Shown: in pieces, positions 1 to 64,000 of the stretch
Position numbering within the stretch: position 1 is the stretch's first letter
Layout of the letters: the number at the start of each line of letters is the position of its first letter
Source: an uncultured bacterium
GTDB taxonomy: Bacteria; UBP15; UBA6099; JAJRTR01
NCBI GenBank assembly: GCA_964595945.1
Contig: CAZQSL010000001.1
Coordinates: 36,930-100,929, forward strand
Length of the DNA stretch: 64,000 nt
Reading direction: 5' to 3'
The notes under the pieces: generated by a model
Told to the model about the DNA's origin: nothing
Databases searched by the model: none
Seen by the model: the letters and a program-made list of their open reading frames with translations, nothing else
Program-made: the position numbers and the translations under genes

Positions 1-1
1 T

Positions 2-1066
2 GATATGAAGATTCAGCATTTCGCTGAGTCTGCCATCAAAAATGTGATGGCGACCTTTTCGCCCAGCTCCGTTACGGCGGTTGTACTCGAAGCGAAGACC
101 GGTCGTGTCCTCGCTATGGCCGATGCTCCGACGTACAACCCCAACAGTTTCCGGGAGTATGACGCGTCCAATTTTCACAACCGCGCCATCTGGAGGACTT
201 TCGAGCCGGGCTCCATTATGAAGCCGATTACAGCAGCCGCGTGCTTTGATTCGGGGACGGTCGATCCCTTTAAGGACAAGTTCTACTGCCCGGCAACCAT
301 TTTCATCGGTTCCAAAACAGTCGGCGAGCACGAAGGCGCCAAGACCAATGTCACCAATACGCCTACCGACATCATCGCCAATTCGTCAAATGTCGGTACG
401 GCTCTCATGGCCCTGAAAATGGGAGGCGACAACTGGAAGTCGTACATCAACAAATTCCACTTCGGACAGACCTACGGACTGCCGCTCAATGGCGAGTCTC
501 GCGGCCTGCTGCAGCGCGCGGAGCACTGGAGCGATCTCACGACGGCCAATGTGGGATTCGGGCAGGGCATTTCCGTCACCGCGTTTCAGATGATTATGGC
601 ATATTCGGTATTCGCCAACGATGGTATTTTGCTCAAACCTGCTGTCGTGCAGAAAATCGTGGATGCGGACGGTCAGATCACCAATCCATATCACCGGCAG
701 GAACTCCGCCGCGTCATCAAGCCGGAGACGGCGAAAGTAGTGCGCTACATGCTCCATCAGGTGGTGGAGCGCGGCACTGGCGAAGTGGCGCAGATCGATG
801 GATTCACGGTTGGCGGCAAGACCGGCACCGCTCAGATCGCAGAGGGCGGCGTCTATATTTCCGGCGCCTACAACGGATCATTTGTGGGCATGGCTCCGAT
901 TTCGGACCCGAGAATAATTGTACTCGTAACTGTCGAAAAACCCGCTGGATCAGGCTATGGCTCGGTCGTGGCGGCTCCGGCCTTCAAGGAAATCATGCAA
1001 AAGACACTGTGGTACATGGACATAAAACCTGATCACGTGAAAAAAGGCGGTGCCGCCGGACTGTGA
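2..1066 (+). CDS. ftsI: Penicillin-binding protein transpeptidase domain, C-terminal fragment (gene starts upstream of the window)
   Basis: The reading frame is open from the window start. Transpeptidase motifs SSN (ANSSNVGT) and KTG (GGKTGTAQ) are present. It sits immediately upstream of murE-murF-mraY, which is the canonical dcw position. Confidence 0.85.
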   Translation, partial: DMKIQHFAESAIKNVMATFSPSSVTAVVLEAKTGRVLAMADAPTYNPNSFREYDASNFHNRAIWRTFEPGSIMKPITAAACFDSGTVDPFKDKFYCPATIFIGSKTVGEHEGAKTNVTNTPTDIIANSSNVGTALMALKMGGDNWKSYINKFHFGQTYGLPLNGESRGLLQRAEHWSDLTTANVGFGQGISVTAFQMIMAYSVFANDGILLKPAVVQKIVDADGQITNPYHRQELRRVIKPETAKVVRYMLHQVVERGTGEVAQIDGFTVGGKTGTAQIAEGGVYISGAYNGSFVGMAPISDPRIIVLVTVEKPAGSGYGSVVAAPAFKEIMQKTLWYMDIKPDHVKKGGAAGL

Positions 1067-1101
1067 TGTCCAGATGGCACTGATTACATTTTAAGGCGGT
1101 A

Positions 1102-2604
1102 ATGAAAATGAAAAAAATCGGCGATCTTGTCAGGGGTATCGAATATGTGCTCGATGCCGGTACGCTTGATGCCGAAATCAGCGCCGTGGCATTCGACTCG
1201 CGCGAATGTTCTCCCGGCACTCTCTTTTTCTGTATCCCGGGATTCACTGTCGACGGCCACGAATTTGTCTCGGAGGCACTCGCGCGCGGCGCGTCGGCAC
1301 TCGTCGTCAGCCGTGCCGTGGAAGTGCCCGCCGGCGTCACCGTCATTGTCGTGCCGGACCCGCGATACGCCATGGGCGTGATGAGCGCGGCTTTCTTCGA
1401 CAACCCGTCCGACACACTGAAACTCATAGGCGTCACAGGCACCAACGGCAAGACAAGTGTGACGTACATGATCGACGAACTCCTCCGCCGCGCCGGCAAC
1501 ACCACCGGTCTGCTCGGCACGATCGAAAATCGCATCGCTGGCGATGTCCTTACCGTCAAACGCACCACTCCCGAATCACTCGATCTCCAGTTTCTCCTCT
1601 CTCGCATGAAAACAGCTGGCTGCTCGGACGCTATCATGGAAGTTTCCTCGCACGCGGTTGTGCTTAACCGTATCGCGGGCGCGAAATACAGAGCCGGCAT
1701 ATTCACCAACCTCACTCAGGATCATCTCGACTTCCATAAGACGATGGAGGCCTATTTCGATGCGAAAAAGAAATTTTTCGCCGATTATCTCGACACCGGC
1801 TCTATCGCGGTCATTAACTCTGACGACTCCTCCGGCCGCAGGATCGCCGACGGCATCGCCGCCCGCACCGTGTTTTACGCCATTGATGACGAAAGCGCCG
1901 ACGTCCGCGCCACAAACCTCAAATTTTCGGCGCAAGGCATGTCCTTCACAGTCGAAAGCAACATTGCCCCTGCCTTTGAAATCAAATCAGCCCTGATGGG
2001 CAAATTCAACGTATACAACTCACTCGCCATGATCGCCTATGGCCTCGCCGCCGGTTTCGCTCCGGTGCTCATCGCCGAATCACTCGCAGCCATCAAGGGC
2101 GTGCCCGGCCGCTTCGAGAGCGTCGCGGAAGGTCAGGATTTTATGGTCATCGTCGACTACGCACACACTCCCGACGGTCTCGAAAACGTACTGCGCGCAG
2201 CCCGCGAAATCTGCGAGGGACGCCTCATAGCGGTTTTCGGCGCAGGCGGCGATCGTGACAAGTCCAAACGCCCCCTCATGGGCGCCATCGCCGCACAGCT
2301 CGCCGATTTCGTCATCGTCACGTCTGACAATCCCCGCAGCGAAGAGCCTGACGAGATCATCGACCAGATCGTCCAGGGCCTGCAGGAGGCCCTGCATCGC
2401 GTCGAACCCTCGAAACGCTTCAAATACATCACCGAAACCGACCGCTTCGCCGCCATCAAAAAGGCCATCGACAACGCGCGTCCCGGCGATATTATCCTCG
2501 TCGCCGGCAAAGGCCACGAAAATTACCAGATTTTCAAAGACCGCACAATCCACTTCGACGACCGCGAAGTAGCGCGCGGCATCATCAGCGAAAGAGGCGA
2601 CTGA
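1102..2604 (+). CDS. murE: UDP-N-acetylmuramoyl-L-alanyl-D-glutamate--2,6-diaminopimelate ligase
   Basis: Mur ligase P-loop GVTGTNGKTS. The C-terminal DNPR motif (DNPRSE) is typical of meso-DAP-adding MurE. Position in the dcw cluster fits. Confidence 0.9.
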   Translation: MKMKKIGDLVRGIEYVLDAGTLDAEISAVAFDSRECSPGTLFFCIPGFTVDGHEFVSEALARGASALVVSRAVEVPAGVTVIVVPDPRYAMGVMSAAFFDNPSDTLKLIGVTGTNGKTSVTYMIDELLRRAGNTTGLLGTIENRIAGDVLTVKRTTPESLDLQFLLSRMKTAGCSDAIMEVSSHAVVLNRIAGAKYRAGIFTNLTQDHLDFHKTMEAYFDAKKKFFADYLDTGSIAVINSDDSSGRRIADGIAARTVFYAIDDESADVRATNLKFSAQGMSFTVESNIAPAFEIKSALMGKFNVYNSLAMIAYGLAAGFAPVLIAESLAAIKGVPGRFESVAEGQDFMVIVDYAHTPDGLENVLRAAREICEGRLIAVFGAGGDRDKSKRPLMGAIAAQLADFVIVTSDNPRSEEPDEIIDQIVQGLQEALHRVEPSKRFKYITETDRFAAIKKAIDNARPGDIILVAGKGHENYQIFKDRTIHFDDREVARGIISERGD

Positions 2605-2606
2605 AC

Positions 2607-4007
2607 TTGGAACCGATGAAGCTCTCACAGATCATCGAAGCAACCCGCGGCACTCTCACAAGAGGCAGCGCCGACGGCATCGTCATCTCCGGCATCCAGA
2701 CCGACAGCCGGCTCGACTGCTCCGGCTCGCTGTTTGTCCCACTTGCGGGGGAGACTTTCGATGGGCACGACTTCATCACACCCATTGCTGCCAAAGGCGC
2801 ACTGGGTTGCGTCGCATCCAGAGATTTCGACACTTCCGCGCTACCCGCAGAATTTTTCGTCATCCGCGTCGCTGATACCCTCGCGGCCCTTCAGGACATC
2901 TCTGGGGCTTACCGCCAGCAGTTCGACTCCGCTGTCATCGCCGTCACGGGCAGTTGCGGCAAAACGACTACCAAAAACATGCTTCGCACGATGTTTTCGG
3001 TCGCGGGAGACACCGTAGCGACTGCCAAAAACGAAAACAACGAAATCGGCGTACCATACACGCTGCTGCGGATCGCCTCCAGCACAAAATACACTGTCGT
3101 GGAAATGGGTATGCGCGCTCTCGGCGAAATCTCACGTCTCGCTCAAATCGCCGCTCCGACTCACGCCGTGATCACCAACGTCGAAAAAACACACATCGGC
3201 CGCCTCGGCTCAGAGGAAAACATCGCCAGGGCCAAGGGCGAACTGATCGAATCTCTCGATTCCTCCGGCACCGCGTTTCTCAATGCCGACAATATATGGA
3301 CATCCGAATTGCGCCGCCGCACCGCCGCCACTGTCATAACTTTCGGCATCGAACAAGGCGACGTGCGCTCGGAAAATGTCAAATTTTCTCTCGACGGCAT
3401 TTCGTTCGATCTGCTGCATCCCTCCGGCCGGATGAGCGTCACCCTGCCGCTGCCGGGCAAGGCGGCTGTATACAACGCGCTTTCCGCTGCCGCCGCGGGC
3501 CTTTCGCTCGGACTTTCTCCCGAAACGATCACCACCGGCCTCGCTGCTCCGATCGGCGAAAGCGGCCGCCTCGTCAAACATGTCTGTGACAACGGTACCG
3601 TCATACTCGACGATACTTACAACTCAAATCCGGCTTCGCTCAGCCTCGCGCTCGAACTCCTCGGCGGCGTAGCCTGGCATGGCCGCAAGGTCGCCGTACT
3701 CGGCGATATGCTCGAACTCGGTGACTTCAGCGAGAGCGAGCATTTCAGAGTCGGCGCTGAATTCGCTGCCGCCAACACCGATCTGCTCGTCACGATGGGC
3801 ACCGAAGCCGCCCACATAGCCGCCGGCGCACGCGGGGCGGCCCCAGCGATGCCGGTCATCTCTTTCGACACTTACGAACTGCTCGCCGATGCTGCGTCCT
3901 CGATTTTCAAATCCGGCGATCTCATTCTTGTCAAAGGTTCGCGCGGCATGAAGATGGAACGAATCGTGAATCTCATCAGCGGCAATCTTACGGGAGGGCG
4001 ATTATGA
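2607..4007 (+). CDS. murF: UDP-N-acetylmuramoyl-tripeptide--D-alanyl-D-alanine ligase
   Basis: Mur ligase P-loop GSCGKTTTK. Position between murE and mraY fits. The start is a TTG at 2607 or an ATG at 2616. Confidence 0.9.
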   Translation: MEPMKLSQIIEATRGTLTRGSADGIVISGIQTDSRLDCSGSLFVPLAGETFDGHDFITPIAAKGALGCVASRDFDTSALPAEFFVIRVADTLAALQDISGAYRQQFDSAVIAVTGSCGKTTTKNMLRTMFSVAGDTVATAKNENNEIGVPYTLLRIASSTKYTVVEMGMRALGEISRLAQIAAPTHAVITNVEKTHIGRLGSEENIARAKGELIESLDSSGTAFLNADNIWTSELRRRTAATVITFGIEQGDVRSENVKFSLDGISFDLLHPSGRMSVTLPLPGKAAVYNALSAAAAGLSLGLSPETITTGLAAPIGESGRLVKHVCDNGTVILDDTYNSNPASLSLALELLGGVAWHGRKVAVLGDMLELGDFSESEHFRVGAEFAAANTDLLVTMGTEAAHIAAGARGAAPAMPVISFDTYELLADAASSIFKSGDLILVKGSRGMKMERIVNLISGNLTGGRL

Positions 4008-4996
4008 GTCTGTTCGGCGATCCGGCGCTCGGCAAAGCCCTCTTGGCGGCAGGCATTTCATTTGCCTCCGGCATGGTGATCATGAAAGCGCTTATCGCGC
4101 TGCTCAACAAGGCCGGCATGCGGCAGATCATCCGCAAGGACGGTCCGCAGGCACATCTGAAAAAGGCGAAGACGCCGACTATGGGCGGTCTCGGTTTTTT
4201 CATCGCCTCCGTGATCGGCATCGCCGCTACCGGCGCGTTTGCGCACTCTACGACACGGCTTGTGATCATTACGGGATTTATTTGCCTGCTGATCGGTTTC
4301 GCTGATGATTTTGCCAAGTTCACGGGCAAGAGCACCGAAGGAGTCAAAGCCCGCTACAAGATTGTGATCGAACTCGCAGTAGCGATACTGCTCGCATATT
4401 TCATGGTCTGGCAAAGTACGCCAGACAAGCCTTACGACCTGATCTGGATGCCGTTCGGACTGAAGGGTATTCATCTTGGCCCGCTGTTTTACCCGTTTGT
4501 GATCGTGGTTTTCATGGGATCGCTAAACGGGGTCAATTTTACCGACGGTGTGGACGGGCTGCTGGGTGGCTGCTTCGTCGCCGTGTCGGCGGCATTCGCG
4601 GCGTTTATCGCGATGTATTCCGACCGCGCTCTGCTTGTGCCGCTAGCCGCAATATGCGGGGCTGTCGGCGCTTTTCTGTGGTACAACTCGCATCCCGCGA
4701 AGGTCTTTATGGGCGACACGGGATCGCTTTTCCTCGGCGGAGTGCTCGCGGCCATTGCAGTCGTTACGCGCACCGAGCTGTTTCTTTTTGTCGCCGGGCT
4801 TGTCTTCGTCGCCGAAGTGCTTTCGGTGATGATACAGGTGACATCGTACAAACTGACGAAAAAACGTGTTTTCCGCATGGCTCCGATACATCATCATTTC
4901 GAGCTTGGCGGCTGGAGCGAGACACAGGTATCAATACGATTTTGGATTGTCTCATGGGCCCTCGGACTCGTGGCTCTGCTGATTTTCGTAGTGTAA
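4004..4996 (+). CDS. mraY: Phospho-N-acetylmuramoyl-pentapeptide transferase
   Basis: Polytopic membrane protein whose ATGA start overlaps the murF stop. It carries the conserved MraY C-terminal motif (PIHHHFEL) and sits in the canonical dcw position. Confidence 0.92.
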   Translation: MSLFGDPALGKALLAAGISFASGMVIMKALIALLNKAGMRQIIRKDGPQAHLKKAKTPTMGGLGFFIASVIGIAATGAFAHSTTRLVIITGFICLLIGFADDFAKFTGKSTEGVKARYKIVIELAVAILLAYFMVWQSTPDKPYDLIWMPFGLKGIHLGPLFYPFVIVVFMGSLNGVNFTDGVDGLLGGCFVAVSAAFAAFIAMYSDRALLVPLAAICGAVGAFLWYNSHPAKVFMGDTGSLFLGGVLAAIAVVTRTELFLFVAGLVFVAEVLSVMIQVTSYKLTKKRVFRMAPIHHHFELGGWSETQVSIRFWIVSWALGLVALLIFVV

Positions 4997-5003
4997 AGAA
5001 CAG

Positions 5004-6410
5004 GTGGAGATGGATATTTACAGACCTCAAAATATAGAAGACGCTGTCGTGGCGGTGATCGGACTCAACGTCACGGGGCTCGCCTGCGCGTCGATTCTGC
5101 CTCATTTCGGAGCGGAAGTTGTGCTGTCGGACACACGGCCACTCGCTGAGATCAGGGATAAAGTCATGAGCCTGATCGACTCGGGTTATTCCTATCTGCC
5201 GATCAGTGAAATCGCCTCATTGTCACCAGATTTTATAATTGTCAGTCCCGGTCTCGACCCGCGATGCCGTTCGCTCGATCCGCTCAGAGATCTCGACGCC
5301 GAATGGGTTTCGGAAATCGAACTCGCGAGTCATATCAGCAGAGGCCGCATATTCGCCATAACCGGTACCAATGGTAAAACCACTGCCACTACTCTCGCCG
5401 GCCAGGTGCTCGGCAAAAAGTTTTCCGACGTCCGCGTTTGCGGCAATATCGGCCGCACTTTCATCGAGTCAGTCATCGACTCCACCGACGATACAGTCTA
5501 TGTCATCGAAGTCAGTAGCTATCAGCTCGAAGGCTGTACTTTCTTCAAGCCAGATGTGGCAGTCGAACTCAATCTCAGCGAAGACCATCTCAAACGTCAC
5601 GGCGATATGGATGGCTATGCGGGAGTCAAGGCAAAGATGGTAGCTACGCTCACCGCAGATGACTATGCGGTACTAAATGCTGATGACAGATATGTTTCTG
5701 CGATGGCGGCGGCCACAGCAGGTCGCGTGCTGGAATTCAGCACCAGTCGTGAAGTGGAACAGGGCGCGTACTACGACGGGAAAATGCTCAGGCTGAAAAT
5801 CGATGGAGTGCCCCATGATATCTGTGCCGCTGACGAACTGCTGATCGAGGGAAGTCACAATATTGCCAACGTGCTCGCCATAGCGGCCGGAGCGGCTGCA
5901 ATGGGTGTCAGCGCCCGTGAGATCGCGGAGACGGCAAAGACATTTCGCGGACTCGAACACCGCATCGAGCCGGTCGCGGAGATAAATGGAGTCAGATTCG
6001 TCAACGACTCGAAAGGCACAAATCCCGATTCGGTCTTTGTGGCTCTCGACGCGTTCCGGGACAAGCCGGTCGTGCTGATAGTTGGCGGCGATGACAAGGG
6101 GTTTGAATACACGGCTCTATATAATATCATCGCGCGGCGCGAAGTGCGTACGATCGTTTTGGGCGAAGGCCTTGTAAGGATGGCGCACGAAATGGAGCGG
6201 CGCGGCGATATTGATTTCAGACGTGTGCCGGATATGAAATCTGCTGTCTGGGCAGGATATGACATGCTCGGCGCCGGCGGCGTTGTGCTGCTTTCGCCCG
6301 GTTCGTCGAGCTTTGACTTGTATAAAAACTTCGAAGAACGCGGAAAACATTTTAAATCGGAGGTGGCGGCGCTTGAAGCAGAAGTCTCAAAAACCCGGTC
6401 AGCCTGTTGA
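5004..6410 (+). CDS. murD: UDP-N-acetylmuramoylalanine--D-glutamate ligase
   Basis: P-loop ITGTNGKTT. The N-terminal Rossmann-like domain is typical of MurD. Position after mraY fits. Confidence 0.9.
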   Translation: MEMDIYRPQNIEDAVVAVIGLNVTGLACASILPHFGAEVVLSDTRPLAEIRDKVMSLIDSGYSYLPISEIASLSPDFIIVSPGLDPRCRSLDPLRDLDAEWVSEIELASHISRGRIFAITGTNGKTTATTLAGQVLGKKFSDVRVCGNIGRTFIESVIDSTDDTVYVIEVSSYQLEGCTFFKPDVAVELNLSEDHLKRHGDMDGYAGVKAKMVATLTADDYAVLNADDRYVSAMAAATAGRVLEFSTSREVEQGAYYDGKMLRLKIDGVPHDICAADELLIEGSHNIANVLAIAAGAAAMGVSAREIAETAKTFRGLEHRIEPVAEINGVRFVNDSKGTNPDSVFVALDAFRDKPVVLIVGGDDKGFEYTALYNIIARREVRTIVLGEGLVRMAHEMERRGDIDFRRVPDMKSAVWAGYDMLGAGGVVLLSPGSSSFDLYKNFEERGKHFKSEVAALEAEVSKTRSAC

Positions 6411-7659
6411 CAGACGCTCCGGCCAGCAACCGCCATCGCCGCCGGCGAAGCAGAGTGCTGCTTTCGCCAATTTCGGCACGCCCGATTATACGTTTCTGAT
6501 GATCGTGATACTCCTGACCTGCGTGGGTCTTGTCATGGTCTTCAGTTCGAGTGGCGTCTTTTCGCTCAATACCCAGTCGGACGCACTGTATTATCTCAAG
6601 CAGGAAGCCAAGTGGGTAGCGATGAGCCTTTTTGCGATGGGCTTTATGATGGTGTTCAGCTACAAGCGTTTCAGGAAGCTGGCCCTGTGGGGGCTTGGCC
6701 TTGCGGTGGCGATGCTGGCGGCAGTGCTTGTGCTGCCGGAGAGTCTCGCGCCCACCGTCAACGGCTCCAACCGCTGGCTGCAGATACCTGGGCTGAGGAT
6801 ACATGTCGGCGAATTCGCCAAGTTGACGATGATTGTGTTTTTCGCCGTTTTTCTTTCAAGCAAACAAAGGGATATCAGGCAGTTGCCCAATCTGTTGACG
6901 ATAGTGGGCATCTATGGCGGCATCGGGGTTTTGCTGCTGATGGAGCCTGATTTCGGGATGACGTTTGTGATCGGTCTCATCCTGGTGGCGATGCTGTGCA
7001 TTGCCGGAGTCAACAGCGGTCTGCTACTTGGCGGCATCGCTGCCGGCGTTGTAGGCGGATGGTTTATCGCCATAGCCGAGCCTTACAGATATAAAAGGCT
7101 CATGGCCTTCCGCGATCCGTTCGCCGATGCGGATGGAGTGGGCTATCAGGTCGCCCAGTCGCTGATCGCGATTGGCAACGGAGGATGGTTCGGCCGCGGA
7201 CTGGGGAAAAGTCTCCAGAAGCTGATGTTTCTGCCTGAGCAACATACGGATTTCATATTCTCGATCATAGCCGAAGAACTCGGCATCCTCGGGGTCATGC
7301 TTGTCGTCGGGCTGTTCATAGCCCTTACGGTACAGGGGTTCAAGATCGCGATGAAATGCGAAGACCCGCTGGGTAAATACCTTGTGTTCGGGATTACGTT
7401 CATGATCTCGGCACAGGCGCTTTTCAACATGGGAGTAGCCACGGCTATGCTGCCGGTCAAGGGGCTGACACTGCCGTTCGTCAGCTTCGGCGGTGCGTCG
7501 CTTCTTCTGACTTACGCGGCTGTCGGCATAGTGCTCAATGTGTCGGCCAACTCAAACAGGGAACGGATGAAAAAGAATGAAATGTCTCCTTCTGGCGGTG
7601 GGGGGAACGGGCGGTCACATATTCCCGGCAATAGCCCTCGGCCGTCACGTAATGGATAA
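6373..7659 (+). CDS. ftsW: SEDS family peptidoglycan glycosyltransferase FtsW
   Basis: Ten-TM SEDS protein between murD and murG. The track ORF begins at 6259, inside murD. I prefer the in-frame TTG at 6373, which gives a basic cytoplasmic N-terminus before TM1. An ATG at 6499 is an alternative. The 3' end overlaps murG by 83 nt. Confidence 0.83.
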   Translation: MKQKSQKPGQPVDRRSGQQPPSPPAKQSAAFANFGTPDYTFLMIVILLTCVGLVMVFSSSGVFSLNTQSDALYYLKQEAKWVAMSLFAMGFMMVFSYKRFRKLALWGLGLAVAMLAAVLVLPESLAPTVNGSNRWLQIPGLRIHVGEFAKLTMIVFFAVFLSSKQRDIRQLPNLLTIVGIYGGIGVLLLMEPDFGMTFVIGLILVAMLCIAGVNSGLLLGGIAAGVVGGWFIAIAEPYRYKRLMAFRDPFADADGVGYQVAQSLIAIGNGGWFGRGLGKSLQKLMFLPEQHTDFIFSIIAEELGILGVMLVVGLFIALTVQGFKIAMKCEDPLGKYLVFGITFMISAQALFNMGVATAMLPVKGLTLPFVSFGGASLLLTYAAVGIVLNVSANSNRERMKKNEMSPSGGGGNGRSHIPGNSPRPSRNG

Positions 7660-8683
7660 AATGCCCGATGTGCGTGTGTGCATCGCCGGCAAACGCGGAG
7701 GACAGGAAGAGCGCGCCGCCGCTCTGTACGGGATCGAGTTTCACCCCGTGAAAGTGGCGAAGGCTCCTGCCCGAAAGCTTTCCGCAGGCACCTTGAAATT
7801 TCCAGCCGAAATTGGGTCTGCCGCAGCGACCGGAGTATCGACGATCAAAAAACTGTCCCCCGGTGTTGTCGTGGGATTCGGCGGCTACGTTTCTTTTCCA
7901 GCCACTGTCGGCGCTGCGCTATGTAAGGTGCCGGTCTATATCCACGAGCAAAACGCATTCGCGGGCAAAGCCAACCGGGTGCTCGCACGATTCGCCCGTG
8001 GTGTATTTATCAGCTACGAGGAGACCAGCGGTGTATTCGGGCAAAAGTCGATACTGACAGGCAATCCGTCGCGTTTCGAAAACGTGCCACTCCCCTCGAA
8101 GGAAGAAGCGCGTGTCAAGCTCGGCCTCGACCCGGTAAAGCGCACTGTGTTCGTTTTCGGCGGCAGCCAGGGCGCCCGCAGCATCAATACGGCAGCAGCC
8201 TCATTTGCCGCTTCGCTCGGTGAGCGGGCTGACATACAGATGCTCCACCTTTCGGGCAAGGCCAATTACGAAGCCGTACACGACGCCTATGCCGGGATCA
8301 CTTCACAGGATGGCATCAGAGTCTCCATCCTCGACTACCTCGATGACATGCTCTCGGCCTACTGCGCCGCCGATGTCATCGTGTGCCGCGCCGGAGCTTC
8401 GACGATCGCCGAAACGTGCTCGATCGGCATACCGTCGATCCTCGTACCGTTTCCCTTCGCTGCCGACGATCACCAGCGTTTCAATGCTCGGGCAGTCGCG
8501 CGCAAGGGCGCTGCGATCATGGTGGACGACACGGAATTCACCGGCGAAAGAATGGCCGCCGAAGTACTCGCTCTGATCGACGACCCGGCAGCCTGCGAAA
8601 GAATGACAAAAGCATCCAGAGACTCCTACACGGCCGGCGCGGCCGCGAAGATGCTGAAAACGATCGAAAGCCTGCTCTTGTGA
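7577..8683 (+). CDS. murG: UDP-GlcNAc:undecaprenyl-PP-MurNAc-pentapeptide GlcNAc transferase
   Basis: N-terminal GGTGGH motif (LLAVGGTGGHIFPA) and a GT28 fold. Follows ftsW. Confidence 0.9.
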   Translation: MKCLLLAVGGTGGHIFPAIALGRHVMDKMPDVRVCIAGKRGGQEERAAALYGIEFHPVKVAKAPARKLSAGTLKFPAEIGSAAATGVSTIKKLSPGVVVGFGGYVSFPATVGAALCKVPVYIHEQNAFAGKANRVLARFARGVFISYEETSGVFGQKSILTGNPSRFENVPLPSKEEARVKLGLDPVKRTVFVFGGSQGARSINTAAASFAASLGERADIQMLHLSGKANYEAVHDAYAGITSQDGIRVSILDYLDDMLSAYCAADVIVCRAGASTIAETCSIGIPSILVPFPFAADDHQRFNARAVARKGAAIMVDDTEFTGERMAAEVLALIDDPAACERMTKASRDSYTAGAAAKMLKTIESLLL

Positions 8684-8702
8684 AATTGATTGCCAAACGG
8701 CA

Positions 8703-9569
8703 ATGGAAATATTGATGATGATGAGTGAAGAAAAAAATGACAACATGCCAATAATTGGCGCATCCCCCGCGCCGGACGCCTCTCCGCGTCCAAAGCAGTC
8801 CGTGGGCACGCCGATGGAGACGACTATGCGCCGCATGAAAAAGCGAAAAGTCCGCGTCTGGCGTGTTGTGCTGCTCGCTTTTCTCGTCATGTGCGGCACT
8901 GTATTCGCTATCATCAACACCGATCCATTCAAAATCCGCACTGTAGAGGTCAGCGGCATCAGACGTGTCAGCGCCGAACAGATATACCGCGACTCTAATA
9001 TCGAAATCGGCGGCAACCTCGTGTGGCTGCGCACCTCGAAAATCAAACGCCGCATCGAACAGCGTCCTCTCGTCACCAGGGCTGTCATCCACAGGATACT
9101 CCCCTCGACTGTCAGCATCATCATCTTCGAGCGCAAGCCCTATGCCTATGTCACTAACGGCAAGGACTATTATCTGATCGACCGCGAGGGCTACGTGCTC
9201 GACCGCGTCGCGGGCATCGGCAACAAACAATTGTTCCGCGTCTACAGCAACAGTGTAAAACCCGCCCAAAGGGGCGAAAAACTCGTGTTTCCCCACTCGC
9301 CGGTATTCGACGATTTCGTGATCATACTCGACAAATACATGGCCGGCCGCTACCAGACCGTACGCTTTGACCGCCACGGCATCAAGCTCACGCTCCGCGA
9401 TGGCACCTACGTACTGCTCGGCAAGGGCAGCGACCTCGAAAAGAAAATTATGCTCGTACCGGTGATCACAGAAAAACTCAATGCCGCGCATGAGGAGTAC
9501 GAAGGCCTGAACCTTGAATACCTGTCAGTGCCGTCATTCATCGAAAAGGAGAAAACGGGCGCACAATGA
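8703..9569 (+). CDS. ftsQ: Cell division protein FtsQ/DivIB (POTRA domain)
   Basis: Single N-terminal TM segment (RVVLLAFLVMCGTVFAI) followed by a POTRA-like beta domain. Lies directly upstream of ftsA in the dcw cluster. Start codon choice is uncertain (8703 or 8715). Confidence 0.7.
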   Translation: MEILMMMSEEKNDNMPIIGASPAPDASPRPKQSVGTPMETTMRRMKKRKVRVWRVVLLAFLVMCGTVFAIINTDPFKIRTVEVSGIRRVSAEQIYRDSNIEIGGNLVWLRTSKIKRRIEQRPLVTRAVIHRILPSTVSIIIFERKPYAYVTNGKDYYLIDREGYVLDRVAGIGNKQLFRVYSNSVKPAQRGEKLVFPHSPVFDDFVIILDKYMAGRYQTVRFDRHGIKLTLRDGTYVLLGKGSDLEKKIMLVPVITEKLNAAHEEYEGLNLEYLSVPSFIEKEKTGAQ

Positions 9570-10156
9570 AACGCTTGGCCGCACTGATAATCTTTTCGAT
9601 CGTGATGGGTATCTGCATAAACCACATCGCGCGCGGCAACCTGCCCGTAGCAAGGCTGTCGGACTCACGCTACTTCTACGATGCACGTACCGAAAACGGT
9701 GAATCCTCCGCACGCATCGCGCGACTCGCGGGCATGACTCCCGTACACGGACAGGGCATCCGGCTCATCGTCGACGACGCCACACGCGACGGCTCCAATT
9801 CAAATGTGCCGGTGGAAAGACTCATCGTACACGAACGCGATCTGATGCTGATACGCAACGAACTTTTCGCCGCTGGCGCGACCGCCATGTCAATCAACGG
9901 CGAACGCATGGTCGCCACCACAGAAATCAGGTGCGTCGGTCCCGCCATAAGGATCAATACCCGCAACACCGCCCCCCCATATTATGTAGACGCGGTGGGC
10001 GACCCGAAAGTGCTCAAGAAAGCCGTCCTCGTCATGGGCGGCCTGTTCGACATCCTGACGATGGAGCGGATTTCCGTGAAAATCGAAGAGAAAGACAATC
10101 TCGTGATCCCGTCACTCATCTCAAGCGTGACGGTGCGCCCGGAGGCTCAGCAATGA
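9566..10156 (+). CDS. DUF881 family protein (YlxW/YlxX-like division-cluster protein)
   Basis: N-terminal TM segment followed by a roughly 170-aa domain. ATGA-coupled to ftsQ. In Bacillus-type clusters this position between divIB and ftsA is occupied by DUF881 proteins. The family assignment is from memory of that architecture, not a search. Confidence 0.55.
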   Translation: MKRLAALIIFSIVMGICINHIARGNLPVARLSDSRYFYDARTENGESSARIARLAGMTPVHGQGIRLIVDDATRDGSNSNVPVERLIVHERDLMLIRNELFAAGATAMSINGERMVATTEIRCVGPAIRINTRNTAPPYYVDAVGDPKVLKKAVLVMGGLFDILTMERISVKIEEKDNLVIPSLISSVTVRPEAQQ

Positions 10157-10485
10157 TCCTGTGTCTCGTCGGACTCGTGATCGGATATTTCATCGGCATG
10201 ACCATGGAAGCGACTTCGCTCGCACGCTTCGGCACGGAAAACGTCATGGTCGTATTCATCGCTATCGCCGATCTGACAGCTCTGATTCTGATGAGAAAAA
10301 ACACACCTATCCTCAGGGGCCTCGCCATCCGTTGTGCGATCTGCGCGGCGGCAATATGGATGGAAGCAAAAACGGATTTTCCCGTAGTTCTTTTATTGAC
10401 CGTACTGTTCACAGCGTCGTTATTCAAGACGCTCACAACAGACGCAATCAGGCAATCGCGGCTGGTGTCAGATGAAAAAGGCTGA
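10153..10485 (+). CDS. Small membrane protein (sbp/DUF1290-like)
   Basis: 110-aa protein with two or three TM segments. ATGA-coupled to the preceding gene and overlaps ftsA by 14 nt. The track lists it only as the tail of a 184-aa ORF starting at 9931. Confidence 0.45.
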   Translation: MILCLVGLVIGYFIGMTMEATSLARFGTENVMVVFIAIADLTALILMRKNTPILRGLAIRCAICAAAIWMEAKTDFPVVLLLTVLFTASLFKTLTTDAIRQSRLVSDEKG

Positions 10486-11719
10486 CGAAAACAGAATAGT
10501 GGCCGGCATAGACATCGGCACATCAAAAGTCTGCGCCCTCGTCGCCCGCGTGGACGAAGCCGGCAAGATCAGTGTCGCCGGCGCTGGCGTCGCGCCCAAT
10601 GACGGCATGAAAAAAGGCCTCGTCGTCGACATCGACAAGGTTTCACACGCGGTCTTTACAGCAGTAGATCAGGCCGAAAAAGCCGCTGGATGCGTCGCCG
10701 AAAACGTCTATGTGACCGTATCCGGCAATCACGTTACTACCAATGCCGGCAGAGGCTCGGCCCCCGTTGCCAATCCTGAACGGGGCGTCGCTCCCGACGA
10801 TGTCCGGCGCGCGCTCGACGCTTCGAAATATCTCTTGATCCCGCCAGACAAAAAGATCATTGGCGTGATCGAAAACGACTTCACTCTCGATGGCCACGGC
10901 GGAGTGACCGACCCGGTAGGCATGGCTGGCTCACACCTTGAGGTCAACGTCCAGATAGTCACCGGAGCCACGGCTTCCGTGCAAAATCTCCTGCGAAGCA
11001 TCGACAAGGTCGGCATAGAGGTCGATGCCATGATGCCCGCAGTGCTCGCCTCAGGCGAAGCCGTACTCAACAGCGACGAAAAGAAAGTCGGAATACTGCT
11101 GATCGATTTCGGCGCTGGCACGACGTCGCTCGCTATGTTTCGCAATGGTTTCATGACCGATGCGAGGGTCATCCCCATCGGCAGTTCACATATAGACAAC
11201 GACATCGCTGTAGTGCTCGGCACATCGCCGGCAGATGCCGAAAAACTAAAAATCGAATACGGCAGCGTATCACCGAAACTCCGCGATGAAAGTACTCCCG
11301 TCGAAGTCACCCTCATCGGACGCGACGAAAAAAACCAGATACCGCGAGGAATGCTCTGTCAGGTGATACAGCCACGTATCGCCGAACTCCTCGACATCAT
11401 CGTCAAGGAACTTCGCGACAGCTTCAGCAACGCCACACCGCCCGCCGGAATTGTCATCACTGGCGGCGGCGCTCACCTGCCCGGCATGATCGAGGCAGTC
11501 GAACAAAAACTCGGCTATCACGTACGACTCGGCAAAACGCTCTACGCGGGCGAAAACGCCGCTCGCCTCGGCGATCCGCGATTTACCGCTGCAGCTGGCC
11601 TCCTGAGATGCGCGGCAGCGAGAGTAGGGAAAATGCGCTATGAGCAAGAATCACAACCGTCCCCCTTCAAAGGAGCCTGGCTCACACTGGTTGCCTTTTT
11701 TAGAGGACTTTTTAAATGA
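10472..11719 (+). CDS. ftsA: Cell division protein FtsA
   Basis: Actin-fold N-terminus [17 protein letters not shown] and an FtsA-specific domain layout. Immediately upstream of ftsZ. Confidence 0.9.
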
Positions 11720-13028
11720 AGTGCCGCCCCCCGACGGCTGGCACGTGCAAGGTAAAAAATCCGACTCCGGCAGACAGCCGGGAGGAACCGATACCCACGG
11801 AGGTGCACAGGTGGAATTCGAACCAAAAGCTGAGAAATTCGCGAAGATAAAAGTCGCTGGTGTCGGCGGTGGCGGCTGCAACGCGGTCAACCGCATGATC
11901 GATGTTGGCGTCGGCGGTGTTGACTTCATCGTCGTCAACACAGACGCTCAGGTGCTCATTGACAGCAAGGCGGCACACAAGCTCCAGATCGGCGGAAAAC
12001 TCACTCGCGGCCTTGGCGCCGGCGCCGACCCCGAAGTCGGCAAACAGGCTGCCGAAGCGAGCGTAAGTGAAATCGAAACATCGCTCGAAGGATCCGACAT
12101 GGTATTCGTCACCTCCGGCATGGGCGGCGGCACCGGTACAGGGGCATCTCCCATAGTTGCGCGCATCGCACGCAAACTCGGCGCTCTCACTGTAGGTGTC
12201 GTCACAAAGCCCTTCGCCTTCGAGGGTAAACGCCGCATGGCTTTCGCCGAACGCGGCATCGAAGCTCTCGCCGCCGAGGTCGACACCCTCATCGTCATCC
12301 CCAATGACAAGCTGCTCGACATCATCAGTCCTGGCACATCGCTCGTCGAAGCTTTCAGGAGCGCCGACGACGTGCTCCGCCAGGGCGTGCAGGGCATTTC
12401 CGATCTCATTACAAAACCCGGTCTTATCAACCTCGACTATGCCGATGTCAAAACCATTATGAAAGACGCCGGCTCCGCTCTTGTCGGCATCGGCATGGCT
12501 TCCGGCGATGACCGCGCCAATCTCGCCGCGCAGCAGGCCATCTCATGTCCGCTGCTCGAAACTTCCATCGAAGGCGCCCGCGGCATTCTTATGAATATCA
12601 CCGGTGGCTCAGACATGAGTCTTCTCGAAGTCCACACCATCGCCCAGGTCATCAACACCGCCGCCTCCGAAGACGCCAATATCATCTTCGGCGCCGTCGT
12701 AGACGAAAAACTCAAGGACGAAATCAGCGTCACTGTCATCGCCACCGGCTTCGGCTCGGCCTCCTATTCGACAAAAAAGGTTTTCGCCCCTACAGTCGTC
12801 GCGCACAAACCCCAGGAGATCGTGTTTTCCAAACCCCTCCGCGACAGAATCCCCGAACCACCGCAACCGAAAACCCCTGTCGACGAAGTTGACACCGTCC
12901 GCGACGAGCCGGCACCCGCGCCGGCCGCTGCTCCCGAGCCCAAGTCCGAACCTCTCCCGCACACCCCTTCCGGCGACGAGCTCGATATCCCTTCATTCCT
13001 TCGCAACCGCAAGAAGAAAGACGACTGA
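11640..13028 (+). CDS. ftsZ: Cell division GTPase FtsZ
   Basis: Tubulin signature GGGTGTG and the [15 protein letters not shown] motif. Conserved C-terminal peptide [11 protein letters not shown]. The ATG at 11640 has an AGGGAA ribosome-binding site (RBS), gives a roughly 65-aa N-terminal extension and overlaps ftsA by 80 nt. Confidence 0.92.
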
Positions 13029-13044
13029 TCACTGGGCGGCCCCG

Positions 13045-14673
13045 ATGCGCGAGTCTCATCTCTACGAAAACACATCGGGCGCCTCCCCGGAAGCAGCGGC
13101 TCTCAAAGTAGCCATCTGCTTCCCAGGCAACTACAGGGTGGGCATGGCAAACCTCGGATTTCTCTGGGTGCGCCATCTCGCCAATTCCATGCAGGAGGTT
13201 CGCTGCGACCGGTTCTTTATGACTGACCGGCAACTTAATAAAAAAACGGCCCTCTTTTCGCCCGATTCCCACATGACACTCGCCGACTACGATGTCGTGG
13301 CGTTTGCCCTGCCCTACGAACCCGGCTATCTGAATGTCCCGGCAATGCTCGACGCTGGCGGCATCCCGGCGCTGGCGTCCACACGTTCGCGTCTGCCACT
13401 CGTGGTCGCAGGCGGCATGGCAGTCAGCGCCAATCCCGAGCCCATGTCCGCAATCCTCGATGCCGTCCTCATCGGCGAGGCCGAGGGAGCGTGGCAGATG
13501 CTGCTCGAAAAGTGCATGGACTACATCACAGGCGGCGCCAGAAAAGCACGTCGCGGACGGCCTTCCGAATCTTTTTTTCGCGCGCTCGCGTCCGAAGGCC
13601 CGTTCTATGTCCCGTCGCTGTATGACTACGCATTCGACGGAAAAGGTATTACTGAAATCACCGACATAGATGGTGGGCCGCCACTCGTGATCGAGTCCAA
13701 TTATGCCACACGCATCGACGCCGCACATTCGCCCCTGATCACCGACGGATCGGCGTTCCCGGGCATGTTCCTCGCAGAGCTCACACGTGGGTGCCCCCAC
13801 AGGTGCCGCTTCTGCCTCGCGGGCCACACGGGCGGAAAATTCCGCATCGCCGAAGGCGCCGCTGACGCAGTCGCACTTTCAAGGGGAAAGGCAAACGGCA
13901 TCGGACTCATCGGCACCGCGTTCACGCGATCGCCCGACACACGCGCAATATGTGCTTTCGCCGTCGAAAACGGTATGCGCGTTTCGTTTTCATCTGTGCG
14001 TCTCGATGCCGGCACGACCGCCCTCATGCGTGAATTTTCCCAAGCGGTCTCGATGGATACTGTCACGATCGCTCCTGAGACGGCTACCGACCGCCTCGGC
14101 GCCATTGTCGGTAAAAACATTTTCGCCGAGATGGAATCATTCGCCGACGCCGCCAGAGAAGCTGGCGTCAAACGGGTGCGCATGTACTACCTGATCGGAG
14201 TGCCGGGAGAAACGGACGGCGATGTGGCTGCCATCGCTGCCCACGCAAAGTCGTTCGGCGTGAAATCCGGTTGCGAGGTCATGGTGAGTGCTACTCCGCT
14301 GATCCCAAAGCCGATGACGCCGATGCAATGGTTCGCTTTCGCTGACGTTGGCGACCTGAAAAGAAAGCGAAAACTGCTAAAGAACACTGCTCGTAAAGAA
14401 GGGCTCGAAGTGAAAGTCGAGGGACTCGCCGAATCATTCACGCAAGCGGTGCTCGCCCGCGGCGACCGTCGCCTTTCGCCCCTGATCGCGGCTTGCGCGG
14501 ACAGTCGGCACGAACCTTTTGAAAATATGATCGCAGCGGCAGGACTCGACGCCTCGTACTGGACACGCGCTCTGCCGCTTGAGGCGATGCTGCCGTGGAG
14601 CACCGTAAGATATGGCCTCGCTGCTGAAGAACTTGAAAAAATATACATGGATACACTCGCAGCCGTGAAATGA
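13045..14673 (+). CDS. Radical SAM protein with B12-binding-like N-terminal domain (TIGR03960-like uncharacterized rSAM family)
   Basis: CxxxCxxC motif (CPHRCRFC). N-terminal VAICFPGNYRVGMANLGFLWV is typical of the B12-binding-like domain of this family. The track ORF starts at 12889, inside ftsZ. The ATG at 13045 lies just past the ftsZ stop. Confidence 0.72.
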   Translation: MRESHLYENTSGASPEAAALKVAICFPGNYRVGMANLGFLWVRHLANSMQEVRCDRFFMTDRQLNKKTALFSPDSHMTLADYDVVAFALPYEPGYLNVPAMLDAGGIPALASTRSRLPLVVAGGMAVSANPEPMSAILDAVLIGEAEGAWQMLLEKCMDYITGGARKARRGRPSESFFRALASEGPFYVPSLYDYAFDGKGITEITDIDGGPPLVIESNYATRIDAAHSPLITDGSAFPGMFLAELTRGCPHRCRFCLAGHTGGKFRIAEGAADAVALSRGKANGIGLIGTAFTRSPDTRAICAFAVENGMRVSFSSVRLDAGTTALMREFSQAVSMDTVTIAPETATDRLGAIVGKNIFAEMESFADAAREAGVKRVRMYYLIGVPGETDGDVAAIAAHAKSFGVKSGCEVMVSATPLIPKPMTPMQWFAFADVGDLKRKRKLLKNTARKEGLEVKVEGLAESFTQAVLARGDRRLSPLIAACADSRHEPFENMIAAAGLDASYWTRALPLEAMLPWSTVRYGLAAEELEKIYMDTLAAVK

Positions 14674-15377
14674 CTGCTGTGGAGATGATGAAAATGAAAA
14701 ATATAATTGCTGGAAACATCAACAGAATACTCGAAGACGTAGCTGATACTGCCGCGCGCTGCGGCAGGAGTGCCGGCGAGATCACTCTCGTGGCAGTGAC
14801 AAAAATGCGCAGCGAGGATGAAGTCATCGCCGTTATGGATGCAGGTATTACAAACATCGGCGAGAACCGCGTGAAAGATGCGTCTGAAAAAGCGCATGTC
14901 ATCCGCGAAGGTGTGACGTTCAGACTGATCGGGCACCTCCAGACCAACAAGGCGGCGCTGGCGGTCAGGATTTTTGACAAGATAGATTCGGTGGACACAG
15001 TGCGGCTCGCGGAAATCATTTCGGAGGAAGCTCTGAAAAAGGGCCGCGGCCCCCTTGAAATACTTGTGCAGGTGAATAGCTCGGGCGAGGAAAGCAAGTC
15101 GGGATTTGAGCCGCAGGAAACCGCAGATGCAGTGGCGGCAATCGCCCTGCTGCCCGGACTGTCAGTAAAGGGACTTATGACAATCGGCCCGCTTACATGG
15201 GACGAAATTGAAATCAGAAAGTCATTTCAGATGATGAATAGGCTTTTCGACGATATAAAAACCGGCCAACCCGGTTTCGACACCCTTTCGATGGGGATGT
15301 CCGGAGACTATCGGATAGCCATCGAAGAAGGCGCGACCATGATAAGGGTCGGCAGCGCGATTTTCGAAAGGAGGTGA
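14670..15377 (+). CDS. yggS: YggS/YlmE family pyridoxal-phosphate homeostasis protein
   Basis: Alanine-racemase-N-like TIM barrel with the conserved LVAVTK lysine region. ATGA-coupled to the upstream gene. Classic partner of sepF. Confidence 0.85.
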   Translation: MTAVEMMKMKNIIAGNINRILEDVADTAARCGRSAGEITLVAVTKMRSEDEVIAVMDAGITNIGENRVKDASEKAHVIREGVTFRLIGHLQTNKAALAVRIFDKIDSVDTVRLAEIISEEALKKGRGPLEILVQVNSSGEESKSGFEPQETADAVAAIALLPGLSVKGLMTIGPLTWDEIEIRKSFQMMNRLFDDIKTGQPGFDTLSMGMSGDYRIAIEEGATMIRVGSAIFERR

Positions 15378-15499
15378 CGATTTTCGCACAGTGGATTTCC
15401 ACACCAGCATCATGGCGGCCTTAAGGCCGCATGACCCCTGCATTTGAGAGAATAATACTACAAGTCTCCCATGAGAGACACGAAAACGGAGGTAACAAA

Positions 15500-15964
15500 G
15501 TGTTTGAAGCAATTTCCCAGAACGCGCTCGTAAAAAAGGTGCTTAATTTCATCACGTTCCAGGAAGATGACGAACAGGAGCAGGGATACCAGCCAGAAGC
15601 GCCGCAGAGCCAGCACACCGCCGCACCCCGCAAGACCGGCAAAGTCCTGCCCTTCACCAACAGCAATCCTATGGCAGTCGCTGTCAACGACCCGAAATCG
15701 ATGGAAGACGCCCGCGAAGTCGCGGACAATCTCCGCAGCAATATGGTCGTGCTGATGAACATCTCCAAGATGGAAAAGGACATGGCGAAAGAAATCCTGT
15801 TCTTCCTCAGCGGCGTGGTGTACGCACTCAATGGCGACTCGAAAAAAATCGGCGACGGTGTTTTTCTCTTCACGCCTCACGGCATCCCGATCCGTGACTT
15901 CGAAGCAGTTCAGGCCGAAGCGAAACCCGCACAGAAAAGCAGTCTTTTCATCGAAGAGCTGTGA
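15500..15964 (+). CDS. sepF: Cell division protein SepF (YlmF)
   Basis: C-terminal SepF domain (VVLMNISKMEKDMAKEILFFLSGVVYALNGDSKKIGDGVFLFTP). A GTG start at 15500 is preceded by a GGAGGT RBS at 15488-15493. The track ORF starts further upstream at 15431. Confidence 0.8.
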   Translation: MFEAISQNALVKKVLNFITFQEDDEQEQGYQPEAPQSQHTAAPRKTGKVLPFTNSNPMAVAVNDPKSMEDAREVADNLRSNMVVLMNISKMEKDMAKEILFFLSGVVYALNGDSKKIGDGVFLFTPHGIPIRDFEAVQAEAKPAQKSSLFIEEL

Positions 15965-16089
15965 CACGGCGGCAAATCTCGTGATGAGTCGCGGGGTGAT
16001 CGACTGATTGCAATGAAATACAGATGACCTGCGCAGACGGTATGCGGTGACGCTCCGTGGGCGTGTGTGTTTGCGACTGGAAGGAACTT

Positions 16090-16902
16090 ATGAAAATCGG
16101 ATTTTTCGGTGTAGGGAAAATGGGAGAGATCATACTTGGCGGATTGATCCGCGAGGGCATGTGCGTTGCGACCGATGTCATGATATTTGACGCCGTGATG
16201 GACAAGGCCGATGATGTGTCTGAGGCACTCGGTGTTGTCGCTGCTTCCGATCCGGCTGATGTGGCGCGCGAATGCGATATGATATTCCTTTGCGTCAAGC
16301 CCGATCAATTCGCGAGCCTTGCGAAATCCATCAGGAATGTTCTGAACGTCCGCGATGATAAACCCTGTTTCGTCAGCATCATGGCCGGTGTGAAAACAGA
16401 CCGCATCATGGATGCACTCGGGTGGGATGACCTCGCTGTCATCCGCGTGATGCCCAATGTCGCATGCACCGTAGGCAGGGGCATGGCAGGCATCGCCGCA
16501 AGTGACGAAGCGGAGGACGAAACGAACGAATTCGTCTTTGATCTCTTTGAAAAACTCGGCGGCGCCGTATGGGTCAAGGAAAAACAGATGGATGCGGTGA
16601 CGGCTGTCAGCGGTAGCGGGCCGGCCTATGTGTTTATGTTTATCGAAGCTCTCACCGATGCGGGAGTGATGATCGGCCTCGACCGCGCTACTTCACAAAA
16701 ACTTGCCGTCCGCACCCTTGCGGGCGCTACCGAAATGGTCAACCAGGAGCTTGGCGACACTCTCACTCTTCGAGCTCAGGTGTCTTCGCCCGGCGGCACA
16801 ACTGCTGCCGCTACGACAGCCCTCGAAAAATTCGGGTTCAGAAATGCCGTCATCGAAGCCGTCACGGCTGCCTGGAAAAAATCAATCGAACTTGGTTCGT
16901 AA
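16090..16902 (+). CDS. proC: Pyrroline-5-carboxylate reductase
   Basis: N-terminal Rossmann motif IGFFGVGKMGEIILGG and the C-terminal P5CR dimerisation domain (SSPGGTTAAATTALE). The ATG at 16090 has a GGAAGG RBS. Confidence 0.85.
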   Translation: MKIGFFGVGKMGEIILGGLIREGMCVATDVMIFDAVMDKADDVSEALGVVAASDPADVARECDMIFLCVKPDQFASLAKSIRNVLNVRDDKPCFVSIMAGVKTDRIMDALGWDDLAVIRVMPNVACTVGRGMAGIAASDEAEDETNEFVFDLFEKLGGAVWVKEKQMDAVTAVSGSGPAYVFMFIEALTDAGVMIGLDRATSQKLAVRTLAGATEMVNQELGDTLTLRAQVSSPGGTTAAATTALEKFGFRNAVIEAVTAAWKKSIELGS

Positions 16903-16921
16903 GAAAAAGGAAGCACTGCAA

Positions 16922-19351
16922 TTGGCTGAAAAGAAACCGGCAAAAAAAACGACCAATGCCTCGAAAAGCACGGGCAAGGGAAAACCGCGCGCGAAAAAAA
17001 ATGCCGCGAAAAAGCCTGCTCCCAATAACATGGTGCTGCGCGAAATCCTTGCTATCCTCGTCACGACATTCGCGATCCTTTCGGCGATCAGTCTTTTCGT
17101 CGGCAAAGACGCAAAGGCGCTGTACGCTATCAGACTCATGTATGCTTCGCTTTTTGGACTGCTGGCATTTACGGCACCCTTACTCGAAATCACCGCTGCA
17201 TTGTGGGTTTTCGCACGCCGGAGAGTACTCGCCCTTTCGATGTTGCACATCGCGATCGTGACTCTGCTCGCGGGATATGTTATCAATGTCGCCATGCACG
17301 CGGACACGATTACCGCATCCGCAAAGGCCGGCGGCCTCATCACGCTTTCGCTCGCATCATTTCTGTCGTCGCAGATCACCCCGGCAGGTGCTTGGGCAGT
17401 GGCAGGCGCGATAGCTCTCATCTACGCGCGGTTCGCGTTCAAGGTCTCGTATATCGAGATCGGGAGAAAGGCAGCGCCTCATGTAGCCGCCGGTGTCGAA
17501 GGCATAAAAAAAGCCGTCGCCGGCGTCGAGGAAACAGCAACTGCAAAAGTGCGCGAAGGCAGCGAAAAACGCCGCGAGAAGGCAAAGGAAATCAAAGAGA
17601 AAAAAGAAAAGGAAATGGAAGAAAAAGTGCGCCGCCTGCAGGAAGAGGAGGCGCGCAAAATGAGATCGGCAGACGCTATAATCGCCGAAGCCGAAGAAAT
17701 CACGCGGGATGCGGCTCCTGCAAGAAAGCCCGATCCCGCGCCGGCTCCACAGGCCGTCCCGCATATCACGCATGATGACAGGAAGGAAGAGCAGACTACC
17801 CTTTCATTTATGGATGACGATCCCGTCGACGAAATATCTGCGGACATGGCGCTCGAAGAAACACAGATCGTCCGCATGGTCGAAGGGGAAGACGGCGAAA
17901 TGATCGAAATTTCATGGCGGCTGCCAAAACCCGAAGACTGGCTCGACGAAGTCAGGGAAAAAGCCGAAGCGGTCATGGACAATTCGATGCGCGACAAGCT
18001 CGAAGATACCCTCAAGAGTTTTCAGGTGCCAGCCCGCATTTCCAACGTTGTCAAGGGGGCATCGTTCACGAGATTTGAGATCGAACTCGAACCCGGCACA
18101 AAAGTTAACCGCATCGTCTCTCTCGAAACCGACATCGCGCTCTCTCTCGCCACTGATTCGAAATCGATCCGCATCGAGGCCCCGATCCCCGGAAAATCCG
18201 CCATCGGCATCGAAGTACCCAATAAAAACAGGGCTGTCGTGCCCATGCGCCACCTCTTCGTGAAACCCGAATTCGCGCGCAACAACACACCTCTGTCATT
18301 CGTACTCGGCGAAGACATCATCGGGCAGGCAGTATTCCCGAGCCTGATCAAGATGCCGCATCTGCTCGTCGCAGGTTCGACCAATTCGGGTAAAAGCGTG
18401 TGTCTCAACTGCATCATTTCGAGCATACTTGCCAAGGAGTCGCCCGACGACATACGTTTTATCATGGTAGACATGAAGCGTGTCGAACTCACCCCATACG
18501 ACGGCGTGCCTCACCTGCTCTCGCCCATCATCACCGAGGCGCAGGAAGCCGCGAGCGCGCTCCGCTGGATATGTGAGGAGATGGATCGCCGCTATAAACT
18601 CTACGCGCAGATGGGCGTGCGCAACATAGACAGCTTCAATGCGAAAATGGAAAATCCCGAAGACAAAATGCACCGCATCGTCGTCGTCATCGACGAACTC
18701 GCCGACCTGATGATCGTATCATCGCCGGCCATGAATATCGAAAATTATATCTGCCGCATCACGCAGCTCGCCCGCGCTACGGGCATACACGCAGTACTCG
18801 CCACTCAGCGTCCCGACACCAAGGTCATCACCGGCACGATCAAAAACAACATCCCATCTCGTATCGCTTTCGGCGTCGCCTCGCAGATCGACTCGCGCAC
18901 GATCATAGATCAGAAGGGCGCGGAGTCACTCCTCGGGCGCGGCGACATGCTCTTTCTGCCATTCGGCTCCAACAAGCTCGAAAGACTCCAGGGCGCGTAC
19001 CTTTCTGACAACGAAGTCAACCGACTCGTGGATTTCTGGAAGGCACAAGTGCTCGACCAGTTCGTGTATCCGCTAAAATTCGACTCCGTAGACCCCGGCG
19101 CAATGGGCGGCGGCGGCAGCGACGAATTCCTCTCCGAAGACGAAAAGCTCTACAAGGCGGCCGTGGAAATAGTAGTGACGACAAGTCAGGCGTCGATTTC
19201 GATGATACAGCGCCGCCTGCGCATCGGCTACAACCGCGCCGCGCGCCTCGTCGAACAGATGGAAGAACGCGGTGTGGTCGGCAGCTACGACGGCAGCCGG
19301 CCCCGGGAAGTGCTGCTCACTAATGATCAGTTCCGCTCGGGCGAATATTGA
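16922..19351 (+). CDS. ftsK: DNA translocase FtsK/SpoIIIE
   Basis: Four N-terminal TM segments, a charged Lys/Glu-rich linker, a motor domain with Walker A GSTNSGKS, and a C-terminal gamma winged helix (ISMIQRRLRIGYNRAARLVEQME). The track ORF starts at 16703 inside proC. I chose the TTG at 16922, which has an AGGAAG RBS. An ATG at 17030 is an alternative. Confidence 0.87.
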   Translation: MAEKKPAKKTTNASKSTGKGKPRAKKNAAKKPAPNNMVLREILAILVTTFAILSAISLFVGKDAKALYAIRLMYASLFGLLAFTAPLLEITAALWVFARRRVLALSMLHIAIVTLLAGYVINVAMHADTITASAKAGGLITLSLASFLSSQITPAGAWAVAGAIALIYARFAFKVSYIEIGRKAAPHVAAGVEGIKKAVAGVEETATAKVREGSEKRREKAKEIKEKKEKEMEEKVRRLQEEEARKMRSADAIIAEAEEITRDAAPARKPDPAPAPQAVPHITHDDRKEEQTTLSFMDDDPVDEISADMALEETQIVRMVEGEDGEMIEISWRLPKPEDWLDEVREKAEAVMDNSMRDKLEDTLKSFQVPARISNVVKGASFTRFEIELEPGTKVNRIVSLETDIALSLATDSKSIRIEAPIPGKSAIGIEVPNKNRAVVPMRHLFVKPEFARNNTPLSFVLGEDIIGQAVFPSLIKMPHLLVAGSTNSGKSVCLNCIISSILAKESPDDIRFIMVDMKRVELTPYDGVPHLLSPIITEAQEAASALRWICEEMDRRYKLYAQMGVRNIDSFNAKMENPEDKMHRIVVVIDELADLMIVSSPAMNIENYICRITQLARATGIHAVLATQRPDTKVITGTIKNNIPSRIAFGVASQIDSRTIIDQKGAESLLGRGDMLFLPFGSNKLERLQGAYLSDNEVNRLVDFWKAQVLDQFVYPLKFDSVDPGAMGGGGSDEFLSEDEKLYKAAVEIVVTTSQASISMIQRRLRIGYNRAARLVEQMEERGVVGSYDGSRPREVLLTNDQFRSGEY

Positions 19352-19472
19352 ACTTTTCCGACAAACGCTCCGGACTCTCCGTCAGATTCCGGCTGGCAGA
19401 CAGGCAGTACCCAAACCAGTTCTCATCTTTACGGGCGATAGCCCGCAAAGTTGCGATCAGTATACCCCCTGA

Positions 19473-19499
19473 AGCTCCCCACGCGGGAGCTTTTTTTTT
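19473..19499 (+). terminator. Rho-independent terminator downstream of ftsK
   Basis: GC hairpin agctccc-cacgc-gggagc followed by a 9-nt T run. Confidence 0.6.
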
Positions 19500-19552
19500 G
19501 CAGGCAGGCATGATACCAGCAGGATAGTTCGGAATGATAAAAACTGCTACAG

Positions 19553-19752
19553 AATATACTGAATATCAATAGAAATTCCCCATCCATTGTCATTGAAGTC
19601 TCCCGGGAAAAAACCTTGCTATAGTGAAAACATGTTTGTATTATCCGTATTAATCCGTGTCAGAAAGTCTTTATTGTTTTCCGATGCTACGCAAGATCAT
19701 CTCGACAGACCATAACCATACACAGGGGAATTCGATTGATATTTCGTATAAT
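19553..19752 (+). repeat. Composite dispersed repeat, copy 1 (28-nt block 19553-19580, 100-nt block 19652-19752)
   Basis: The 28-nt block aatatactgaatatcaatagaaattccc and the 100-nt block ending in tataat recur at 27531-27557 and 27652-27753 with about 85-90% identity. The spacers between blocks are unrelated. Confidence 0.7.
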
Positions 19753-19827
19753 CGTCACGGACATCTTTTCGAAAAGCAGGAATTTCCGGCAGCTGATGCT
19801 CGAGCAGCGTCATTACGCCCCCGCTCA

Positions 19828-20145
19828 TCACTTGCGATCTGATGGCATAGTGGGGGGCTGCTGATGGTGGATGCGGTTGACATCTTTGTGGTGAAAACAG
19901 TGGTAGCAGAGCACGCGCGAGACTGCCGGGCGGTTTTGCGCGGTGACAGAATACGAAATCTTCATACACGATCGGCAGCAGATACGGTGGCACTCCTCGC
20001 AACGGGAGTAGAGGTCGATAGCAAACGATATGCCGCAGATATCGCAGGTCGCGGGAGCGATGCCTTCTCTGATCATGTTGACCTCATTTCCGATACCGGT
20101 ATTCCGGCAAAAATGATAGTGTAGCGCAATCATGTCTGATGTCAA
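19828..20145 (-). CDS. Cysteine-rich putative double zinc-ribbon protein (hypothetical)
   Basis: Four CxxC-like pairs (CDIC, CEEC, CCRSC, CYHC). Transcribed divergently from bamA. No homology search was possible. Confidence 0.35.
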   Translation of the reverse strand: MTSDMIALHYHFCRNTGIGNEVNMIREGIAPATCDICGISFAIDLYSRCEECHRICCRSCMKISYSVTAQNRPAVSRVLCYHCFHHKDVNRIHHQQPPTMPSDRK

Positions 20146-20361
20146 TGATCAAGGTGCCGCGAGGAAATCCGGCCGCGCGAAAAACTTTATTCATCCCAGC
20201 GTCATCATCCACCCGCGACTGTCCAATCTCATATCAGTATCGCCAGGTAAGCGTAGATACAGGCCGTTAGGGAGATGTTTTGAAATGCCATTGATTAAAT
20301 GTAGAACTAATTCCAATAATATATTAGAATGTGTCTGTTTATACGCTATTGGAGGAGATAG

Positions 20362-22140
20362 ATGAAAATCTGTAGAAGCGCATATCTGCTGTTTGCCCTC
20401 ATGCTCATGGTAACGGCAACCCCCGTCATGGCAGAGGATATGGCACGAGTCACATCGCAGGACGAAGTGATTGTCAAGGCGATCGATGTCGCCGGCAACT
20501 ACGAAATCACTGACGATGAAATCCTCGCCTCCGTCCTGACCAAAGTCGGCGAGCCCCTCTCGACTGAAAGCCTCGAAATCGATCTGCAGAAGATTTTCGA
20601 CCTCGGGTATTTTTCAAAAGATGTCAAGGCAAGCCTTTCGGAATATGACGGCGGGGCCAAAGTGACATTCAATGTCGAGGAAAACCCCGTAATTAACGAT
20701 ATTGTTTTCGACGATGCGAAATCAATACCTGCAGCGGACCTGCGTGACCAGATGAAGTCTGTCGTCAACAAACCGCTCAACAGCAATACGCTCAGGACCG
20801 ATATCGAGACGATCGAAAAATACTACAGCGCCAAGGGCTATCTCGCCGCCAGGGTGATCGACGCCAGGATGGACGAAAACAGGACGATACACATCGTCGT
20901 TTCCGAAGGCGTGATCAAGGCGATCAAGGTCGCGTATTTTTCGAAGGGCGATGACGAATCAAATCCCGAAGGCAGCCCCGAACAGTCGCAGATACTCGAC
21001 AACGGCAAGACAAAGCCCTATGTCGTCACCCGCGAGATGAAGACAAAACCGGGCGATGTATATAACACGCAGAAGATCAGCAAAGACCTCCAGAGAATAT
21101 ATAACCTCGGGTTTTTCGAAGATGTGCGCACAAGCATAGAAGCCGCCGAAGACCCCGGAGAAGTAGTGCTCGTCATCGAGGTCGAAGAGTCGCAGACAGG
21201 CTCATACGGATTCGGCGCGGGCTACAGCAACAGCACCGGATTCACCGGCTACCTCTCGGTGTCCGACCGCAATCTGCGTGGCAAGGGCCGTAGGGCCGAC
21301 GCAAAACTCGAATTCGGCGGCAGCGCCGACAGTTTCGAAATCGGATACTTCGAACCCTGGTTCGACAAAAAACAGACAAGCGTCGAAACTACCCTTTACA
21401 ACACTGTCAAGGAAAATCTCGACTATGGACTCGGCGGCGTCTATTCCCCGGACTACGAAGAGCGCCGCACCGGTTTCACATTCACCGTCGGCCGGCCACG
21501 CACGGATTACACAAAGGTTTTTCTCGGGCTCAAGGCCGAACGCATCAACGTCGACCCCGAAGAATTCGACTACCTCGACGGCTCCTCGCGCAGCATCACG
21601 GGCACTATCAGGACAGATACGCGCGACAATGTTTTTAACCCCGGCACTGGCCGCCTCGACTCTCTTTCGCTCGAACTCAACGGCATGTTTCTCGGCGGTG
21701 ACTATGACTTCGAAAAAATGAGCTTCGATCTCCGCCGCTTCCGCAAAGTCACAAAGAAGCAGACCATCGCGGTCCGCATGCTGATGGGATACTCGTGGGA
21801 CGACATCCCGGCGTTCGAATACTTCGACCTCGGCGGCGTCAACTCCATCAGAGGTTATGACGAAGACGAATACTCGGGTACGAAAATGATCCTTTACAAT
21901 GCCGAATACCGATTCACCCTTTCCGGCAATCTCTCGGCCGCGATCTTTGCCGACGCCGGCGACGCTTGGGGCAAAGGCGAAACTCTCGAACTCTCCCCCA
22001 TGAAATACCAGAAATCCATCGGCGCCGGCATCAGACTCAAAATCCCCCAATTCGGCATCGGCCCTGTCAGACTCGACTACGCCTACGCCCTTTCGGCGGA
22101 AGACACGAAGATTCACTTCGGCTTCGGACACATGTTTTAA
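20362..22140 (+). CDS. bamA: Omp85/BamA family outer membrane protein assembly factor (short form, reduced POTRA number)
   Basis: Signal peptide, POTRA-like repeats, and a C-terminal beta-barrel with alternating hydrophobic strands ending in a terminal Phe (GFGHMF). GGAGGAG RBS. Followed by skp and lpxD, the canonical order. Confidence 0.83.
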   Translation: MKICRSAYLLFALMLMVTATPVMAEDMARVTSQDEVIVKAIDVAGNYEITDDEILASVLTKVGEPLSTESLEIDLQKIFDLGYFSKDVKASLSEYDGGAKVTFNVEENPVINDIVFDDAKSIPAADLRDQMKSVVNKPLNSNTLRTDIETIEKYYSAKGYLAARVIDARMDENRTIHIVVSEGVIKAIKVAYFSKGDDESNPEGSPEQSQILDNGKTKPYVVTREMKTKPGDVYNTQKISKDLQRIYNLGFFEDVRTSIEAAEDPGEVVLVIEVEESQTGSYGFGAGYSNSTGFTGYLSVSDRNLRGKGRRADAKLEFGGSADSFEIGYFEPWFDKKQTSVETTLYNTVKENLDYGLGGVYSPDYEERRTGFTFTVGRPRTDYTKVFLGLKAERINVDPEEFDYLDGSSRSITGTIRTDTRDNVFNPGTGRLDSLSLELNGMFLGGDYDFEKMSFDLRRFRKVTKKQTIAVRMLMGYSWDDIPAFEYFDLGGVNSIRGYDEDEYSGTKMILYNAEYRFTLSGNLSAAIFADAGDAWGKGETLELSPMKYQKSIGAGIRLKIPQFGIGPVRLDYAYALSAEDTKIHFGFGHMF

Positions 22141-22164
22141 GCCGTGATCTCTGGAGGTGACTTA

Positions 22165-23487
22165 GTGACTATTTTTTTCGGGCGCATCACGACTGCAGTC
22201 GCACTGTGCTTACTTTCGATCGTCTGCCTGCAACTGCCGGCACGAGCCGAACTCCAGCCCCAGACCGCCACTGTCAGGGCTGTCACCGTGCAGGTACACT
22301 GCCAGACACCCCTGCCCGCGCCGCTCATGGACAAGATCAACACGAGTGTGCTTAAGGTCGGCCAAAAAGCGCTCGAAGGAAAATCCCTCTCCGAAGCACA
22401 GTCCCTTCAGGACGCACTCATGCAGGTCATGAAAAAAATCTTCAACGAGGTCCTGAGCGGATTCATCGTGACCGATATCGAAATAGCCGTCGGTGACTCC
22501 ACCGCCATCAGTATCTACATCGAACCCGAAGGCGCAACCATCCAGAAAGTGATCTTCGACCTCAACCTCCAGGAAGGCGTGCATCCGTTCTGGAAAGACA
22601 TCATCTCGAAGCGCCTCGGCGATGTACCGTCGAATATCGACACCGCGCTCGCAGGCATCCCGGTCGAATCAGCCCGCTGGGCCACTCCCATCATCACCGA
22701 AATCATCTCCGCCGAAATCGCGAAAGAAGACCGTTTCCCAGGCTTTGCGCACGATATCACCGTCACCATCTCACCTGACACCCACATCAGCGTCACCCTC
22801 AGACCCGACTCCCCCACTATCCGCTCCGCCCACCTGAAATTCCGCTCCGTCACTCTCCCCTCTCTCATGATCGAACAATTCAAATTTGACCTCGCGTCCA
22901 AATCAGACTATCTCATCGGCCTGCCTATCATTTTCGCTAAAGAAGAAGAACCCGCCATCCGGCAGCAATTTCTGAAATTCATCGAAGAAAACTCCTCGGC
23001 TCGCCGGCTCGGCGCCTCAAAATACTACGTTCGACTCTATCTGCAGAAAAAGGCCACTGTCAGCTATACCGTCAACTCCACCAAATATCACGGTTTCGCC
23101 CGCGTGAAGTTTTCTATCGGAAAAGAGGAAAACAACCCCGACGCCGAAGCGCATCTCGGCATTTTCCTCGGAAAACGCAACGAGCTGTTCACCGAAATCA
23201 ACCTCTTCCCAGGCCCGCTCGACCTTCAGTTCAACATCGGCATAGGCGAACACTTCGGCAACATCTACATCGCCGGCGGCCGCAACCTGATCGACGGCCT
23301 CGACCGATTCTGGGCCACCTACACGATCACGGAAGACATCTCCATCTCAATCGAAAAAAATGTCGTCGAAGACGACCGGCACGATACCGAAGGCTCCATC
23401 TCATTCAAAGCCCATGACTTCTACAGCATCGACCTCGTCACGGACTTCGAAGATACCACATGGCTCAGGTTCAATGCCAACCTATAA
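22165..23487 (+). CDS. Hypothetical exported protein, 440 aa, unknown function
   Basis: A GTG at 22165 is preceded by a GGAGGTGA RBS. Signal peptide with a predicted cleavage after PARA. The C-terminal third shows an amphipathic beta-strand pattern. No recognisable motif. Confidence 0.6.
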   Translation: MTIFFGRITTAVALCLLSIVCLQLPARAELQPQTATVRAVTVQVHCQTPLPAPLMDKINTSVLKVGQKALEGKSLSEAQSLQDALMQVMKKIFNEVLSGFIVTDIEIAVGDSTAISIYIEPEGATIQKVIFDLNLQEGVHPFWKDIISKRLGDVPSNIDTALAGIPVESARWATPIITEIISAEIAKEDRFPGFAHDITVTISPDTHISVTLRPDSPTIRSAHLKFRSVTLPSLMIEQFKFDLASKSDYLIGLPIIFAKEEEPAIRQQFLKFIEENSSARRLGASKYYVRLYLQKKATVSYTVNSTKYHGFARVKFSIGKEENNPDAEAHLGIFLGKRNELFTEINLFPGPLDLQFNIGIGEHFGNIYIAGGRNLIDGLDRFWATYTITEDISISIEKNVVEDDRHDTEGSISFKAHDFYSIDLVTDFEDTTWLRFNANL

Positions 23488-23519
23488 TCCCCGCCAATAT
23501 CGAAAGGAGCAATAAAGTA

Positions 23520-24071
23520 ATGAACAGAATGTGGAAAACCCTGATACCGGGTATCGCAATCATCCTCACCGTAGCAGCAGGCATCATCTACCTCCAATCC
23601 GGCAAAGCTGTCGCCGGCAGCCATGTAGTCGGCTATGTCGACTCCGACTCCATCCTCGAAGCCTACGCCCCGGCAATCGCAGTGCACAACGAGCTCGGCC
23701 AGCTCCAGAAAAAAAATGAAGACGCCCTCCGCGAAAAAATCACCGCAAAATTCGGCACCGGCGACCCCTCCCTCCTGCCCAAGGAATCCCAGATGGAAAT
23801 ACAGAAAATGATCGAAGAAGCCGAAGCTTCATACCAGTCCCAGATGGAAGACCTCCGCAACCGCAAATGGACGCCCATCGTCGAACAGGTTCATTCCGCA
23901 ATGGAAAAGGTCGCCGCTCAGGAAGGCACCGATGTCGTACTTGACCGCTCAGCCGTACTCGCTGGCGGTGTCGACCTTACACAAAATGTCATCGACTACC
24001 TCGGCAAACAACAACCCGGAGCCGCCCCCACTGCAGCGCCGGCCCAGCCTGCCGCACCTCCAAAAAAATGA
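23520..24071 (+). CDS. skp: Periplasmic chaperone Skp/OmpH family
   Basis: AAGGAG RBS. A signal peptide followed by a roughly 150-aa coiled-coil protein (VVGYVDSDSILEAYAPAIAVHNELGQLQKKNEDALREK). Positioned between bamA and lpxD. Confidence 0.7.
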   Translation: MNRMWKTLIPGIAIILTVAAGIIYLQSGKAVAGSHVVGYVDSDSILEAYAPAIAVHNELGQLQKKNEDALREKITAKFGTGDPSLLPKESQMEIQKMIEEAEASYQSQMEDLRNRKWTPIVEQVHSAMEKVAAQEGTDVVLDRSAVLAGGVDLTQNVIDYLGKQQPGAAPTAAPAQPAAPPKK

Positions 24072-25153
24072 AGAACCTTGCGTACATAGCTCTCCTCATC
24101 TTTTCAGCGGCGGCTCTCTCCGCCGCCCTGTACGTCAAGCACGACAAAAAAACTCATGCTTCCGTCATCGGCACTGTCGACGCCGTTACACTCTTCTCTC
24201 AATCCAGGGAATTTGTAACTATCGAAAATGCCAGATATGATCTCTTTTCAAAAACATTTCCGGAAAGATCATTTCCCGCATCTCAAACCAAATCCAGCAA
24301 ATACGCACAGGCGCTTGCCGAAAGGCAGGCGCTTTTTTCACATTTTTCGACTGAAGAATCCGCTGCCACCGTCCACAACGATACCGGCGAAGCCCAGCGC
24401 CTCCTCGACACCGAGCGCTCATCTGTCGCTACTTCATATCAGCAACGGCTTGAGTCTCTTTACCATGACATCTCATCACAGCCCCCCCCAGATCTTTCGC
24501 AAATCAGATTCGATCTCATGAATCTCGAACTCAAACTCAACGTCCTCAGCCGCGACCCGCTCGTCATGTCTGCCACACGGCTCAACAGCCTGGAGTCTCA
24601 GGCCAGCGAATACCGAAACCTTATCGCTCGCACCAATCAGGACCATATCGCGAGATCCGCTGCCGACTTTTCCGCCGGTGCCGAAAAACTCCGCGCCGAG
24701 CTTTCCGCACAGCTTTCCCTTCTCGAAGAACAGTACGCATCATCAGTAGCGGCAAGCGCAAGCAACGCTCAGGCAGTCGCCAGCGCCGAAATCACTTCAC
24801 AACGCAACCATATCGACTCCATCCGCCGCGAAATCGCCTCTCTGACATTTCCATCAACACTTTCGCAACATAATTTGAAACACGCAAATAACCAAACGAA
24901 GCAGTCCTTCGCCACCATCGAATCAAAACACAGAAAAGAATTCTACCGGCGTCTCCAGCGAAAAACCCCCGCCATCGCCGCCTCGAAAAAAATCGATACT
25001 GTCGTCATCAGCCCCTGGCCCACATGCGGCCGCAACTCGCGTGATCTTACCAGAGATCTCGCTCAAGCCATGTTTTTCGGCTCGCAGCATAAACGGGGCA
25101 CTCACAATGATACCTCAAAATTCACCAGCGACGGAGACACAAATGCTCGTTAG
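24068..25153 (+). CDS. Hypothetical signal-anchored coiled-coil periplasmic protein (possible second OmpH-like protein)
   Basis: ATGA-coupled to the skp stop. N-terminal signal/anchor and a long Q/E/S/A-rich heptad-like region. The 3' end overlaps the lpxD start. The last ~45 aa of the ORF look non-native. Confidence 0.45.
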
Positions 25154-26147
25154 CCAACTCGCAGCACAGCTCGAAGGCACCGTGGAAGGAAACGCGCAAT
25201 CGCTTATCTACGGCGCAAGCTCCATCGACGCCATCGAAGACGGCACCCTTGTTTTCCTCGAAAAACAAAAAGATGCCCACAAACTCGCAGGATCCGCCCC
25301 CGCGGCTGTCCTGTGCGCATCTACCGCCGATGTCCATGATCACACTCTCATCAGGGTCGCCAACCCGCGAAAAGCATTTCTCGCAGCCCTCCGCGCACTT
25401 TATCCCGTCATCCGGCCTGCCCCCGGCATACACCCCACTGCTGTCATATCACCATCCGCCAATATACATCCAACGGCCTCCATCGGCGCACTCTGCTTCG
25501 TCGGCGACGATGCGGCTGTTGCAGCGGACTCCGTTATTTCCCCCGGATGCCACATCGGCGCAGGTGCTTCGATCGGCGCACGCTCACTGCTTCACCCGAA
25601 AGTGACCATCCTCGACCGCTGCAGGGTAGGCACAGACGCAATCATCCACAGCGGCGTCGTCATAGGCGCGGACGGATTCGGATTTGTCGAAGAAGGAGCC
25701 GCCAAAGTCAAAATGCCGCAAGTCGGCAACGTCGTCATCGGCGACCGCGTGGAAATCGGCGCCAACACCACTATCGACCGCGCCACTCTCGGCTCCACGT
25801 TCATCGCCTCAGGCACCAAACTCGACAATCAGGTACAGATCGGCCACAATGTCAAAACCGGCGAAAACTGTATCATCTGCGGACAGGCCGGCATCGCCGG
25901 GAGTTCGACAATCGGAGACAATGTCACCATCGCCGGCCAGGCTGGCATCGGCGATCATCTCAGCGTTGGATCATGGACATTCATCACCGGCAAAGCCGGC
26001 GTCATGACCGATGTCCCCCCGAAAGTCATCTACTCGGGATTTCCCGCCGCACCGCACCGCGAAACCATGCGCATCTTTTCTGCGCTCCGCAAATTGCCAG
26101 CGCTCATCAGGGAAATCGAAAAACAGGCCAGAGCCGACAAAGGCTGA
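25143..26147 (+). CDS. lpxD: UDP-3-O-acylglucosamine N-acyltransferase
   Basis: N-terminal LpxD domain ([16 protein letters not shown]...[10 protein letters not shown]) followed by left-handed beta-helix hexapeptide repeats. The ATG at 25143 has a GGAG RBS. The track ORF starts at 25041. Confidence 0.88.
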
Positions 26148-26168
26148 CCTCACACCGGAGATATCCTC

Positions 26169-27176
26169 ATGACCACAAACAGCATCCAGCTACTCAGGGA
26201 AAAGGCCGAACTCTCCTTCGCCCGGCGTGGCCTCGCATGGGGGGGATTCACCGGCGCGCTCTGGGGACTCGACGGGGTACTTCTCGGCATCGTGCTTGGC
26301 ATGGCGCCGTTCAACGACGCAAAGGTTTCAATGCTCATCGCTCCCATCGTAGCCGCTGCCATCCATGACGGGTTCGCCGCACTGTGGCTATTTATCATTA
26401 ATATTTCATCCGGCAAATTCCGGGAATTTCGCCGCACGCTCGCTACCAGACCCGGCAAGGTCGTATGTATCGCGGCACTCTGCGGAGGCCCCATAGGCAT
26501 GACCGGCTACCTGCTGGGCATCAATCATGCCGGCCCAGCCTACGCGATGTCCATATCCGCGATCTATCCTGCTCTCGGGTCGGTATGCGCCATGTTTTTC
26601 CTCAAGGAACGTATCTCGCCACGCGCGTGGGCAGGCATTGCGTTAAGCGTCACGGGAGCCATTATTGTCGGGTGGCAGCCACCATCTGGCAACGCTCCAC
26701 ACTTCTATCTCGGCGTCGCTTTCGCCTGTATGGCCGCTGTCGGCTGGGGGCTCGAAAGCGTACTCTCCACCTACGGCATGGACCTCATCGACCCCGACAT
26801 CGCCATCAACATCCGGGAAGCCGTCTCTTTTCTCGCATACATGATCATCATTGTCCCGGCCATCGGCGGCATGGGATTTCTCGCCGCTGCCGTCCCTGAA
26901 AAAACCACTCTCCTCATCGCTGCCACCGCTCTCGCTGGCGGCCTGTCATACTTCTCGTGGTATCGTGCGATGAACATGACTGGTGTCGGACGCGCCATGG
27001 CTCTCAGTGTCACCTATGTCATCTGGAGCATCGTCTACAGTGTCGTACTGACCCGGTTGGGCCTGATGGAATTCCGCCTCACTCCATTTATCATCGGCGG
27101 CGCTGCCGCCATCACCACCGGCACACTTCTCATCATCAGCAATCCCGGAGAACTGCTCAAGCTCAGAAACAACTGA
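26169..27176 (+). CDS. DMT superfamily (EamA-like) transporter
   Basis: About 10 TM segments arranged as two EamA-like halves. GGAG RBS. Confidence 0.62.
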   Translation: MTTNSIQLLREKAELSFARRGLAWGGFTGALWGLDGVLLGIVLGMAPFNDAKVSMLIAPIVAAAIHDGFAALWLFIINISSGKFREFRRTLATRPGKVVCIAALCGGPIGMTGYLLGINHAGPAYAMSISAIYPALGSVCAMFFLKERISPRAWAGIALSVTGAIIVGWQPPSGNAPHFYLGVAFACMAAVGWGLESVLSTYGMDLIDPDIAINIREAVSFLAYMIIIVPAIGGMGFLAAAVPEKTTLLIAATALAGGLSYFSWYRAMNMTGVGRAMALSVTYVIWSIVYSVVLTRLGLMEFRLTPFIIGGAAAITTGTLLIISNPGELLKLRNN

Positions 27177-27194
27177 CCCGAGGAGGTGTCAACC

Positions 27195-27470
27195 TTGTCC
27201 GCCACGCAACTGCCCCTGAAAATGTCCGTACTCCGCGAAACCACCACCGCGGCGCTCTCCCCCGCGCAGATCGTCGAAAGGCTCGCCCCCTCGTACGGCG
27301 GCGAAAAACAGCTCAACCTTTCGACTGTCGAGTCGCATCTCATGGCCCTCCGCGCAGTGGGACTCGTCGAGGCGGACAATCCGCGGATCATCGACGGCTC
27401 TCTTGTCCTCAGCTTCGCCGCTACCGATGCCGGTCGCGCTAAATTCGCTCAGTATGGAAATAATTCCTAA
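27195..27470 (+). CDS. Small hypothetical protein, possible winged-helix DNA-binding protein
   Basis: A TTG at 27195 lies 9 nt after a GAGGAGG RBS. The segment STVESHLMALRAVGLVE resembles an ArsR/MarR-type recognition helix. Confidence 0.35.
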   Translation: MSATQLPLKMSVLRETTTAALSPAQIVERLAPSYGGEKQLNLSTVESHLMALRAVGLVEADNPRIIDGSLVLSFAATDAGRAKFAQYGNNS

Positions 27471-27753
27471 CCGTTCACGGAATACTCGCGGAGGACCTTT
27501 TGTGCAGAAAAGGTCCTCCGCACCTCTCATATATACTGAATATCAACAGAAATTCCCTACCACAATTTATCGAAGCGACCCGATAGAGCAGCCTTGTATC
27601 AGGCGGGGATAACCCCAGCCCCTTCGAAAAACAGTCATGAGCTATCCGTGAAATCCGTGTCAAAAAGTTTTTTATTGTTTTCGGATGGTACACCAGATCA
27701 TCCCGGCAGACCATAACCATACGTTGGGAAATTCGATTGATATTTCATATAAT
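27468..27753 (+). repeat. Composite dispersed repeat, copy 2 (flank 27468-27491, palindromic hairpin 27490-27519, 28-nt block 27531-27557, 100-nt block 27652-27753)
   Basis: Shares the 28-nt and 100-nt blocks with copy 1. Its 5' flank plus hairpin recur inverted at 40223-40278. Its 28-nt block recurs inverted at 48262-48290. Confidence 0.7.
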
Positions 27754-27896
27754 ATTTCAATGTTTTTCTGGTAAACCATGAAATAGTGATGTGGGGTTAT
27801 GCGAGCCGGGCAAAGCCCGGAGAGGCGGGTTTTTATTGAGGAAATGTCTCTCCGGAAAGATGCTCGAATCGGGGAAACCCGGGGAGTCCGGGCGGC

Positions 27897-28814
27897 TTAT
27901 TTGGCCGGATCTGTTTTTTTGTCTTCTCTTGGGCCTACGGACCACTGTCCGCCTTTTGCGTTGACTTTGAGATATTCATTGTACTGGCGGGCGCAGCCGC
28001 TGGCGATTTCGCGGACGCGGCCTATCATGTTCTGTCGTTCGGTGACGCTGATGGCGTTGCGAGCGTCTAGCAGGTTGAAGCAGTGCGAACATTTGAGGAC
28101 GCGGTCGTAGGCGGGGAGCACGAGTGAGAGGCCGAGGAGGCGTTTGGCTTCGGCTTCGTGGATATCGAACATTTTGAATTGGCCTTCGATGTCGGCGTAT
28201 TGCAGGTTGTAGTAGGATTGCTGACGCTCGTTTTCGTGGTAGATGTCGCCATATTTGAGGTCGCCGGTCCATGTGAGGTCGTAGACGCTGTCGACGCCCT
28301 GCATGTACATGCTGATGCGTTCGAGTCCGTAGGTGATTTCGGCGCATACGTTGGTGCAGTCGACACCGCCGACTTGCTGGAAGTAGGTGAACTGGGTAAT
28401 TTCGTTGCCGTCGAGCCAGACTTCCCAGCCGAGTCCCCATGCGCCGAGAGTGGGTGATTCCCAGTCGTCTTCGACGAACCGGATGTCGTGATCCTTGAGA
28501 GAGAGTCCGACTGTTTCGAGGCTTTTGAGGTAGATGTCCTGTACGTCGTCTGGTGAGGGTTTGAGGATGACCTGATATTGGAAGTAGTGCTGGAGGCGGA
28601 GCGGGTTTTCGCCGTAGCGGCCGTCGGCGGGGCGGCGCGAGGGTTGCACGTAGGCGACTTTCCAGGGATCGTCGCCGATGGCCTTGAGGAATGTGAATGG
28701 ATGAAATGTGCCGGCGCCGACCTCGTTGTCGAAGGGTTGTGCGATGACGCAGCCGTAGTCGGCCCAGAAGCGCTGGAGGCGCATGATGAGTTCCTGAAAT
28801 GTGATCTTGTCCAT
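27897..28814 (-). CDS. glyQ: Glycine--tRNA ligase alpha subunit
   Basis: Strong GlyQ-family similarity throughout ([11 protein letters not shown]...FW...GC; [32 protein letters not shown]). I chose the internal ATG at 28814, which matches the usual GlyQ N-terminus, over the 42-aa longer track ORF. Confidence 0.9.
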
Positions 28815-29010
28815 GTGTGAGTGTGGGACGGAGAGAGTGTGGGGACTATTGGAGTGGGGGTTCAGTCGCGCCGTGGTTTCTCCGTTTTCCTCCTTGATGT
28901 ATATTATTGCATCTTCTTGTAAAAAATGCTGAGTGGGCACAGGTTTTTCCGTCTGGCAACGGTTGCAACCGATGTTGCCGGGTGCGGCATGTGATTGTCG
29001 GTTGTGTAAG

Positions 29011-30141
29011 TCACAGGCCTTTCATGGTGTGCATGATCGATGCGATTCGATGCTTATAGGTGTGTGCGGCGAGGATTTTTTCGCGGGCCGAGGCTGTGAC
29101 GCGCAGTCGCTGTGATTCGTATTTTGAGTAATATTTGATCTGTTCTTTCAGTTCATCTTCGGAAGAAAAGGCGATGAAATCCTGGTCGCGGGTGAATAGT
29201 TCGTGAAGTCCTGGACTGTCTTCGACGAGGATAAACGCGCCGACAGAGGGAGCGTCGAAAAACCGTGTGCCGGGTGCTGTCGGCAGCAGGAATGAGCGGA
29301 GGTCGAGATTGATGATGGTGCGGGTGTAGATACCGGGGGCGGCGCCGTATGTGACGTTTTCCACCATCCGGCCGAGTCCGCCGGCTACCGTCGTCCAGCC
29401 GCTGTCGCCGAATACCGCGACATTTTCGCCGGAATTCATCATCAGTGCCGTGCGCCTGCGGAATGTGGCTTCGGATGCAACGACCATGCGTGCCGCGGCG
29501 AGCAGCGCGGGGTCGGCAGAAGCGTACTTTTCGCTGATAGCGGTTGCGAAGTCATAACTGCGGTCGGTAGCTGCCTTGCCAGCTGTTTCATCGAGAAATG
29601 CCGCTGCGCCGGGGAGTTCCGCGCACAAGGCCGATGCCCTTGCGCGGTAGCCGCCGCTGTTGCTTGATCCGACGAATGAAACCATGTCGTGGTAGCACAC
29701 GTAGTGGTGCGAATAATACCTGAACTTTGCCGTATTGACGGCAAGCGGCAGGAATTCGGAACTGTATCCCATAGCCGTGAGCGTGTCGCAGAATGTCCGG
29801 TCGGCGCAGAAATAACTGACCGTGTCCGGGGAGAAATCGCCTGCACGGTGCGCCGCCGGGTCTTCCGTGAACCATGCCGCGAGCGGCAGCGCTGTCTCTT
29901 TGAAGCAACCGGTGTGTTCTTTCACTACATCGAGATTGACCGAAAGGATCATGTCGCCGGGATTGTTTTTCAGAAAGAGTTCAACATCTCCGCCCGTCAC
30001 GGCGCGCTTATGGCTGGCCTCCATGCTGAGCGCGTCAAAAACCGCCGTGGCATGTCCCGCGTGCTGCAGCGACCGTGAGCACGCATCCATGAGATAGCGG
30101 TCGAATTCCCGGCGTGGCATTATCAGTAGTATCTTCATCAT
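29011..30141 (-). CDS. Glycosyltransferase, CgeB-like (DUF3880 plus GT1-type C-terminal domain)
   Basis: C-terminal segment [41 protein letters not shown] is typical of the CgeB/GT1 C-terminus. Confidence 0.6.
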
Positions 30142-30320
30142 CGACTCCCGTCCGGATGCGGCAATCCGGCCTTCCTGTTTGTGTTTGCCGTTCTGATAAT
30201 TCTATTACACAAAGCACCTTTGTAAAACATTTCCTCAATTAAGCGCCAATGTGCTATCCTACTATCTGAAATAGCGGGCGTGCGCGCCCAACCCAACACT
30301 AACTGCCGAACGGAGACACC

Positions 30321-31313
30321 ATGAAGGGCGGAACCATCCTCATCACAGGCGGCGCGGGCTTCATCGGAAGCTGGACCGTCAGAGCATTTCTCGCAGATAC
30401 TTCCTGCAATATCGTAATCCTCGACAACTTCTCGAACGGCTCGAAGGCCAATCTCGAATCCTTTAGAAACGACTCCCGCATCCTCGATGTCATCAAATGC
30501 GATGTGGCCAATTCGCGACGTACGGCTGAAATCGTCTCGCGTGTCAAACCAGATATCTGCGTCCATCTCGCGGCACAGATCAACGTGCAACACAGCATCG
30601 ACGATCCCTGCGACACATTCAGATCCGACGTCACCGGCACATTCCATCTCCTCGAAGCCTGCCGCGCAGCAGGGGCGAAATTCGCATTTATGAGCACCTG
30701 CATGGTCTACGATCTCTCCGCGCCTTCCGGCTCCATCGCCGAAACTCATCCTGCCGTCCCTCGCTCACCCTATGCCGCGGCCAAGCTCGCGGGCGAAAAT
30801 CTCACTGTCTCCTACTTTCACGCATACGGCATGCCCACTGTCGTCATGCGCCCCTTCAATACCTATGGCCCCCGCCAGAAAGCATCGGGCGAAGGCGGTG
30901 TCGTTTCCATCTTCCTCTCGAAGCATATCAAGGGCGAAAACCTCAACATCTACGGCACAGGCAGGCAGACCCGCGACCTGCTCTATGTCGAAGACTGCGC
31001 CGATTTCATCCTCCGCGCCGTCAGTTCGAAAAAATGCTACGGCCGCATCATCAACGCCGCAACCGGTTCGGATATCACGGTCAATGACCTCGCCGCCCTC
31101 ACACTCACTTTGCCCACCGCCAACCCCGGAGCGAAAATCAAACATGTCAAACATATCCACCCGCAGAGCGAAATCATGAAACTCTGCGGCAATTACGACC
31201 TCGTCGCCTCGCTCCTCGGCTGGCGGCCGAAAACCGATCTGCGCACTGGCCTCGAAAAGACTTCCGAGTGGCTTACTTCCCTTATCGAAAAAGGAGATAC
31301 GCGATGGCTATGA
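30321..31313 (+). CDS. NAD-dependent sugar epimerase/dehydratase (SDR family)
   Basis: Rossmann motif ILITGGAGFIGS and a catalytic YxxxK region. Confidence 0.85.
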   Translation: MKGGTILITGGAGFIGSWTVRAFLADTSCNIVILDNFSNGSKANLESFRNDSRILDVIKCDVANSRRTAEIVSRVKPDICVHLAAQINVQHSIDDPCDTFRSDVTGTFHLLEACRAAGAKFAFMSTCMVYDLSAPSGSIAETHPAVPRSPYAAAKLAGENLTVSYFHAYGMPTVVMRPFNTYGPRQKASGEGGVVSIFLSKHIKGENLNIYGTGRQTRDLLYVEDCADFILRAVSSKKCYGRIINAATGSDITVNDLAALTLTLPTANPGAKIKHVKHIHPQSEIMKLCGNYDLVASLLGWRPKTDLRTGLEKTSEWLTSLIEKGDTRWL

Positions 31314-32503
31314 GCAAACCCGCAATCGAAGGCGGCACACCAGTCCGCGACAGGGTCCTGCCATATTCCACCCAATGGATCGAACAGTGCGACATCGACG
31401 CCGTCGTCGACACGCTACAGTCCGACTGGCTCACGACAGGACCCAAAGTGCGCGTTTTCGAAAAAGACTTCGCGGAATACACAGGCGCGGCTGCCACAGC
31501 CGCCGTCAACTCATGCACATCGGCGCTCAACGTGTCGGTCGTCGCATCCGGTATTGGCCCCGGTGACGAAGTCATCACCACGCCGCTGACATTTATCGCC
31601 ACGACCGCTGCCATCATCCATGCTGGCGCGACACCGGTTTTCGCCGACATAAGGCCCGACACATACAATATCGATCCCGCAGCCGTCGAAGCTGCCATTA
31701 CCCCACGCACCAGGGCCATCATTCCGGTCCACTACGCTGGCAACCCAGTCGACATCGACCCCATCATGGAGATAGCCCGCAGGCACGGACTCATCATCAT
31801 CGAAGACGGCGCGCACGCCGCCGGCGCTGAGTATAAAGGGAAAAAAATAGGCGCCTTCGATGTCACTACCTGCTTCAGCTTCCATCCCATCAAAAACATG
31901 ACCACAGCCGAAGGCGGCGTCATCACCACCCATGACACCGCGTTCGCGGACCGTATCCGCTCGCTCGCGTATTTCGGCATACCCAACGATCCCTACAAAC
32001 GCGCATCCAGCCCCCGCCCGTGGCATTATGATGTCGAAGCCCTCGGCTATAAATACAACATGAACGAGATTTCCGCCGCGCTCGGCATTTCCCAGCTCAA
32101 ACGCCTCGACCACTTCACTGCTCTGCGCACCGCCATTGCCGCCCGCTATGACGAGGCTTTCTCCACTCTTGACGCCATCGCCACTCCTGTCGTCACCGCA
32201 GACGCGAAATCCGCATGGCACCTTTATGTAATACGGCTGCGCGAAGGCGCGCTGCGTGTCGATCGCGATCATATCCTCGCCGCGCTACGTGCCGAGAACA
32301 TTTTCGCCAACCTCCACTACACGCCTGTCTATCGCCATCCGTACTGTGTGGAAGCACTCGGTAAAAATCCGGCCGATTACCCTGTCTGCGATGCCACTGG
32401 CGCTTCGATCATCACCGTTCCGCTGTTCCCGAAAATGACAGCCGCCGACACACAGTCAGTCATCGACGCAGTCACGAAGCTCGCTGAATGGTATGCGGCG
32501 TAG
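31304..32503 (+). CDS. DegT/DnrJ/EryC1/StrS family PLP-dependent sugar aminotransferase
   Basis: Family-typical aminotransferase fold with a conserved Lys region (SFHPIKNMTTAEGG). Overlaps the epimerase stop by 10 nt. Confidence 0.88.
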   Translation: MAMSKPAIEGGTPVRDRVLPYSTQWIEQCDIDAVVDTLQSDWLTTGPKVRVFEKDFAEYTGAAATAAVNSCTSALNVSVVASGIGPGDEVITTPLTFIATTAAIIHAGATPVFADIRPDTYNIDPAAVEAAITPRTRAIIPVHYAGNPVDIDPIMEIARRHGLIIIEDGAHAAGAEYKGKKIGAFDVTTCFSFHPIKNMTTAEGGVITTHDTAFADRIRSLAYFGIPNDPYKRASSPRPWHYDVEALGYKYNMNEISAALGISQLKRLDHFTALRTAIAARYDEAFSTLDAIATPVVTADAKSAWHLYVIRLREGALRVDRDHILAALRAENIFANLHYTPVYRHPYCVEALGKNPADYPVCDATGASIITVPLFPKMTAADTQSVIDAVTKLAEWYAA

Positions 32504-32574
32504 GCGGTTTTGATCAGTAGATGGATTGGGTGAGCAGATACGATCTGAAAAAAAACAATAATTCATACAACGAT

Positions 32575-33672
32575 CTATCCATTTTCCCTTAACAGTTCGG
32601 CGACGATGCGGTCGACGGCGAGGGCGTCTTCGCCGGTAGCAGCGGTGCCGGACTCTGCCGGGTCGAGGAGTCCGCGCGTGGCGCGCAGGAAGTTGTCGAT
32701 CTTGCGGTAGTGCGTGAAGGCGCGTGGCGTAAGAGCAGGGGGCAGGGAGACGGGTTTGCGCATGCCGAAGAGTCCGGTGTCGAGTTCGGTCGTGACCCTG
32801 GCCGGCAGGAACGGTGTGCGTGAGGAGGTAGTGCTGTAGCGCAGGTTGCCGCCGGAGCACTGGAAATAGCCGTAGTCTTCTTCGGCGAGAGAAAGGGTGT
32901 GGCGGCTCATGCGGATGTAGGAGATGACGCCTGAGGGAGCTGTGAGGAGGATGGCTGCGTGATCTGGTTTTGCCGAGCCGGATTCGAGAGTGCGGAGCTG
33001 GCCCTGCACGCGGACGGGCTGTCCGAAAAACCACAGGGCGGTGTCGATGAGGTGGCAGATGACTTCGAAGATGCCGCCCGGGCAGCGTGGGTCGGCGGTG
33101 CGCCATCCGGGCGAGAAGGATTCGGTCGAGCGGCCGGCGCGGCGCGCGAGGTCCATGGCGCGGTTGACGATTGGCACGTTGCCATAGGTGATGAGTCCGT
33201 TCCAGACGAATTCGGCCTGATAGCAGTCGCCGTAATTACCCGAGTTGATGAGGTCGCGGACGTGGTGGATGCCGCGGTCGCAGCGTTTGTGGTAGCCGAC
33301 GTGGAGCACGACGCCCGCGTCGCGGCAGGCGGCTATCATGCGTTCGCCGTCTTCGATGGTGGGAGCCATGGGTTTTTCGCACAGGACGTGTATGCCGCGG
33401 CTGGCGGCGGCGATGACGTGCTGCGGGTGCAGGAATGTAGGGGTGCAGATGCTGACGGCGTCGGGGCGGACGGTGTCGAGCATTTCTTCGTAGTCGGTGA
33501 ATATCTGAGGGACGCCGTAGCGGCGGGCCATCTTGGCGGCGACTTCTTCACGTGAGTCGCACAGGGCGGCGAATTCGACTTGCGGGTGCATGCGGTAGTA
33601 GGCGATATGGCCGGGTTCGGCGAATCGCCCGCATCCGACTACGGCTACTTTGTATTTTGATTTGCTGGTCAT
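32575..33672 (-). CDS. Gfo/Idh/MocA family NAD(P)-dependent oxidoreductase
   Basis: N-terminal Rossmann region KVAVVGCGRFAEPGHIAYY and the EKP motif region (LCEKPMA). Start taken at the ATG at 33672. Confidence 0.85.
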   Translation of the reverse strand: MTSKSKYKVAVVGCGRFAEPGHIAYYRMHPQVEFAALCDSREEVAAKMARRYGVPQIFTDYEEMLDTVRPDAVSICTPTFLHPQHVIAAASRGIHVLCEKPMAPTIEDGERMIAACRDAGVVLHVGYHKRCDRGIHHVRDLINSGNYGDCYQAEFVWNGLITYGNVPIVNRAMDLARRAGRSTESFSPGWRTADPRCPGGIFEVICHLIDTALWFFGQPVRVQGQLRTLESGSAKPDHAAILLTAPSGVISYIRMSRHTLSLAEEDYGYFQCSGGNLRYSTTSSRTPFLPARVTTELDTGLFGMRKPVSLPPALTPRAFTHYRKIDNFLRATRGLLDPAESGTAATGEDALAVDRIVAELLRENG

Positions 33673-33716
33673 TGGCTTCCATTCGGGAGGGAGATAAGAA
33701 GAAATAAACGTCAATT

Positions 33717-33971
33717 TTATGTGTGAGAGCTATTGTTAATATTTTGTAAGAATTGCTGAGCTGCAGGAGATGTTTCAGGAACAATAAGTTCAGAACCACA
33801 GTGTGGGCATATTTTCTTTCGAGAAGATATTCGCCAAATCGAATATATAATACCAGGTATGCAAAAAATTGGAATGAACATTATCCACAAAAACAATTCT
33901 AAGCAGCCTGTACCGGGTGTTTTAGTTGCGGGTTTTGCAAATATGTTTTTGCATGTAGTACAAAATGGCAT
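33717..33971 (-). CDS. Small zinc-ribbon membrane protein (CxxC-TM-CxxC, LITAF-like topology)
   Basis: 84 aa. An AGGAGG RBS lies 6 nt before the ATG at 33971. Motifs CTTC and CPHC flank one TM helix. The gene sits in an AT-rich islet. The track ORF is 8 codons longer, from a TTG. Confidence 0.45.
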   Translation of the reverse strand: MPFCTTCKNIFAKPATKTPGTGCLELFLWIMFIPIFCIPGIIYSIWRISSRKKICPHCGSELIVPETSPAAQQFLQNINNSSHT

Positions 33972-34143
33972 ACTATGCCTCCTGAATGTTTTCAAACGAA
34001 TAACACATTTCTGGCATGATCAAAAACATTATACCGCATTTATTGACCAAGTCGAGCAATTCATATGTTCATATTGTTGCTACATTACTGCAAAATACTC
34101 CATCATTCCTATTTAACAATATTGAAGCTTATAGCTATAAAAT

Positions 34144-35068
34144 TCAGAGCAGACCGGCCTGCTGGAGAGCGGCGCGGAGGATTTCCTTTTCGGCAGGGTC
34201 GGTGATTTCGAGCAGGGGCTGGCGCATGACGGAATTTTTGATGACGCCGAGCATGACGAGAGATGCTTTCATGCGCGCGCGGTAGTCGCGGACCGGGCGT
34301 GCGAAAATGGCTTCTTCGAGCGGACGGATGCGCTGCCAGAGAGCGGAGCCGCGCGCGAAGTCGCCGGAGAGGGTCGCCGCGCACATTTCGATCTGTTCGG
34401 CGATGGCGATGGTGCCGAATCCGATGAGCGCGCCGCGCGCGCCGAGGACGAGGGATTCGTAGATGAAGTTGTCATTGCCGGTGAGCAGTGTGATTTTGCG
34501 GTCGAGGCGCGACATGATGGCGGCTGTTTCGACGAATGTGACGGCGTCGAAGGAGGCTTCCTTGAGAGCGATTACTTCGGGGATGGCCGCGAGCTGGCGC
34601 AGGGTGGGTTCGTCGAAGATCACGCCTGCGAGGTCTTTCTGGAGCTGGAAAAGGATAATGGGGAGGCCGGAAGCATCGGCGATGGTTTTGTGGTAGTCGA
34701 AGGGGATGCGGGGGTCGAGATTGGTGCCGGAATAGACGGGGATGGGGAACACGACGAGTCCGTCGGCGCCGGCTTCGCGATACATGGCAGCCTGATCGGC
34801 AGCTTCGCGGTTGTATCTTGCGCTGAGTCCGGCGAAGACGGGGAATCTGCCTTTGACGCGTGACTTGAAGCGTTGGACGATGGTGGCACGTTCGCCGTCG
34901 GTGAGGTGTGGCCCTTCGCCGGTGTCCATGTTGACCGCGACGCCCTTGAGTCCGTCGAATGTGAGCAGCCAGTCGATGTAGGAGTCGAGCTGGCGGATGT
35001 CGAGTTCGGCGTCGGCGTTCATGGGGGTAACGGTTGCAGGAAAAATGCCTTCGAGATCGAATGTCATG
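34144..35068 (-). CDS. Dihydrodipicolinate synthase/N-acetylneuraminate lyase family (DapA-like) aldolase
   Basis: DapA-family TIM barrel. The ATG at 35068 has an AAAGGGG RBS. Confidence 0.8.
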
Positions 35069-35102
35069 TTGTTAAGCCCCTTTCGGTTGTGTCGGGTGTA
35101 AA

Positions 35103-36278
35103 TCATTTTGAATTATTCAGTGAGCGAAGGATATCTCGGTATTCCTTCTTATAGACGGTGCAGCCGACTATGGCGCCCGAGCGCAGGAGAGCGGGGCAGC
35201 CGCCGGTGGCGCATCCGGCGCAGAAGCGGACTGAGGATATGTCGCCGCTAAGGACCTTGCGGGGAAGTTCGTGATCGGCGAAGGTCTGGCGGCCGAATCC
35301 GATGAAATCGACATGTCCGGCAGAGAGGGCGGACTCGGCCCGGTCGATGAACGAGGGGCCGGGGATGGTGTATCCCGCGCTCATCACGGCGAGTGAGGGA
35401 GATTGTGATTTTGCCCAGCGCGCGAGGTCGTGATGGCGGTCGGTGAATGATAGCGGCTGCTTGCGCGCGGGGCGTGAGACTTCGGGGTTGATGTACGGGT
35501 TGCCAGCGGTTTCGCAGAGAAAGTCGGCACCGAGGCTGGTGAGCCGTGAGAGCAGTGCGGCTGGCTCGGCGGGGTCGAAAATATCGGGGTCGCAGGGCGA
35601 CACGCCGAACCCGCGCAGGTAGCCTTCGTAGAGAGAAACGCGCGAGCCGACTATGTGGGAGGGCAGGGCTTCGCGTACGGTTTTGAAAAGGTCGAGGACA
35701 AATCGCGCACGGTTGTCGAATGAGCCGCCGAACGAACCGGGACGTTCGTTGGAGGGCGCGAGGAGTTCCATGGGCAGATAGCCGTGGCAGCATTTGACGT
35801 CGATGCCGTCGACGCCGGCCGTGGCGGCGAGAAGTGCGAGCCGGGCGAGTGAATCGCGGGCGGCGAGGAGTTCTGAATCGGTCGCAAGCGGCAAATCCTG
35901 CTGGCCTGGTCGCATGCGGAATGGATCGGATGTGGGGACGAATGGTGTGATTGCATAGCGGCCTGCATGGTTGATCTGGAGTATGACGACTGGTGCGGGA
36001 TCGGCGGCTGATTTTATTGCGTCGACGAGCCGGGCAAATGCAGGGGCGTTGCCGGCAGTGAGCATGAGCTGCTGAGGGCGTGCCTTGGCATCGGGCGCGG
36101 GGGCTACCGCTTCGATGAAAATGAGGCCCCAGCCTCCGGCGGCGAGCGCGGCGTATCGCGAGACTGTGAGAGCGGTAGGCGAGCCGTCGGGAGCGGCGTC
36201 ATTGGCTTCCATCGGAAGTGCGGCGAACCGGTTGGGCGCCGTGTGATTTCTGAATTTGTAAGAGGTGGCGGCAAGCAT
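35103..36278 (-). CDS. NADH:flavin oxidoreductase, Old Yellow Enzyme family, with C-terminal Cys cluster
   Basis: OYE motifs QINHAGRYA and CCHGYLPMELL. The C-terminal C-x2-C-x4-C-x11-C arrangement resembles the 4Fe-4S motif of the 2-enoate/2,4-dienoyl-CoA reductase subgroup. Confidence 0.8.
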   Translation of the reverse strand: MLAATSYKFRNHTAPNRFAALPMEANDAAPDGSPTALTVSRYAALAAGGWGLIFIEAVAPAPDAKARPQQLMLTAGNAPAFARLVDAIKSAADPAPVVILQINHAGRYAITPFVPTSDPFRMRPGQQDLPLATDSELLAARDSLARLALLAATAGVDGIDVKCCHGYLPMELLAPSNERPGSFGGSFDNRARFVLDLFKTVREALPSHIVGSRVSLYEGYLRGFGVSPCDPDIFDPAEPAALLSRLTSLGADFLCETAGNPYINPEVSRPARKQPLSFTDRHHDLARWAKSQSPSLAVMSAGYTIPGPSFIDRAESALSAGHVDFIGFGRQTFADHELPRKVLSGDISSVRFCAGCATGGCPALLRSGAIVGCTVYKKEYRDILRSLNNSK

Positions 36279-36419
36279 GGGAAACCCCGGATGCGGGGCG
36301 GCGGTCTTTGGCTCGCGCGGCGAGTCGGCCCCGTGTGTGTCAGCATGATAACACTGCGCGCGCCGCATAGTCAATTATGTGATGTGAAAGGCAATCGGGA
36401 AATGGCCTGGACGGCGAAA

Positions 36420-37133
36420 TCAGACGACGATCAGCAACATGAGGAAGAAGTGCATGATGCTGCCGAGCATGACAAAGATGTGCCAGAGTTCGTGATAGCT
36501 GAAAACGCCGGGGCGGATGGCGGGTTTTTTGAACGCGAGCAGTATCGCGCCCGCAGTGTAAGCAATGCCGCCGGAAACCAGCAGCAATATTTGAGCTATG
36601 CTGAAGGTACGGCAGATCGGCACGATGGCCACGAGCGCGAGCCAGCCCATGATGCCATAGAGCGAATAGCTGAAAACATCGTCGGCGTTTTTGAGGAATA
36701 TCTTGAGAGCGATGCCCACGAATGCGAGTCCCCAGCTCACGCCGAGCAGCGACCAGCCCCATCCGCCTCTGATGACGAGCAGGCAGAGCGGGGTGTATGA
36801 TCCTGCTATGAGCAGATAGATGGCGCTGTGGTCGACCCGCTGAAATGCCAGAGCGCCCCGCAGCCTCAGCCTGCACAGCAGGTGATAGACCGAACTGCAC
36901 AGATACAGCGCGCAGAGCGTCGCGCCGTAGATGGAAAACGACACGATGCGCAATGCAGGGTAGGGCTCTCGCGCCGAAAGCACGATCAACACCACGAGGC
37001 CGGCGACCGAAAGGGCAAAGCCGAAAATGTGCGAGACGAAATTGAAGGTTTCATTATTTGTGTCGGCACGTTTGAGAAATGCGTCGGTTGCCGGGTCGAT
37101 TGTATTATTGACCATAAAAACTCCACTTCTCAC
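36420..37133 (-). CDS. Hemolysin III family (PAQR) membrane protein
   Basis: Seven TM segments and the C-terminal HELWHIFV motif. Confidence 0.85.
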   Translation of the reverse strand: MRSGVFMVNNTIDPATDAFLKRADTNNETFNFVSHIFGFALSVAGLVVLIVLSAREPYPALRIVSFSIYGATLCALYLCSSVYHLLCRLRLRGALAFQRVDHSAIYLLIAGSYTPLCLLVIRGGWGWSLLGVSWGLAFVGIALKIFLKNADDVFSYSLYGIMGWLALVAIVPICRTFSIAQILLLVSGGIAYTAGAILLAFKKPAIRPGVFSYHELWHIFVMLGSIMHFFLMLLIVV

Positions 37134-37186
37134 TTAACAACGTTATAACAAAACTGATGGTGCCTGGCAAACACTGGTGTGTGGGA

Positions 37187-38128
37187 CTATTCGCCCCGCA
37201 TCGCATCACGCAGCGCGCGGTAGCCGAGCAGTTTTATACCGTTGTCCATTATGGCGGCCTGCACATCCTTGTCGAGCAGCAGATCGAGATGTGTCTGCCG
37301 GTTGAGGCGGTCAGAGTCACCAGGGGCGCCGGCGCCGGGATGCAGCAGCAATTCGGAAACGCCGTCGGGCATGGTGGAGATAATGGTGAGGAGCTTCGCT
37401 TTTTTCTCTTCGAATGGACCCGGGATGTCGATGGCGAAAAAACGATCGGGCACGGCGATGCCCTTCGAGGCAGGCATGGGGTCGGCCGGTTTGCCCACCC
37501 ACCGGATCGGCAGCCGGTACTTGCGAGCGAGCGAAAAAACCACCGACAGCATGTTGGGATCGTAAGAATGGTAAAATCCTCTGTGACAGTCGAAATGGGT
37601 GACATCTACACCGAGAGCGAAGGCGCGGTCGAGCTGCGCGGTGAGTTCCGCCTCCACATCCTTCTTCTTCATCCTGGCCGGATTGGGGATGCCGTCGAAA
37701 AACGCGCCATCGGAGTCAAGTAGCGAAACGACAGCCTGGGGCGGCGCAAGAGGGCGCACGCGCGTGCCGTAATTGCCCTCATCGCTTCCGAGTACGAGAT
37801 GTACTCCTACATCCATATCCGGGCGTGTCCTGATAATGCCCATAGCTTCGTTTGCATAAGGGAATGAAACCATAAAACTCGTACTCGTCAGGTATCCACT
37901 GTCGAATCCCTTAACTATAGCCTCGTTGACCCACTCATTCATGCCGAGGTCATCACCGTTGATTATCAGGACTTTTCTGGCATTGTACTTTTCGAGGACG
38001 AGCCTGGAATATTTCCCAACATCTGCCGCCTGGATGCTCACACAGGCAAGCAATGTGAGTAGGAATATCGTCAAAAATGACAAAACGCGGAGCTTATTGC
38101 CGTTGAGGTTGTCATTGTCCATCATCAT
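37187..38128 (-). CDS. ChbG/YdjC family carbohydrate deacetylase
   Basis: YdjC-like N-terminal INGDDLGMNEWVNEAIVKGFDSGYLTS. Start chosen at the ATG run at 38128, which has a GGGGGAG RBS. Confidence 0.75.
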   Translation of the reverse strand: MMMDNDNLNGNKLRVLSFLTIFLLTLLACVSIQAADVGKYSRLVLEKYNARKVLIINGDDLGMNEWVNEAIVKGFDSGYLTSTSFMVSFPYANEAMGIIRTRPDMDVGVHLVLGSDEGNYGTRVRPLAPPQAVVSLLDSDGAFFDGIPNPARMKKKDVEAELTAQLDRAFALGVDVTHFDCHRGFYHSYDPNMLSVVFSLARKYRLPIRWVGKPADPMPASKGIAVPDRFFAIDIPGPFEEKKAKLLTIISTMPDGVSELLLHPGAGAPGDSDRLNRQTHLDLLLDKDVQAAIMDNGIKLLGYRALRDAMRGE

Positions 38129-38295
38129 TCTCCCCCAAAAAATCATTTGCCACCGAACCAATACTGATTATAATAAAATTGCGTGATGAAAAGCACACCT
38201 ATTTTTTTTAAAAATTATATGGCGAAAGATGTGTTGGTGGTATAATTGAATTGAGCATATACATTCTGACGCCAACATGAGATAAGGTGGTCAAT

Positions 38296-39393
38296 ATGAA
38301 AAAACTGATAACAGCACTCACGACAACGGCGTTCTGCGCATTCATGGCAATGGCCGCGCAAGCCGGTACCGGTACAGAGACCAACTGGTCCGCATCGCTA
38401 CTCTTTTCGACCCAGCCATCAGGCGGAGCGGCAGGGACAGAGGTAAAAGACCTCATGCCCATCGTCGTGGGTCAGGGGCCGGTCGCAACCGAGCTCCTGA
38501 AACCACCGTCGCTGCCGGGAAAAAATATCACCAATAGCGATGATGACGCCAGAGTCAACGCATATATCGTGACAGAAGACTCCAAAAAGGCAGCCCGCAG
38601 CCTTTCGCTTGCGAGCGCCGCAACGAACGGCAAAGCCTGGGCGATAGATGTAGAAGTGGAGCAAACCGGTACAGACCTCTATGTCGAGGTAGACCCTTCA
38701 TCGTTCTACAATGGTTACACATTCACCGTCGTCAATCCCGACACCAAGGAACTCACCTCCTTCACCACGGCTGAAATGGCTACGACCACAAAGAAAAAAG
38801 TCGCCACAAATGTAGCGGCCAAGACCACGATTGTCGTGGTCGCCGGCACATCGCAGACATTCGCGGTGTCCAACGGCACAAGCGTATTCGGTACGGCAGC
38901 CAGAAAAGGCGGTGCGCCACAGTCCGGTATTGGCATCTATGTGGGAAAAATCCCCGGGGAGGGCGTGACTCCTGATGCTATAACGGATTCCACTGGTGTA
39001 TATTCGCTTGCCCTGTCTTCTGGCACATACAAGATCAGGATGGACAAAGATTATTATCTCGGTACCGAATGCGACAGCATCACGGTATCAGACGCAGGAT
39101 CATCAACCGTAGTATGCGGTGACATCTATGCCGGTGATTTCAACAACAATGGTAGTATCAACGCATTAGACATCGCAGTGCTCGCAAAAGTGTATTTATG
39201 TGCTTACACTCAGGCGATCGCCACGTGCATGGTAGATGATACTAAATGCAATTACTGCAACATGCTCAAGACCACCTATGCTTCTGATCCCAATTCAAGC
39301 ATCTTTTATGATATTAACAACGATAAGGTGATCAACGTACTGGATATCGCCCAAATGAAAAGCGGGTACTACAGATCCGAGCCGTGGAAATAA
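38296..39393 (+). CDS. Secreted dockerin-containing protein with carboxypeptidase-regulatory-like (PEGA/CarbopepD_reg) domain
   Basis: Signal peptide and AAGGTGG RBS. A DSTGVYSLALSSGTYKI beta-sandwich segment. Two C-terminal dockerin type-I calcium-binding repeats (DFNNNGSINALDIAVLAKVY and DINNDKVINVLDIAQMKSGYY). Confidence 0.75.
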   Translation: MKKLITALTTTAFCAFMAMAAQAGTGTETNWSASLLFSTQPSGGAAGTEVKDLMPIVVGQGPVATELLKPPSLPGKNITNSDDDARVNAYIVTEDSKKAARSLSLASAATNGKAWAIDVEVEQTGTDLYVEVDPSSFYNGYTFTVVNPDTKELTSFTTAEMATTTKKKVATNVAAKTTIVVVAGTSQTFAVSNGTSVFGTAARKGGAPQSGIGIYVGKIPGEGVTPDAITDSTGVYSLALSSGTYKIRMDKDYYLGTECDSITVSDAGSSTVVCGDIYAGDFNNNGSINALDIAVLAKVYLCAYTQAIATCMVDDTKCNYCNMLKTTYASDPNSSIFYDINNDKVINVLDIAQMKSGYYRSEPWK

Positions 39394-39423
39394 TAGATCA
39401 TACCGAAGTAACCGGAATTTATA

Positions 39424-39453
39424 GCCCCCGCGAGATACATCGGGGGCTTTTTT
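39424..39453 (+). terminator. Rho-independent terminator after the dockerin gene
   Basis: Hairpin gcccccg-cgagatacat-cgggggc followed by a T run. Confidence 0.65.
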
Positions 39454-40062
39454 GCGGGCGCTTCCTTCTTTTGGATACTTTGTGAAACATCCTTGTTGAT
39501 AATATTTCTGGCTTTCGCCATCCGAAATAGTACAATTCTTCGCTGCTTGCGGCGAATATGAACGTGTGCATCTTATGATACCCCGCAAGCGGCGTGGAAT
39601 TAGACCCGAAGAGAATGAATGACCCCGGAGCAAATTCTCTCCGATCAAACTATCCTTGTATGGTAAGCCCAATGCTGTTTACTTAAGCTGTCATTCCGGG
39701 ACGATGCCCCGGATTCTATGAGACATGAAGTCAGGAGGGGCTTTCGAATACAGATGTTATTATCTTAAGTAAACAGCATAGAGGCTAAGCCAGTGAAAAC
39801 TGAATTGCATCAGTTGGTAATTATAGCTTATGATGGCGGTATGGTATGATTCGCATTAGAGCCTGTCCACGAACTGTCGAGTTGCCGAATGACAATGTAT
39901 TTTCTATAACAATGCGGCATCATAATCGCTAACCATGAGGTATTATTGTAACATCGTCACAATCGTTTACGAGTTTTTAGCCAGGCTCATAAATGCTTGT
40001 CATTCTGAGCGAAGCGAAGAATCTTGCTTGCCTTTTCTTAACATTATCGGCAAGCGTTCACG

Positions 40063-40094
40063 ACAAGAGCATGGAGACCCCCTTTTTGAAAAAA
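40063..40094. repeat. GGAG...CTCC palindromic hairpin family member
   Basis: ggagaccccctttttgaaaaaatggggtctcc. Perfect long palindrome with a T-run/A-run interior. Confidence 0.6.
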
Positions 40095-40150
40095 TGGGGT
40101 CTCCAAACCTCTACCGAAAAACTTTATATGATATACTCCAGCCATTTTTT

Positions 40151-40188
40151 GCGGGTTACAAGCGGCATATCAGCCGCTTGTAACCCGC
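40151..40188. repeat. Perfect 16-bp-stem hairpin flanked by a T run (5') and an A run (3')
   Basis: gcgggttacaagcggc-atatca-gccgcttgtaacccgc. Looks like a bidirectional terminator between convergent genes. Confidence 0.55.
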
Positions 40189-40222
40189 AAAACCAGAGAA
40201 TCCTCCAAACATAGGGAGTTTT

Positions 40223-40278
40223 TTGGAGAGGTGCGGAGAACCTTTTTTGCAAAAAAGGTTCTCCGCGAGTATTCCGTG
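40223..40278. repeat. GGAG...CTCC palindromic hairpin plus inverted copy of the repeat-copy-2 flank
   Basis: gcggagaaccttttttgcaaaaaaggttctccgc, then cgagtattccgtgaacggttaac. This is the reverse complement of 27468-27519. Confidence 0.65.
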
Positions 40279-40478
40279 AACGGTTAACATTATCGCGCGT
40301 GCGGGGCTGAGGCGCGTTCCATCAGCCATTTGGTTATGACATACGCTTTTTCCAGCGCTACAGCTTCACTTGAAATCCCGCATCACCCCTATTCTAAAAT
40401 TTTTTCGGAGAGCAGGGGGCTCCGCCCCCTGCACCCCCACAAAGGATAAAAGATTAAAAGCAAAAAGGCTAAAAAAGA

Positions 40479-43040
40479 TTAGTCCTGAGCACAACGAAAG
40501 CCGCGATTGAGGGACCAGTTAGAAGGAACGTACCTGAAGCGAACGGAGACGCGCGAGTACCAGACGTAGTCGATGCCGTCCCAGGAGCCGCCGCGCAAAA
40601 CCCGGAGGTCGTAGTCGCCTATAGTTGGGCCTGTCGGGTCGGTCGACGGGCTCGATGAATAATAGTCGCTCCCATACCAGTCGTTCACCCATTCCCACAC
40701 ATTCCCGCCCATATCCATCACTCCATAATAGCTCTTGTCACTCGAATAACTCCCCACTGCCGCCGTATCGTTTGTTTCACCAGTTACACATGAATGATAT
40801 GTGCTATTTATATCGTGGTAGCCCCTGACATTGCCATAGCATCCGGGCGTACTTCCCCACGGATAGATGTTTGTACTCGGACTCGGCCCCCGCGCCGCCT
40901 TTTCCCACTGCGCTTCCGTAGGCAACTTGCCCCCATACCACGCGCAGAAAAGCGCCGCCTGCGTCCATGTCACATTTATCACGGGATAGTTCGCATACGC
41001 CGAGTTACCGTAATATGACGCCCGTGTGGATGACGATGTGCTACCCGGCGCGGTGCATGAGCCAGCCGCGACGCACGCCTCATATTGCGCGTTCGTCACT
41101 TCGTGTTTCATGATCTTGTATTCAGAAAGATTTACCGTGTGCCTCGGCTGTTGGTCGCTCAAGCAAAAGGAATACCACTTTTTTATTGGGTTACCGTATC
41201 CGTCGTCTGTGTCGTAATAATACCCATCGCCGCTGGCCGCTGATGTGTCCGAGCACCCCATGAGGAAATTCCCCGCGGGGATCGTGATCCACTCGTCCGT
41301 CGGCGTGCCGCTCACCTCGTTGCTTGCCGTGCATTTATCACTGGTATCGCAGGCGTAGACCTTGAAGTAGTATTTCGTGTCCTTCGTCAGCCCCGTGACA
41401 GTCTGTGTGGTATGTGTTTTCGATGTGATGGTGTTGACAGGAGTTGACGACAGAGTGACGCCGGGTGAGGTGGAGCGATAGACTTTGTAGTAGGCGAAAT
41501 TGGTTTTCGAGCTTTGCGACCATGAGAGATCGAGAGATGTGGCCGTGATGTTGAACGGTACGTTCAGGGGCAGCCCGTTTTCGACCGTGATTGATTCGGA
41601 TGTCAATTCGGTAGTGGCGCCATCCTTGTCGGTGACGGTGACTTTTGCGGTGTATGTGCCTGCCGTTTCGTAGGTGTGCGAGGGATTTTTTTCCGTGGAC
41701 GTGCCGCCGTCGCCGAATTTCCACGAATAGGACACGCACGTGATGTCGTCGTCGCTGCAATCAATTTTGAAGCTGACGTCGAGTGGCGATTCGCCGCTTG
41801 CGGGTGATGCTTCCATGGTGGGGGCATGTGCGATTTTTCTTTCGGTAATTGTGAATGCTCCCGTATCCCAGCTCTCAAGCTCATGATCGAAAATTTCTAT
41901 TTGAAATTTTGCCCCGGCTTCAAGGCCGGCGGCAAGTTCCCACAGAGGTTTGACCGTCACTCCTTCGGACAATTGAACGGATTCGCCAGCCAGCATCCTG
42001 AGGTACCCGTTTATGTAGGCTGAGGGCCCGGCAACATTGTACAGCAGCAGTTCGAGTTCGAGGCCGCAATATGCCTTGACCTCTGCCGTGAGAGTTACCT
42101 TTGGAGCATCGTACGAAATGACATTGGTGAATTCCTTGACGGTTGACCATTTCTTGTCGGCATAGCGCATGCCCGCAGTGACCTTAGCGGATTGGACGAT
42201 CTCGGCGGTGAGCGTAGTGGTGATCTTGCCCTGAAGACCAACGTAGACTGTCAGCTTGGGGACGAATACGAGCGGTATGCCGGCATTTACCACAAACGGT
42301 TTGAATTTGAATTTATATATCGGGATTTCCTCTTTAAAACCGGCCAACGGCAGTTTTGAATCCAGTTTGATGTCGAGTTCTTCTTTTGCCGAAGTGGTAA
42401 ACAACAGGCTTTCGAGTTTGAAGCTCTTGATCCGCGCTTTGAAATTCACCGAAGGAGTGAGTGTCACAGAACCCGTGATAGTGGTCTGGTCGTCAAGAGT
42501 GTTTTTGTTGTTGTCCTCGTCATACAGCACATTTTTCAGTTCAATGGAAAAGGATTTCAGATCAAGGTTCGCGGACCGTTTCAGCGAAACGCCTTTCTGA
42601 AGAGCCTCCTCCGAGCTAACATCGTCGAGGGTCAATTCACGGGACACCTCGATGTCGGCCTGCTCAATAGCGTCAGCAAGCGCGGCATTTTCCACGGTGA
42701 CAACGGTGGAGCCGCTGTTGGATGTTTTGGCAACAACCTTCTTCAGCAAGCCGTATGGCGCAGCATCCGTTGGCGCGGAGGCGATGATATCGCCGATGGC
42801 AAGCGCCTGAAGTTGCGGGGTATCGGTGGCGAAAGTGATGGTGTCGGTGGCGACTTCGGTTATGCCAGCGCGAGTTTCGCCATCTAACACACGGGTTTTT
42901 TCACTGAGTACTGTGGGCACGCTCGAATCAGAGGTGCTGCCGCCCCCTCCCCCGCAGCCGCCTGCTGCTATGACGAGGATGGCAAGGATTGCGATGCTGG
43001 TGATGTGTTTCAGATGGTTTGTGCGGTGTGTGTTTTTCAT
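40479..43040 (-). CDS. Large lipoprotein with PKD, fibronectin-III-like and C-terminal FGE-sulfatase (SUMF1-like) domains
   Basis: The ATG at 43040 has a GGAGGA RBS. Lipobox at IAAGGC followed by a Gly/Ser linker. PKD-like motif WKFGDGGTSTEKNPSHTYETAGTYTAKVTVTD. FN3-like segment with FAYYKVYRS. The final ~300 aa carry FGE-sulfatase signatures (RGGSW...GFRCA). The track ORF starts 39 codons upstream. Confidence 0.8.
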   Translation of the reverse strand: MKNTHRTNHLKHITSIAILAILVIAAGGCGGGGGSTSDSSVPTVLSEKTRVLDGETRAGITEVATDTITFATDTPQLQALAIGDIIASAPTDAAPYGLLKKVVAKTSNSGSTVVTVENAALADAIEQADIEVSRELTLDDVSSEEALQKGVSLKRSANLDLKSFSIELKNVLYDEDNNKNTLDDQTTITGSVTLTPSVNFKARIKSFKLESLLFTTSAKEELDIKLDSKLPLAGFKEEIPIYKFKFKPFVVNAGIPLVFVPKLTVYVGLQGKITTTLTAEIVQSAKVTAGMRYADKKWSTVKEFTNVISYDAPKVTLTAEVKAYCGLELELLLYNVAGPSAYINGYLRMLAGESVQLSEGVTVKPLWELAAGLEAGAKFQIEIFDHELESWDTGAFTITERKIAHAPTMEASPASGESPLDVSFKIDCSDDDITCVSYSWKFGDGGTSTEKNPSHTYETAGTYTAKVTVTDKDGATTELTSESITVENGLPLNVPFNITATSLDLSWSQSSKTNFAYYKVYRSTSPGVTLSSTPVNTITSKTHTTQTVTGLTKDTKYYFKVYACDTSDKCTASNEVSGTPTDEWITIPAGNFLMGCSDTSAASGDGYYYDTDDGYGNPIKKWYSFCLSDQQPRHTVNLSEYKIMKHEVTNAQYEACVAAGSCTAPGSTSSSTRASYYGNSAYANYPVINVTWTQAALFCAWYGGKLPTEAQWEKAARGPSPSTNIYPWGSTPGCYGNVRGYHDINSTYHSCVTGETNDTAAVGSYSSDKSYYGVMDMGGNVWEWVNDWYGSDYYSSSPSTDPTGPTIGDYDLRVLRGGSWDGIDYVWYSRVSVRFRYVPSNWSLNRGFRCAQD

Positions 43041-43640
43041 GTGTGTCCTCCGGCCGGGTGATTGTGGCTGCTGGTGGCTCTGTTTTGCGTTTTCGCGAAG
43101 CGGAATTTTCATGCAGTTACAATTGTTGAAGTGTGTCTTTTTGCGATTATATATCATTGCACGCTGTATGGGAAGGGAAATATTGAATATCCCGAGAACA
43201 TCAAGAAGTCAAACCTAAAATCATCTGAAGAATAATTTGTAACAAAATCACTCGGTACAATTAGTCATGCAACTCGATGATAGCTAATGGAAGCGGTAGT
43301 ATTTCCGCATATATGGCGATCTATCCGACACTCGTTGCCGTAATCCGAAAGAGTAGTTGTCAATAATTTGTGGTCTTGTATGTTACATATAAAAAGATGC
43401 TATATGTTACGTCAAATGTAGCAGATCGGGCTATACCGGATTGTATGTCATTGGAGTAATCTTAAGTGGTAAGTTGAGATGTCAGCGTTATGGCAGACAT
43501 CATGTGAGCATAAGTCCACATTGTTGCCCAATGTCTCACAAGTCGGGCAGGATACGGCAGATCGTTGCCGGATGTCATGGTTACAACCGGCATCCTAATG
43601 CCGGGAACAAATTCGAAGTCATTTTTGGCCATTCAAATAA

Positions 43641-44996
<1,356 letters not shown>

Positions 44997-45031
44997 TCAG
45001 TATCGGCTGTATCATTACTCATGTATGAAAT

Positions 45032-45052
45032 GGCGGGGCCTTTGCGCCCCGC
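45032..45052 (+). terminator. Terminator-like GC hairpin downstream of gdhA (weak U-tract)
   Basis: ggcggggc-ctttgc-gccccgcc, 8-bp perfect stem. Confidence 0.4.
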
Positions 45053-45064
45053 CTACTCGTTGTT

Positions 45065-47719
45065 GTGAGGTCCAATGCCATGTCACAGATAGACTCCCAA
45101 CTCAGCACCGGACTGTCAGGGCTCGACAGGATGATTACCGGACTGATCCCCGGCGACAACATCGTGTGGCATGCCGACACCGTCGACGAATACAAAATCT
45201 TCCTCGCTCCCTATCTCAAGAGCGCGCTCAATTCCGGCCGACGCCTTGTCTATTTCAGATTCGCTACACATGACCCTCTCGTCAGCGACGCAGCAGGCGT
45301 CGAAATAGTGCGGCTCGATGTCGAAAACGGGTTTGAGAACTTCGTATCGGAAATCCACAAAATCGTCCGCGATGCGGGCCGCAACACGTCCTATGTGTTC
45401 GACTGCCTCTCCGACATAGCGCGGTACTGGCTGAGCGACAGGATGCTCGGCAACTTTTTCAAACTTATCTGTCCCTATATCCTCGACATAGAAGCGATCG
45501 CGTACTTCTGCGTGCTGCGCGGCCGGCAAAGCGCCGACGCACTCGAACCCATCCGTGAAACGGCGCAGGTCGTAATCGACATTTTCCGCCACAGAGGAGC
45601 GCTATACCTCCTGCCGCAGAAAGTCCAGCGTCGACATTCCAGCACCATGTACATGCTCCACAAATGGGACGGCATTTACTTCACGCCAGTCGCCGACAGT
45701 TCCACCATCTCCGAAGTGATGATGACAGTTTCCAGCTATTACCTCAATGAAAACAGCGACGAGTGGGGCTATGTCAATCAGGTGTTTCGCGATGCCGCCG
45801 CCGCGTGGGAAAAGACCGGGACCACGAAAAAAAACACCAAGGATGTAGCGCATCTCCTGCGGCAAATCCTCACTATCACCGTCTCGCGCGATCCGCGCAT
45901 CATTGACCTTGCGTCAAAACATCTCACCATCGGCGATGTCCTCGACATCCGCAAACGTATGATCGGCACCGGCCTCATCGGCGGCAAGGCCATCGGCATG
46001 CTCATCGCGGATGCCATCCTGCGAAACAGCGGACGCCAGTGGGACTCACTCCTCGAACGCCATGACTCATTCTACGTTGGCTCCGATGTCTTCTATTCGT
46101 TCATCGTGCGCAACGGCATCTGGTTCATGCGCGAAAAGCAGAAAGACCCGGAATCATACCTTGACGGAGCAAAGGAAGCCCGCCAGCGGATACTCCTCGG
46201 CACTTTCCCCGCCGCGATCAGGGAGCAGTTCTCGAAGATGCTCGACTACTTCGGCCAGTCTCCCGTCATCGTACGCTCAAGCAGCCTGCTCGAAGACAAC
46301 TTCGACAACGCGTTTTCGGGAAAATATGAAAGCGTTTTCTGCGCCAATCAGGGCTCGCGCGAAAAGCGGCTCGAAGATTTCATATCCGCCGTCCTCACCA
46401 TCTACGCCGGCACCATGGGCGAAAAAGCGCTCACCTACCGCGCCCACCGCGGCCTGCTCGCCTCCGACGAACAGATGGCGCTGCTCGTGCAGCGCGTATC
46501 CGGCACAATGCACGACCGGCTGTTTTATCCTCACATCGCTGGCGTGGCATATTCATACAATCCATACGTATGGAGCGACCGCATCGACCCTGACGCCGGC
46601 ATGCTGCGGCTCGTGTTCGGACTCGGCACCCGAGCCGTCGACCGCGTCGACGACGACTATACTCGCATCGTCGCACTCAACGCACCCGAGGTCAGGCCCG
46701 AGTCAGGCCAATCAGGCATCAGGAAATACGCGCAGCACAAAATCGACCTTATCGATCTCGACTCCAACCAGCTTGTCACCGCACAATTCCCCGACATCGC
46801 GGCCCGCAGCGCCGGGCTCAAACTCGAAATGTTCGCCTCGCGCGATCGCGAGGTCGAGCGCCGCGCGGCCGAAAACGGCATGCGCAACGTGTTCTCCTGG
46901 GTGCTCACCTTCAACAAACTCCTGCAGGAAACAGAATTCGTCCACAGAATGCGCGAAATCCTCCAAACCCTCCGCGAATCCTATGGATGCAATGTCGATA
47001 TCGAGTTTACGGCCAATTTCGACAGCGACAATAACTTTCGCATCAGCCTCGTACAATGCCGGCCTTTCATGATCAAGGGCGACGGGCCCGCCAGCAGCCC
47101 GCCCGTTATCATCAAAAAAAAGGACCTCATCGTGCGCTCGTCAGGCGTCGTCATCGGTCGCAGCCGGTCGCTTTCCGTCGACTGGATAGTGTTCGTATCA
47201 CCAGCGGCATACGGAGTGCTGCCGCGTGGCGACCGCTACGAAGTCGCACGACTGCTCGGCACCGTCACTTCCGCGATTTCCCCGCAGAGAGACAAAAATA
47301 TCGTCCTCATCGGCCCAGGCAGATGGGGCTCGTCCATGCCCGAACTCGGCATCCCCGCCACTTTTTCCGAAATCCGCCGCGCCTCAGTCCTCTGCGAAGT
47401 CGTAGCCATGAACAGCAATCTCGTCCCCGAAGTCTCCCTCGGCACTCATTTCTTCAATGACCTTGTCGAAACCGACATACTCTACCTCGCACTCTTCCCC
47501 AATTCGCCCAATAACACAATCAACGAAGCTTTTTTCACCGGCGCGCACAACAGTCTCCTCGAAATATCTCCAGCGGCCACGCATCTTGGCGATGTCGTCA
47601 AGGTCATCGATATCCCCAGAGCCACCGGCGGTCGTACTCTCTGTCTCCACGCTAATGTTTTCAATCAGGAAGTCATAACTTACATCGACGCCGCTGACCG
47701 GTCGCGCACACAGAAATGA
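45065..47719 (+). CDS. PEP/pyruvate-binding (PPDK_N-type) domain protein with N-terminal degenerate KaiC/RecA-like domain
   Basis: The N-terminal ~270 aa resemble a KaiC-like fold but lack a Walker A motif (GLIPGDNIVWHADT). The central PPDK_N signature VRSSSLLEDNFDNAFSGKYESV is present. No PEP-utilising phospho-His domain was recognised. Confidence 0.72.
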   Translation: MRSNAMSQIDSQLSTGLSGLDRMITGLIPGDNIVWHADTVDEYKIFLAPYLKSALNSGRRLVYFRFATHDPLVSDAAGVEIVRLDVENGFENFVSEIHKIVRDAGRNTSYVFDCLSDIARYWLSDRMLGNFFKLICPYILDIEAIAYFCVLRGRQSADALEPIRETAQVVIDIFRHRGALYLLPQKVQRRHSSTMYMLHKWDGIYFTPVADSSTISEVMMTVSSYYLNENSDEWGYVNQVFRDAAAAWEKTGTTKKNTKDVAHLLRQILTITVSRDPRIIDLASKHLTIGDVLDIRKRMIGTGLIGGKAIGMLIADAILRNSGRQWDSLLERHDSFYVGSDVFYSFIVRNGIWFMREKQKDPESYLDGAKEARQRILLGTFPAAIREQFSKMLDYFGQSPVIVRSSSLLEDNFDNAFSGKYESVFCANQGSREKRLEDFISAVLTIYAGTMGEKALTYRAHRGLLASDEQMALLVQRVSGTMHDRLFYPHIAGVAYSYNPYVWSDRIDPDAGMLRLVFGLGTRAVDRVDDDYTRIVALNAPEVRPESGQSGIRKYAQHKIDLIDLDSNQLVTAQFPDIAARSAGLKLEMFASRDREVERRAAENGMRNVFSWVLTFNKLLQETEFVHRMREILQTLRESYGCNVDIEFTANFDSDNNFRISLVQCRPFMIKGDGPASSPPVIIKKKDLIVRSSGVVIGRSRSLSVDWIVFVSPAAYGVLPRGDRYEVARLLGTVTSAISPQRDKNIVLIGPGRWGSSMPELGIPATFSEIRRASVLCEVVAMNSNLVPEVSLGTHFFNDLVETDILYLALFPNSPNNTINEAFFTGAHNSLLEISPAATHLGDVVKVIDIPRATGGRTLCLHANVFNQEVITYIDAADRSRTQK

Positions 47720-47775
47720 CGATTGCACGGCACGCCCCAGCTATCCAATTCTATACTCACCTTGTCAAAAAGTGC

Positions 47776-47804
47776 TTGACAGCCGAAAGAAACGGTGCAT
47801 AAAT
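47776..47804 (+). promoter_or_regulatory. Sigma-70-type promoter (TTGACA-17-ATAAAT)
   Basis: TTGACA at 47776-47781, a 17-nt spacer, and ATAAAT at 47799-47804. Immediately followed by GAAGGAGG and the ATG at 47816. Confidence 0.55.
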
Positions 47805-47815
47805 GAGAAGGAGGA

Positions 47816-47944
47816 ATGATGAAAATCAGCAGGAGCGAACACCATGCCACTCATCACATAGTTTCCGAAAGGCGTCAGCGCACAGCGGACAAGTTCAGCA
47901 AAGTAACAGCAAACGCTACAGCACAGACAATATCACACCTGTAG
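47816..47944 (+). CDS. Candidate 42-aa small basic His-rich protein (MMKISRSEHHATHHIVSERRQRTADKFSKVTANATAQTISHL)
   Basis: The ORF lies directly behind a consensus promoter and a GGAGG RBS. It is below the track's length cutoff. There is no downstream same-strand gene. The hairpin at 48155-48188 follows. Confidence 0.3.
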   Translation: MMKISRSEHHATHHIVSERRQRTADKFSKVTANATAQTISHL

Positions 47945-48154
47945 TCGTCGGCGTGTAGAGCCCCATTATCGGTAACGGCTTCAACGAATACTACTCGCTT
48001 TTCAGACGTACAACTTCCTGCCAGACGACATCCAAACCGCAAAGTCCGGTATTATGAGAATGGTTCACTTGGAGATGGAACTGCGACAACCAGAACAACG
48101 CCTGTAACAATAATTGGATTCTATCTATACGATAAATTATTTAAATTTGCCTAC

Positions 48155-48188
48155 CGGAGAAACCTTATTCGAGAAAAAGGTTTCTCCG
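48155..48188. repeat. GGAG...CTCC palindromic hairpin family member
   Basis: cggagaaaccttattcgagaaaaaggtttctccg between convergent genes. It is followed at 48262-48290 by an inverted copy of the 28-nt repeat block. Confidence 0.6.
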
Positions 48189-48421
48189 CACCTCTTCCCA
48201 AAAGCTTTATATGATTAACTTTTCTCCAAGTTACCGTTTCATTGTGCTACCCACAGCGGTAGGTAATTTCTATTGATATTCAGTATATTCCAATATTAGG
48301 AGGAACATCAATGAAAACGCAGGGAACCAGGCATCCATATCGGATGATCCTTTGTTCATAAAGGAGGCGTTCAGACGGCAGGATTAGGGATTTGCACAAA
48401 GTCTGAATTGGTGGAGCAATA

Positions 48422-49696
48422 TTACAGCAGTCCGTGGCGTATGATCATAAATCCGGTGTACAGCTGATTGTGAGCGGTCAGCAGGAACCAGACGAATGTG
48501 AACGCGAGCATCAACTTGTCGAGCACGGCAGTGCGGTGAGTGAGCGCGATGTATGACGTGATGACAAAAAAATCAGTGAAGACGCGGATGTAGGTGGTGG
48601 TGTCCTTCCATACGGTGCTGAGTGTGAAAAACATGACGGCAAAAATCAGCCACGAAATGTGAAACGGTGATGAAAACCTGTCCCTGATCCCATAGTACAG
48701 CCCCGCTCCGAAGATCATGGCAAGCCCTGCCATGTGCGTATAGTCCACGAGGCCGAAGATGTCGCTTGCGCGAATATGCCATCTGATGTATTCCACAAAA
48801 CCGGACATCGGCGCGCCTACATTGGCATCGCCGCTCGCGAGGATCGGGAATTCACCCCAATTTAGGCGCATGATTATCTGTATCGTTGCAAAACACGCGA
48901 ACGGCAGGAGCGACCACACGAACTGCTTTTTGTCGAGTCCGCGCCTGAACACAAATTTTATGATCTGAAATCCCGTAATGCCCATTGCCACGATCAGCAT
49001 TGGCTCTCGTGTCAGCACCGCGAGCGAGAGAGTCACTGAGGCGTGAGGCCACTTTTTACGATGGTAGAAAATAAGGCTTGAGACAAGGAACATCGTTGCC
49101 ATCGGCTCGCACAGATCACGCTCGAAACAGAATATCAATCCGGGATAGAGCGAAAACAGAATGCCCCATGCCGGCTCGCGGCCGAGCATGGCGGCAAGGC
49201 GCGCGCCGAGCCACGCGAGCATCACGAGCGCGGCAAAATTGACTACTATCAGCATTGCCGGCACATATCGCCAGTTGCCGCCGAGCGACGCGGCCCACAC
49301 GGTCAGCGGATAGACGATGCGCTGATGACGCAGTGACGGGCAGTCGATGGTTACGCCATGATCTGTCGCCTTGCTGGTGAAAGGGTCAAGTGCGAGACGG
49401 TAGTAAAACTCGCCGTCGTAGCCGTCGCTCTGTCTGATAACGGTGACGTTGGGTGCGATTTTCGCCCTGTTGCCGTACACATCGCCAATGTTGATAAATC
49501 CTGAAAGGTCATAGCGATAATTGAAAAACGTAAGCGCGAAGAACGTACCCCATATTATTGCGGCAAGTATTGCCATCGCGCCGGGACTTATGCCTGATCT
49601 GAGGTTCGTTTTCGTTTCCAGTTTGGTAGTTCCTCGATGAGTATTTGCCCGCCGTCGAGATTCCAGATGAATCCGGGACACGATCCGGCCATGCAA
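48422..49696 (-). CDS. Polytopic membrane protein, putative GT-C-type glycosyltransferase / surface-glycopolymer membrane protein
   Basis: About 11 TM segments and an early loop with SDGYDGEFYYRLALDP. Lies directly downstream of the GH38 mannosidase on the same strand. The start is uncertain (TTG at 49696 or ATG at 49576). Confidence 0.55.
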   Translation of the reverse strand: MHGRIVSRIHLESRRRANTHRGTTKLETKTNLRSGISPGAMAILAAIIWGTFFALTFFNYRYDLSGFINIGDVYGNRAKIAPNVTVIRQSDGYDGEFYYRLALDPFTSKATDHGVTIDCPSLRHQRIVYPLTVWAASLGGNWRYVPAMLIVVNFAALVMLAWLGARLAAMLGREPAWGILFSLYPGLIFCFERDLCEPMATMFLVSSLIFYHRKKWPHASVTLSLAVLTREPMLIVAMGITGFQIIKFVFRRGLDKKQFVWSLLPFACFATIQIIMRLNWGEFPILASGDANVGAPMSGFVEYIRWHIRASDIFGLVDYTHMAGLAMIFGAGLYYGIRDRFSSPFHISWLIFAVMFFTLSTVWKDTTTYIRVFTDFFVITSYIALTHRTAVLDKLMLAFTFVWFLLTAHNQLYTGFMIIRHGLL

Positions 49697-49703
49697 GCAT
49701 TCG

Positions 49704-52700
49704 TTATTTATAGCTTACCTTAATAGTCTTTATCTCGAAATGACCGACAGGGATCGTAAGCGTGTTGCCGGAGATTTTGATGGCGGCTGGCTGCCAGTCG
49801 GGTTTCTGCTCGATGAGATTGACCTCTACGGCAGACGCGACGGGTGCGGGGAGAGTAATGGTGGCGATCGAGTCTTTGCCGGTAGACTCGAAGAGCCGGA
49901 TAATGGCGCCATCGTCGTCCTCCGCCTTTTTGAGGGCAGTGAGTACGATGTTCGCGGGAGTTGCGCCGAAGAATGATTTTGCGGGGGGGAGCGTGCCGGC
50001 GTGGTTTTCGCTGATGCGGTAGATGGCAGGGTAATTGAAAGCGTAGGCCTGCTGATGGGTGCCGGCGTCGCGCCAGTCGGATTTGTGGGGGAAGAGCGCA
50101 TATTTGAAAGTGTGTTTGCCACGGTCGGCCACGGGGTCGGGTTCGGTGGGAGCGCGGAGGACAGTCATGCGCATGATGTTGTCCTTGATGTCGAATCCGT
50201 ATTTGCCGTTGTTGAGCAGGCTCACTCCGAAGGCTGCGGCCGGGTCGGTATAGTCGATCCATTTGATAGCGGAGACTTCATATTTCGCGCGGTCGGCATC
50301 GGTGAGGGAGACTGTGCGGCGCTCGATAGCGGCGTAGGGAATGTCATACCACGCGGTTTCGCTCTGGAGATTGAGATCGAAGGCGAGTTTTGTGACGACG
50401 TGATCCTCATGCCAGTCGGCGTCGATGCGGCCTTCGATGATGGGGAGTCCGGAGTAAAGGGAAACGTATTGTGTGAAAGTCGATTTGGCGGTGCCGGTGG
50501 TGAATCGGAAGGTGGAGCGCACGGGACCGTTTTCGATGATGGCGGGAGCGGATTTTGTCGTGAGCGGGATTTCGGGGCCGAAGGCGAGTTCCCACGCGTC
50601 ATACTGCGCGGGCCGGTCGGTGAAGAGCTGTAGGTAGTTGGCGGATTTGCCTGGGGCGATGATTTCGCGCCGTGATTTTTTGTCGATGATCGAAGTGATG
50701 GCGCCGGATGTCTGGTCAAAGGTGAGGCGGAAGTAGTCGTTTTCGATGACATTGGGAGATGGCGCCGCAATGCCGGTTGCGGGTTTTGCGCCTTTGGGGG
50801 CGTTGGTGATGCGGTAGACGGCATAGCCGCCGGCCGGTATGTTGCGTGCGACGAATACCAGATTTTTGTCGGGAGGATTGACTATCTGGAATTGCGATGG
50901 CACGGGATTGCCTCTATCGTCGAGGATGATCGGGTTTTCGGGCAGGGAGTAAGTCCAGGGGATTTCCATTACCGAGTCGCGGGGAAATGACAGGGGATTG
51001 TGGATGACGAGGGGCGTACCATTGCCTGTGGTGTCAATATGAGACTCGATGGTGGCGAGTGATTCGGCGATTACGGAGCCGAGTGTCTGCTGCTGGATGG
51101 CATAATCCCTGTCGGCATCCCTGTATACAGAATTGATGCTCGAGCCGGGGAGAATGTCGTGGAACTGGTTGAAGAGGATCGTGTGCCATCCGTCGAGGAT
51201 GCGTGATGAAGGATAGGGAAGTGAGAAGAGCGTGGATGCGACCGAAGCGAATTTCTCGCCTTCCTCCTGAAGGATTTCGCCTATGCGGTTGTTGCGTTTC
51301 GTGTCTGACTGAGTGGTGTAAGTGCCGCGGTGGAATTCGAGGTAGAGTTCGTCTTTCCAGACCGGGAACTGCTGTTGTTTCGCGAGCTGGGCGAGATGAT
51401 CGAAGTAATCTTCGGCGGTGGTGAATCTGATGTTGGGGAAAATGTCATTGTCCCTGAGCGAAAACGCGCGGTTGAGATGTGTGCGGGTGACAGCGCCTCC
51501 GTGGTCGCCGACGCCGAATATCATAAGGTTCTCCGGCACATTGTGGTGGTCAAGGACTGTCTTGAGCTGAGTGAGCATATTGCGCGAGTTGTTGTCTTCG
51601 CAGTAGCTGCCGACTGGAAAATACGTCAGGACGCGCGAACCGTCGGGGCCTTCCCACCAGAAGATGTTGTAGGGAAATTTCGTGGTGTCATTCCAGTTGA
51701 TCTTCTGCGTGAGAAATCCGCTGATGCCAGAGCGGCGGAGTATCTGAGGGAGTCCGAGGTTGTAGCCGAATGAGTCGGGTGTCCAGCCGATCCTGACGTC
51801 TTTGCCGAATCGTGACTGGAAATAGCGTTTGCCATAGAGATATTGCCGCACGTAGGCTTCGCCCGATGGGACGTTGCCGTCATGCTCGACCCACGCGCCG
51901 CCGACTGCTTCCCAGCGGTTTTCGGCTATTCGCTTTTTGATGCCGTCGAATGTATGCGGGTAGTCGTGCTCCATCCATGCGTATCCATGCGCCTGGCCGG
52001 CGTTGAAGATAAATTCGGGATACTCATCCATAAGGTTGAGTACCGTGTTGGAAGTGTTGAGCCATACGTCCTCGCCTTCGTGTTTGTCCCAGAGCCACGC
52101 GAGGTCGATGTGGGAGTATCCGATGAGGTAGATGGTGTATTTTTTTGCGACTTCCCTGAAGGGCAGGAGCAGCTTGCCGGCTTCGTCAAGTGATTTGACA
52201 AAGGCGGATTCGTCGGTCACGCGAGCCTTGAGATCGACGAGCGCGGCGGACTGGTCGAGCAGCGATTTCCATTTTTCCGGGTCGGGCGTGAGTGTAAGCA
52301 GTGCTTCGACGGCGCGAACCTTGTCGATATACTCGTTGGCGCGGCGGCCTGAGTCATCCATCGATGTAAATGATATGTACGCGTTGCGGAATAGTCCGAT
52401 GTCTCGCTGATTGTCGACTCGCAGCACGATTACATATTCTTCGCCGGGATTAGCGTTTGAGGTGAGTATGGCATCGCCGCCCTCATGGCGGAAATAACCT
52501 CCGAAATTGCCGTTGACGTAGATCGAGCCTGGTGGTGACATGGCAATGTTGACGAGCACTTTTGCCCCTTTTGTGGAGCGGCCGCCAATGGTTTCTGGGA
52601 TTTTGTATGAAGTGCGGAACCAGCGTACGCCCTGATCTTTCCACATGAATCCGTTGTTGGGCACGGTACGCCATCCCTGCGGTTCATAGTTGGGATCGGT

Positions 52701-52880
52701 GACATGCATGTCGGCTGTCATCGTCGATTTCCATTTGGGCAGATTGATTTCGTAGGCGCTCCGGGCTTCAGAAAGCGCGGTGATGACATCCTGATACTTC
52801 GGAGCCTGTTCGGCTGCGTGTACCGGCATGGCAAATGCCATCAGGAACAACGCCGCGCGGATTGTCCGGAATAGTTTCAT
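49704..52880 (-). CDS. Glycoside hydrolase family 38 alpha-mannosidase (secreted)
   Basis: Signal peptide. GH38 N-terminal catalytic region with GYSHIDLAWLW. The central and C-terminal beta domains have typical length. Confidence 0.88.
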   Translation of the reverse strand: MKLFRTIRAALFLMAFAMPVHAAEQAPKYQDVITALSEARSAYEINLPKWKSTMTADMHVTDPNYEPQGWRTVPNNGFMWKDQGVRWFRTSYKIPETIGGRSTKGAKVLVNIAMSPPGSIYVNGNFGGYFRHEGGDAILTSNANPGEEYVIVLRVDNQRDIGLFRNAYISFTSMDDSGRRANEYIDKVRAVEALLTLTPDPEKWKSLLDQSAALVDLKARVTDESAFVKSLDEAGKLLLPFREVAKKYTIYLIGYSHIDLAWLWDKHEGEDVWLNTSNTVLNLMDEYPEFIFNAGQAHGYAWMEHDYPHTFDGIKKRIAENRWEAVGGAWVEHDGNVPSGEAYVRQYLYGKRYFQSRFGKDVRIGWTPDSFGYNLGLPQILRRSGISGFLTQKINWNDTTKFPYNIFWWEGPDGSRVLTYFPVGSYCEDNNSRNMLTQLKTVLDHHNVPENLMIFGVGDHGGAVTRTHLNRAFSLRDNDIFPNIRFTTAEDYFDHLAQLAKQQQFPVWKDELYLEFHRGTYTTQSDTKRNNRIGEILQEEGEKFASVASTLFSLPYPSSRILDGWHTILFNQFHDILPGSSINSVYRDADRDYAIQQQTLGSVIAESLATIESHIDTTGNGTPLVIHNPLSFPRDSVMEIPWTYSLPENPIILDDRGNPVPSQFQIVNPPDKNLVFVARNIPAGGYAVYRITNAPKGAKPATGIAAPSPNVIENDYFRLTFDQTSGAITSIIDKKSRREIIAPGKSANYLQLFTDRPAQYDAWELAFGPEIPLTTKSAPAIIENGPVRSTFRFTTGTAKSTFTQYVSLYSGLPIIEGRIDADWHEDHVVTKLAFDLNLQSETAWYDIPYAAIERRTVSLTDADRAKYEVSAIKWIDYTDPAAAFGVSLLNNGKYGFDIKDNIMRMTVLRAPTEPDPVADRGKHTFKYALFPHKSDWRDAGTHQQAYAFNYPAIYRISENHAGTLPPAKSFFGATPANIVLTALKKAEDDDGAIIRLFESTGKDSIATITLPAPVASAVEVNLIEQKPDWQPAAIKISGNTLTIPVGHFEIKTIKVSYK

Positions 52881-53030
52881 TGACTCAGCACTCCTTCATG
52901 ATACTTCATCAGTTGTACTAACTGCGTGAGGCTTGATTTACAGCCATTATACCACGGGGCAACTGTCGAAAAAGGGCGGCAAAATGAAATCGCCGCCCTT
53001 TGGGGAAAGCGTATCAGAGAGCCGGAAAGA

Positions 53031-54479
53031 TCACTTCCGTGCGCCTTTTTTCGCAAGCATCATCTCCGCGTGCTTGTTGAGGTCCTTGGGGAAGATGAGA
53101 AATGCAATAACACCGGTAAGCGCGAAAAAAGCGCCGACGAGTCCCGTGAGCTGTATGCCCAGAGGATGCTCGATGCTGAATCCGTAGATGTTGAACATCT
53201 GTGTCATCAGAAGCGATGAAATCCCGAGATTGACCTTCTGGAAAAATCCCTGAGTGCCGAAGTAGATGGCTTCGCGGCGAAGCCCGGTGAATTTTTCGTC
53301 GTAGTCTGTCAGGTCGGCTACGAGCGCGTTGGGCACGATGAAGAGGCTGCCGAGCGGTATGCCGATCAGAGCGATGATCATGTAGCCGAAAATGACGGGG
53401 CTTTTGGGGATTGCGTGCAGCCCGAGTGCCGTTACTCCTTGATTGACGAAGTCGATGAATGCGTAGAATCTGATTGTTTCGAGCGGTTTTTCCATGCCGA
53501 AGAAGTAAATTGTCGGCAGAAGTACGAGGAACATCAGGAGTGACATCAGCATGAGTACTCGTTTGCTGATGACGCGTGACAGGGCGTTGATGAGGAAGAT
53601 CGACAGGAAGGCGACTCCGAGCGCGAGTGCGAAAAATATGGTCGACTGTTCCTTGGGAAGCTTGAGAAGGGCCGTGACATAATATGGCACGCAGGTAGTG
53701 ATGATGTTGAATCCGAACCAGAAGCTCAGATTGCCGATGAGATAAATGACATAGGGCGTGTTTTTCAGGGTGGAGACAATGGTCTCCGTGACGCTCAGAT
53801 GCGATGGCTCGGCGACGCAGTATTTCTTTTCGTCAATGCCAATGACCGGCAGGTAAAACGTGATCGCCGCGAGTATCGCCATGAAAACCGCCATGCCGCC
53901 GTATCCGAATTTTTCGATCAGCATGGGCGACATCACCATGCCGATGACTGTGCCGATCAGCATCAGGATACCCTGCATGGATGTCAGATTGATGCGGTCT
54001 TCGGGTGTGCGGGTGAGCTCCGGCAGCAGCCCGAGATATGGGCACACATAGAAGGAAAAGAAGAAGAAAAACGTCGAGAGCATCACCGCGAGATAGACCG
54101 TGTTGAGGATATGTACATGGTTGACGGGCGGGAAAAACATAAGCGCAAGCGATGTGGCGAGCGGTATGCCGCCGTAAAGCATGAATGGCATCCTGCGTCC
54201 GCGCCGCGAACCGCACTTGTCCGAAAAATATGCCACCCCGGGATCGATGAACGTGTCAAGTGTGCGCCCCAGCAGGAAGATAAATCCTACGACTTTTACT
54301 GGCACAAGCTCGACCATCCCCTGAGTGCCTGCCGGCGGCGCGTAGAAAAACATCAGCCATGTCGCCATGACTCTGTCCACTATCGAAATCCCGACGTTGC
54401 CGAGTGAATATAATACCTGATTGCCAAACGGCAACCGCGGCGGCGCCGCCTGTGTGTTTCCCTGTCCCTTTTCAGCCAT
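53031..54479 (-). CDS. GPH-family (glycoside-pentoside-hexuronide) MFS symporter
   Basis: Twelve TM segments and a GPH-type N-terminus. The ATG at 54479 has a GAGGG RBS. Confidence 0.8.
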   Translation of the reverse strand: MAEKGQGNTQAAPPRLPFGNQVLYSLGNVGISIVDRVMATWLMFFYAPPAGTQGMVELVPVKVVGFIFLLGRTLDTFIDPGVAYFSDKCGSRRGRRMPFMLYGGIPLATSLALMFFPPVNHVHILNTVYLAVMLSTFFFFFSFYVCPYLGLLPELTRTPEDRINLTSMQGILMLIGTVIGMVMSPMLIEKFGYGGMAVFMAILAAITFYLPVIGIDEKKYCVAEPSHLSVTETIVSTLKNTPYVIYLIGNLSFWFGFNIITTCVPYYVTALLKLPKEQSTIFFALALGVAFLSIFLINALSRVISKRVLMLMSLLMFLVLLPTIYFFGMEKPLETIRFYAFIDFVNQGVTALGLHAIPKSPVIFGYMIIALIGIPLGSLFIVPNALVADLTDYDEKFTGLRREAIYFGTQGFFQKVNLGISSLLMTQMFNIYGFSIEHPLGIQLTGLVGAFFALTGVIAFLIFPKDLNKHAEMMLAKKGARK

Positions 54480-54627
54480 TTCAAGCCCTCGCATTATTGT
54501 CATGTTTTATATTCATCAATGCAGTCCAAGCTATTCTATCACAAGCAAAGCACATTAGAAACAGCAAAAAACGCCTGAGCCATAAAAGCCTTCGAAATGG
54601 AGCCGGCGCCGGGAAATGACAGGCAAG

Positions 54628-55461
54628 TCAGCGTTTGCCTATCTCGATAAGCGTGTCTATGGTTACAAACCTGTAGCCCTGTTTTTCGAGGGTGGAAATG
54701 ATGATTTCGAGTGCCTGGACGGTGGCGGTGCGGTTGCCGCGCGAGTCGTGCATGAGGACGATAGCGCCGGGGTGCGCCTTTTTGATGACATTCTCCGCGA
54801 TGATCTTGGGATGTTTATGAGTGACGTCGCCGGAAGTGATGTCATGGCCGATATAGGTATATTCGAAACTGTCCACAAGTCTCATCAGACGCATGTCACG
54901 ATACTCGTATGGAGCGCGGAAAAATGCCGGCTTCACTCCCGCCGTGCGCACAATGACTTCGGCGGTGCTCATGATATCCTTTTCGCGTTCCGCAGTGCTC
55001 ATGTCATAATAAAAGCCGTGTGCCCATGAATGAATACCGATCGAGCATCGCGCCCGGGCGATGTCACGCATGATCGAGGGGTTGCGCCACGCGCTTTCAC
55101 CAGTGACGAAAAATGTGGCGCGCGCATTGTGCCGCCTGAGTATTTCGAGTATCTGCGGAGTGTACCTGGCGCTCGGGCCATCGTCGAACGTGACCGCTAT
55201 GACTTTTTTTCTCGTCTCTACACTGCGCGTGACAGTGCCGAAAAAATCGAACGGCCACGCGATGCAAAACAGCGAGTAACACGCAAAAGCGGCGATGAGT
55301 GTCAGTACTTCGTTGCGCAGCCTGTGATGTCCCGCAAGCAGACGCCATACGACCACTGACAGCACTGTTGTTATCAGTGCTATCCGTATCAGGTATCGGA
55401 CGATTGTAAATGTAAATATCTCCATCATCGTGCCGCGAGTATATTTTTCACCATCAAACAT
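54628..55461 (-). CDS. Polysaccharide deacetylase (CE4/NodB domain) with N-terminal TM anchor
   Basis: NodB motif VTFDDGP and His-containing motifs. The start is uncertain (ATG at 55461 or 55429). The track ORF extends to 55617. Confidence 0.72.
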   Translation of the reverse strand: MFDGEKYTRGTMMEIFTFTIVRYLIRIALITTVLSVVVWRLLAGHHRLRNEVLTLIAAFACYSLFCIAWPFDFFGTVTRSVETRKKVIAVTFDDGPSARYTPQILEILRRHNARATFFVTGESAWRNPSIMRDIARARCSIGIHSWAHGFYYDMSTAEREKDIMSTAEVIVRTAGVKPAFFRAPYEYRDMRLMRLVDSFEYTYIGHDITSGDVTHKHPKIIAENVIKKAHPGAIVLMHDSRGNRTATVQALEIIISTLEKQGYRFVTIDTLIEIGKR

Positions 55462-55603
55462 TGTAGCATCTGGCGTTTGATTGGCAAAACTGATAGCAGA
55501 CTCACCCAGTCCATGTCTATGACACAATCCCAATGATCCGGTAATAATCCTCAAACATTTCTTCGTTATCATCAAACTGGACACAACAATTTGGAGGCAA
55601 GCA

Positions 55604-56275
55604 ATGGAAGCGCTCAATAAAAGAATGTCGAAAAACCTTGTAACCTATGGCGAATTACTCAAGTCCACGATTGACACTATGGCGCAGTCATTCGACGCAC
55701 TTTACCGGAATTCCGCTCCCGTCGTATTTGAAAATGTGGCGAGAAACGTGCGCGATGCCGAGTCGAAGTGCGACATGATAAGGCGCGAGATGGAGTATCA
55801 GTTGTGCGCTGTCAAGATGGATGAAAGCGCCCGGAATGACCTTATTTCGCTCCTGCATCAGATGGATAAAGTCCCGAACAGGGCCGAAGATGTGGCGAAT
55901 TTCATTTACATGACCGGAGTCATGCTGCCGGAAAACTATCGCGATCAGATGCGGGAAATACTGCGATTCACGACACAGTGCTGCGCGGCGCTCGCCGGGA
56001 GTTTCGCTGACGCTTTCACGCGCGGTGAAATCACGCCTGATGCCACGGCTGAAGTTTCCCGCCTCGAAAGCGCTGTCGACACGATCGAGAGGCATACCAT
56101 CAAACGGTTTTTCACAGATAACGCACTCGACATGGGCACGCGGCTGTTGCTACGCGAACTCACGATGATGTTGTGCGATATTTCAGACCATGCCGAAAAC
56201 GCTGCGAATACTCTTGATATCTTTATGATGAAACATGGCAGTAATGCAGGGATGGGAAACTCGCACGTCGCCTGA
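55604..56275 (+). CDS. DUF47 family protein (PhoU-like, Pit accessory-type)
   Basis: GGAGG RBS. A roughly 210-aa all-helical protein with DUF47-like conserved acidic/His positions (DISDHAEN). Confidence 0.65.
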   Translation: MEALNKRMSKNLVTYGELLKSTIDTMAQSFDALYRNSAPVVFENVARNVRDAESKCDMIRREMEYQLCAVKMDESARNDLISLLHQMDKVPNRAEDVANFIYMTGVMLPENYRDQMREILRFTTQCCAALAGSFADAFTRGEITPDATAEVSRLESAVDTIERHTIKRFFTDNALDMGTRLLLRELTMMLCDISDHAENAANTLDIFMMKHGSNAGMGNSHVA

Positions 56276-56285
56276 TGGCAACTGC

Positions 56286-56783
56286 TTACTGGTCGAGAAA
56301 TAGAAAAGAACGTTTTTTGCTTTCAAGTGAAAGAAGCGAAGCCTTGACATCGAGTCCGAGAGCGAAGCCGCCGAGGTCGCCGTCGCTTCTGAGTATCCTA
56401 TGACAGGGGATTATGACCGGGATGGGGTTGGCGCCGAGGGCTGTGCCAGCGGCGCGGACGGCGCGCGGACATCCGGCCATTTCGGCGAGCTGGCCGTATG
56501 ATACTGTCTCTCCGTATTTCACCTGACGTGCCGCGTTCCAGATTCTGGTCCTGAAATCCGTTGCTCCGGTTGGGGCGAGCGGCAGATTGAATTCTACTTT
56601 CTTTCCAGAAAAATATGAGTCGAGAAGCTTGACCGCTTTTGAGATGAATGCCGGGGCGGGAGGGTTATCGTATGTTATGTAATCTTTTTTGATGGCGAAT
56701 CCGAAGCGCTCTATCCCCTCTTCGCGCCATGCTATTTCACAGAGGCCGGCACGGTTTTCCCATCTTAAGATTTTTTGATCCAT
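56286..56783 (-). CDS. ogt: Methylated-DNA--protein-cysteine methyltransferase
   Basis: Active-site motif IPCHRIL and a C-terminal wHTH. Confidence 0.88.
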   Translation of the reverse strand: MDQKILRWENRAGLCEIAWREEGIERFGFAIKKDYITYDNPPAPAFISKAVKLLDSYFSGKKVEFNLPLAPTGATDFRTRIWNAARQVKYGETVSYGQLAEMAGCPRAVRAAGTALGANPIPVIIPCHRILRSDGDLGGFALGLDVKASLLSLESKKRSFLFLDQ

Positions 56784-56840
56784 TGCAGCAGCCCAGTATA
56801 TTGACGTATGGACATCTTATCACAATGGGGCAAACGAAGA

Positions 56841-58505
56841 CTATGATTCGAGCATTTTTTTCGAGCGTTTGTGACGGTGGAAAGTGATGGCAAAGCGGTG
56901 GACTTCGTCGATGATGGACAGGACAAGAGCGGTAGCCGGCTCTTCGGGCGAAAAAACGATGGGCTGTGAGCCGTCTCCGAAGTGAGAGATGCCGGAGTGT
57001 TTTGCAAACCCGATCACGCGCGGCGGCGTGACACCGGCCTTTTCGATGCCGGCCATCACTGCCGAAACCTGCCCCCTGCCGCCGTCGACTATGACAAGGT
57101 CGGGACCTATTTCCTTGCCTTCGGCGATGCGGCGGAAGTATCGTTCGGCCATTTCCGACATCGATGAAAAATCGTCGCGCCCCGATCCCTTGATGATGAA
57201 TTTTCGATAGCCGTCGCGGTAGGGTTTTGCTTCGAAGAAAGTGATGGCCGCGCCGACCGTGCTGGTGCCCTGAATGGTAGAGATGTCGAATGCTACGATG
57301 CGGCGCAGGAGTTTTGGCGCGCCGACGCGGTTGGTGATGGCGGCAGTGGCGGCGATGCGGTATTCCCTGTCGGCTGTGGTACGTACGATTTCGTCGGCGA
57401 GGCGTTTTTTTGCGTTGGTGCGCGCGTTTTCGATGAGCGAGAGTTTTTCGCCACGTTTCGGCACTGCTATTATGACTTTTCGGCCGGCGTGCGATCGGAC
57501 GAACTCTTCGACGAGAGCGCGGTCGGAGGGTTCGTCACTGAGGAGTATTTCGCGGGGCGCGATGCCTGGACGGTCGTAATAGAGAGTGAGAAATCCGGCG
57601 AGCGCCTCTGCGGCTGTCTGTCCGGGGACGATCGAGAGGATGAAAGGATCATGCCCCGAAAGTGCGCCGTCGCGTACGAACATGATTTCGGCGCATGCGA
57701 TTTCGCCTTCGAGCGCTATGGCGATGATGTCGCGGTCGACCTTGTCGCCGGGCATGACGGCTTGTCGCTGACTGGCAATCATTTCGAGAGCGTGCGCGCG
57801 GTCACGTAGCAGCGCGGCTTTTTCGAATTGGAGGTTTGATGCGGCGCGCTCCATTTCCTTTCGCATTTCACGGATGACGTTTGCCGAACGGCCTTCGAGG
57901 AACATTACGACGGATTTCACGTTTTGCGCATAATCTGCTTTTGAAAGGTTGCCCGAGCAGGGGCCGGGGCATTTGTCGAGGTGGTTATAGAGGCATGGCT
58001 GTTTTTTCATTTCGCGGCAGTGACGCATGGGGAATGTGCGGCGGAGGAAACGTAGTGTGTCGCGCACGGCAGAAGTCGAGGAAAAGGGGCCGAAGTAACG
58101 GGCATCGGGCTGATCGACGCGGCGGGCGAGTTCGAGGCGCGGGAAGTCTTCGGCAGTGATGCGAATGTATGGATAGCCCTTGCTGTCCTTGAGCAGCACG
58201 TTGTAGCGCGGCTGATGTTTTTTGATCAGGGTCGATTCGAGCAGCAGCGCTTCGAGTTCGTTGGCAGTGATGATGAAGTCGATGGTGCGGCCATAGCGCA
58301 TGAGGCGTTTCGATTTTTCGGGTTCGGGCGCGGGCGAGCGGAAATAGGAAGCGACGCGCTCGCGCAGGACCTTGGCTTTGCCGACATAGATCACCCGGTC
58401 GAAACGGTCGATGAAAAGATAGACGCCGGGTTTGCGCGGGAGTGCTTCGGCCTGCGCGGCGAGCGATACGATTTCTCGTGTGATTTCGACGATTTCCTCT
58501 GTCAT
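56841..58505 (-). CDS. uvrC: Excinuclease ABC subunit C
   Basis: N-terminal GIY-YIG domain (PGVYLFIDRFDRVIYVGKAKVLRERV), a UvrBC-interaction region and an RNase-H-like endonuclease domain. At 554 aa it is somewhat short, so the HhH tail may be reduced. Confidence 0.85.
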   Translation of the reverse strand: MTEEIVEITREIVSLAAQAEALPRKPGVYLFIDRFDRVIYVGKAKVLRERVASYFRSPAPEPEKSKRLMRYGRTIDFIITANELEALLLESTLIKKHQPRYNVLLKDSKGYPYIRITAEDFPRLELARRVDQPDARYFGPFSSTSAVRDTLRFLRRTFPMRHCREMKKQPCLYNHLDKCPGPCSGNLSKADYAQNVKSVVMFLEGRSANVIREMRKEMERAASNLQFEKAALLRDRAHALEMIASQRQAVMPGDKVDRDIIAIALEGEIACAEIMFVRDGALSGHDPFILSIVPGQTAAEALAGFLTLYYDRPGIAPREILLSDEPSDRALVEEFVRSHAGRKVIIAVPKRGEKLSLIENARTNAKKRLADEIVRTTADREYRIAATAAITNRVGAPKLLRRIVAFDISTIQGTSTVGAAITFFEAKPYRDGYRKFIIKGSGRDDFSSMSEMAERYFRRIAEGKEIGPDLVIVDGGRGQVSAVMAGIEKAGVTPPRVIGFAKHSGISHFGDGSQPIVFSPEEPATALVLSIIDEVHRFAITFHRHKRSKKMLES

Positions 58506-58547
58506 GCGCTTTCATGCCATGTCGCGCCAATGCGCTGTTATTTACTA

Positions 58548-58576
58548 TTAACATTATATGTCATCTGGAATATAAT
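58548..58576 (+). promoter_or_regulatory. Sigma-70-type promoter (TTAACA-17-TATAAT) for the transaldolase-like gene
   Basis: TTAACA at 58548-58553, a 17-nt spacer, and TATAAT at 58571-58576. A GGAG RBS lies before the ATG at 58620. Confidence 0.5.
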
Positions 58577-58619
58577 GATTGGGATTGCCGAAGCAGTCAA
58601 TTCGCAGATGGAGTGTCCC

Positions 58620-60746
58620 ATGAGCAACAAAAAGAATTTTGCAGATGAGGTCAAGCAGGTAATCGCGGCCGCAGTGCCCGCGCCCCTGACCCTCGGCGAA
58701 GGATTTCAGCCCGATGAAGACCATGCGGCAGGCGCAGTGAAACTCACTCTCGCAGGCCAGACACATGTCGCAGCTGACCACTTCCTGTTCCCCGAACTCG
58801 CGGAAGTGGCCGCCGAGATCATCGGCGAATCCATCCGCCGCCTCAACCTCGCGCTCGCCGGCGCTACAATTACAGATTCCGACAACGGCGAAACACGCTC
58901 CAAAAAAATTCTGACCTGGTTCTACACATACGATTTTCTGCTCGAACTCGCCCTCAACTATGTCGGGCTCGAAAGCCGCGAAATCCACGATCACTCGAAG
59001 ACGCAGGCTCTCGACTACATCAGCAATATGCTCGAATACATGGAAGAAGTCGAGTGCGAACAGCACGGCGAATCCTTCATCGCCGCCGCGACAGTGTTGC
59101 GCATCCTCGAAAAGATGAAGCTCGTGCAGGGCGGCGTCAGCATGGTCGCCAGAGCCGCCGGCCGCATCGAAAAGGCACTCGCCGAAGATGAAGGCGATTT
59201 CGTCACCATCGCTTTCCTCTCAGCCGCCGAAGATGAAATCCTCGACAACATCTACACCCAGATGATCACGGCTGGAGTATGCCGCTTCGGCAACGATTAT
59301 GCTCTCGGCCTTCGCTGGTTGCGCCACCTCGGATTCGAGCAGGTTTCGACCAACCCCGTCCTTGCCGCAAAAGCGTACGCCGATGATCCGTCCCTCAAAG
59401 GGGAATTCATCAGAGCCGCAAAATGTCATCCGAAATATGCTGAATGGAAAAAGAATCCCGCCAAGGCAGGCGACGAAATCACTCTCTTCGCCACCCTAAC
59501 CGCGCTCTGGGACAACCTGCATGTATACCGCCCTGTCTTCTATAATCTCGCCGAAGAATCAGGCGGCGGTGTCGTCAGCTTCCAGCTCAATCCCAACCTC
59601 GCGCACCTCGCCGACGAGAGCATCGCCGATGCTCTCGATGCGCTCGCTCAGGCCGAATCCGACCTCCGCATCTATGACGAATACCTCCTTGCAGGATTTC
59701 CCAACTACACCGACAAGGGCCGAGCCAACATGGTCATCAAAGTCGCAGCCGCTCATCCTGCAGCCATGGATATCGCCGCCGCCATCAACTCCTTCGGCCT
59801 CGGATCAAACATCACTGTCATCTACACCGTCGCTCAGGAAGCCACTATGATCATCGAAGAAATGCGCGGCATGGCGCGCGCTATTCGCCGCGGCATCGTA
59901 CCCACTCAGCTCTACATGACCAACATGGGCGGCCGCCTCGAAAGCCACCTCCGCGAAGTTTTCCTCGAAGCCGCTTTCGCAAAGCTCGCAAAAAAATCAG
60001 GCGAATCCGCCGCACTCTCCGCCGTCGAAAAACTCGCCGTCGCCAATGGTTCGGTAGCCGCAGTCAACGGAGCTTCTTCCTTCGCCGAAAAAGTCATTGC
60101 CGTCACAAGGTTCGGCGTCCAGAAAACCATCGACCACAACATCACCACCGCACTCGCCGGACTCTATACCGCTGACGAACTCACTGCCTGGGAAGACGCT
60201 ATCGGCAAATCCGGCACACTCGTCGCCCGCCGCGTGTGGAGCCTTTTCTTCAGCGACAAAAACCGCGCCCGCTGGATGGCCTTCATGTGCGAAGAATTCG
60301 AGATCGACGAAGAACAGGCCGAATTCATCCTCTCGCGCATCAACGTGCTTCCCGCTTCCAAACGCAAACCCCACGATACTTACTGGACTCTTTCTTCCAC
60401 CAACATGGTACATACCGAATTCGGCAACCATCAGGAAAACGTGCGTGTCATGGCCGACGATGAAGAATTCATCATATCCGACTATGTCGAATCCATCCGC
60501 GACGCATTCCCGCAGCAGGTTACCGATATGCTCATGCAGATTCCAGACTTCGTCACGGCTTACGAACTCAGTGAAGACCTCGCCCAACTCGCCGAAGCCC
60601 TCGGCATAAAAGACGACCTCGGCGCGCGCGGCCACACGCCCGAACAGTGGGGCGAATTCGGCTCAGTCAAAAAAACCATCACCGAATTCAAGGCCGCTTA
60701 CAGCGAATTCAGAGACTACATCGTCGCAGCATTCGCCGAGGCATGA
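58620..60746 (+). CDS. Large (708 aa) transaldolase-family protein with N- and C-terminal extensions
   Basis: The central region carries transaldolase/FSA signatures (GLRWLRHLGFEQVSTNPVL and NITVIYTVAQ...TNMGGRLE). The track ORF starts at 58215, but the ATG at 58620 has an RBS and a promoter. Confidence 0.6.
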   Translation: MSNKKNFADEVKQVIAAAVPAPLTLGEGFQPDEDHAAGAVKLTLAGQTHVAADHFLFPELAEVAAEIIGESIRRLNLALAGATITDSDNGETRSKKILTWFYTYDFLLELALNYVGLESREIHDHSKTQALDYISNMLEYMEEVECEQHGESFIAAATVLRILEKMKLVQGGVSMVARAAGRIEKALAEDEGDFVTIAFLSAAEDEILDNIYTQMITAGVCRFGNDYALGLRWLRHLGFEQVSTNPVLAAKAYADDPSLKGEFIRAAKCHPKYAEWKKNPAKAGDEITLFATLTALWDNLHVYRPVFYNLAEESGGGVVSFQLNPNLAHLADESIADALDALAQAESDLRIYDEYLLAGFPNYTDKGRANMVIKVAAAHPAAMDIAAAINSFGLGSNITVIYTVAQEATMIIEEMRGMARAIRRGIVPTQLYMTNMGGRLESHLREVFLEAAFAKLAKKSGESAALSAVEKLAVANGSVAAVNGASSFAEKVIAVTRFGVQKTIDHNITTALAGLYTADELTAWEDAIGKSGTLVARRVWSLFFSDKNRARWMAFMCEEFEIDEEQAEFILSRINVLPASKRKPHDTYWTLSSTNMVHTEFGNHQENVRVMADDEEFIISDYVESIRDAFPQQVTDMLMQIPDFVTAYELSEDLAQLAEALGIKDDLGARGHTPEQWGEFGSVKKTITEFKAAYSEFRDYIVAAFAEA

Positions 60747-60786
60747 CCGGTGTGCCGCCTCAGGCGGAAAGATCAGAATAGCAAAA

Positions 60787-60811
60787 GGCGGGGAGTGATC
60801 CCCGCCTTTTT
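60787..60811. terminator. Bidirectional terminator between the transaldolase-like gene and hydA
   Basis: ggcgggga-gtga-tccccgcc, with an A run on the 5' side and a T run on the 3' side. Confidence 0.55.
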
Positions 60812-60847
60812 ATATGGAGTAATGCGGCACTTGTGTCGCTGGGCGCG

Positions 60848-62869
60848 TCAGTCGTCGGCGACGGTGACGGCGGGAGGGAAAGCCGGAATGATTTCTTCGT
60901 CGAAGATTTCTTCGAGCCGGCCCGCGGTAGCATTGCCGATGACTTTTCCGTTGACAGAAAGGTTGGGGCTGGCCGTGCAGTTTTCGAAGCAGAAAGTGGC
61001 TTTGAGATCGACTTCGCTCAGCAGACCCTTTGATTTGAGCATTCGGCTGAGTTTCTGCATGACATCGTACGAGCCGTTCTGGAAGCAGCAGGTACCGACA
61101 CATACACGGATTTCGACGGGGCCGGCGCTTTCGCCGAGAGTGATGGTTTCCTCAATGCGGCGGCGCGAGGAGAAATGTGTGTGGAGGGCGTGGTGGGCTT
61201 CGTCGCTGTTGGGTGTGACGAGATGTTTCGAGTAGAGGGTTTTGATGTCTTCGTTGTTGTGGGACTGGCGGAATTTTTTAACCTTGTCGATAGTTGCAAG
61301 GCCTTTGGCGCGTTTTGCGCGGTTTTCGAGGGTGTCGTGAGCGACATTGCCAGCGCCGCCGATGCAGCCGCCGGGACATGCCATGACTTCGACAAGGTGG
61401 TATTTCTTTTTGTTTTCCTTGATCTCGGCGATGAGGCGTTCGGCGGCGGCCATGCCGTTGACGGTGGCGATGCGGATTTCGGTGCCGTTGATTGTGACGG
61501 CCGTTTCGCGGTGCGAGACGCCGGCGGCGGCGGTTTCCCACACGTCGCGTTCGAGTTCTTCGCCGGTGAGTGCCTTGTAGGCAGTGCGTAGCGCGGCTTC
61601 GGCTACGCCGCCGGACGCGCCGAATATTACACCCGCGCCGGTGGATTCGCCATAGGGTTTTTCCCATTCGCCGTCGGGGAGGTTGTGGAAGTCGAGACCG
61701 TAGGCGCGGATCATTTTGGCGAGTTCGTGTGTTGTGATGACGACATCCGTGTCGAGATGGCCGTTTGTGGAAAATTCTTCGCGCTGGGCTTCGAACTTTT
61801 TGGCGCTGCACGGCATGACGGATACGGAGAAGATATCTTCGGTTTTCAGTCCGTGGTCTTCGGCGTAGTATTTTTTGATGACGGATGCGAACATCTGCTG
61901 CGGTGAGCGGCAGGAAGAGAGGTTGGCGAGGAGTTCGGGATGGTTGTGTTCGGCGGTCTTGACCCAGCCGGGGCAGCATGATGTGAAGATGGGAAGGTTT
62001 TCGTCGGCTTCGAGGCGTTTGAGGAATTCGGTGGCTTCTTCCATGATAGTGAGGTCGGCGGCGAAGTTGGTGTCGAAGACGGCGTGGGCGCCCATCGCGC
62101 GGAGCGCGGAGACGATTTTGCCCTCGCAGTTGACGCCGGGTTCGAGTCCGAAAAACTCGCCGATGCCGACGCGGACTGATGGCGCGACCTGGAAGACGAC
62201 TTTTTTGTTGGGGTCGCCGAGTGCTTTGAAGACTTTCGAAAAATCGGCTTTGACCATGAGTGCGCCGGTGGGGCAGACGGTGGTGCACTGGCCGCAGAAG
62301 ATACATTCGACTTCGTGGAGTTTCATGCCGTATGCGGGAGCGACTTCGACATTGGAGCCGCGGTTGGCGAAGTCGATGATATGCAGGCCCTGATGTTCGA
62401 GGCACATGCGGACGCAGGCGCCGCAGAGGATGCACTTGTTGGGGTCGCGTATGATCGAGGGGTTGTAATTGTCGATGGGTTCCTTGTGCTCCATCTTGTT
62501 GTCGAAGCGGACGTGGTCGATGCCGAGGCGTTCGGAGTAGTCCTGTAGTTTGCATTCGCCGCTTTTATGGCAGGTGAGGCAGTCGCGGTCGTGAGCTGCG
62601 AGCATGAGTTCGAGAGCCATTTTGCGCACGCGCAGGGTGCGGTCGGTGTGGGTGCGGATTTCGAGATTGTCTTCCGGCGGGGCGGTGCAGGATGTGAGGA
62701 GCCCGCGTTTGCCGGCGTCGACGACGCACATGCGGCAGGCGCCGAATGGCGTGAGGTGGGCCTGATAGCAGAAAGTGGGAAGCTCGATTCCGGCTTTTTT
62801 TACTACTTCGAGGATATTTTTTTCGGCGCCGAATTCGACGGGTTGGCCGTTAACGATCATCTGTGGCAT
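60848..62869 (-). CDS. hydA: [FeFe]-hydrogenase catalytic subunit with NuoG-like N-terminal ferredoxin domains and C-terminal thioredoxin-like [2Fe-2S] domain
   Basis: H-cluster motifs L1 TSCCPGW, L2 MPCSAKKFE and L3 EVMACPGGCIGG. N-terminal 2Fe-2S and 2x 4Fe-4S motifs. The ATG at 62869 has an AAGGAGG RBS and overlaps the upstream stop as TAATG. Confidence 0.88.
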   Translation of the reverse strand: MPQMIVNGQPVEFGAEKNILEVVKKAGIELPTFCYQAHLTPFGACRMCVVDAGKRGLLTSCTAPPEDNLEIRTHTDRTLRVRKMALELMLAAHDRDCLTCHKSGECKLQDYSERLGIDHVRFDNKMEHKEPIDNYNPSIIRDPNKCILCGACVRMCLEHQGLHIIDFANRGSNVEVAPAYGMKLHEVECIFCGQCTTVCPTGALMVKADFSKVFKALGDPNKKVVFQVAPSVRVGIGEFFGLEPGVNCEGKIVSALRAMGAHAVFDTNFAADLTIMEEATEFLKRLEADENLPIFTSCCPGWVKTAEHNHPELLANLSSCRSPQQMFASVIKKYYAEDHGLKTEDIFSVSVMPCSAKKFEAQREEFSTNGHLDTDVVITTHELAKMIRAYGLDFHNLPDGEWEKPYGESTGAGVIFGASGGVAEAALRTAYKALTGEELERDVWETAAAGVSHRETAVTINGTEIRIATVNGMAAAERLIAEIKENKKKYHLVEVMACPGGCIGGAGNVAHDTLENRAKRAKGLATIDKVKKFRQSHNNEDIKTLYSKHLVTPNSDEAHHALHTHFSSRRRIEETITLGESAGPVEIRVCVGTCCFQNGSYDVMQKLSRMLKSKGLLSEVDLKATFCFENCTASPNLSVNGKVIGNATAGRLEEIFDEEIIPAFPPAVTVADD

Positions 62870-64000
62870 TACGCGACCTCCTTGATAGCGTGAAATGGGC
62901 AACTGCCGACGCAGGCGCCGCAACGTACGCATGTTTCAGGATCAATGACGAAAGGTTCCTTGATTTTTCCGCTGATGGCGGCGGCGGGGCAGACGCGAGA
63001 GCACTTGCCGCAGCCTTTGCATTCGAGCGGTTCGATCTTGTACGACTTGAATGCCTGACAGACCTTCGCCGGGCAGCGCCCTTCGATGACGTGGGCGTTG
63101 TATTCGTCGAGAAAGTATTTGAGAGTGGAGAGTACGGGGTTGGGGGCGGTTTTGCCGAGTCCGCACAGGGATCCGTCTTTCACGGCGACGGCGAGTTCTT
63201 CGATTGTAATGAGGTCTTCCGGAGTGCCGATGCCACCGGTAATTTTTTCGAGGATTTGCAGCATGCGTTTGGTGCCTTCGCGGCAGAGCACGCATTTTCC
63301 GCAGCTTTCGTTTTGCGTGAAGTTCATGAAGAATCGTGCGACGTCGACTATGCAGGTGTCTTCGTTCATGACGACGAGTCCGCCCGAACCTATCATTGCG
63401 CCTACGGACAGCAGGCTGTCGTAGTCGAGGGGGAGATCGAGATGTTGCTCGGTGAGACATCCGCCGGACGGTCCGCCGATCTGGACTGCCTTGAACTTTT
63501 TGCCGTTGCGGCAGCCGCCGCCGATTTCGAATATGATTTCGCGGAGTGTCGTGCCCATCGGGACTTCGATCAACCCTGTGTTGACGACTTCGCCAGTGAG
63601 AGCGAAGGTCTTGGTGCCTTTGCCCTTTTCGGTGCCCATCGAGGCGAACCAGTCAGCGCCGCGCTGGATGATGAGCGGGATGTTGGCGAGAGTTTCGACA
63701 TTGTTGATGAGGGTGGGTTTGCCGAAGAGGCCGGAATTGGCGGGGAAGGGCGGTTTGCTGCGGGGCATGCCGCGGTAGCCTTCGATAGAAGCGATGAGGG
63801 CGGTTTCTTCGCCGCAGACAAAAGCGCCAGCGCCCTCTTTAACTTTTACTTTGAAATTGAATTTGTAGCCAAGAATGTTTTCGCCGAGGAGTCCCTGTTC
63901 GGTTGCCTGGGCGATAGCGGTTTTCATGCGTGCGACGGCAAGGGGATATTCGGCGCGTACATATATGTATCCTTCGTCCGCTCCGATTGCGTAGGCCGCG
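62869..64000 (-). CDS. NuoF-like NADH-binding FMN/FeS subunit of bifurcating hydrogenase (HydB/HndC-type), 5' end beyond the window
   Basis: NuoF motifs [21 protein letters not shown]-terminal 2x[4Fe-4S] ferredoxin ([12 protein letters not shown]...[12 protein letters not shown]). The frame stays open to the window edge at 64000. Confidence 0.85.

Follow-up and report, generated by a model that had tools for sequence, protein, structure and literature searches.

A division gene cluster with Terrabacteria-type markers and neighbouring outer-membrane genes in a deep, sparsely sampled bacterial lineage

Gene content of the division and outer-membrane regions

The window, that is, the whole 64-kb stretch of DNA analysed, carries on its + strand a series of cell-wall and division genes in the order ftsI'-murE-murF-mraY-murD-ftsW-murG-ftsQ-DUF881-small membrane gene-ftsA-ftsZ-radical SAM-ylmE-sepF-proC-ftsK. 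A second group, bamA-(unknown)-skp-(unknown)-lpxD, starts about 1 kb past ftsK on the same strand. Gene identities and coordinates were checked by Pfam and NCBIfam; long antisense ORFs inside the region had no family match.

The first gene, truncated by the window start, is the 3' part of a class B PBP gene encoding an ftsI-like transpeptidase (5..1066; PF00905, E 4.6e-78); in relatives' loci, PBP_dimer and Transpeptidase domains occupy the class B PBP position. It is followed by murE (1102..2604), with three Mur ligase domains and an identical position in the relatives' loci L002 and L009, murF (2607..4007; Mur_ligase_M and Mur_ligase_C), mraY (4004..4996; Glycos_transf_4; PDB MraY structures 5JNQ and 8G01 matched with 205 and 198 bits, respectively), and murD (5004..6410; MurD-like_N, Mur_ligase_M and Mur_ligase_C). 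The SEDS gene ftsW lies in an ORF at 6259..7659, in which the FTSW_RODA_SPOVE domain (E 1e-93) begins only at residue 79, and its true start is probably later. The murG gene (7577..8683; Glyco_transf_28 and Glyco_tran_28_C; 46-51% identity to relatives' murG) is separated by 20 nt from ftsQ/divIB (8703..9569; POTRA_1, E 3.6e-16; FtsQ_DivIB_C, E 4.4e-6). The sequence-only reading had described ftsQ as following murG directly, with murC, murB and ddl missing, and this was confirmed: none of the three lies between the two genes, and MurC, MurB and Ddl domains were not found in the scanned ORFs of at least 280 aa across the 64 kb.

Downstream of the DUF881 gene and the small gene, which are described below, ftsA (10472..11719; FtsA and SHS2_FTSA domains) encodes a 415-aa product identical to database entry P0003. 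The ftsZ ORF opens at 11640, but a GTG at 11811 is likely the true start, based on a GGAGG motif 7 nt upstream and on the length of the relatives' proteins, which would place the gene at 11811..13028 (Tubulin and FtsZ_C domains). The next gene is a B12-binding-type radical SAM gene (ORF 12889..14673, with the real start at about 13030, near the ftsZ stop; Radical_SAM_N2 and Radical_SAM; TIGR03960, 228 bits versus a cut-off of 462). Across the lineage, orthologues with 39-43% identity occupy the same position, after ftsZ and before ylmE. Both ylmE (14670..15377; YggS/PLP-binding protein family; Ala_racemase_N; 51-55% identity in relatives) and sepF (15431..15964; PF04472, E 1.5e-23; 59 bits to the B. 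subtilis-type SepF structure 3ZIH) were found downstream of ftsZ, as first read, although the radical SAM gene intervenes before ylmE. They are followed by proC (16057..16902; P5CR_dimer and F420_oxidored) and ftsK (ORF 16703..19351, with a true start probably past the proC stop; FtsK_4TM, FtsK_alpha, FtsK_SpoIIIE and FtsK_gamma). Just 3' of ftsK, a terminator-like hairpin of 9 pairs with a T run (19471..19503) is, by stem length and G-C pairs, the best site of this kind on the + strand of the first 20 kb, and likely marks the end of the division transcription unit.

Among the outer-membrane genes, bamA (20362..22140) encodes an Omp85 barrel (E 4.2e-40) with three POTRA domains and falls just below the TIGR03303 cut-off (288 versus 297 bits), skp (23460..24071) encodes an OmpH-like chaperone (PF03938, E 9.1e-16), and lpxD (ORF 25041..26147, with the enzyme match starting at residue 34) exceeds the cut-offs of both NF002060 (357 versus 207 bits) and TIGR01853 (324 versus 242 bits). 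The bamA-skp-lpxD assignment made earlier for 20362-26147 thus agrees with the Omp85/POTRA, OmpH and TIGR01853 matches, with the correction that two further ORFs are interleaved: one encodes a secreted 447-aa protein with a signal-peptide-like N-terminus (22144..23487), and the other a 361-aa protein with a hydrophobic N-terminal segment (24068..25153), both without a match in Pfam, NCBIfam or PDB. The presence of BamA, Skp and LpxD makes it almost certain that the cell possesses an outer membrane containing lipid A. Genes for OmpM/SLH and TamB and further lpx genes were not found in the window, so that an envelope of the Terrabacterial type is no more than a possibility.

The DUF881 gene and the small gene between ftsQ and ftsA

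The DUF881 label initially given to 9566-10156 was upheld by the Pfam model (PF05949, E 2.5e-37; 128 bits versus a cut-off of 25), and the product is a membrane-anchored DUF881/UPF0749 protein of the YlxW/YlxX type. It shares 42% identity, across 130 aa, with the DUF881 protein of L012, the locus of a sporulating Firmicute, and also matches PDB 3GMG (Rv1825; E 2.9e-6), over about 75 residues only. Overlapping starts and stops link the genes from ftsQ to ftsA, with 4 nt shared by ftsQ and DUF881, 4 nt by DUF881 and the small gene, and 14 nt by the small gene and ftsA; similar overlaps were observed in the relatives' loci L005, L009 and L013.

The small gene (10153..10485) encodes a mildly basic membrane protein of 110 aa with about four hydrophobic helices, modelled by AF2 as four helices (pLDDT 72). 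It had been called sbp-like at first, a label that the Pfam DUF1290 model did not confirm: this model was not matched at any listed E-value, any similarity lying below the Pfam threshold, and NCBIfam gave no match either. Moreover, when all 1.84 billion representatives were searched with a profile, DUF1290 proteins were not recovered at E ≤0.001, and spurious low-level similarity easily arises among hydrophobic helical proteins. The ORF might thus have no relation to Sbp/DUF1290 and be a membrane protein peculiar to the lineage, or not a gene at all, that happens to fill the same slot. We consider this unlikely. The protein belongs to a tiny family (21 clusters among the 1.84 billion representatives) in which length, position and the motifs G7, G11, G15, D40, P77 and S89 are kept down to about 17% identity, which indicates a real gene. 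DUF1290 was the sole family, out of 24,736 Pfam families, that several members matched (3 of the 21; best E 0.0053). Searched against 1,727 ORF segments, the family HMM ranked the L012 DUF1290 protein first (E 9e-4, 15.8 bits), far ahead of the runner-up (E 1.4, 5.6 bits). In an hhalign comparison, the family aligned end to end with DUF1290 over 93 columns with a score of 26.8, above all 300 column shuffles (maximum 19.4) and a reversed control; the hhalign probability was 36% (P 3.8e-4), with a two-sequence profile on the DUF1290 side. The invariant Gx3Gx3G and LxxxD motifs of the family aligned with the same motifs of DUF1290, and in Firmicute loci this slot is filled by genuine DUF1290 proteins. 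The small protein therefore appears to be a remote, very divergent DUF1290/Sbp relative, whose similarity is weak but specific; position and remote similarity favour the original label even though the Pfam model does not.

Conservation, descent and phylogenetic placement

Across at least six relatives (loci L002, L005, L006, L007, L008, L009/L010 and L013), the whole order of the division genes is retained with proteins that are only 40-55% identical, so that chance does not account for the arrangement. Every relative has DUF881, the small gene, sepF and ylmE at that same place.

We also considered an artefact or a transfer, either a chimeric contig in which a Gram-positive dcw region is joined to Gram-negative outer-membrane genes, or a typical Gram-negative (Gracilicutes) host in which sepF, DUF881 and the small gene were acquired by horizontal transfer. 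Between ftsK and bamA there is just 1 kb of DNA with little coding potential, gammaproteobacterial structures give good scores with FtsA, and the relatives' loci that we compared cover the division part and end before the outer-membrane genes, all of which would allow such an origin. However, GC content is uniform across the junction, and the 4-mer compositions of the division and outer-membrane parts correlate with r 0.93, as compared with 0.91-0.97 for other pairs within the window and 0.77-0.84 for relatives. In addition, the core genes surround DUF881, the small gene, sepF and ylmE and are translationally coupled with them, every relative keeps these four genes in that place, and they diverge from Firmicute homologues to a degree that matches FtsA and FtsZ, as expected from vertical descent. 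Either origin is thus very improbable.

The lineage is deep and sparsely sampled; the sole match in a genome-collection scan was an unrelated Lachnospiraceae locus. FtsZ scored highest against Firmicute structures (best 2VAM, 429 bits; 429 and 417 bits for the B. subtilis and S. aureus structures, respectively, versus about 340 for E. coli and Pseudomonas), followed by actinobacterial ones, and the nearest structure to SepF was B. subtilis SepF. MraY structure scores did not discriminate between groups. For FtsA, gammaproteobacterial structures gave a higher score (228 bits) than S. aureus FtsA (89 bits), which counts against the placement that we prefer. The closest FtsA sequences outside the lineage were 38-41% identical. 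In a neighbour-joining tree of FtsA, the lineage was monophyletic in 200 out of 200 bootstraps, and in about 150 of these its sister was made up of, or included, Firmicute-type sequences, most commonly Halanaerobiales-type (71/200) and sporulating-Firmicute-type sequences. The tree therefore leans towards Firmicute types, with no well-supported sister: no single group exceeded 36% bootstrap.

SepF, DUF881 and, at the place known from Bacillus, a distant relative of Sbp/DUF1290 are division markers concentrated in Terrabacteria, and the best reading is a diderm, Terrabacteria-like lineage. We consider it probable that the locus is the vertically inherited dcw operon of an anaerobic two-membrane bacterium from a deep lineage with a Terrabacteria-type division gene set. 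The division/cell-wall operon is normal and intact. By analogy with homologues that have been characterised, lipid II would come from MurE, MurF, MraY, MurD and MurG, polymerisation of septal peptidoglycan would fall to FtsW and the class B PBP, FtsQ would act as divisome scaffold, FtsA and SepF would be two anchors holding FtsZ at the membrane, and FtsK would clear the chromosome. YlxW and YlxX localise at midcell in C. difficile (bioRxiv 10.1101/2025.06.04.657922), which suggests that the translationally coupled DUF881 and four-helix proteins may form a divisome-associated membrane module. The outer membrane would be built by the separate bamA, skp and lpxD unit about 1 kb downstream.

Comparison with known division clusters

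The Firmicute dcw cluster, as in the B. subtilis operon (PMC6827917), shares with the window the series ftsQ/divIB-DUF881-small hydrophobic basic protein-ftsA-ftsZ, with ylmE-sepF downstream and both FtsA and SepF present; the sporulating Firmicute loci L012 and L014 have ftsQ-DUF881-DUF1290-ftsA-ftsZ. It differs in having two DUF881 genes rather than one and a small protein about 15 residues longer, which passes the DUF1290 threshold. In the window, a radical SAM gene follows ftsZ, proC-ftsK stands after sepF instead of ylmG-ylmH-divIVA, spoIIGA-sigE-sigG is absent, and BamA, Skp and LpxD are added. The spot before ftsQ, without murB, murC or murA in the window, is occupied by murC or murC-murB-murA in the fetched Firmicute loci and by murB in B. 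subtilis (PMC6827917). Direct murG-ftsQ adjacency is thus not a Firmicute trait, contrary to its initial inclusion in a Firmicute-style arrangement.

Diderm Firmicutes (Negativicutes, Halanaerobiales, Limnochordia; PMC5007114, bioRxiv 10.1101/2021.05.31.446380) similarly combine outer-membrane and lipid A genes with a Firmicute-like divisome, and their Skp also adjoins BamA. They differ from the window in that its bamA is not preceded by tamB and has neither SLH/OmpM nor lpxC-fabZ-lpxA-lpxB nearby. In the Halanaerobiales-type loci L011 and L018, murC precedes ftsQ and there is neither DUF881 nor DUF1290, and their FtsA is 36-39% identical to that of the window. The organism could itself belong to Bacillota proper, as a further diderm lineage beside these three, with a Firmicute dcw cluster from which murC, murB and ddl were relocated. 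The DUF881 and Sbp-like module in the Bacillus position (PMC6827917), the DUF881 domain shared at 42% identity with a sporulating Firmicute, the FtsZ proximity to Bacillus and Staphylococcus structures and the mostly Firmicute-type FtsA sisters are in line with this. However, the closest Firmicute FtsA is 38-39% identical, barely above Proteobacteria (35-36%), the window lacks the sporulation and ylmG-ylmH-divIVA genes of Firmicute loci, and around bamA the window does not show the large TamB/BamA/Skp/OmpM/LPS locus by which known diderm Firmicutes are defined (PMC5007114). Membership of Bacillota is therefore doubtful. Of the two possibilities first proposed, diderm Firmicutes or a deep Terrabacteria-like lineage, SepF, DUF881 and BamA/Skp/LpxD favour a Terrabacteria-like diderm, whereas the missing outer-membrane locus speaks against the known diderm Firmicutes.

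The actinobacterial UPF0749 protein of M. tuberculosis, Rv1825 (PDB 3GMG), has the same DUF881 domain, with the restricted similarity given above, so that the DUF881 module is not Firmicute-specific, a further point against Bacillota. We take Rv1823-Rv1824-Rv1825 to be a DUF881-DUF1290-DUF881 trio, presumably outside the dcw cluster, in which case the DUF881/DUF1290 pairing would be an old module. Cyanobacteria have a ylmE-sepF-proC arrangement around pipY, and bamA, skp and lpxD are also adjacent in E. coli. The E. coli dcw cluster, murG-murC-ddlB-ftsQ-ftsA-ftsZ, has a collinear murE-murF-mraY-murD-ftsW-murG ... ftsQ-ftsA-ftsZ core (PMC8871954), whereas the window lacks murC and ddl, has DUF881, the Sbp-like gene, sepF and ylmE, and encodes an FtsZ markedly nearer to Firmicute than to E. 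coli and other proteobacterial structures.

Finally, FtsA and SepF coexist with an outer membrane, as in the window, in Synergistetes, Armatimonadetes, Eremiobacterota, Abditibacteriota, Margulisbacteria, Fusobacteria and other diderm phyla (PMC8178401). With these phyla already published, the coincidence of features was overstated in the sequence-only reading and is less unusual than it held. The combination of Gram-positive-style division genes with outer-membrane genes is documented in several phyla and is not surprising, but it makes the locus useful for evolutionary comparison.

Gene order and conservation of the division cluster

Six-frame ORF mapping, combined with Pfam and NCBIfam scans, revealed a single unbroken chain of genes on the + strand, extending from a PBP gene to ftsK. 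The chain starts with the 3' end of a class B PBP gene (5-1066), followed by murE (1102-2604), murF (2607-4007), mraY (4004-4996), murD (5004-6410), ftsW (up to 7659), murG (7577-8683), ftsQ/divIB (8703-9569), a DUF881 gene (9566-10156), a small membrane gene of 110 codons (10153-10485), and ftsA (10472-11719). These are followed, on the same strand, by ftsZ (11811-13028), a B12-type radical SAM gene (up to 14673), ylmE (14670-15377), sepF (15431-15964), proC (16057-16902), and ftsK (up to 19351). A terminator-like hairpin with a run of T (19471-19493, + strand) lies 3' of ftsK and was the best + strand site in the first 20 kb. Overlaps of 4, 4, and 14 nt, a signature of translational coupling, join ftsQ, the DUF881 gene, the small gene, and ftsA. 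The likely GTG start of ftsZ was assigned from the GGAGG in front of it and from the length of the relatives' proteins. The ftsZ frame stays open for 57 codons 5' of this GTG (11640-11810), overlapping the end of ftsA, and automatic calling from the first ATG would yield an FtsZ of 462 aa, which is too long. As alternative genes, the long antisense ORFs located within ftsQ, ftsA, and ftsZ were considered; they had no family match and were rejected as shadow ORFs.

The mur and fts genes are collinear, lie on the same strand, and end in ftsQ-ftsA-ftsZ, which makes the locus a dcw cluster; the conserved dcw core (PMC8871954) appears in it in the same order, minus murC, murB, and ddl. No MurC, MurB, or Ddl domain was detected among the larger ORFs scanned in the 64-kb window, and the absence of these genes, as claimed from the sequence alone, thus holds over that range; the description of the cluster was likewise confirmed by the Pfam and NCBIfam scans. 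SepF (PF04472, 83.2 bits versus a cut-off of 27) is encoded next to ylmE and matches B. subtilis SepF structures. With SepF encoded in the cluster and no murC, murB, or ddl in the window, the cluster is not of the Gracilicutes type (murG-murC-(murB)-ddl-ftsQ, with FtsA as the sole FtsZ anchor).

The sequence-only reading had called this order Firmicute-style, with ylmE-sepF after ftsZ. The DUF881 gene and the Sbp-like slot agree with this, but proC-ftsK, not ylmG-ylmH-divIVA, comes after sepF; similarly, ylmE and sepF are both present, but the radical SAM gene separates ylmE from ftsZ. The succession of proC and ftsK after ylmE-sepF (15431-19351 in the window) was found in all relatives, ylmG-ylmH-divIVA being present instead in two Halanaerobiales-type loci (L011 and L018).

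Among 5.8 billion database clusters, the closest FtsA proteins were twelve sequences that were 45-51% identical, identity being at most 41% thereafter. The contigs of these relatives (L002, L005, L006-L008, L009/L010, and L013) showed an identical order from the PBP gene to ftsK, including the DUF881 gene, an unannotated gene of 101-106 codons, and the radical SAM gene. Conservation of order and overlaps at such divergence cannot be due to chance. That murG directly adjoins ftsQ is peculiar to this lineage and not a Firmicute trait. The sole break in the fixed order was observed in L013, where two small PDDEXK_3 genes (3562-3968) lie between ftsA and ftsZ. The B12-binding-type radical SAM gene (Radical_SAM_N2 and Radical_SAM domains), which is TIGR03960-like with a score below the TIGR03960 cut-off, was found directly 3' of ftsZ in every relative, as well as 3' of ftsZ in an unrelated 2-Mb contig (ORF 12889-14673 in the window, with the real start probably near 13030; 12453-14096 in L002, 5970-7610 in L005, 12821-14476 in L009, and 8722-10467 in a further locus, L019).

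The DUF881 gene and the small gene preceding ftsA

The DUF881 gene (9566-10156), located directly 3' of ftsQ/divIB and overlapping the ftsQ stop by 4 nt, encodes a protein that matched PF05949 with 128.4 bits versus a cut-off of 25 (E 2.5e-37, profile positions 6-141 of 146), in agreement with the assignment made from the sequence alone. The corresponding genes of the relatives are also annotated PF05949. The hydrophobic N-terminus of the protein, MKRLAALIIFSIVMGICI, is that of an N-terminal membrane anchor. The protein was 42% identical over 130 residues to a DUF881 protein of a sporulating Firmicute and, among solved structures, matched that of Rv1825 from M. tuberculosis (3GMG; E 2.9e-6). 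The C. difficile proteins YlxW and YlxX, whose genes come after ftsQ, localize at midcell (bioRxiv 10.1101/2025.06.04.657922).

The product of the small gene (110 aa, pI 8.6) had no Pfam or NCBIfam match, and a single-sequence word-index search found only the protein itself. Profiles built from six, then thirteen orthologs retrieved only the window lineage, with no bridge to DUF1290, in both word-index and exhaustive searches. The exhaustive search, an HMMER pass of the family profile over 1.84 billion representatives, gave 13 hits, all but one of which (12 out of 13) were proteins of 101-110 aa. The 21 known members are alike in length and have in common a Gx3Gx3G motif at the start, an Asp in helix 2 that is invariant, a TGxP turn, and a SIF motif; most of them are basic (pI 8.6-10.1). 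An AlphaFold2 model of the window protein contained four helices (pLDDT 72). In size (about 100-125 aa), hydrophobicity, basic character, and position between the DUF881 gene and ftsA, the protein corresponds to the Sbp type. Eight stretches of a database protein of 923 aa, P0143, were matched by the small-protein profile as well (E 1.4e-5); P0143 is probably a repetitive membrane protein, and the match is probably spurious or very remote.

The sequence-only reading had proposed a comparison of 10153-10485 with the Pfam DUF1290 model, PF06947, for which the gathering threshold is 24.4 bits. This model was not matched by the window protein, even at E values up to 10, as opposed to the genuine DUF1290 protein of L012, a sporulating Firmicute locus, which scored 120.5 bits. 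By the curated criterion, therefore, the small protein is not a member of the DUF1290 family. Several observations nevertheless connect the two. In L012 and L014, both of them loci of sporulating Firmicutes, genuine DUF1290 genes fill the same slot, the order being ftsQ-DUF881-DUF1290-ftsA. Out of 24,736 Pfam families, DUF1290 was the only one matched by more than one member of the small-protein family (3 out of 21, all sub-threshold; best E 0.0053). Moreover, out of 1,727 ORF segments, the one ranked highest by the family HMM was the L012 DUF1290 protein (15.8 bits, E 9e-4), the next segment scoring 5.6 bits. When the family was aligned by hhalign with a two-sequence DUF1290 profile, 93 collinear columns were aligned end to end, with glycine and aspartate motifs in register (score 26.8, P 3.8e-4, probability 36%), versus a mean of 10.6 and a maximum of 19.4 for 300 column shuffles and 14.9 for a reversed control. 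Judging from these profile comparisons, the small protein is quite likely a very divergent Sbp relative. The locus thus probably defines a small, previously unrecognised, and highly divergent Sbp/DUF1290 branch that is missed by current Pfam models.

Outer-membrane genes and proposed working of the locus

About 1 kb 3' of ftsK and the terminator-like hairpin begins bamA (20362-22140, Omp85 and POTRA domains), followed on the + strand by a gene for a secreted protein of 447 aa (22144-23487), skp (23460-24071, OmpH), a gene for a protein of 361 aa (24068-25153), and lpxD (25041-26147), which scored above the NCBIfam equivalog cut-offs. The Omp85-POTRA protein, the OmpH chaperone, and the LpxD equivalog almost certainly indicate a diderm cell with an LPS outer membrane, the sequence-only reading having likewise called the cell diderm. 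The bamA-skp-lpxD unit described in that reading does contain all three genes, but with two unknown genes interleaved.

The first of these, encoding the 447-aa protein, starts 4 nt past the bamA stop; the N-terminus of its product resembles a signal peptide, and the C-terminal third appears strand-rich by eye. Neither Pfam nor NCBIfam nor PDB sequences gave a match for this protein, which may be specific to the lineage and either belong to the outer membrane or associate with Bam. It was also considered as an OmpM-like tether; no SLH domain was detected in it. The 361-aa ORF, which had no match in any library, encodes a hydrophobic segment in its N-terminal part and a long stretch rich in Ser, Ala, and Gln. 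As a whole, the unit for the outer membrane is minimal, with no tamB 5' of bamA (19494-20361) and an EamA transporter gene, not fabZ-lpxA-lpxB, after lpxD (26148-27176). In the window, no other lpx, lpt, or tamB genes were seen, no scanned ORF contained an SLH domain, and neither OmpM nor Pal was found.

An assembly chimera was considered as an explanation for the juxtaposition of division and outer-membrane genes and was rejected on composition: base composition and 4-mer usage were uniform across the two parts (r 0.93, like other within-window pairs), with no sign of a chimeric contig.

By homology, the operon would supply lipid II synthesis, an FtsW-PBP septal synthase, FtsQ as a scaffold, FtsZ together with FtsA and SepF as its two anchors in the membrane, and also FtsK. 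The translationally coupled DUF881/Sbp-like pair may form a membrane module of the divisome, and the bamA-skp-lpxD unit would build the outer membrane; the expression and localization of the operon products, as well as the envelope phenotype, are those predicted from the genes.

Affinity of the lineage and comparison with known systems

The window contains no rRNA or tRNA (Rfam), ribosomal-protein, or RNA polymerase markers. The window proteins looked up were singleton clusters in the database, and the relatives with HOO57533.1 and MFA6451587.1 are labeled "[bacterium]" at NCBI. When FtsA was queried against GTDB species genomes, nothing related was found, only an unrelated Lachnospiraceae FtsA-like locus. 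PDB scores, used as a rough test of phylum affinity, gave a mixed outcome: the best structure matches of FtsZ were from B. subtilis (429 bits), S. aureus (about 417), M. tuberculosis (393), and E. coli and Pseudomonas (about 335-345), and those of SepF from B. subtilis (59 bits) and Corynebacterium (23), both favoring Firmicutes; FtsA was closest to gammaproteobacterial structures (228 bits, versus 89 for S. aureus), and MraY was neutral (205 versus 198 bits). Because of this mixture, no placement is claimed from these scores.

Outside the lineage, the best FtsA proteins were of the sporulating-Firmicute and Halanaerobiales types (36-41%), then Proteobacterial, Bacteroidales, and Acidobacteriota proteins (35-37%). 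The phylogeny proposed in the sequence-only reading was informative in its FtsA part (neighbor-joining, 120 sequences) as to the unity of the lineage, which was monophyletic in 200 out of 200 bootstraps, but not as to its sister: this was Halanaerobiales-type in 71 replicates out of 200, sporulating-Firmicute-type in about 46, and another group in the rest. The sister was or included a Firmicute type in about three quarters of the replicates, with no single partner exceeding 36%.

Other window genes encode a dockerin-domain protein, a PKD/fn3/FGE-sulfatase protein, a GH38 alpha-mannosidase, and an FeFe hydrogenase with a NuoF-like subunit (38287-43157, 49704-52880, and 60848-63927). The hydrogenase module, the mannosidase, and the dockerin and FGE-sulfatase proteins suggest an anaerobic, glycan-degrading, and hydrogen-producing lifestyle. 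Between 38 and 44 kb, the GC content is lowered to 0.47-0.49.

Reconstructions of how Gram-positives lost the outer membrane depend on the small number of lineages in which a cell biology of the Gram-positive type coexists with this membrane, and a further such lineage, above all a deep one, sharpens them. Here, a YlxW-type (DUF881) gene and a probable remote Sbp relative lie between ftsQ and ftsA beside genes for BamA, Skp, and LpxD, which indicates that the pair is not tied to a single-membrane envelope. It is conceivable, if rather doubtful, that the lineage is a diderm at the base of or sister to the Firmicutes, having kept both the outer membrane and a YlxW/Sbp divisome module. Were this so, the module would predate the outer-membrane losses, the lineage would serve as an independent diderm outgroup when the transition from diderm to monoderm cells is reconstructed, and the Sbp-like protein would be the most divergent DUF1290 branch known.

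The large conserved locus of Negativicutes and Halanaerobiales, with TamB-BamA-Skp, OmpM (SLH plus porin), and LPS genes (PMC5007114), is absent around the window bamA. The Halanaerobiales-type loci L011 and L018 differ from the window in having murC before ftsQ and in lacking DUF881 and DUF1290 genes, and Firmicute loci carry ylmG-ylmH-divIVA, plus spoIIGA-sigE-sigG in sporulators, whereas the window has neither set. Given these three differences, membership of the diderm Firmicutes (Negativicutes, Halanaerobiales, and Limnochordia) is not established, and from the Firmicute/Terrabacteria interpretation of the sequence-only reading we retain the fit to a diderm Terrabacterial lineage. The joint occurrence of SepF and FtsA has been reported for Synergistetes, Caldiserica, Coprothermobacterota, Margulisbacteria, Actinobacteria, Eremiobacterota, Firmicutes, Armatimonadetes, Abditibacteriota, and Fusobacteria; apart from the last, Gracilicutes have FtsA without SepF (PMC8178401). 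There is good documentation of diderm Terrabacteria, several candidate phyla among them, their type of envelope being characterized by the presence of the OmpM tether and the absence of Pal (bioRxiv 10.1101/2021.05.31.446380). The coincidence of features in this window is thus less unusual than the sequence-only reading had stated, as FtsA, SepF, and an outer membrane have already been documented together for several phyla (PMC8178401; bioRxiv 10.1101/2021.05.31.446380). Since both FtsA with SepF and diderm Terrabacteria are on record, the combination is what a diderm Terrabacterial lineage would be expected to show and does not represent a new kind: the locus is a Terrabacteria-style dcw operon in a diderm lineage, otherwise ordinary and well understood.

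Follow-up and report, generated by a model that had tools for sequence, protein, structure and literature searches.

A radical SAM gene between ftsZ and yggS in the dcw cluster of an uncultured anaerobic bacterium represents an unstudied clade within a family of uncharacterised enzymes

Few bacterial gene strings are as much studied and as conserved as the dcw cluster, and no paper that we found mentions a radical SAM gene in it. In a 64-kb stretch of DNA from an uncultured bacterium, the whole of which is called the window here, such a gene follows ftsZ and precedes yggS. An original prediction made from the sequence had proposed a cell-envelope or division-linked function for it. What kind of enzyme does this gene encode, and does its position among the division genes tell what the enzyme acts on?

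The reading frame is intact and encodes a protein of 542 residues (58.4 kDa); the original prediction had delimited the frame correctly but counted 540 residues. A longer frame from TTG 12889 was rejected because alignment with relatives gives no support for it. As had been predicted, the ATG lies 17 nt past the last base of the ftsZ stop, the stop codon overlaps the start of yggS in an ATGA, and sepF, proC and ftsK, identified by Pfam matches, follow downstream (Table 1). No canonical Shine-Dalgarno sequence precedes the radical SAM start, only a weak GGGCGG element, whereas ftsZ has GGAGG at 11799-11803. The true start of ftsZ is probably the GTG that follows this element and not ATG 11640 of the mechanical frame, as the FtsZ of a relative aligns from residue 58 of that frame. 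Likewise, proC probably starts at the ATG of MKIGFFG rather than at GTG 16057, where the mechanical frame opens. The start of ftsK is uncertain; its frame from 16703 overlaps proC, and the ftsK products of relatives have 784-801 residues. Further upstream, the 110-residue membrane protein gave no significant Pfam match, and the same slot in four related loci (L002, L004, L008 and L090) holds frames of 104-123 residues, likewise without a match.

Table 1. Features of the dcw string and of the radical SAM protein (window coordinates)
Feature	Position	Strand	Remarks
murG	7577-8683	+	Upstream part of the same co-directional dcw string; phmmer seed matches MurG in related loci; Glyco_transf_28 here in relatives
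ftsQ/divIB	8703-9569	+	POTRA_1-type in relatives
DUF881 protein (YlxW/YlxX-like)	9566-10156	+	Pfam PF05949, E=2.5e-37
110-aa membrane protein	10153-10485	+	Slot is that of Bacillus sbp; ATGA overlap with DUF881 stop; overlaps ftsA start
ftsA	10472-11719	+	Pfam FtsA and SHS2_FTSA
ftsZ	11811-13028	+	Pfam Tubulin and FtsZ_C; probable GTG start
ftsZ-radical SAM spacer	13029-13044	+	16 nt, terminator-free
Radical SAM enzyme	13045-14673	+	dcw-linked clade of TIGR03960-like family
Rossmann/flavodoxin-like, B12-binding-like N-domain	13093-13614	+	aa ~17-190
Radical SAM partial TIM-barrel core	13762-14304	+	aa ~240-420; PF04055 at aa 246-398; model; conservation
CPHRCRFC motif	13792-13815	+	Predicted [4Fe-4S] ligands of the SAM cluster
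Mostly helical C-domain	14305-14670	+	aa 421-542
yggS/ylmE (PLP-binding protein)	14670-15377	+	TIGR00044, 197.5 bits (cut-off 106 bits)
sepF	15431-15964	+	PF04472, E=1.5e-23
proC (pyrroline-5-carboxylate reductase)	16087-16902	+	Pfam P5CR_dimer and F420_oxidored; 266-271 aa in relatives; probable ATG start
ftsK	16895-19351	+	Pfam FtsK_alpha, FtsK_SpoIIIE and FtsK_gamma; start uncertain
Intrinsic terminator-like hairpin	19471-19493	+	9-bp stem, 5 GC pairs, T-run

A terminator scan from ftsZ to ftsK, including the spacer before the radical SAM gene, gave no strong site; downstream of ftsZ, a strong terminator-like site on the + strand comes first with the hairpin after ftsK, which likely marks the end of the operon. 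The 16-nt spacer, the ATGA overlap and the lack of a terminator before ftsK fit a single ftsZ-to-ftsK transcript with translational coupling. No Rfam family matched the 64-kb window at gathering thresholds.

The original prediction of a radical SAM protein with a B12-binding-like N-domain agreed with the domain analysis. PF19864 (Radical_SAM_N2) matched residues 39-190 over the full model length with 98.9 bits (cut-off 29 bits), PF04055 matched above its gathering threshold, and the fold contains the partial TIM barrel of the radical SAM superfamily preceded, as in class B enzymes, by a Rossmann-type cobalamin-domain-like fold. The AF2 model, which is confident (pLDDT 87.2, pTM 0.90), has a fold like that of methylthiotransferases and cobalamin-type radical SAM enzymes (MgmA, CysS, RimO and MiaB). 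CPHRCRFC corresponds to C250-x3-C254-x2-C257, a triad that is invariant in 88 family members. Conserved residues of the barrel include S317/R319, A343-P-E345, K357 and the strand motif Y381..G385xP387xE389, and the C-domain carries the family-wide motifs KPxTPxQW (422-429), RGDR (472-475) and PW (517-518). Including these C-terminal motifs, about 60 positions are at least 93% conserved over the two paralogue clades described below. Neither the window protein nor its clade has the terminal Cys motif of most family members, Cx3-5Cx2CGxC or CRxxCxGC, so the chemistry of this clade may differ.

The loss of this motif, together with the long branch on which the window clade sits, would also suit a non-catalytic regulator or scaffold whose radical chemistry was lost or became secondary, for example a division modulator that moonlights as QueE does (PMC4974570). 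We regard this as very improbable, because the window protein retains the Cys triad and, with few exceptions, the other family-invariant residues, and the same conservation in 13 aligned relatives at 40-47% identity argues for purifying selection on catalysis.

To which family does the protein belong? The best NCBIfam match was TIGR03960 (228.4 bits, E=1.6e-67, residues 16-533), which is below the curated cut-off of 462.3 bits, and the assignment to TIGR03960 suggested in the original prediction therefore failed. Other family assignments were rejected. HemZ/coproporphyrinogen dehydrogenase (TIGR03994) reached 15 bits against a cut-off of 321.4 bits, YgiQ/UPF0313 (TIGR03904) 17 bits (E=0.0017) against 462.35 bits, and HpnR and other named B12-radical SAM families were far under their cut-offs. 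YgiQ/UPF0313 is the JGI label on two relatives (P0013 and P0014). A methylthiotransferase of the MiaB/RimO/MtaB type was rejected because the protein has neither the auxiliary-cluster Cys triad nor a TRAM domain, for which Pfam gave no match. We found no papers on TIGR03960, PF19864, TIGR03936 or PF10105, in keeping with the prediction that the family is functionally uncharacterised. Literature searches on radical SAM with ftsZ and dcw, or with RNase G, L21 and L27, returned nothing, and those on radical SAM with sepF returned only unrelated papers, of which the C. difficile one concerns a DUF512 protein. The family is uncharacterised, and the branch to which the window protein belongs is unstudied.

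The gene order ftsZ-radical SAM-yggS-sepF-proC occurs in the window and in all six window-clade relatives examined (38-47% identity). The spacers after ftsZ in these relatives are 2-15 nt long, except for one of 117 nt (L091) and one locus with a disrupted ftsZ call (L008). A contig scan with the window protein as the sole query found no relative; a scan with an alignment did, but no species representative of GTDB that it returned came from the lineage of the window. Bacterium ADurb.Bin236, which NCBI places in unclassified Bacteria, is one of the relatives.

In 80 more distant loci, the family divides into two paralogue clades, which we term DUF2344-linked and dcw-linked, the latter being defined in this analysis by HMM score and gene position. 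The window protein scored 407.1 bits on the dcw-linked HMM versus 290.5 bits on the DUF2344-linked HMM, and its pairwise phmmer means were 243 and 190 bits, respectively. Among dcw-type members outside the window clade, ftsZ lies upstream in 13 of 33 loci and ylmD/yggS downstream in 11 of 31; at least one of the two neighbours occurs in 24 of 36, and the other 12 adjoin neither ftsZ nor ylm genes. None of the DUF2344-linked loci has ftsZ upstream or ylmD/yggS downstream. Members of the dcw-linked clade occupy the ftsZ/ylm slot not only in the window's uncultured lineage but also in six phyla or more (Desulfobacterota, Negativicutes, Nitrospirota, Poribacteria, Ignavibacteria and Chloroflexota). 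The synteny in relatives and distant loci, which answers the check proposed with the original prediction, indicates that the radical SAM gene of the window is no isolated insertion. Of the two findings that would have spoken against the original prediction, a lack of this synteny in all relatives and membership of a characterised family such as the coproporphyrinogen oxidases, neither was obtained. A recent horizontal insertion is unlikely, since the synteny is old and the GC content of the gene is that of the adjoining genes.

The same placements bear on a direct role in division or the envelope, in which the enzyme would modify a divisome part encoded by a neighbour (FtsZ, SepF or FtsA) or a septal peptidoglycan or lipid precursor and would for this reason be co-translated with ftsZ. 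The gene directly follows ftsZ in 13 loci of Desulfobacterota, Poribacteria and Ignavibacteria (the gap is estimated at 21-127 nt in eight of them and at 264-1107 nt in the others) and directly precedes ylmD-yggS-sepF in Negativicutes, Nitrospirota and a Caldilineaceae MAG; in the window and its six relatives it has both neighbours, and even the sister clade adjoins mreCD-PBP2-minCDE. MgmA, the closest solved structure, modifies a protein, RimO acts on a ribosomal protein, and QueE shows that a radical SAM enzyme can affect division (PMC4974570). However, the clade has no constant divisome partner, as no sepF or ylm genes were seen in the Desulfobacterota loci and the Negativicutes loci have no adjacent ftsZ, and the pseudouridine-synthase-fold partner of the sister clade points elsewhere. 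Neither FtsZ nor SepF is known to undergo a radical post-translational modification, which also counts against this role. The operon furthermore contains proC and yggS, neither of which has more than a marginal part in division; ylmD and ylmE are reported to be dispensable in S. venezuelae (PMC5701809). We consider a direct role unlikely. Its far-reaching form, that the dcw-linked clade is an unrecognised ancient dcw accessory gene of anaerobes whose radical SAM product, possibly cobalamin-dependent, carries out a covalent modification of FtsZ, SepF or some other component of the septum, appears quite unlikely. The division-linked claim of the original prediction thus stands with respect to operon position, but its functional part is one among several readings; guilt by association is weak here because proC and yggS, without an established division role, share the operon.

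The presence of proC and yggS is also compatible with a gene of unrelated small-molecule or cofactor metabolism, tied to neither division nor RNA, that has been carried along, like proC, in an old and rarely rearranged string. Consistent with this, the 12 dcw-type members mentioned above lie elsewhere in the genome, nrdR-nrdD-nrdG inserted between ftsZ and the radical SAM gene in a Negativicutes MAG implies that the region tolerates unrelated genes, and the structural neighbours include the small-molecule enzymes AprD4, CysS, TokK and OxsB. This explanation is possible but doubtful, because the ATGA overlap and short spacers are maintained over relatives of 38-47% identity, the linkage lasts over several phyla although the flanking genes change, and neighbour scans showed no biosynthetic-cluster partners next to the gene.

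We tentatively favour, as one joint explanation, a functional cytoplasmic radical SAM enzyme composed of N-module, barrel and helical C-domain that would modify a macromolecule, probably RNA, and whose synthesis would be tied to growth and division by its position in the dcw cluster. The [4Fe-4S] cluster would reductively cleave SAM to give a 5′-deoxyadenosyl radical, which would take hydrogen from a C-H bond of the macromolecular substrate, most likely a nucleotide of rRNA or tRNA, and the N-domain may bind cobalamin for use in methyl transfer. The dcw position would then couple enzyme synthesis to growth and division rather than denote membership of the Z-ring. RNA is suggested by the sister clade, which has the ~60 near-invariant positions in common and always adjoins, or is fused to, a DUF2344 protein with a pseudouridine-synthase fold. 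In Clostridium aceticum, this pair lies beside genes for RNase G, L21, L27 and Obg (minCDE-M23-M50-rSAM-DUF2344-RNaseG-L21-Prp-L27-Obg-YhbY). The net charge of the C-domain, +4.5 and +7.5 in the dcw-linked clades and about -1.4 in the DUF2344-linked clade, weakly supports the RNA reading. On the other hand, the C-domain of the window protein itself has a net charge of only +2, and the window clade has no DUF2344 partner: neither phmmer nor a 30-sequence HMM detected one in the 64-kb window, and no hidden DUF2344 was found in dcw-type loci. The absence of the C-terminal Cys motif from the window clade and the 12 of 36 dcw-type members that lie away from ftsZ and ylm genes likewise weigh against the favoured explanation. 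The protein substrate of MgmA, the best structural match, also counts against RNA. In addition, two Deltaproteobacteria MAGs (L010 and L021) hold both paralogues, so the clades probably differ in function and the RNA inference may not transfer.

With these results, what was a nameless "radical SAM protein" annotation becomes a defined target, and genetic tests may be possible on orthologues from culturable genera, Veillonella and Geobacter among them. The pseudouridine-synthase fold of the partner is a first functional clue for the whole TIGR03960/TIGR03936 system. If the enzyme modifies RNA, it could account for an unidentified rRNA or tRNA modification with division-tied expression; if it acts on a divisome protein, this would be new biology, namely the first case in a bacterial divisome of post-translational modification by radical chemistry.

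Compared with known systems, the window protein shares with the TIGR03960 family (NCBIfam "rSAM_fuse_unch") the PF19864 N-domain, radical SAM core and C-domain, and the near-invariant positions including KPxTPxQW, RGDR and PW. It differs from the family in scoring below the cut-off and in lacking both the terminal Cys motif and an adjacent or fused TIGR03936/DUF2344, and it is only 26-34% identical to members from named genomes. The dcw-linked paralogues of Negativicutes (that of Veillonella parvula, for example, carries a TIGR03960 family annotation) and of Desulfobacterota belong to the same clade and share the position after ftsZ and/or before ylmD-yggS-sepF-proC, but they are only 30-34% identical and most retain the C-terminal Cys motif; in Negativicutes, the radical SAM gene and yggS are separated by ylmD, a gene missing from this place in the window clade. 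MgmA (methyl-coenzyme M reductase glutamine C-methylase, PDB 9ccb) and the class B enzymes CysS, TsrM and TokK are only 12-17% identical (profile E only 5.7e-6) and differ in the C-terminal domain, and cobalamin binding and methyl transfer are putative in the window protein. MiaB and RimO have three N-domain cysteines for the auxiliary cluster and a TRAM-like beta domain, whereas the N-domain of the window protein has C54 as its sole invariant Cys and the last 120 residues of the protein are mostly helical by prediction. QueE of E. coli resembles the window protein in being a radical SAM enzyme, one with a documented effect on division, as it blocks septation when induced (PMC4974570).

The ftsZ operon encodes an intact radical SAM (rSAM) enzyme with class-B-like architecture. 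The gene lies close enough to its neighbors for translational coupling, and its clade holds the same genomic slot in several phyla. The co-directional gene string runs from a PBP transpeptidase through two Mur ligases (murE- and murF-like) to ftsK. A 16-nt spacer separates the ftsZ stop codon from the rSAM gene, whose GC content (0.59-0.60) is the same as that of its neighbors. No terminator-like hairpin was found between ftsZ and ftsK, and the first strong one, 120 nt past the ftsK stop, probably ends a long dcw-ylm-ftsK transcription unit. These ORF, motif, spacer, overlap, terminator and GC data confirmed every factual element of the original prediction, which had placed the gene co-directionally between ftsZ and an ATGA-coupled yggS, followed by sepF, proC and ftsK.

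For ftsZ, the first-ATG start at 11640, which gives an 80-nt overlap with ftsA, probably lies 57 codons too far upstream: the alignment with FtsZ from a relative starts at residue 58, which is GTG 11811, and a canonical GGAGG (11799-11803) precedes this codon. A longer rSAM frame from TTG 12889 in the mechanical ORF list was rejected, as a 17-sequence alignment puts the N-terminus at ATG 13045. The 110-aa ORF upstream of ftsA, which had no significant Pfam match, occupies the position of Bacillus sbp, and 104-123 aa ORFs without Pfam matches fill its slot in four relatives' loci (L002, L004, L008 and L090).

Features of the window in gene order
Feature	Coordinates	Strand	Remark
Three long ORFs	4004-7659		Corresponding stretch in relatives is mraY, murD, ftsW
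murG	7577-8683	+	
ftsQ	8703-9569	+	
DUF881 gene	9566-10156	+	
110-aa hydrophobic membrane ORF	10153-10485	+	Between DUF881 gene and ftsA, overlapping both
ftsA	10472-11719	+	
ftsZ	stop 13026-13028	+	Directly after ftsA
rSAM ORF	13045-14673	+	542 aa, CPHRCRFC at residues 250-257
yggS	14670-15377	+	Start overlaps rSAM stop as ATGA
sepF	15431-15964	+	
proC	16087-16902	+	
ftsK	ends 19351	+	
Terminator-like hairpin	19471-19493	+	9-bp stem and T-run
Outer-membrane biogenesis cluster	20362-25153	+	
BamA	20362-22140	+	
ORF without Pfam match	22144-23487	+	447 aa
OmpH/Skp	23460-24071	+	
ORF without Pfam match	24068-25153	+	361 aa
892-aa protein	40479-43157	-	
Group A6 [FeFe] hydrogenase	60848-62932	-	NADH-dependent

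The window also codes for BamA, an OmpH/Skp homologue and a group A6 [FeFe] hydrogenase, gene content that identifies the host as an anaerobic diderm bacterium. The outer-membrane cluster, in which two sizeable ORFs are interleaved with BamA and OmpH/Skp, indicates a diderm envelope in this lineage. The hydrogenase (738 bits, just below the 765-bit cut-off of NF040763) agrees with an anaerobic lifestyle, as expected for the host of oxygen-sensitive radical SAM enzymes. Elsewhere, the C-terminal ~170 residues of an 892-aa protein weakly match GldK/PorK, EgtB and SenA models, and its remaining ~700 residues gave no match.

The protein database contained only 13 proteins at 40-47% identity to the rSAM protein, all from metagenomes or MAGs labeled 'bacterium', followed by a tier at 32-33% that includes a Veillonella parvula protein carrying a TIGR03960 family annotation. 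Of 1.84 billion cluster representatives searched exhaustively, 1498 matched at E<1e-30, with only four clusters, the query's own among them, above ~37% identity. The closest database relatives of the host were unclassified MAGs such as bacterium ADurb.Bin236. When the context of six window-clade relatives (P0002, P0007, P0009, P0013, P0014 and P0121; 38-47% identical) was examined, all six kept the order ftsZ-rSAM-yggS-sepF-proC, with ftsK next wherever the contig was long enough, which argues against the chance insertion that the original prediction had allowed for. Spacers and overlaps were short except in loci L091 (117 and 253 nt) and L008 (disrupted ftsZ call). A direct role in division or the envelope, in which the enzyme modifies FtsZ, SepF or a septal precursor, is quite unlikely. 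The proline biosynthesis gene proC is constant in the yggS-sepF string (window and relatives L002-L009, L006, L090-L092), both in the window clade and in several Negativicutes loci, so the string holds genes without an obvious division role; that the rSAM protein is an unrelated metabolic enzyme riding along as proC does seems unlikely.

Pfam identified Radical_SAM_N2 (PF19864; aa 39-190, 98.9 bits) and Radical_SAM (PF04055; aa 246-398). The suggested TIGR03960 was indeed the top NCBIfam model, but its 228 bits fell short of the curated cut-off of 462. HemZ, YgiQ, HpnR and other named families scored 15-38 bits against cut-offs of 251-650, so the protein does not fall into a characterized family such as coproporphyrinogen oxidase. 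Compared with solved structures, the AF2 model matched MgmA best (9ccb; score 22.1, 355 residues aligned at 2.9 Å), followed by CysS (9n1b; 18.9), RimO (4jc0; 18.4), MiaB (7mjv; 17.1), TsrM (6wte; 16.9), AprD4 (6fd2; 16.8) and TokK (7kdx; 15.3). Foldseek gave the same ranking, MgmA was also the best solved relative by sequence, with only E=5.7e-6, and the N-domain alone also matched free corrinoid-binding proteins. The ranking indicates that the modeled architecture matches class B (cobalamin-type) radical SAM enzymes as well as methylthiotransferases, with putative cobalamin binding. A MiaB-like auxiliary cluster in the N-domain was excluded because only one cysteine (C54) is conserved there.

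Over all 88 family sequences, ~60 positions were at least 93% conserved, covering the Cys triad, S317/R319, APE (343-345), K357, Y381..G385xP387xE389 and the C-domain motifs KPxTPxQW, RGDR and PW. Because the window protein retains all except four, each a conservative replacement, the enzyme looks catalytically competent, and the family's two paralogue clades probably share their chemistry. A mainly non-catalytic, QueE-like modulator of division, for which there is a precedent (PMC4974570), is highly improbable.

These two clades emerged from a neighbor-joining tree of 88 family members and from neighbor searches at 80 loci (26-34% identity), which a pattern scan had found in GTDB genomes, one per species; the local queries were the proteins of the window itself plus YlmD, YlmH and DUF2344 seeds. 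In one, which includes Clostridia, Halanaerobiales, Myxococcota, Actinomycetes and Anaerolineae, DUF2344 (PF10105, TIGR03936) is always directly downstream or fused and a Peptidase_M50 gene is often upstream; the Clostridium aceticum order is mreC-mreD-PBP2-minCDE-mgsA-M23-M50-rSAM-DUF2344-RNaseG-L21-Prp-L27-Obg-YhbY. DUF2344 was absent from the loci of the other, dcw-linked clade, where ftsZ lies directly upstream in Desulfobacterota, Poribacteria and Ignavibacteria (estimated gap 21-127 nt in eight loci, 264-1107 nt in five more), and ylmD-yggS-sepF(-proC)-ylmH directly downstream in Negativicutes, ylmD-yggS in a Nitrospirota MAG and ylmD in a Caldilineaceae MAG. Among dcw-linked loci with enough flank, ftsZ was upstream in 13/33 and ylmD or yggS downstream in 11/31; either was present in 24/36, and in none of the DUF2344-linked loci. 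In a Negativicutes MAG (L022, 5148-8921), a hypothetical gene and nrdR-nrdD-nrdG, which include anaerobic ribonucleotide reductase (nrdD) and its radical SAM activase (nrdG), lie between ftsZ and the dcw-type gene.

Two Deltaproteobacteria MAGs carry both genes, either in tandem as ftsZ, dcw-type rSAM, DUF2344-type rSAM (L021, 7235-12672) or separated by ~3 kb, the second being a DUF2344 fusion (L010, 198-7759), indicating that the clades are true paralogues. The window clade, which forms a long branch, scores 407 bits on the dcw-linked HMM versus 290 on the DUF2344-linked HMM. In no other group seen do ftsZ and yggS both adjoin the gene directly, with ylmD missing. The window clade has also lost the Cys-rich terminal motif Cx3-5Cx2CGxC, present in most members of both clades and lacking in a few other sublineages.

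The DUF2344 partner has a pseudouridine-synthase fold, and the constant presence of this RNA-recognition fold points to an RNA substrate for the DUF2344-linked clade. The C. aceticum pair adjoins RNase G, L21, L27, Obg and YhbY, and among the ylm genes beside the dcw-linked clade is YlmH, an RNA-binding protein of the S4 type. PMC13102913 reports evidence of RNA binding by several proteins of the PLPBP family, that of YggS. Mean C-domain net charge is +4.5 and +7.5 in dcw-linked clades and ~-1.4 in the DUF2344-linked clade, but this is weak evidence of an RNA substrate because the window protein's own is only +2. The reading we tentatively favor, at less than even confidence, is that SAM would be reductively cleaved at the C250/C254/C257 cluster and that the resulting 5'-deoxyadenosyl radical would attack a macromolecule at a C-H bond. 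Analogy with the sister clade makes an RNA nucleotide the most probable target, and the dcw position would then couple enzyme synthesis to growth and division. 5'-Deoxyadenosine is an inhibitory by-product of radical SAM enzymes. Speculatively, it could be removed by YlmD, which is tightly coupled to the rSAM gene in Negativicutes and belongs to the YfiH/FAMIN family, with its methylthioadenosine phosphorylase and adenosine deaminase activities.

As predicted, the family is uncharacterized: TIGR03960 is named 'B12-binding radical SAM protein', and we found no paper mentioning TIGR03960, PF19864, TIGR03936 or PF10105, and none that links 'radical SAM' to ftsZ and dcw. For DUF2344, the sole substantive mention found was its placement in a Pfam clan. 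The searchable literature appears to contain no description of the clade-wide dcw linkage or of the pseudouridine-synthase fold in the DUF2344 partner. The window protein would work in the manner of class B or TIGR03960-type radical SAM enzymes. With a score under the TIGR03960 cut-off, no DUF2344 partner and no Cys motif at the C-terminus, it is better regarded as a divergent variant inside the dcw-linked paralogue clade than as TIGR03960 proper, and it offers a clean, testable lead within a heavily studied gene cluster.

Follow-up and report, generated by a model that had tools for sequence, protein, structure and literature searches.

What are the short sequences that recur, in different combinations, at four intergenic sites within a 64,000-nt stretch of DNA (hereafter, the window) from an uncultured bacterium? 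A sequence-only reading of the window had described them as one composite, module-shuffling family and offered three explanations: a MITE-like or recombination-scrambled element, a family of promoter/5'-UTR cassettes, or a small structured RNA family. The setting is core chromosome. The window holds a dcw cluster (PBP gene to ftsZ), sepF, proC, ftsK, bamA-skp-lpxD and glyQ, together with sugar-nucleotide genes, gdh, a PPDK-like gene, a GH38 mannosidase gene, uvrC and an [FeFe] hydrogenase gene.

All of the repeats listed in that reading were recovered to within a few bases, each of them far beyond chance expectation. The 28-nt block on which it was founded occurs three times with at most one mismatch, at 19554-19580 (+), 27531-27557 (+) and 48262-48288 (-), whereas 0 copies are expected (100 shuffles). 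The second shared block, described as ~100 nt long, aligns between 19642-19752 and 27643-27753 with 85% identity over 112 nt (E ~1e-29). A flank and hairpin said to recur in inverted orientation do so, 27468-27537 matching 40217-40286 at 89% over 70 nt (93% over the 58-61 nt aligned by BLAST), and a hairpin of the same family is found at 48155-48188, ~75 nt from the inverted 28-nt block. When the intergenic regions of the window were compared all against all, the repeats proved to be confined to the four sites originally counted, at 19.5, 27.5, 40 and 48 kb (sites 1, 2, 4 and 3, respectively); one further copy of the hairpin module, at 40073-40137, was added to the earlier inventory. The spacers that separate the 28-nt block from the longer one had been called unrelated; they are instead diverged, with ~50% identity and one 24-nt indel. 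The repeats stand, but the modules are better described as two families, A and B, whose members are nested or adjacent.

Family A is represented by two complete units, both on the plus strand. Unit 1 (19552-19755, 204 nt) consists of an L arm (19552-19581), a diverged middle, a conserved right block (19642-19724) and an R arm (19725-19755) that terminates in GTATAATC. Unit 2 (27529-27756, 228 nt) has its L arm at 27529-27558 and its R arm at 27726-27756, and the 24-nt insertion that it carries contains a small GGGG-ATAA-CCCC hairpin. The arms are imperfect terminal inverted repeats of ~30 nt (GAWTATAC..AATATCAAT..AATTCCCC). In unit 1, for example, GAATATACTGAATATCAATAGAAATTCCCC agrees with the reverse complement of the opposite arm, GATTATACGAAATATCAATCG-AATTCCCC, at 25 of 30 positions, and the inverted-repeat scores of unit 1 and unit 2 were each reached by 0 of 1000 shuffles. 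Within a unit the two arms differ by one indel and 4-5 substitutions. Because the differences between L-type and R-type arms are consistent across both units, the entire A unit must have been copied. Since the 28-nt block and the TATAAT-bearing end of the longer one are inverted copies of one another, the TATAAT is the outer end of a terminal inverted repeat; it is mirrored by TATAC at the other end of the unit.

Alignment of the two units showed that homology begins and ends abruptly, exactly at the outer ends of the arms. Identity is 26/30 in the L arm, ~30/60 plus the one indel in the middle, 69/84 in the right block and 27/31 in the R arm, and it falls to the random level in the flanks (3/12 on the left and 6/20 on the right). 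A simple local or segmental duplication is ruled out by these unrelated flanks and by an inverted solo arm 20 kb away. Conservation along the family is uneven (27/28 for the L arm, ~50% for the middle and 82-85% for the right block), and uniform neutral decay does not predict such a pattern.

The remaining member of family A is a solo L-type arm on the minus strand (48258-48292), which is identical to unit 1 at 28 of 29 positions and has CCTACC in common with unit 2. A candidate decayed R-type arm lies at 48122-48155 (+), where TATACGA (48126-48132) is accompanied by AATTTGCCTACCG, a 13-nt inverted match to the inner end of the solo arm that falls where a decayed right arm would sit. The score of this partner arm was equalled by 188 of 1000 shuffles, which is not significant; site 3 is therefore ruled out statistically as a complete A unit, and a decayed unit there is a possibility only. 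Two small reading frames with strong ribosome-binding sites occur in the same region. A 41-aa ORF (47819-47944) is preceded by TTGACA-17-TAAATG, and a 16-aa ORF (ATG at 48302) starts 12 nt outside the solo arm, the outer end of which reads TATATT toward it. Coding scores for both (47776-47944 and 48290-48352) are near zero.

Family B has one complete element, a 234-nt segment at site 4 (40050-40283) with the termini CGTTCACG and CGTGAACG. Its left arm (40050-40137, +; hairpin 40072-40105) and right arm (40200-40283, -; hairpin 40233-40266) are inverted with respect to each other, are ~85 nt long and match at 65 of 107 aligned columns. Between them lies a central palindrome (40147-40192) with a perfect 20-bp stem, TTTTGCGGGTTACAAGCGGC-ATATCA-GCCGCTTGTAACCCGCAAAA (-37.7 kcal/mol, z -12.6), which has no second copy within the 64-kb window. 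The predicted folds of the element are very stable. As RNA, the 231 nt from 40060 to 40290 fold at -111 kcal/mol (z -14.5), and as single-stranded DNA the element itself, 40050-40283, folds at -71.8 kcal/mol (z -12.5), with CGTTCACG pairing to CGTGAACG so that the structure runs from end to end.

An exact 12-nt direct repeat, TTAACATTATCG, flanks the site-4 element, with its left copy at 40038-40049 (+) and its right copy at 40284-40295 (+). These are the two occurrences of the 12-mer in the window, where 0.13 are expected, and a direct repeat as long in the same geometry was obtained in 5 of 20000 random placements. On sequence grounds the repeat is a candidate target-site duplication, seen at one element only. 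A second B copy, the solo arm at 27.47 kb, has a flank (ATAATTCCTAAC) with partial similarity to the 12-mer read in reverse complement; the boundary between element and target is consequently uncertain, and part of the 12-nt "duplication" could be element sequence or a preferred target. The search for target-site duplications that the sequence-only reading had recommended gave this candidate for family B, and none was detected at either family A unit with any tested definition of the ends.

Two solo B arms, both in plus orientation, are located away from site 4. The first (27468-27528; hairpin 27488-27521, 14-bp stem) has 93% identity to the site-4 right arm and adjoins family A unit 2. The second is a fragment (48155-48220) with 77% identity to the site-4 left arm, in which a hairpin with a 12-bp stem (48155-48188) is followed by GCACCTCT..CTTTATATGAT. 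The four B hairpins are G+C-rich, ~34 nt long and built on perfect 10-15-bp stems, with predicted energies of -18 to -27 kcal/mol (z -5.6 to -7.1). Perfect hairpins with a stem of 9 bp or more number eight in the 64 kb, and family B accounts for three of them; the remaining B hairpin contains one mismatch. The stem sequences vary among the copies (GGAGGACC, GGAGAACC, GGAGAAACC and GGAGACCCC), and every change is matched on the opposite strand. At site 2 the TAA stop codon (27468-27470) of a 94-aa gene at 27186-27470 coincides with the first three bases of the solo arm. This gene is well supported (coding score 0.43, GC3 0.72), and the B insertion may have reshaped its C-terminus.

Each of the four sites is bordered by a convergent gene pair: ftsK (+) and a small, putative Cys-rich ORF (-) at site 1, the 94-aa gene (+) and glyQ (-) at site 2, genes for a dockerin protein (+) and an FGE-sulfatase/PKD protein (-) at site 4, and the PPDK-like gene (+) and a membrane protein gene (-) at site 3. 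When intergenic regions of at least 100 nt are compared, elements are present in 4 of the 5 convergent regions and in 0 of the 8 divergent or co-directional ones (Fisher p ~0.007). Two of the upstream genes have canonical terminators of their own. The ftsK intrinsic terminator (19471-19493, +; 9-bp stem and T-run) is upstream of unit 1 and outside it, and the stem and T-run of the dockerin gene are at ~39423-39454, the site-4 element lying beyond them. The idea that the B hairpins are ordinary terminators was rejected on the same evidence, in that they are without T-runs and that, at sites 1 and 4, the elements come after genuine terminators with a stem and T-run.

Several other features of these intergenic regions were recorded. 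The sole convergent region of at least 100 nt that has no repeat element is occupied by a palindrome at 60783-60810, which, like another at 52971-53001, is an ordinary A-run/stem/T-run sequence resembling a bidirectional terminator. The Cys-rich ORF at site 1 (19828-20076, -) lies between ftsK and bamA; its putative product, of 82 aa, has four CxxC-like pairs and matches nothing in Pfam or NCBIfam. The ORF has a gene-like GC3 of 0.69 and a weak codon score (0.07).

We consider it probable that A and B are two families of small, non-coding, non-autonomous MITE-like elements that have become mosaic by nesting and decay, and of the three explanations first offered the MITE-like one is favoured. 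Several lines of evidence point in this direction: the arms are inverted, the boundaries are sharp, the copies are multiple, non-coding and restricted to convergent intergenic DNA, and one of them has a 12-nt flanking direct repeat. The complete copies are 204 and 228 nt long in family A and 234 nt in family B. Terminal inverted repeats exceed shuffled expectation in A and in B match at the 65/107 columns given above, with pairing termini. Dispersal within 64 kb amounts to two units and one solo arm for A and to one element and two solo arms for B, and identity between the flanks of the dispersed copies is at the random level. MITEs in general provide an analogue for the mode of action (PMC10969869).

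The coding capacity of the elements agrees with the earlier statement that they do not encode a transposase. No reading frame is open in both A units and no ORF is conserved between them. Differences between the units fall on the three codon positions in the ratio 8/4/3, which is weak 3-periodicity at best. The start of a short minus-strand ORF, MVMVCRDDL, shows three synonymous changes, yet its stop is not conserved. Among the ~50 genes of the 64-kb window there is likewise no gene for a transposase, recombinase, invertase or RAYT-like protein. We infer both the mobility of the elements and the existence of a partner transposase. Such an enzyme, encoded elsewhere in the genome, would recognise the arms and mobilise the elements in trans. 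Insertions would survive only where they are harmless, which is to say between converging genes and, where this was checked, beyond terminators. Solo arms would arise afterwards, through deletion, through insertion into or beside an existing copy and through recombination among copies, and each site would be left with its own subset of modules.

It is unlikely, in our judgement, that the B hairpins and perhaps the A arms are instead host-serving elements of the REP/BIME type, kept by selection as 3'-end RNA stabilisers, read-through barriers or sites for DNA-binding proteins and spread by way of a domesticated tyrosine transposase. The similarities are nonetheless several. Family B, like REPs and REPINs, comprises ~34-nt G+C-rich extragenic hairpins at gene 3' ends that occur both as singlets and, at site 4, as a spacer-separated inverted pair (PMC3116915, PMC3337134), and its mosaic with other short motifs is reminiscent of BIMEs. 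All four hairpins are oriented along the transcription of the upstream gene, their stems stay paired although their sequences differ, and the L arm of family A is more conserved than the remainder of the unit. However, matched changes in a palindrome can also originate at the DNA level, and there are four hairpins only; at sites 1 and 4, moreover, the ordinary terminators upstream imply that hairpins are not needed for termination. The site-4 pair spans 234 nt, above the typical size of a REPIN, and encloses the extra palindrome with the 20-bp stem. Transposition of the IS200/IS605 type, to which RAYT-type transposition belongs, creates no target-site duplication on insertion, and a 12-nt flanking direct repeat is unexpected from a single-strand mechanism of this kind. 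Assignment of family B to the REP/RAYT group fails because of that repeat and because there is no RAYT (Y1 transposase) gene, which as a rule would have REPs on either side of it, among the ~50 window genes.

Invertons offer a very unlikely reading of family A, in which a site-specific recombinase would invert the ~150 nt enclosed by the 30-nt arms, thereby turning a promoter around, and possession of the same arm would identify the loci of a regulon under one recombinase. Known invertons consist of 100-250 nt bounded by inverted repeats of 10-40 nt, and several loci can have one repeat in common (PMC11602134). The layout of family A, with 30-nt inverted repeats around ~150-170 nt and the same repeat at several loci, agrees with such invertible promoters. 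A sigma-70-like TTGGGA-18-TATAAT is present in unit 2, and the L arm is the best conserved part of the unit, as expected of a recombinase site. But both units lie between converging genes and neither is upstream of any gene, so that neither orientation drives one; the TATAAT is part of the arm, and unit 1 lacks a conserved -35 partner for it. In addition, an indel and 4-5 substitutions distinguish the arms, no recombinase gene is nearby and no invertase gene is in the window. The sharp end of homology at the outer arms is equally expected for an inserted element.

Highly improbable, by our estimate, is a related proposal that the A units are invertible or exchangeable cassettes served by a recombinase, with the L arm as the crossover site and outward -10 boxes that switch antisense transcription. 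If it were true, recombination between the arms of separate loci would account for the shuffled modules, antisense transcripts would enter the 3' ends of glyQ and of the small Cys-rich ORF upstream of bamA, and a regulatory recombination system at gene 3' ends would exist in a lineage without a cultured relative.

We attach the same very low credence to the proposal that the 112-nt block arose by duplication of a small-RNA gene or promoter cassette and is transcribed independently, or that its TATAAT drives short antisense RNAs into the 3' ends of minus-strand genes. A perfect TATAAT ends both units, and the block is 85% conserved, compared with ~50% for the adjacent spacer. About 55-80 nt past the TATAAT of unit 2, where there is no plus-strand gene, a plus-strand hairpin at 27805-27835 (CCGGGCAAAGCCCGG / CCCG..CGGG) is followed by the T-run TTTTTATT; it is antisense to the 3' end of glyQ, was not reported by the terminator scan, and could end a short antisense RNA. 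On the other hand, on both strands the consensus of the 112-nt block folds at ~-7 kcal/mol and shows 0 compensatory pairs, which is no stable fold. Rfam gave 0 matches at gathering thresholds, relaxed thresholds yielding generic hairpin matches only, far below gathering, and a search for tRNA and tmRNA genes found nothing relevant and no tRNAs. The structured-RNA explanation of this block is accordingly not supported. The promoter/5'-UTR cassette fares no better, given that all copies are at the 3' ends of converging genes and, at sites 1 and 4, past a canonical terminator. The -35 box is found in one copy only, the two TATAAT boxes are followed by unrelated sequences (6/20 identical), and the mirroring of TATAAT at the other arm suggests symmetry rather than a dedicated promoter. 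Finally, a dif/Xer site, brought to mind by the 28-nt length of the first block and the proximity of ftsK, was dismissed for want of a conserved XerD-arm motif and because the copies form inverted pairs.

Comparison with known families of small intergenic repeats places the MITE-like elements in context. In Correia elements (CREE), inverted repeats create promoters at either or both ends (PMC2649163). Family A resembles them in being ~100-250 nt long, gene-less and multi-copy, in having inverted repeats of ~26-30 nt that can fold the whole unit into a long hairpin, and in having arms whose outer ends bear -10-like hexamers directed outward. These hexamers could act as promoters, and the highly stable hairpins predicted for family B could shape read-through 3' transcripts. 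The differences from CREE are also clear: no duplication of TA or of any other target was seen, the internal sequence is far less conserved between copies, and the host belongs to an uncultured lineage rather than to Neisseria. The A arms are presumably unrelated in sequence to the 26-bp Correia repeat of Neisseria. Correia elements have a central IHF site; the arms were also considered as IHF sites, five of them containing TATCAA, but the full consensus (WATCAANNNNTTR) has no exact match in any arm.

The BOX, RUP and SPRITE repeats of the pneumococcus are unrelated small intergenic repeats that coexist in one genome; BOX is assembled from boxA, boxB and boxC modules, and some copies of these repeats resemble terminators (PMC3049150). 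Here, too, several families share the intergenic DNA of one genome, are modular and have stable predicted folds. The order of modules is fixed in BOX, whereas order and orientation vary in the window, and the two cases share no sequence similarity and come from different phyla. Judged by their sequences, A and B are not members of the Correia, REP/REPIN/BIME or BOX/RUP/SPRITE families.

Related copies were also sought beyond the window. A search of reference genomes used an 18-nt pattern, which is too short to be selective; among the matches listed, 0 of 100 loci had the longer block and flanks, these matches are chance, and the search carries no weight in either direction. A 22-nt pattern gave two matches in metagenomes, both in apparent unrelated coding sequence and both judged to be chance, and no match came from plasmid and phage collections or from three viral scans. 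The nearest relatives of this bacterium, as measured by BamA, are too distant to reveal empty sites. The closest BamA among 5.8 billion proteins has 65% identity, and the nearest relatives range from 58 to 65%. Loci around these homologues, ~42 kb of distinct sequence, contain no similar DNA, and their synteny with the window differs around ftsK and after lpxD. Neither an autonomous partner, nor an empty site, nor an extra copy was found in the loci of these relatives or in the plasmid, phage and viral collections.

If the MITE-like interpretation is correct, A and B are two previously undescribed families of small mobile repeats in a poorly sampled, uncultured bacterial lineage, and their arms would point to a transposase that recognises them. 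Repeats of this kind break or confuse metagenome assemblies and gene callers. In the window, one repeat supplies the stop-codon region of the real 94-aa gene and others create spurious small ORFs. Such repeats also mark permissive sites in a compact genome and are usable as strain markers. They raise no new biological question: mosaic extragenic repeats are familiar, as are MITEs and REPs. Nothing points to a function other than selfish spread for either family, and the elements look like an ordinary kind of genomic parasite that has accumulated between convergent housekeeping genes.

Some minor observations concern the window at large and the 1.1-kb intergenic region of site 4. Near 27.5 kb the plus strand gives way to the minus strand as the one bearing most genes, and cumulative GC skew is lowest near 31-32 kb, with C exceeding G on the coding strand; because the skew tracks the coding strand, it is not readable as a signal of an origin or terminus. 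The site-4 region contains, apart from the B element, a long hairpin at 39655-39795 (-49 kcal/mol, z -4.0) that has no Rfam match and includes a perfect 16-nt inverted repeat (39672-39687 and 39764-39779) enclosing the small palindrome GTCATTCCGGGACGATGCCCCGGATTC. Short palindromic motifs at 39690-39716 and 40001-40025 both open with TGTCATTC and continue as ..CCGGGACGATGCCCCGGATTC and ..TGAGCGAAGCGAAGAATC, respectively, and may resemble a short repeat known from many bacterial genomes. The motif at 40001-40025 gives rise to the spurious peptide "CHSERSEES" in an ORF at 39935-40183.

What the first reader, a model, noticed from the sequence alone, without database searches (positions are those of the whole stretch)
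22165..25153. Two uncharacterised exported proteins inserted into the bamA-skp-lpxD outer-membrane biogenesis cluster
The canonical order is bamA-skp-lpxD. Here a 440-aa signal-peptide protein (22165-23487) with no recognisable motif sits between bamA and skp. Its C-terminal third is beta-rich. Its GTG start follows a strong RBS 25 nt after the bamA stop. A second, 361-aa signal-anchored coiled-coil protein (24068-25153) is ATGA-coupled to skp and overlaps the lpxD start. Such tight coupling implies co-expression with the BAM/LPS machinery. Either protein could be a lineage-specific BAM accessory or an OM-tethering component. Known BamB-E lipoproteins are not evident in the window.
Basis: partly seen in the sequence, partly recalled or inferred. 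Interest (0 to 1): 0.55.

Follow-up and report, generated by a model that had tools for sequence, protein, structure and literature searches.

The report
SonA homologue and long Skp paralogue
The two "unknown" genes between bamA and lpxD are a distant relative of SonA, a mini-BamA-like outer-membrane protein first described in 2026, and a stretched, highly diverged copy of the chaperone Skp, so this is a new example of an old, widely conserved outer-membrane assembly operon, not a lineage-specific insertion.

Summary
They are tightly coupled in a bamA-ORF1-skp-ORF2-lpxD(-eamA) unit.

ORF1 (22165-23487, 440 aa) has no Pfam or NCBIfam hit. It is nevertheless a full-length homologue of SonA (Acetonema longum F7NM22): BLASTP gives 26% identity over 414 aa, E=5e-43. 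[quoted passage not shown] My model, fold searches and family alignment agree with that architecture. All 16 loci I examined place the gene immediately after bamA. They include MAGs of candidate phylum UBP15 and a contig whose name contains 4484_113.

ORF2 (24068-25153, 361 aa) is a very divergent, elongated Skp/OmpH paralogue. Its family aligns end to end with the long middle "Skp" of the diderm-Firmicute cluster (hhalign 96%, E=1.5e-9). That protein in turn aligns with Skp (about 1e-9). Reversed-alignment controls fail.

Novelty: new members of known kinds. The modest added value is that SonA and its bamA linkage extend well beyond Firmicutes. The biochemical role of SonA is still unknown.

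The parts
19471..19493 (+). Intrinsic-terminator-like hairpin after ftsK. It is the likely upstream boundary of the bamA transcription unit.
   Evidence: 9-bp stem with 5 G-C pairs, followed by a T run.
20291..20320 (+). Sigma-70-like promoter match about 40 nt upstream of bamA. Weak evidence.
   Evidence: TTGATT-18-AATAAT, 9 of 12 positions. This is a consensus match only.
20362..22140 (+). bamA: 592 aa, three POTRA matches plus a complete Omp85 barrel.
   Evidence: Pfam Omp85 4.2e-40 over profile positions 1-325 of 325; POTRA 1.7e-37 in 3 stretches. NCBIfam BamA TIGR03303 1.2e-85. The exact product is on record.
22153..22157 (+). GGAGG ribosome-binding site of ORF1.
   Evidence: Read directly from the sequence; 7 nt before the GTG at 22165.
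22165..23487 (+). ORF1: SonA-family outer-membrane protein, 440 aa.
   Evidence: BLASTP to A. longum SonA F7NM22 (P0030): 26% identity over 414 aa, E=5e-43. My profile hits P0030 at E=6.7e-43. Foldseek best hits are BamA, TamA and Toc75, E about 1e-8.
22165..22248 (+). ORF1 Sec signal peptide: residues 1-28, ending ...LPARA|EL. There is no lipobox.
   Evidence: Read from the sequence. Every full-length family member has an N-terminal hydrophobic leader. No signal-peptide predictor was available.
22270..22527 (+). ORF1 POTRA-like domain 1: residues about 36-121, beta-alpha-alpha-beta-beta.
   Evidence: AF2 model pLDDT about 83-87; elements E39-46, H52-70, H75-96, E100-108, E112-121. Foldseek hits BamA POTRA1-4 structures at 1.3e-5 and 5.6e-5.
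22540..22806 (+). ORF1 POTRA-like domain 2: residues about 126-214.
   Evidence: AF2 model pLDDT about 72-88; elements E128-135, three helices, E194-201, E205-214.
22810..23079 (+). ORF1 third, POTRA-like region: residues about 216-305. Poorly modelled here.
   Evidence: pLDDT below 50 for much of it. The family alignment shows a conserved strand-helix-helix-strand-strand pattern, with alternating residues at 289-304. SonA is reported to have three POTRA domains (PMC13018214).
23086..23484 (+). ORF1 C-terminal small beta-barrel: residues about 308-440, 10 amphipathic strands, ending in the conserved W-L-R-L-I/V-G-N-L/F.
23520..24071 (+). skp (OmpH family), 183 aa.
   Evidence: Pfam OmpH 7.5e-16, 59.1 bits against a cut-off of 32.4. 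The exact product is on record.
24068..25153 (+). ORF2: elongated, diverged Skp/OmpH paralogue, 361 aa. Its start overlaps the skp stop as ATGA.
   Evidence: hhalign of its 8-member family against the long middle Skp of A. longum, L007 and L009: probability 96.3%, E=1.5e-9, 274 columns. Reversed controls score 22.5 or less. Family member L016 hits Pfam OmpH at 0.0059.
24068..24136 (+). ORF2 N-terminal hydrophobic segment: residues 1-23. It is either a signal peptide or an uncleaved signal anchor. There is no lipobox.
   Evidence: Read from the sequence and the family alignment. Whether it is cleaved could not be determined.
24161..24232 (+). ORF2 Skp-like N-terminal strand region: residues 32-55, with the 'IGxVD..LF' motif.
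   Evidence: Highly conserved among the family members aligned: I34 and G35 invariant in the four-sequence alignment, substituted in L016 and L018 of the eight. hhalign to Skp over columns 1-54: E=2.9e-6, probability 88%.
24353..24985 (+). ORF2 long helical arm: residues about 96-306.
   Evidence: AF2 helices 96-136, 144-160, 169-257 and 268-306, with pLDDT 74-94 over about 110-240.
24908..25075 (+). ORF2 Skp-like C-terminal region: residues about 281-336, with the 'EFxRRLRRKAxAVAE...' motif.
   Evidence: Conserved block. hhalign to Skp profile positions 98-150: E=3.8e-4, probability 36%.
25143..26147 (+). lpxD, 334 aa. Its start overlaps the end of ORF2 by 11 nt.
   Evidence: NCBIfam LpxD 1.2e-106 and TIGR01853 9.3e-97. 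The exact 334-aa product is on record. Junction read from the sequence.
26169..27176 (+). EamA-family transporter. It is the last gene on this strand before the convergent glyQ.
   Evidence: Pfam EamA 1.5e-16. glyQ lies on the minus strand at 27897-28940.

Best explanation
The region is one co-transcribed outer-membrane biogenesis unit: bamA - sonA-like - skp - long skp paralogue - lpxD (- eamA).

ORF1 is a SonA-family protein. It has a Sec signal peptide, three periplasmic POTRA-type domains and a small C-terminal barrel of about 10 strands that sits in the outer membrane. In effect it is a miniature, sequence-unrelated look-alike of BamA. Its identity, architecture and strict pairing with bamA are shown here. 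Its role is inferred: it most likely acts at the outer membrane with the ancestral BamA/TamB/Skp machinery. Its POTRA domains would bind unfolded clients or a periplasmic partner in lineages that lack BamB-E and TamA.

ORF2 is a diverged Skp/OmpH holdase. It keeps the short N- and C-terminal segments that form the Skp trimer core. Its helical arms are roughly doubled in length, and it has an N-terminal hydrophobic segment in place of the lipobox seen in its Negativicute counterparts. Homology is shown here. A function as a membrane-proximal, large-cavity chaperone for outer-membrane-protein precursors is inferred.
For: Identity of ORF1:
- A profile of ORF1 and three relatives finds 229 clusters, nearly all 420-460 aa.
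- One of them, P0030, is UniRef100_F7NM22 of Acetonema longum. That is the protein named SonA in PMC13018214.
- Direct BLASTP gives 26% identity over 414 aa, E=5e-43.

Architecture of ORF1:
- The AF2 model has two confident beta-alpha-alpha-beta-beta units and 10 C-terminal strands.
- Foldseek's best hits are BamA, TamA and Toc75 at E of 6e-9 to 1e-6. POTRA-only structures hit at about 1e-5.
- Ten amphipathic strands and a conserved C-terminal W-L-R-L-x-G-N-L/F are seen across 100 homologues.

Linkage to bamA:
- The SonA-type gene directly follows bamA in the window and in 15 other loci. Three of these loci were listed but not individually checked.
- These include members that match the profile only at about 1e-13.
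- In L006 the pair stands alone, without skp or lpxD.

ORF2:
- Eight positional homologues were collected.
- hhalign to the long middle Skp of A. longum, L007 and L009 gives 96.3% probability, E=1.5e-9, nearly end to end.
- That group matches Skp at 1.7e-9 and 7.9e-9.
- ORF2's family matches Skp directly at 2.9e-6 (N-terminal) and 3.8e-4 (C-terminal).
- Reversed-alignment controls give E>=0.02.
- Sub-threshold Pfam OmpH hits: 4e-7, 2e-6 and 0.0039 in the long forms, and 0.0059 in one ORF2-family member.
- Three Skp copies after bamA are documented in diderm Firmicutes.

Coupling:
- ATGA and 11-nt overlaps, a 24-nt gap with a GGAGG, and only weak terminator-like matches on the + strand inside the unit (5-bp stems at 20920, 23143 and 26376), none comparable to the 9-bp hairpin after ftsK.
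Against: - Function is not established anywhere. The SonA paper found no BamA partner by cross-linking co-IP. It also reports that SonA is missing from Veillonella parvula and Acidaminococcus fermentans, so SonA is not an obligate BAM subunit.
- In my model the barrel and the third POTRA region have pLDDT below 50; only four sequences were used.
- No sequence-level similarity to BamA is detectable.
- ORF2 itself has no Pfam OmpH hit at E<=1.
- The ORF2 model resolves only helices, and Foldseek returns only generic coiled coils.
- ORF2's link to Skp therefore rests on profile-profile comparisons built from few sequences (8, 3 and 15).
- sonB, part of the Negativicute operon, is absent upstream of bamA here.
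Confidence: 0.8

Rival explanations
1. One reading: two lineage-specific, previously unknown proteins were inserted into a canonical bamA-skp-lpxD cluster. They would be new BAM accessories or an OM-tethering device.
For: Neither protein has a Pfam or NCBIfam hit. Word-based homology searches found only 3 relatives for ORF1 and none for ORF2. All proteins of this genome that I looked up are singletons at 90% identity.
Against: A sensitive profile search finds 229 clusters for ORF1, including the published SonA. The same gene order occurs in Acetonema longum and in distant MAGs. ORF2 is homologous to the middle Skp copy of that cluster. There is no compositional sign of insertion. Neither protein showed a match to a peptidoglycan-binding or SLH family in the Pfam scan at E<=1.
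Confidence: 0.03
2. Same identities, different role for ORF1. SonA would be the outer-membrane docking partner of TamB, a functional analogue of TamA, and not a helper of BamA-mediated folding. TamB's C-terminus would dock onto SonA's POTRA domains or barrel. The pair would then serve lipid or protein transfer across the periplasm.
Against: No TamB was recognised in the 64-kb window, where every ORF of at least 200 aa that was scanned matched another Pfam family or none. No locus places sonA directly beside tamB; sonA always follows bamA. V. parvula keeps TamB without SonA. No interaction data exist.
Confidence: 0.25
3. ORF1 is simply a small structural or channel OMP whose gene happens to travel with bamA. 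Its N-terminal domains would have a role unrelated to OMP assembly, such as cell-wall or surface-layer contacts.
Against: The bamA-sonA adjacency holds across sequence divergence down to profile E of about 1e-13, with spacers of only 10-70 nt or a short overlap in 13 of the 15 other loci with a called bamA, and 183 and -55 nt in the remaining two. That is hard to explain without functional coupling. POTRA-type repeats are known almost only from Omp85/TpsB transporters and FtsQ (established knowledge). Co-expression with BamA has been reported.
Confidence: 0.1
4. ORF2 is not a Skp-type chaperone. It would be an unrelated membrane-anchored coiled-coil protein, for example a periplasmic spacer or tether, whose termini only resemble Skp.
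For: ORF2 has no Pfam OmpH hit. The model shows only long helices, and Foldseek finds only generic coiled coils. The direct C-terminal hhalign match to Skp is weak, at 36% probability. In L011 and L025 the gene at this position is unrelated by hhalign.
Against: There is an end-to-end profile match to the A. longum-type long OmpH-like proteins (E=1.5e-9). Those proteins match Skp at both ends in the correct order. Reversed controls fail. One ORF2-family member hits Pfam OmpH across profile positions 18-136. The 'IGxVD' N-terminal and 'A..A...G..VV' C-terminal motifs sit where Skp's core strands are.
Confidence: 0.15

Closest known systems
SonA (Acetonema longum F7NM22; Nat Commun 2026, PMC13018214)
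   Same: Full-length homology: 26% identity, E=5e-43. Similar size (440 vs 426 aa). Sec signal peptide, POTRA-type repeats followed by a C-terminal barrel of about 10 strands. The gene sits directly between bamA and skp.
   Different: Only about a quarter of residues are identical. The host is an uncultured lineage whose nearest relative with a taxonomy is GTDB phylum UBP15, not Firmicutes. No sonB or sigma gene lies upstream of bamA. No experimental data exist for this branch.
BamA / TamA / Toc75 (Omp85 superfamily)
   Different: No detectable sequence similarity by hhalign. No PF01103 or PF07244 hit in any of 100 family members. The barrel region is about 130 residues and 10 strands, compared with about 300 residues and 16 strands. 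ORF1 is therefore not a member of the Omp85 family as that family is defined.
Skp / OmpH (PF03938), including the 'three Skp copies' of the diderm-Firmicute envelope cluster
   Same: Position immediately after skp and before lpxD. Export signal. Conserved N-terminal and C-terminal core segments flanking helical arms. Profile-profile homology, both direct and through the long middle copy.
   Different: More than twice the length of Skp (361 vs about 160 aa). No Pfam hit for the window protein. It has an N-terminal hydrophobic segment, whereas the A. longum, L007 and L009 counterparts have a lipobox. The beta-core is not confirmed structurally.
BamB-E lipoproteins of Proteobacteria
   Same: These are accessory factors that act with BamA. 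ORF1 and ORF2 may fill an analogous niche in lineages that lack them.
   Different: No homology or shared fold. The Bam lipoproteins are lipid-anchored periplasmic proteins, whereas ORF1 is predicted to be an integral barrel protein.

Membership tests
SonA family (as defined by A. longum F7NM22, PMC13018214) | Significant full-length sequence homology to F7NM22. | tested here: met
   BLASTP: 26% identity over 414 aa, E=5e-43. Profile hit E=6.7e-43 over positions 16-439. P0030 is UniRef100_F7NM22.
SonA family (as defined by A. longum F7NM22, PMC13018214) | N-terminal Sec signal sequence. | tested here: met
   A hydrophobic leader ending ARA|E, read from the sequence. Leaders are present in all full-length homologues. 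No dedicated predictor was available.
SonA family (as defined by A. longum F7NM22, PMC13018214) | Three N-terminal POTRA domains (beta-alpha-alpha-beta-beta). | tested here: inconclusive
   Two units are modelled at pLDDT about 72-88, and Foldseek matches BamA POTRA1-4. The third region has pLDDT below 50 and is supported only by alignment patterns.
SonA family (as defined by A. longum F7NM22, PMC13018214) | Ten-stranded C-terminal beta-barrel. | tested here: inconclusive
SonA family (as defined by A. longum F7NM22, PMC13018214) | Gene located between bamA and skp in one operon. | tested here: met
   bamA stop, 24 nt, ORF1, 32 nt, skp. The same order occurs in A. longum.
SonA family (as defined by A. 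longum F7NM22, PMC13018214) | sonB upstream of bamA (sonB-bamA-sonA-skp1 synteny). | tested here: not met
   No SonB-like ORF on the + strand in 19351-20362. Close relatives have a flavodoxin-like gene there instead. This is a feature of the operon, not of the protein.
SonA family (as defined by A. longum F7NM22, PMC13018214) | Spontaneous folding into liposomes; co-expression with BamA. | not testable with these tools
   Reported for the A. longum protein only.
Omp85 superfamily (PF01103 barrel plus PF07244 POTRA) | 16-stranded Omp85 barrel recognisable by sequence. | tested here: not met
   No PF01103 hit in ORF1 or in any of 100 homologues. hhalign against a BamA alignment gives nothing. 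The barrel region is only about 130 residues.
Omp85 superfamily (PF01103 barrel plus PF07244 POTRA) | POTRA repeats recognisable by sequence. | tested here: not met
   No PF07244 or PF08479 hit at E<=0.1 in 100 members. The resemblance is at fold level only.
Skp/OmpH (PF03938) | Match to the family model above its curated threshold. | tested here: not met
   ORF2 has no OmpH hit at E<=1. Family member L016 scores 0.0059 / 17.3 bits against a cut-off of 32.4.
Skp/OmpH (PF03938) | Remote homology to Skp at both core-forming termini, in the correct order. | tested here: met
   Direct: N-terminal E=2.9e-6 and C-terminal E=3.8e-4. Through the long OmpH-like proteins: 1.5e-9, then 1.7e-9 and 7.9e-9. 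Reversed controls give E>=0.02.
Skp/OmpH (PF03938) | Trimeric beta-core with protruding alpha-helical arms. | tested here: inconclusive
   Long helices are modelled confidently, but the termini have pLDDT below 50 and only a monomer was modelled. Foldseek is uninformative.
Skp/OmpH (PF03938) | Exported protein encoded beside bamA and lpxD. | tested here: met
   N-terminal hydrophobic segment. The gene lies between skp and lpxD with overlapping start and stop codons.

The most novel reading that the evidence does not exclude
SonA would be an ancestral, near-universal partner of BamA, not a Firmicute peculiarity. It would serve diderm lineages that lack BamB-E and TamA, including Negativicutes, UBP15, 4484-113 and Armatimonadota-type MAGs. 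In this reading it forms a two-barrel BamA-SonA unit, or a TamB-docking unit. The double-length, membrane-tethered Skp paralogue encoded with it would hand large clients from the inner membrane to that unit. Together they would be the missing 'accessory' layer of the non-proteobacterial BAM.
Probability: 0.2. Interest if true: 0.75.

Novelty: new member of a known kind. Interest (0 to 1): 0.35.

Why it matters
How BamA works without BamB-E in most bacterial phyla is an open question. SonA was named only in 2026 and was presented as conserved among diderm Firmicutes.

This window, and the loci gathered around it, show three things:
- The same mini-BamA-like protein is locked to bamA in very distant uncultured lineages. 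Sixteen of 16 loci have the pairing, and sequence divergence runs down to about 20% identity.
- A long Skp paralogue often travels with it.
- Neither protein is captured by Pfam or NCBIfam, and some homologues are mis-named 'acylphosphatase'.

This strengthens the case that SonA belongs to an ancient core of outer-membrane assembly. It also supplies a 100-sequence alignment and a synteny rule for annotating the family.

It does not reveal a new kind of system, and the organism is not cultivated. The practical gain is better annotation and a broader evolutionary frame, not a new mechanism.

Tried and rejected
- Word-based homology searches badly under-reported both families: 3 relatives for ORF1 and none for ORF2. 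Taken alone they suggested orphan genes. The exhaustive profile search corrected this.
- hhalign of the 100-member ORF1 family against a 9-member BamA alignment found no meaningful similarity (best probability 1.9%). ORF1 therefore cannot be called an Omp85 by sequence.
- Profile searches of PDB sequences gave only de novo TM barrels for ORF1 and noise for ORF2.
- My early hhalign of a 4-member ORF2 alignment against Skp, or against single long OmpH-like sequences, was not significant. The signal appeared only after I enlarged the family through a metagenome scan.
- Foldseek with the ORF2 model returned only generic coiled coils, E>0.08.
- The afdb50 fold library was unavailable.
- The 256-269-aa genes at the ORF2 position in L011 and L025 are not detectably related to ORF2 or Skp.
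- I considered a lipoprotein reading for either ORF and rejected it, because neither has a lipobox.
- I looked for an OmpM- or SLH-like tether and found no such domain.
Taxonomy rests on the nearest relative only.


Full report
**1. What is in the sequence**

The + strand between 20.3 and 27.2 kb carries a compact run of genes:
- bamA, 20362-22140;
- ORF1, 22165-23487, 440 aa;
- skp, 23520-24071;
- ORF2, 24068-25153, 361 aa;
- lpxD, 25143-26147;
- an EamA transporter, 26169-27176.

- The bamA TAA is followed after 24 nt by the ORF1 GTG. A GGAGG lies 7 nt upstream of that GTG.
- ORF1 and skp are 32 nt apart.
- The skp stop and the ORF2 start overlap as ATGA.
- The ORF2 stop overlaps the lpxD ATG by 11 nt.

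Exact-sequence look-ups show that these starts are the deposited ones. A strong terminator-like hairpin follows ftsK at 19471-19493, and no comparable one lies inside the unit. The upstream half of the window is a dcw cell-division cluster followed by ftsK. G+C content is even across the region. Neither ORF1 nor ORF2 matches any Pfam or NCBIfam model, even at E<=1.

**2. ORF1 is a SonA homologue**

The word-indexed search found only three relatives, at 42-45% identity. All three, and two genome-collection loci, show the same neighbourhood: BamA, ORF1 homologue, OmpH, an unannotated 325-357-aa protein, then LpxD.

An exhaustive profile search changed the picture. It found 229 clusters at 50% identity with E<=1e-3, and 161 at E<=1e-10. 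Nearly all are 420-460 aa. Every full-length member has an N-terminal leader, and most end in W-[LVI]-R-[LFI]-[IV]-G-N-[LF] or a close variant. None of 100 members hits a Pfam family.

The AlphaFold model was built from only four sequences and has a mean pLDDT of 59. It gives two confident beta-alpha-alpha-beta-beta units (residues 39-121 and 128-214), a poorly resolved third region, and ten C-terminal strands.
- Foldseek's best PDB matches are BamA, TamA and Toc75, at E=6e-9 to 1e-6. POTRA1-4 fragments alone match at about 1e-5.
- Across the 100-member alignment, residues 308-440 form ten segments of alternating hydrophobic and polar columns joined by short turns.
- The profile's only PDB sequence hits are designed transmembrane barrels.
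- At sequence level there is no similarity to BamA.

A literature search then turned up PMC13018214 (Nat Commun, February 2026). [quoted passage not shown] The gene lies in a sonB-bamA-sonA-skp1 operon conserved in Negativicutes. SonA is co-expressed with BamA and folds into liposomes in vitro. No BamA partner was detected by co-IP.

One of my profile hits, P0030 (E=6.7e-43), is exactly UniRef100_F7NM22. Direct BLASTP of ORF1 against it gives 26% identity over 414 residues, E=5e-43. ORF1 is therefore a SonA-family protein.

**3. How far the bamA-sonA pairing extends**

I fetched contexts for progressively more distant family members. In every one, the SonA-type gene is the next gene after bamA, separated by 10-70 nt, or a short overlap, in all but two loci (183 and -55 nt).

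| Locus | Gene order |
|---|---|
| L005 | BamA-SonA-LpxD-LpxA |
| L006 | BamA-SonA alone |
| L007/L008 | TamB-sigma-202aa-BamA-SonA-OmpH-368aa-OmpH-LpxD-...-LpxC-FabZ-LpxA-LpxI |
| L009/L010 | BamA-SonA-OmpH-315aa-OmpH-LpxD |
| L011/L012 | BamA-SonA-OmpH-256aa-LpxD-LpxA-GFO-LpxB-MsbA |
| L013 (A. longum) | TolC-TamB-sigma-SonB-BamA-SonA-OmpH-319aa-OmpH-LpxD |
| L024 | BamA-SonA-LpxD |
| L025 | BamA-SonA-OmpH-269aa-LpxD-LpxA |

Four further close loci came from a metagenome scan. In all, 16 of 16 loci show the pairing.

Taxonomic hints:
- The nearest relative with a published classification is Dive96_bin1.91 (47% identity, L003). It is GTDB p__UBP15; c__UBA699.
- One cluster contains an 'Armatimonadetes bacterium' MAG protein.
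- The L024 contig name contains '4484_113'.
- The window's own proteins, even GlyQ, are singletons at 90% identity. The organism itself is unnamed.

The family is thus much wider than the diderm Firmicutes in which it was described. This is the main increment of this analysis. That the window belongs to UBP15 or a neighbouring lineage is an inference from the nearest relative only.

**4. ORF2 is an elongated Skp paralogue**

ORF2's positional equivalents in the close clade are only 18-26% identical to it. They share an N-terminal 'IGxVD..LF' block, a central 'RFxLMNLxLK..VL..D' block and a C-terminal 'EFxRRLRRKAxAVAE' block.

In A. longum, L007 and L009 the same position is occupied by 315-368-aa proteins with lipoboxes and sub-threshold Pfam OmpH hits of 2e-6, 4e-7 and 0.0039.

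I enlarged the ORF2 family to eight sequences and compared profiles:

| Comparison | Result |
|---|---|
| ORF2 family vs long OmpH-like group | 96.3% probability, E=1.5e-9, 274 columns (31-346 vs 39-316) |
| Long OmpH-like group vs 15 ordinary Skp, N-terminal | E=1.7e-9 |
| Long OmpH-like group vs 15 ordinary Skp, C-terminal | E=7.9e-9 |
| ORF2 family vs Skp directly, N-terminal | E=2.9e-6 |
| ORF2 family vs Skp directly, C-terminal | E=3.8e-4 |

In the long-group-versus-Skp comparison, the two matched ranges overlap in the Skp profile. That pattern suggests an extended or duplicated helical arm.

Reversing either alignment abolishes all of these matches: scores fall to 22.5 or less and E rises to 0.02 or more. 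The signal is therefore not coiled-coil composition. One ORF2-family member, L016, hits Pfam OmpH directly at 0.0059 across profile positions 18-136.

The AlphaFold model shows confident helices up to 89 residues long, but the termini are unresolved. Foldseek is uninformative.

The literature has long counted 'three copies of Skp' after bamA in Negativicutes and Halanaerobiales (PMC5007114, PMC5491611). ORF2 corresponds to the long middle copy. Here it carries a plain hydrophobic N-terminus where the Negativicute copies have a lipobox, and no third short copy follows it.

**5. How it most likely works**

Shown:
- the identity of both proteins;
- the predicted architecture of ORF1;
- tight translational and transcriptional coupling;
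- very deep conservation of the bamA-sonA pair.

Inferred:
- SonA sits in the outer membrane with three periplasmic POTRA-type domains. It acts with the BamA/TamB/Skp system in lineages that lack BamB-E and TamA. It could be a BamA-proximal client or partner-binding module (my preferred reading), or a TamB docking site (the main rival).
- ORF2 forms a Skp-like trimer with arms about twice the usual length, possibly held at a membrane. That would give a larger holdase cavity for big clients.

Against a stable BamA-SonA complex stand two published findings: the BamA co-IP was negative, and SonA is absent from V. parvula and A. fermentans.

**6. Comparison, novelty and verdict**

ORF1 meets the sequence, leader and gene-position criteria of the SonA family. 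The POTRA count and strand number are consistent with SonA but only partly resolved in my model. The sonB part of the operon is absent here.

ORF1 is not an Omp85 member by the family's own sequence models, although it looks and probably works like a reduced one.

ORF2 fails the Pfam OmpH threshold but passes remote-homology tests.

Both are new, very divergent members of known kinds. Its interpretation is partly right: the genes are linked to envelope biogenesis and co-expressed. It is wrong on insertion, on lineage specificity and on the proteins being uncharacterised.

Interest is moderate to low, at 0.35. There is a useful taxonomic extension and an annotation fix for a newly described and functionally unresolved BamA companion, but no new type of system.

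Noticed in passing
L013:4716-6113; L007:4689-6048; L005:4312-5947; also L011:5222-5986, L025:3292-3930, L024:3102-4058: SonB (A. longum F7NM24) and the genes at the same position upstream of bamA share one layout: an N-terminal helical segment, one transmembrane helix, a Pro/Ala-rich linker and a conserved C-terminal '...SLRGE'-type end. In three loci they directly follow a Sigma70_r2 gene. This looks like an ECF sigma/anti-sigma pair, not the 'OM lipoprotein' proposed in the SonA paper. The window has no such pair next to bamA.
   Followed up: partly
window 19494-20361, minus-strand ORF 19828-20145: About 0.9 kb with no convincing + strand gene lies between the ftsK terminator and bamA. It contains a 105-aa Cys-rich minus-strand ORF with several CxxC-like pairs and no Pfam hit. 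The best promoter-like match of the region (10 of 12 positions) sits at its start.
   Followed up: no
window 26169-28940, compared with L001:12730-16883, L014:8970-11116 and the JGI contig (26,593 bp; sample 3300075153) that encodes P0002: In close relatives, lpxD is followed by an unannotated exported protein of about 413-438 aa and then lpxC-lpxA-GFO/IDH-lpxB. In the window the cluster stops after lpxD, with an EamA transporter and the convergent glyQ. No lpxA, lpxB or lpxC was seen among the scanned ORFs of the 64 kb. The lipid A genes are therefore split in this genome.
   Followed up: partly
window 31268-33714: A DegT-type aminotransferase (31268-32503, +) and a Gfo/Idh/MocA oxidoreductase (32575-33714, -) lie close to an epimerase and a glycosyltransferase. 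In relatives a Gfo/Idh/MocA gene sits between lpxA and lpxB. This would fit GnnA/GnnB-type synthesis of a diamino-sugar lipid A backbone, but I did not test it.
   Followed up: no
P0181, P0182 (MBO6178839.1, MBR3723460.1): SonA-family proteins of Selenomonadaceae MAGs are named 'acylphosphatase' in NCBI records. This is probably an annotation error, caused by the absence of any family model for SonA.
   Followed up: no
L011:9862-10632; L025:7878-8687: In two distant lineages the gene between skp and lpxD (256-269 aa) shows no detectable relation to ORF2 or to Skp. The slot is conserved, but its occupant may not be.
   Followed up: partly
window 16703-19351: The longest ORF for FtsK (882 aa) starts at a TTG and begins with a Lys/Ala/Pro-rich stretch of about 110 residues before the membrane domain. 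The true start may lie further downstream. The ORF also overlaps the end of the upstream P5CR gene (16057-16902).
   Followed up: no
window 38287-43157 and 60848-63927: Other features of the window: a dockerin-containing protein, an 892-aa PKD/fn3/FGE-sulfatase-domain protein, a GH38 mannosidase (49704-52880), and a multi-domain [FeFe]-hydrogenase beside a NuoF-like subunit. These point to an anaerobic, polysaccharide-degrading lifestyle.
   Followed up: no
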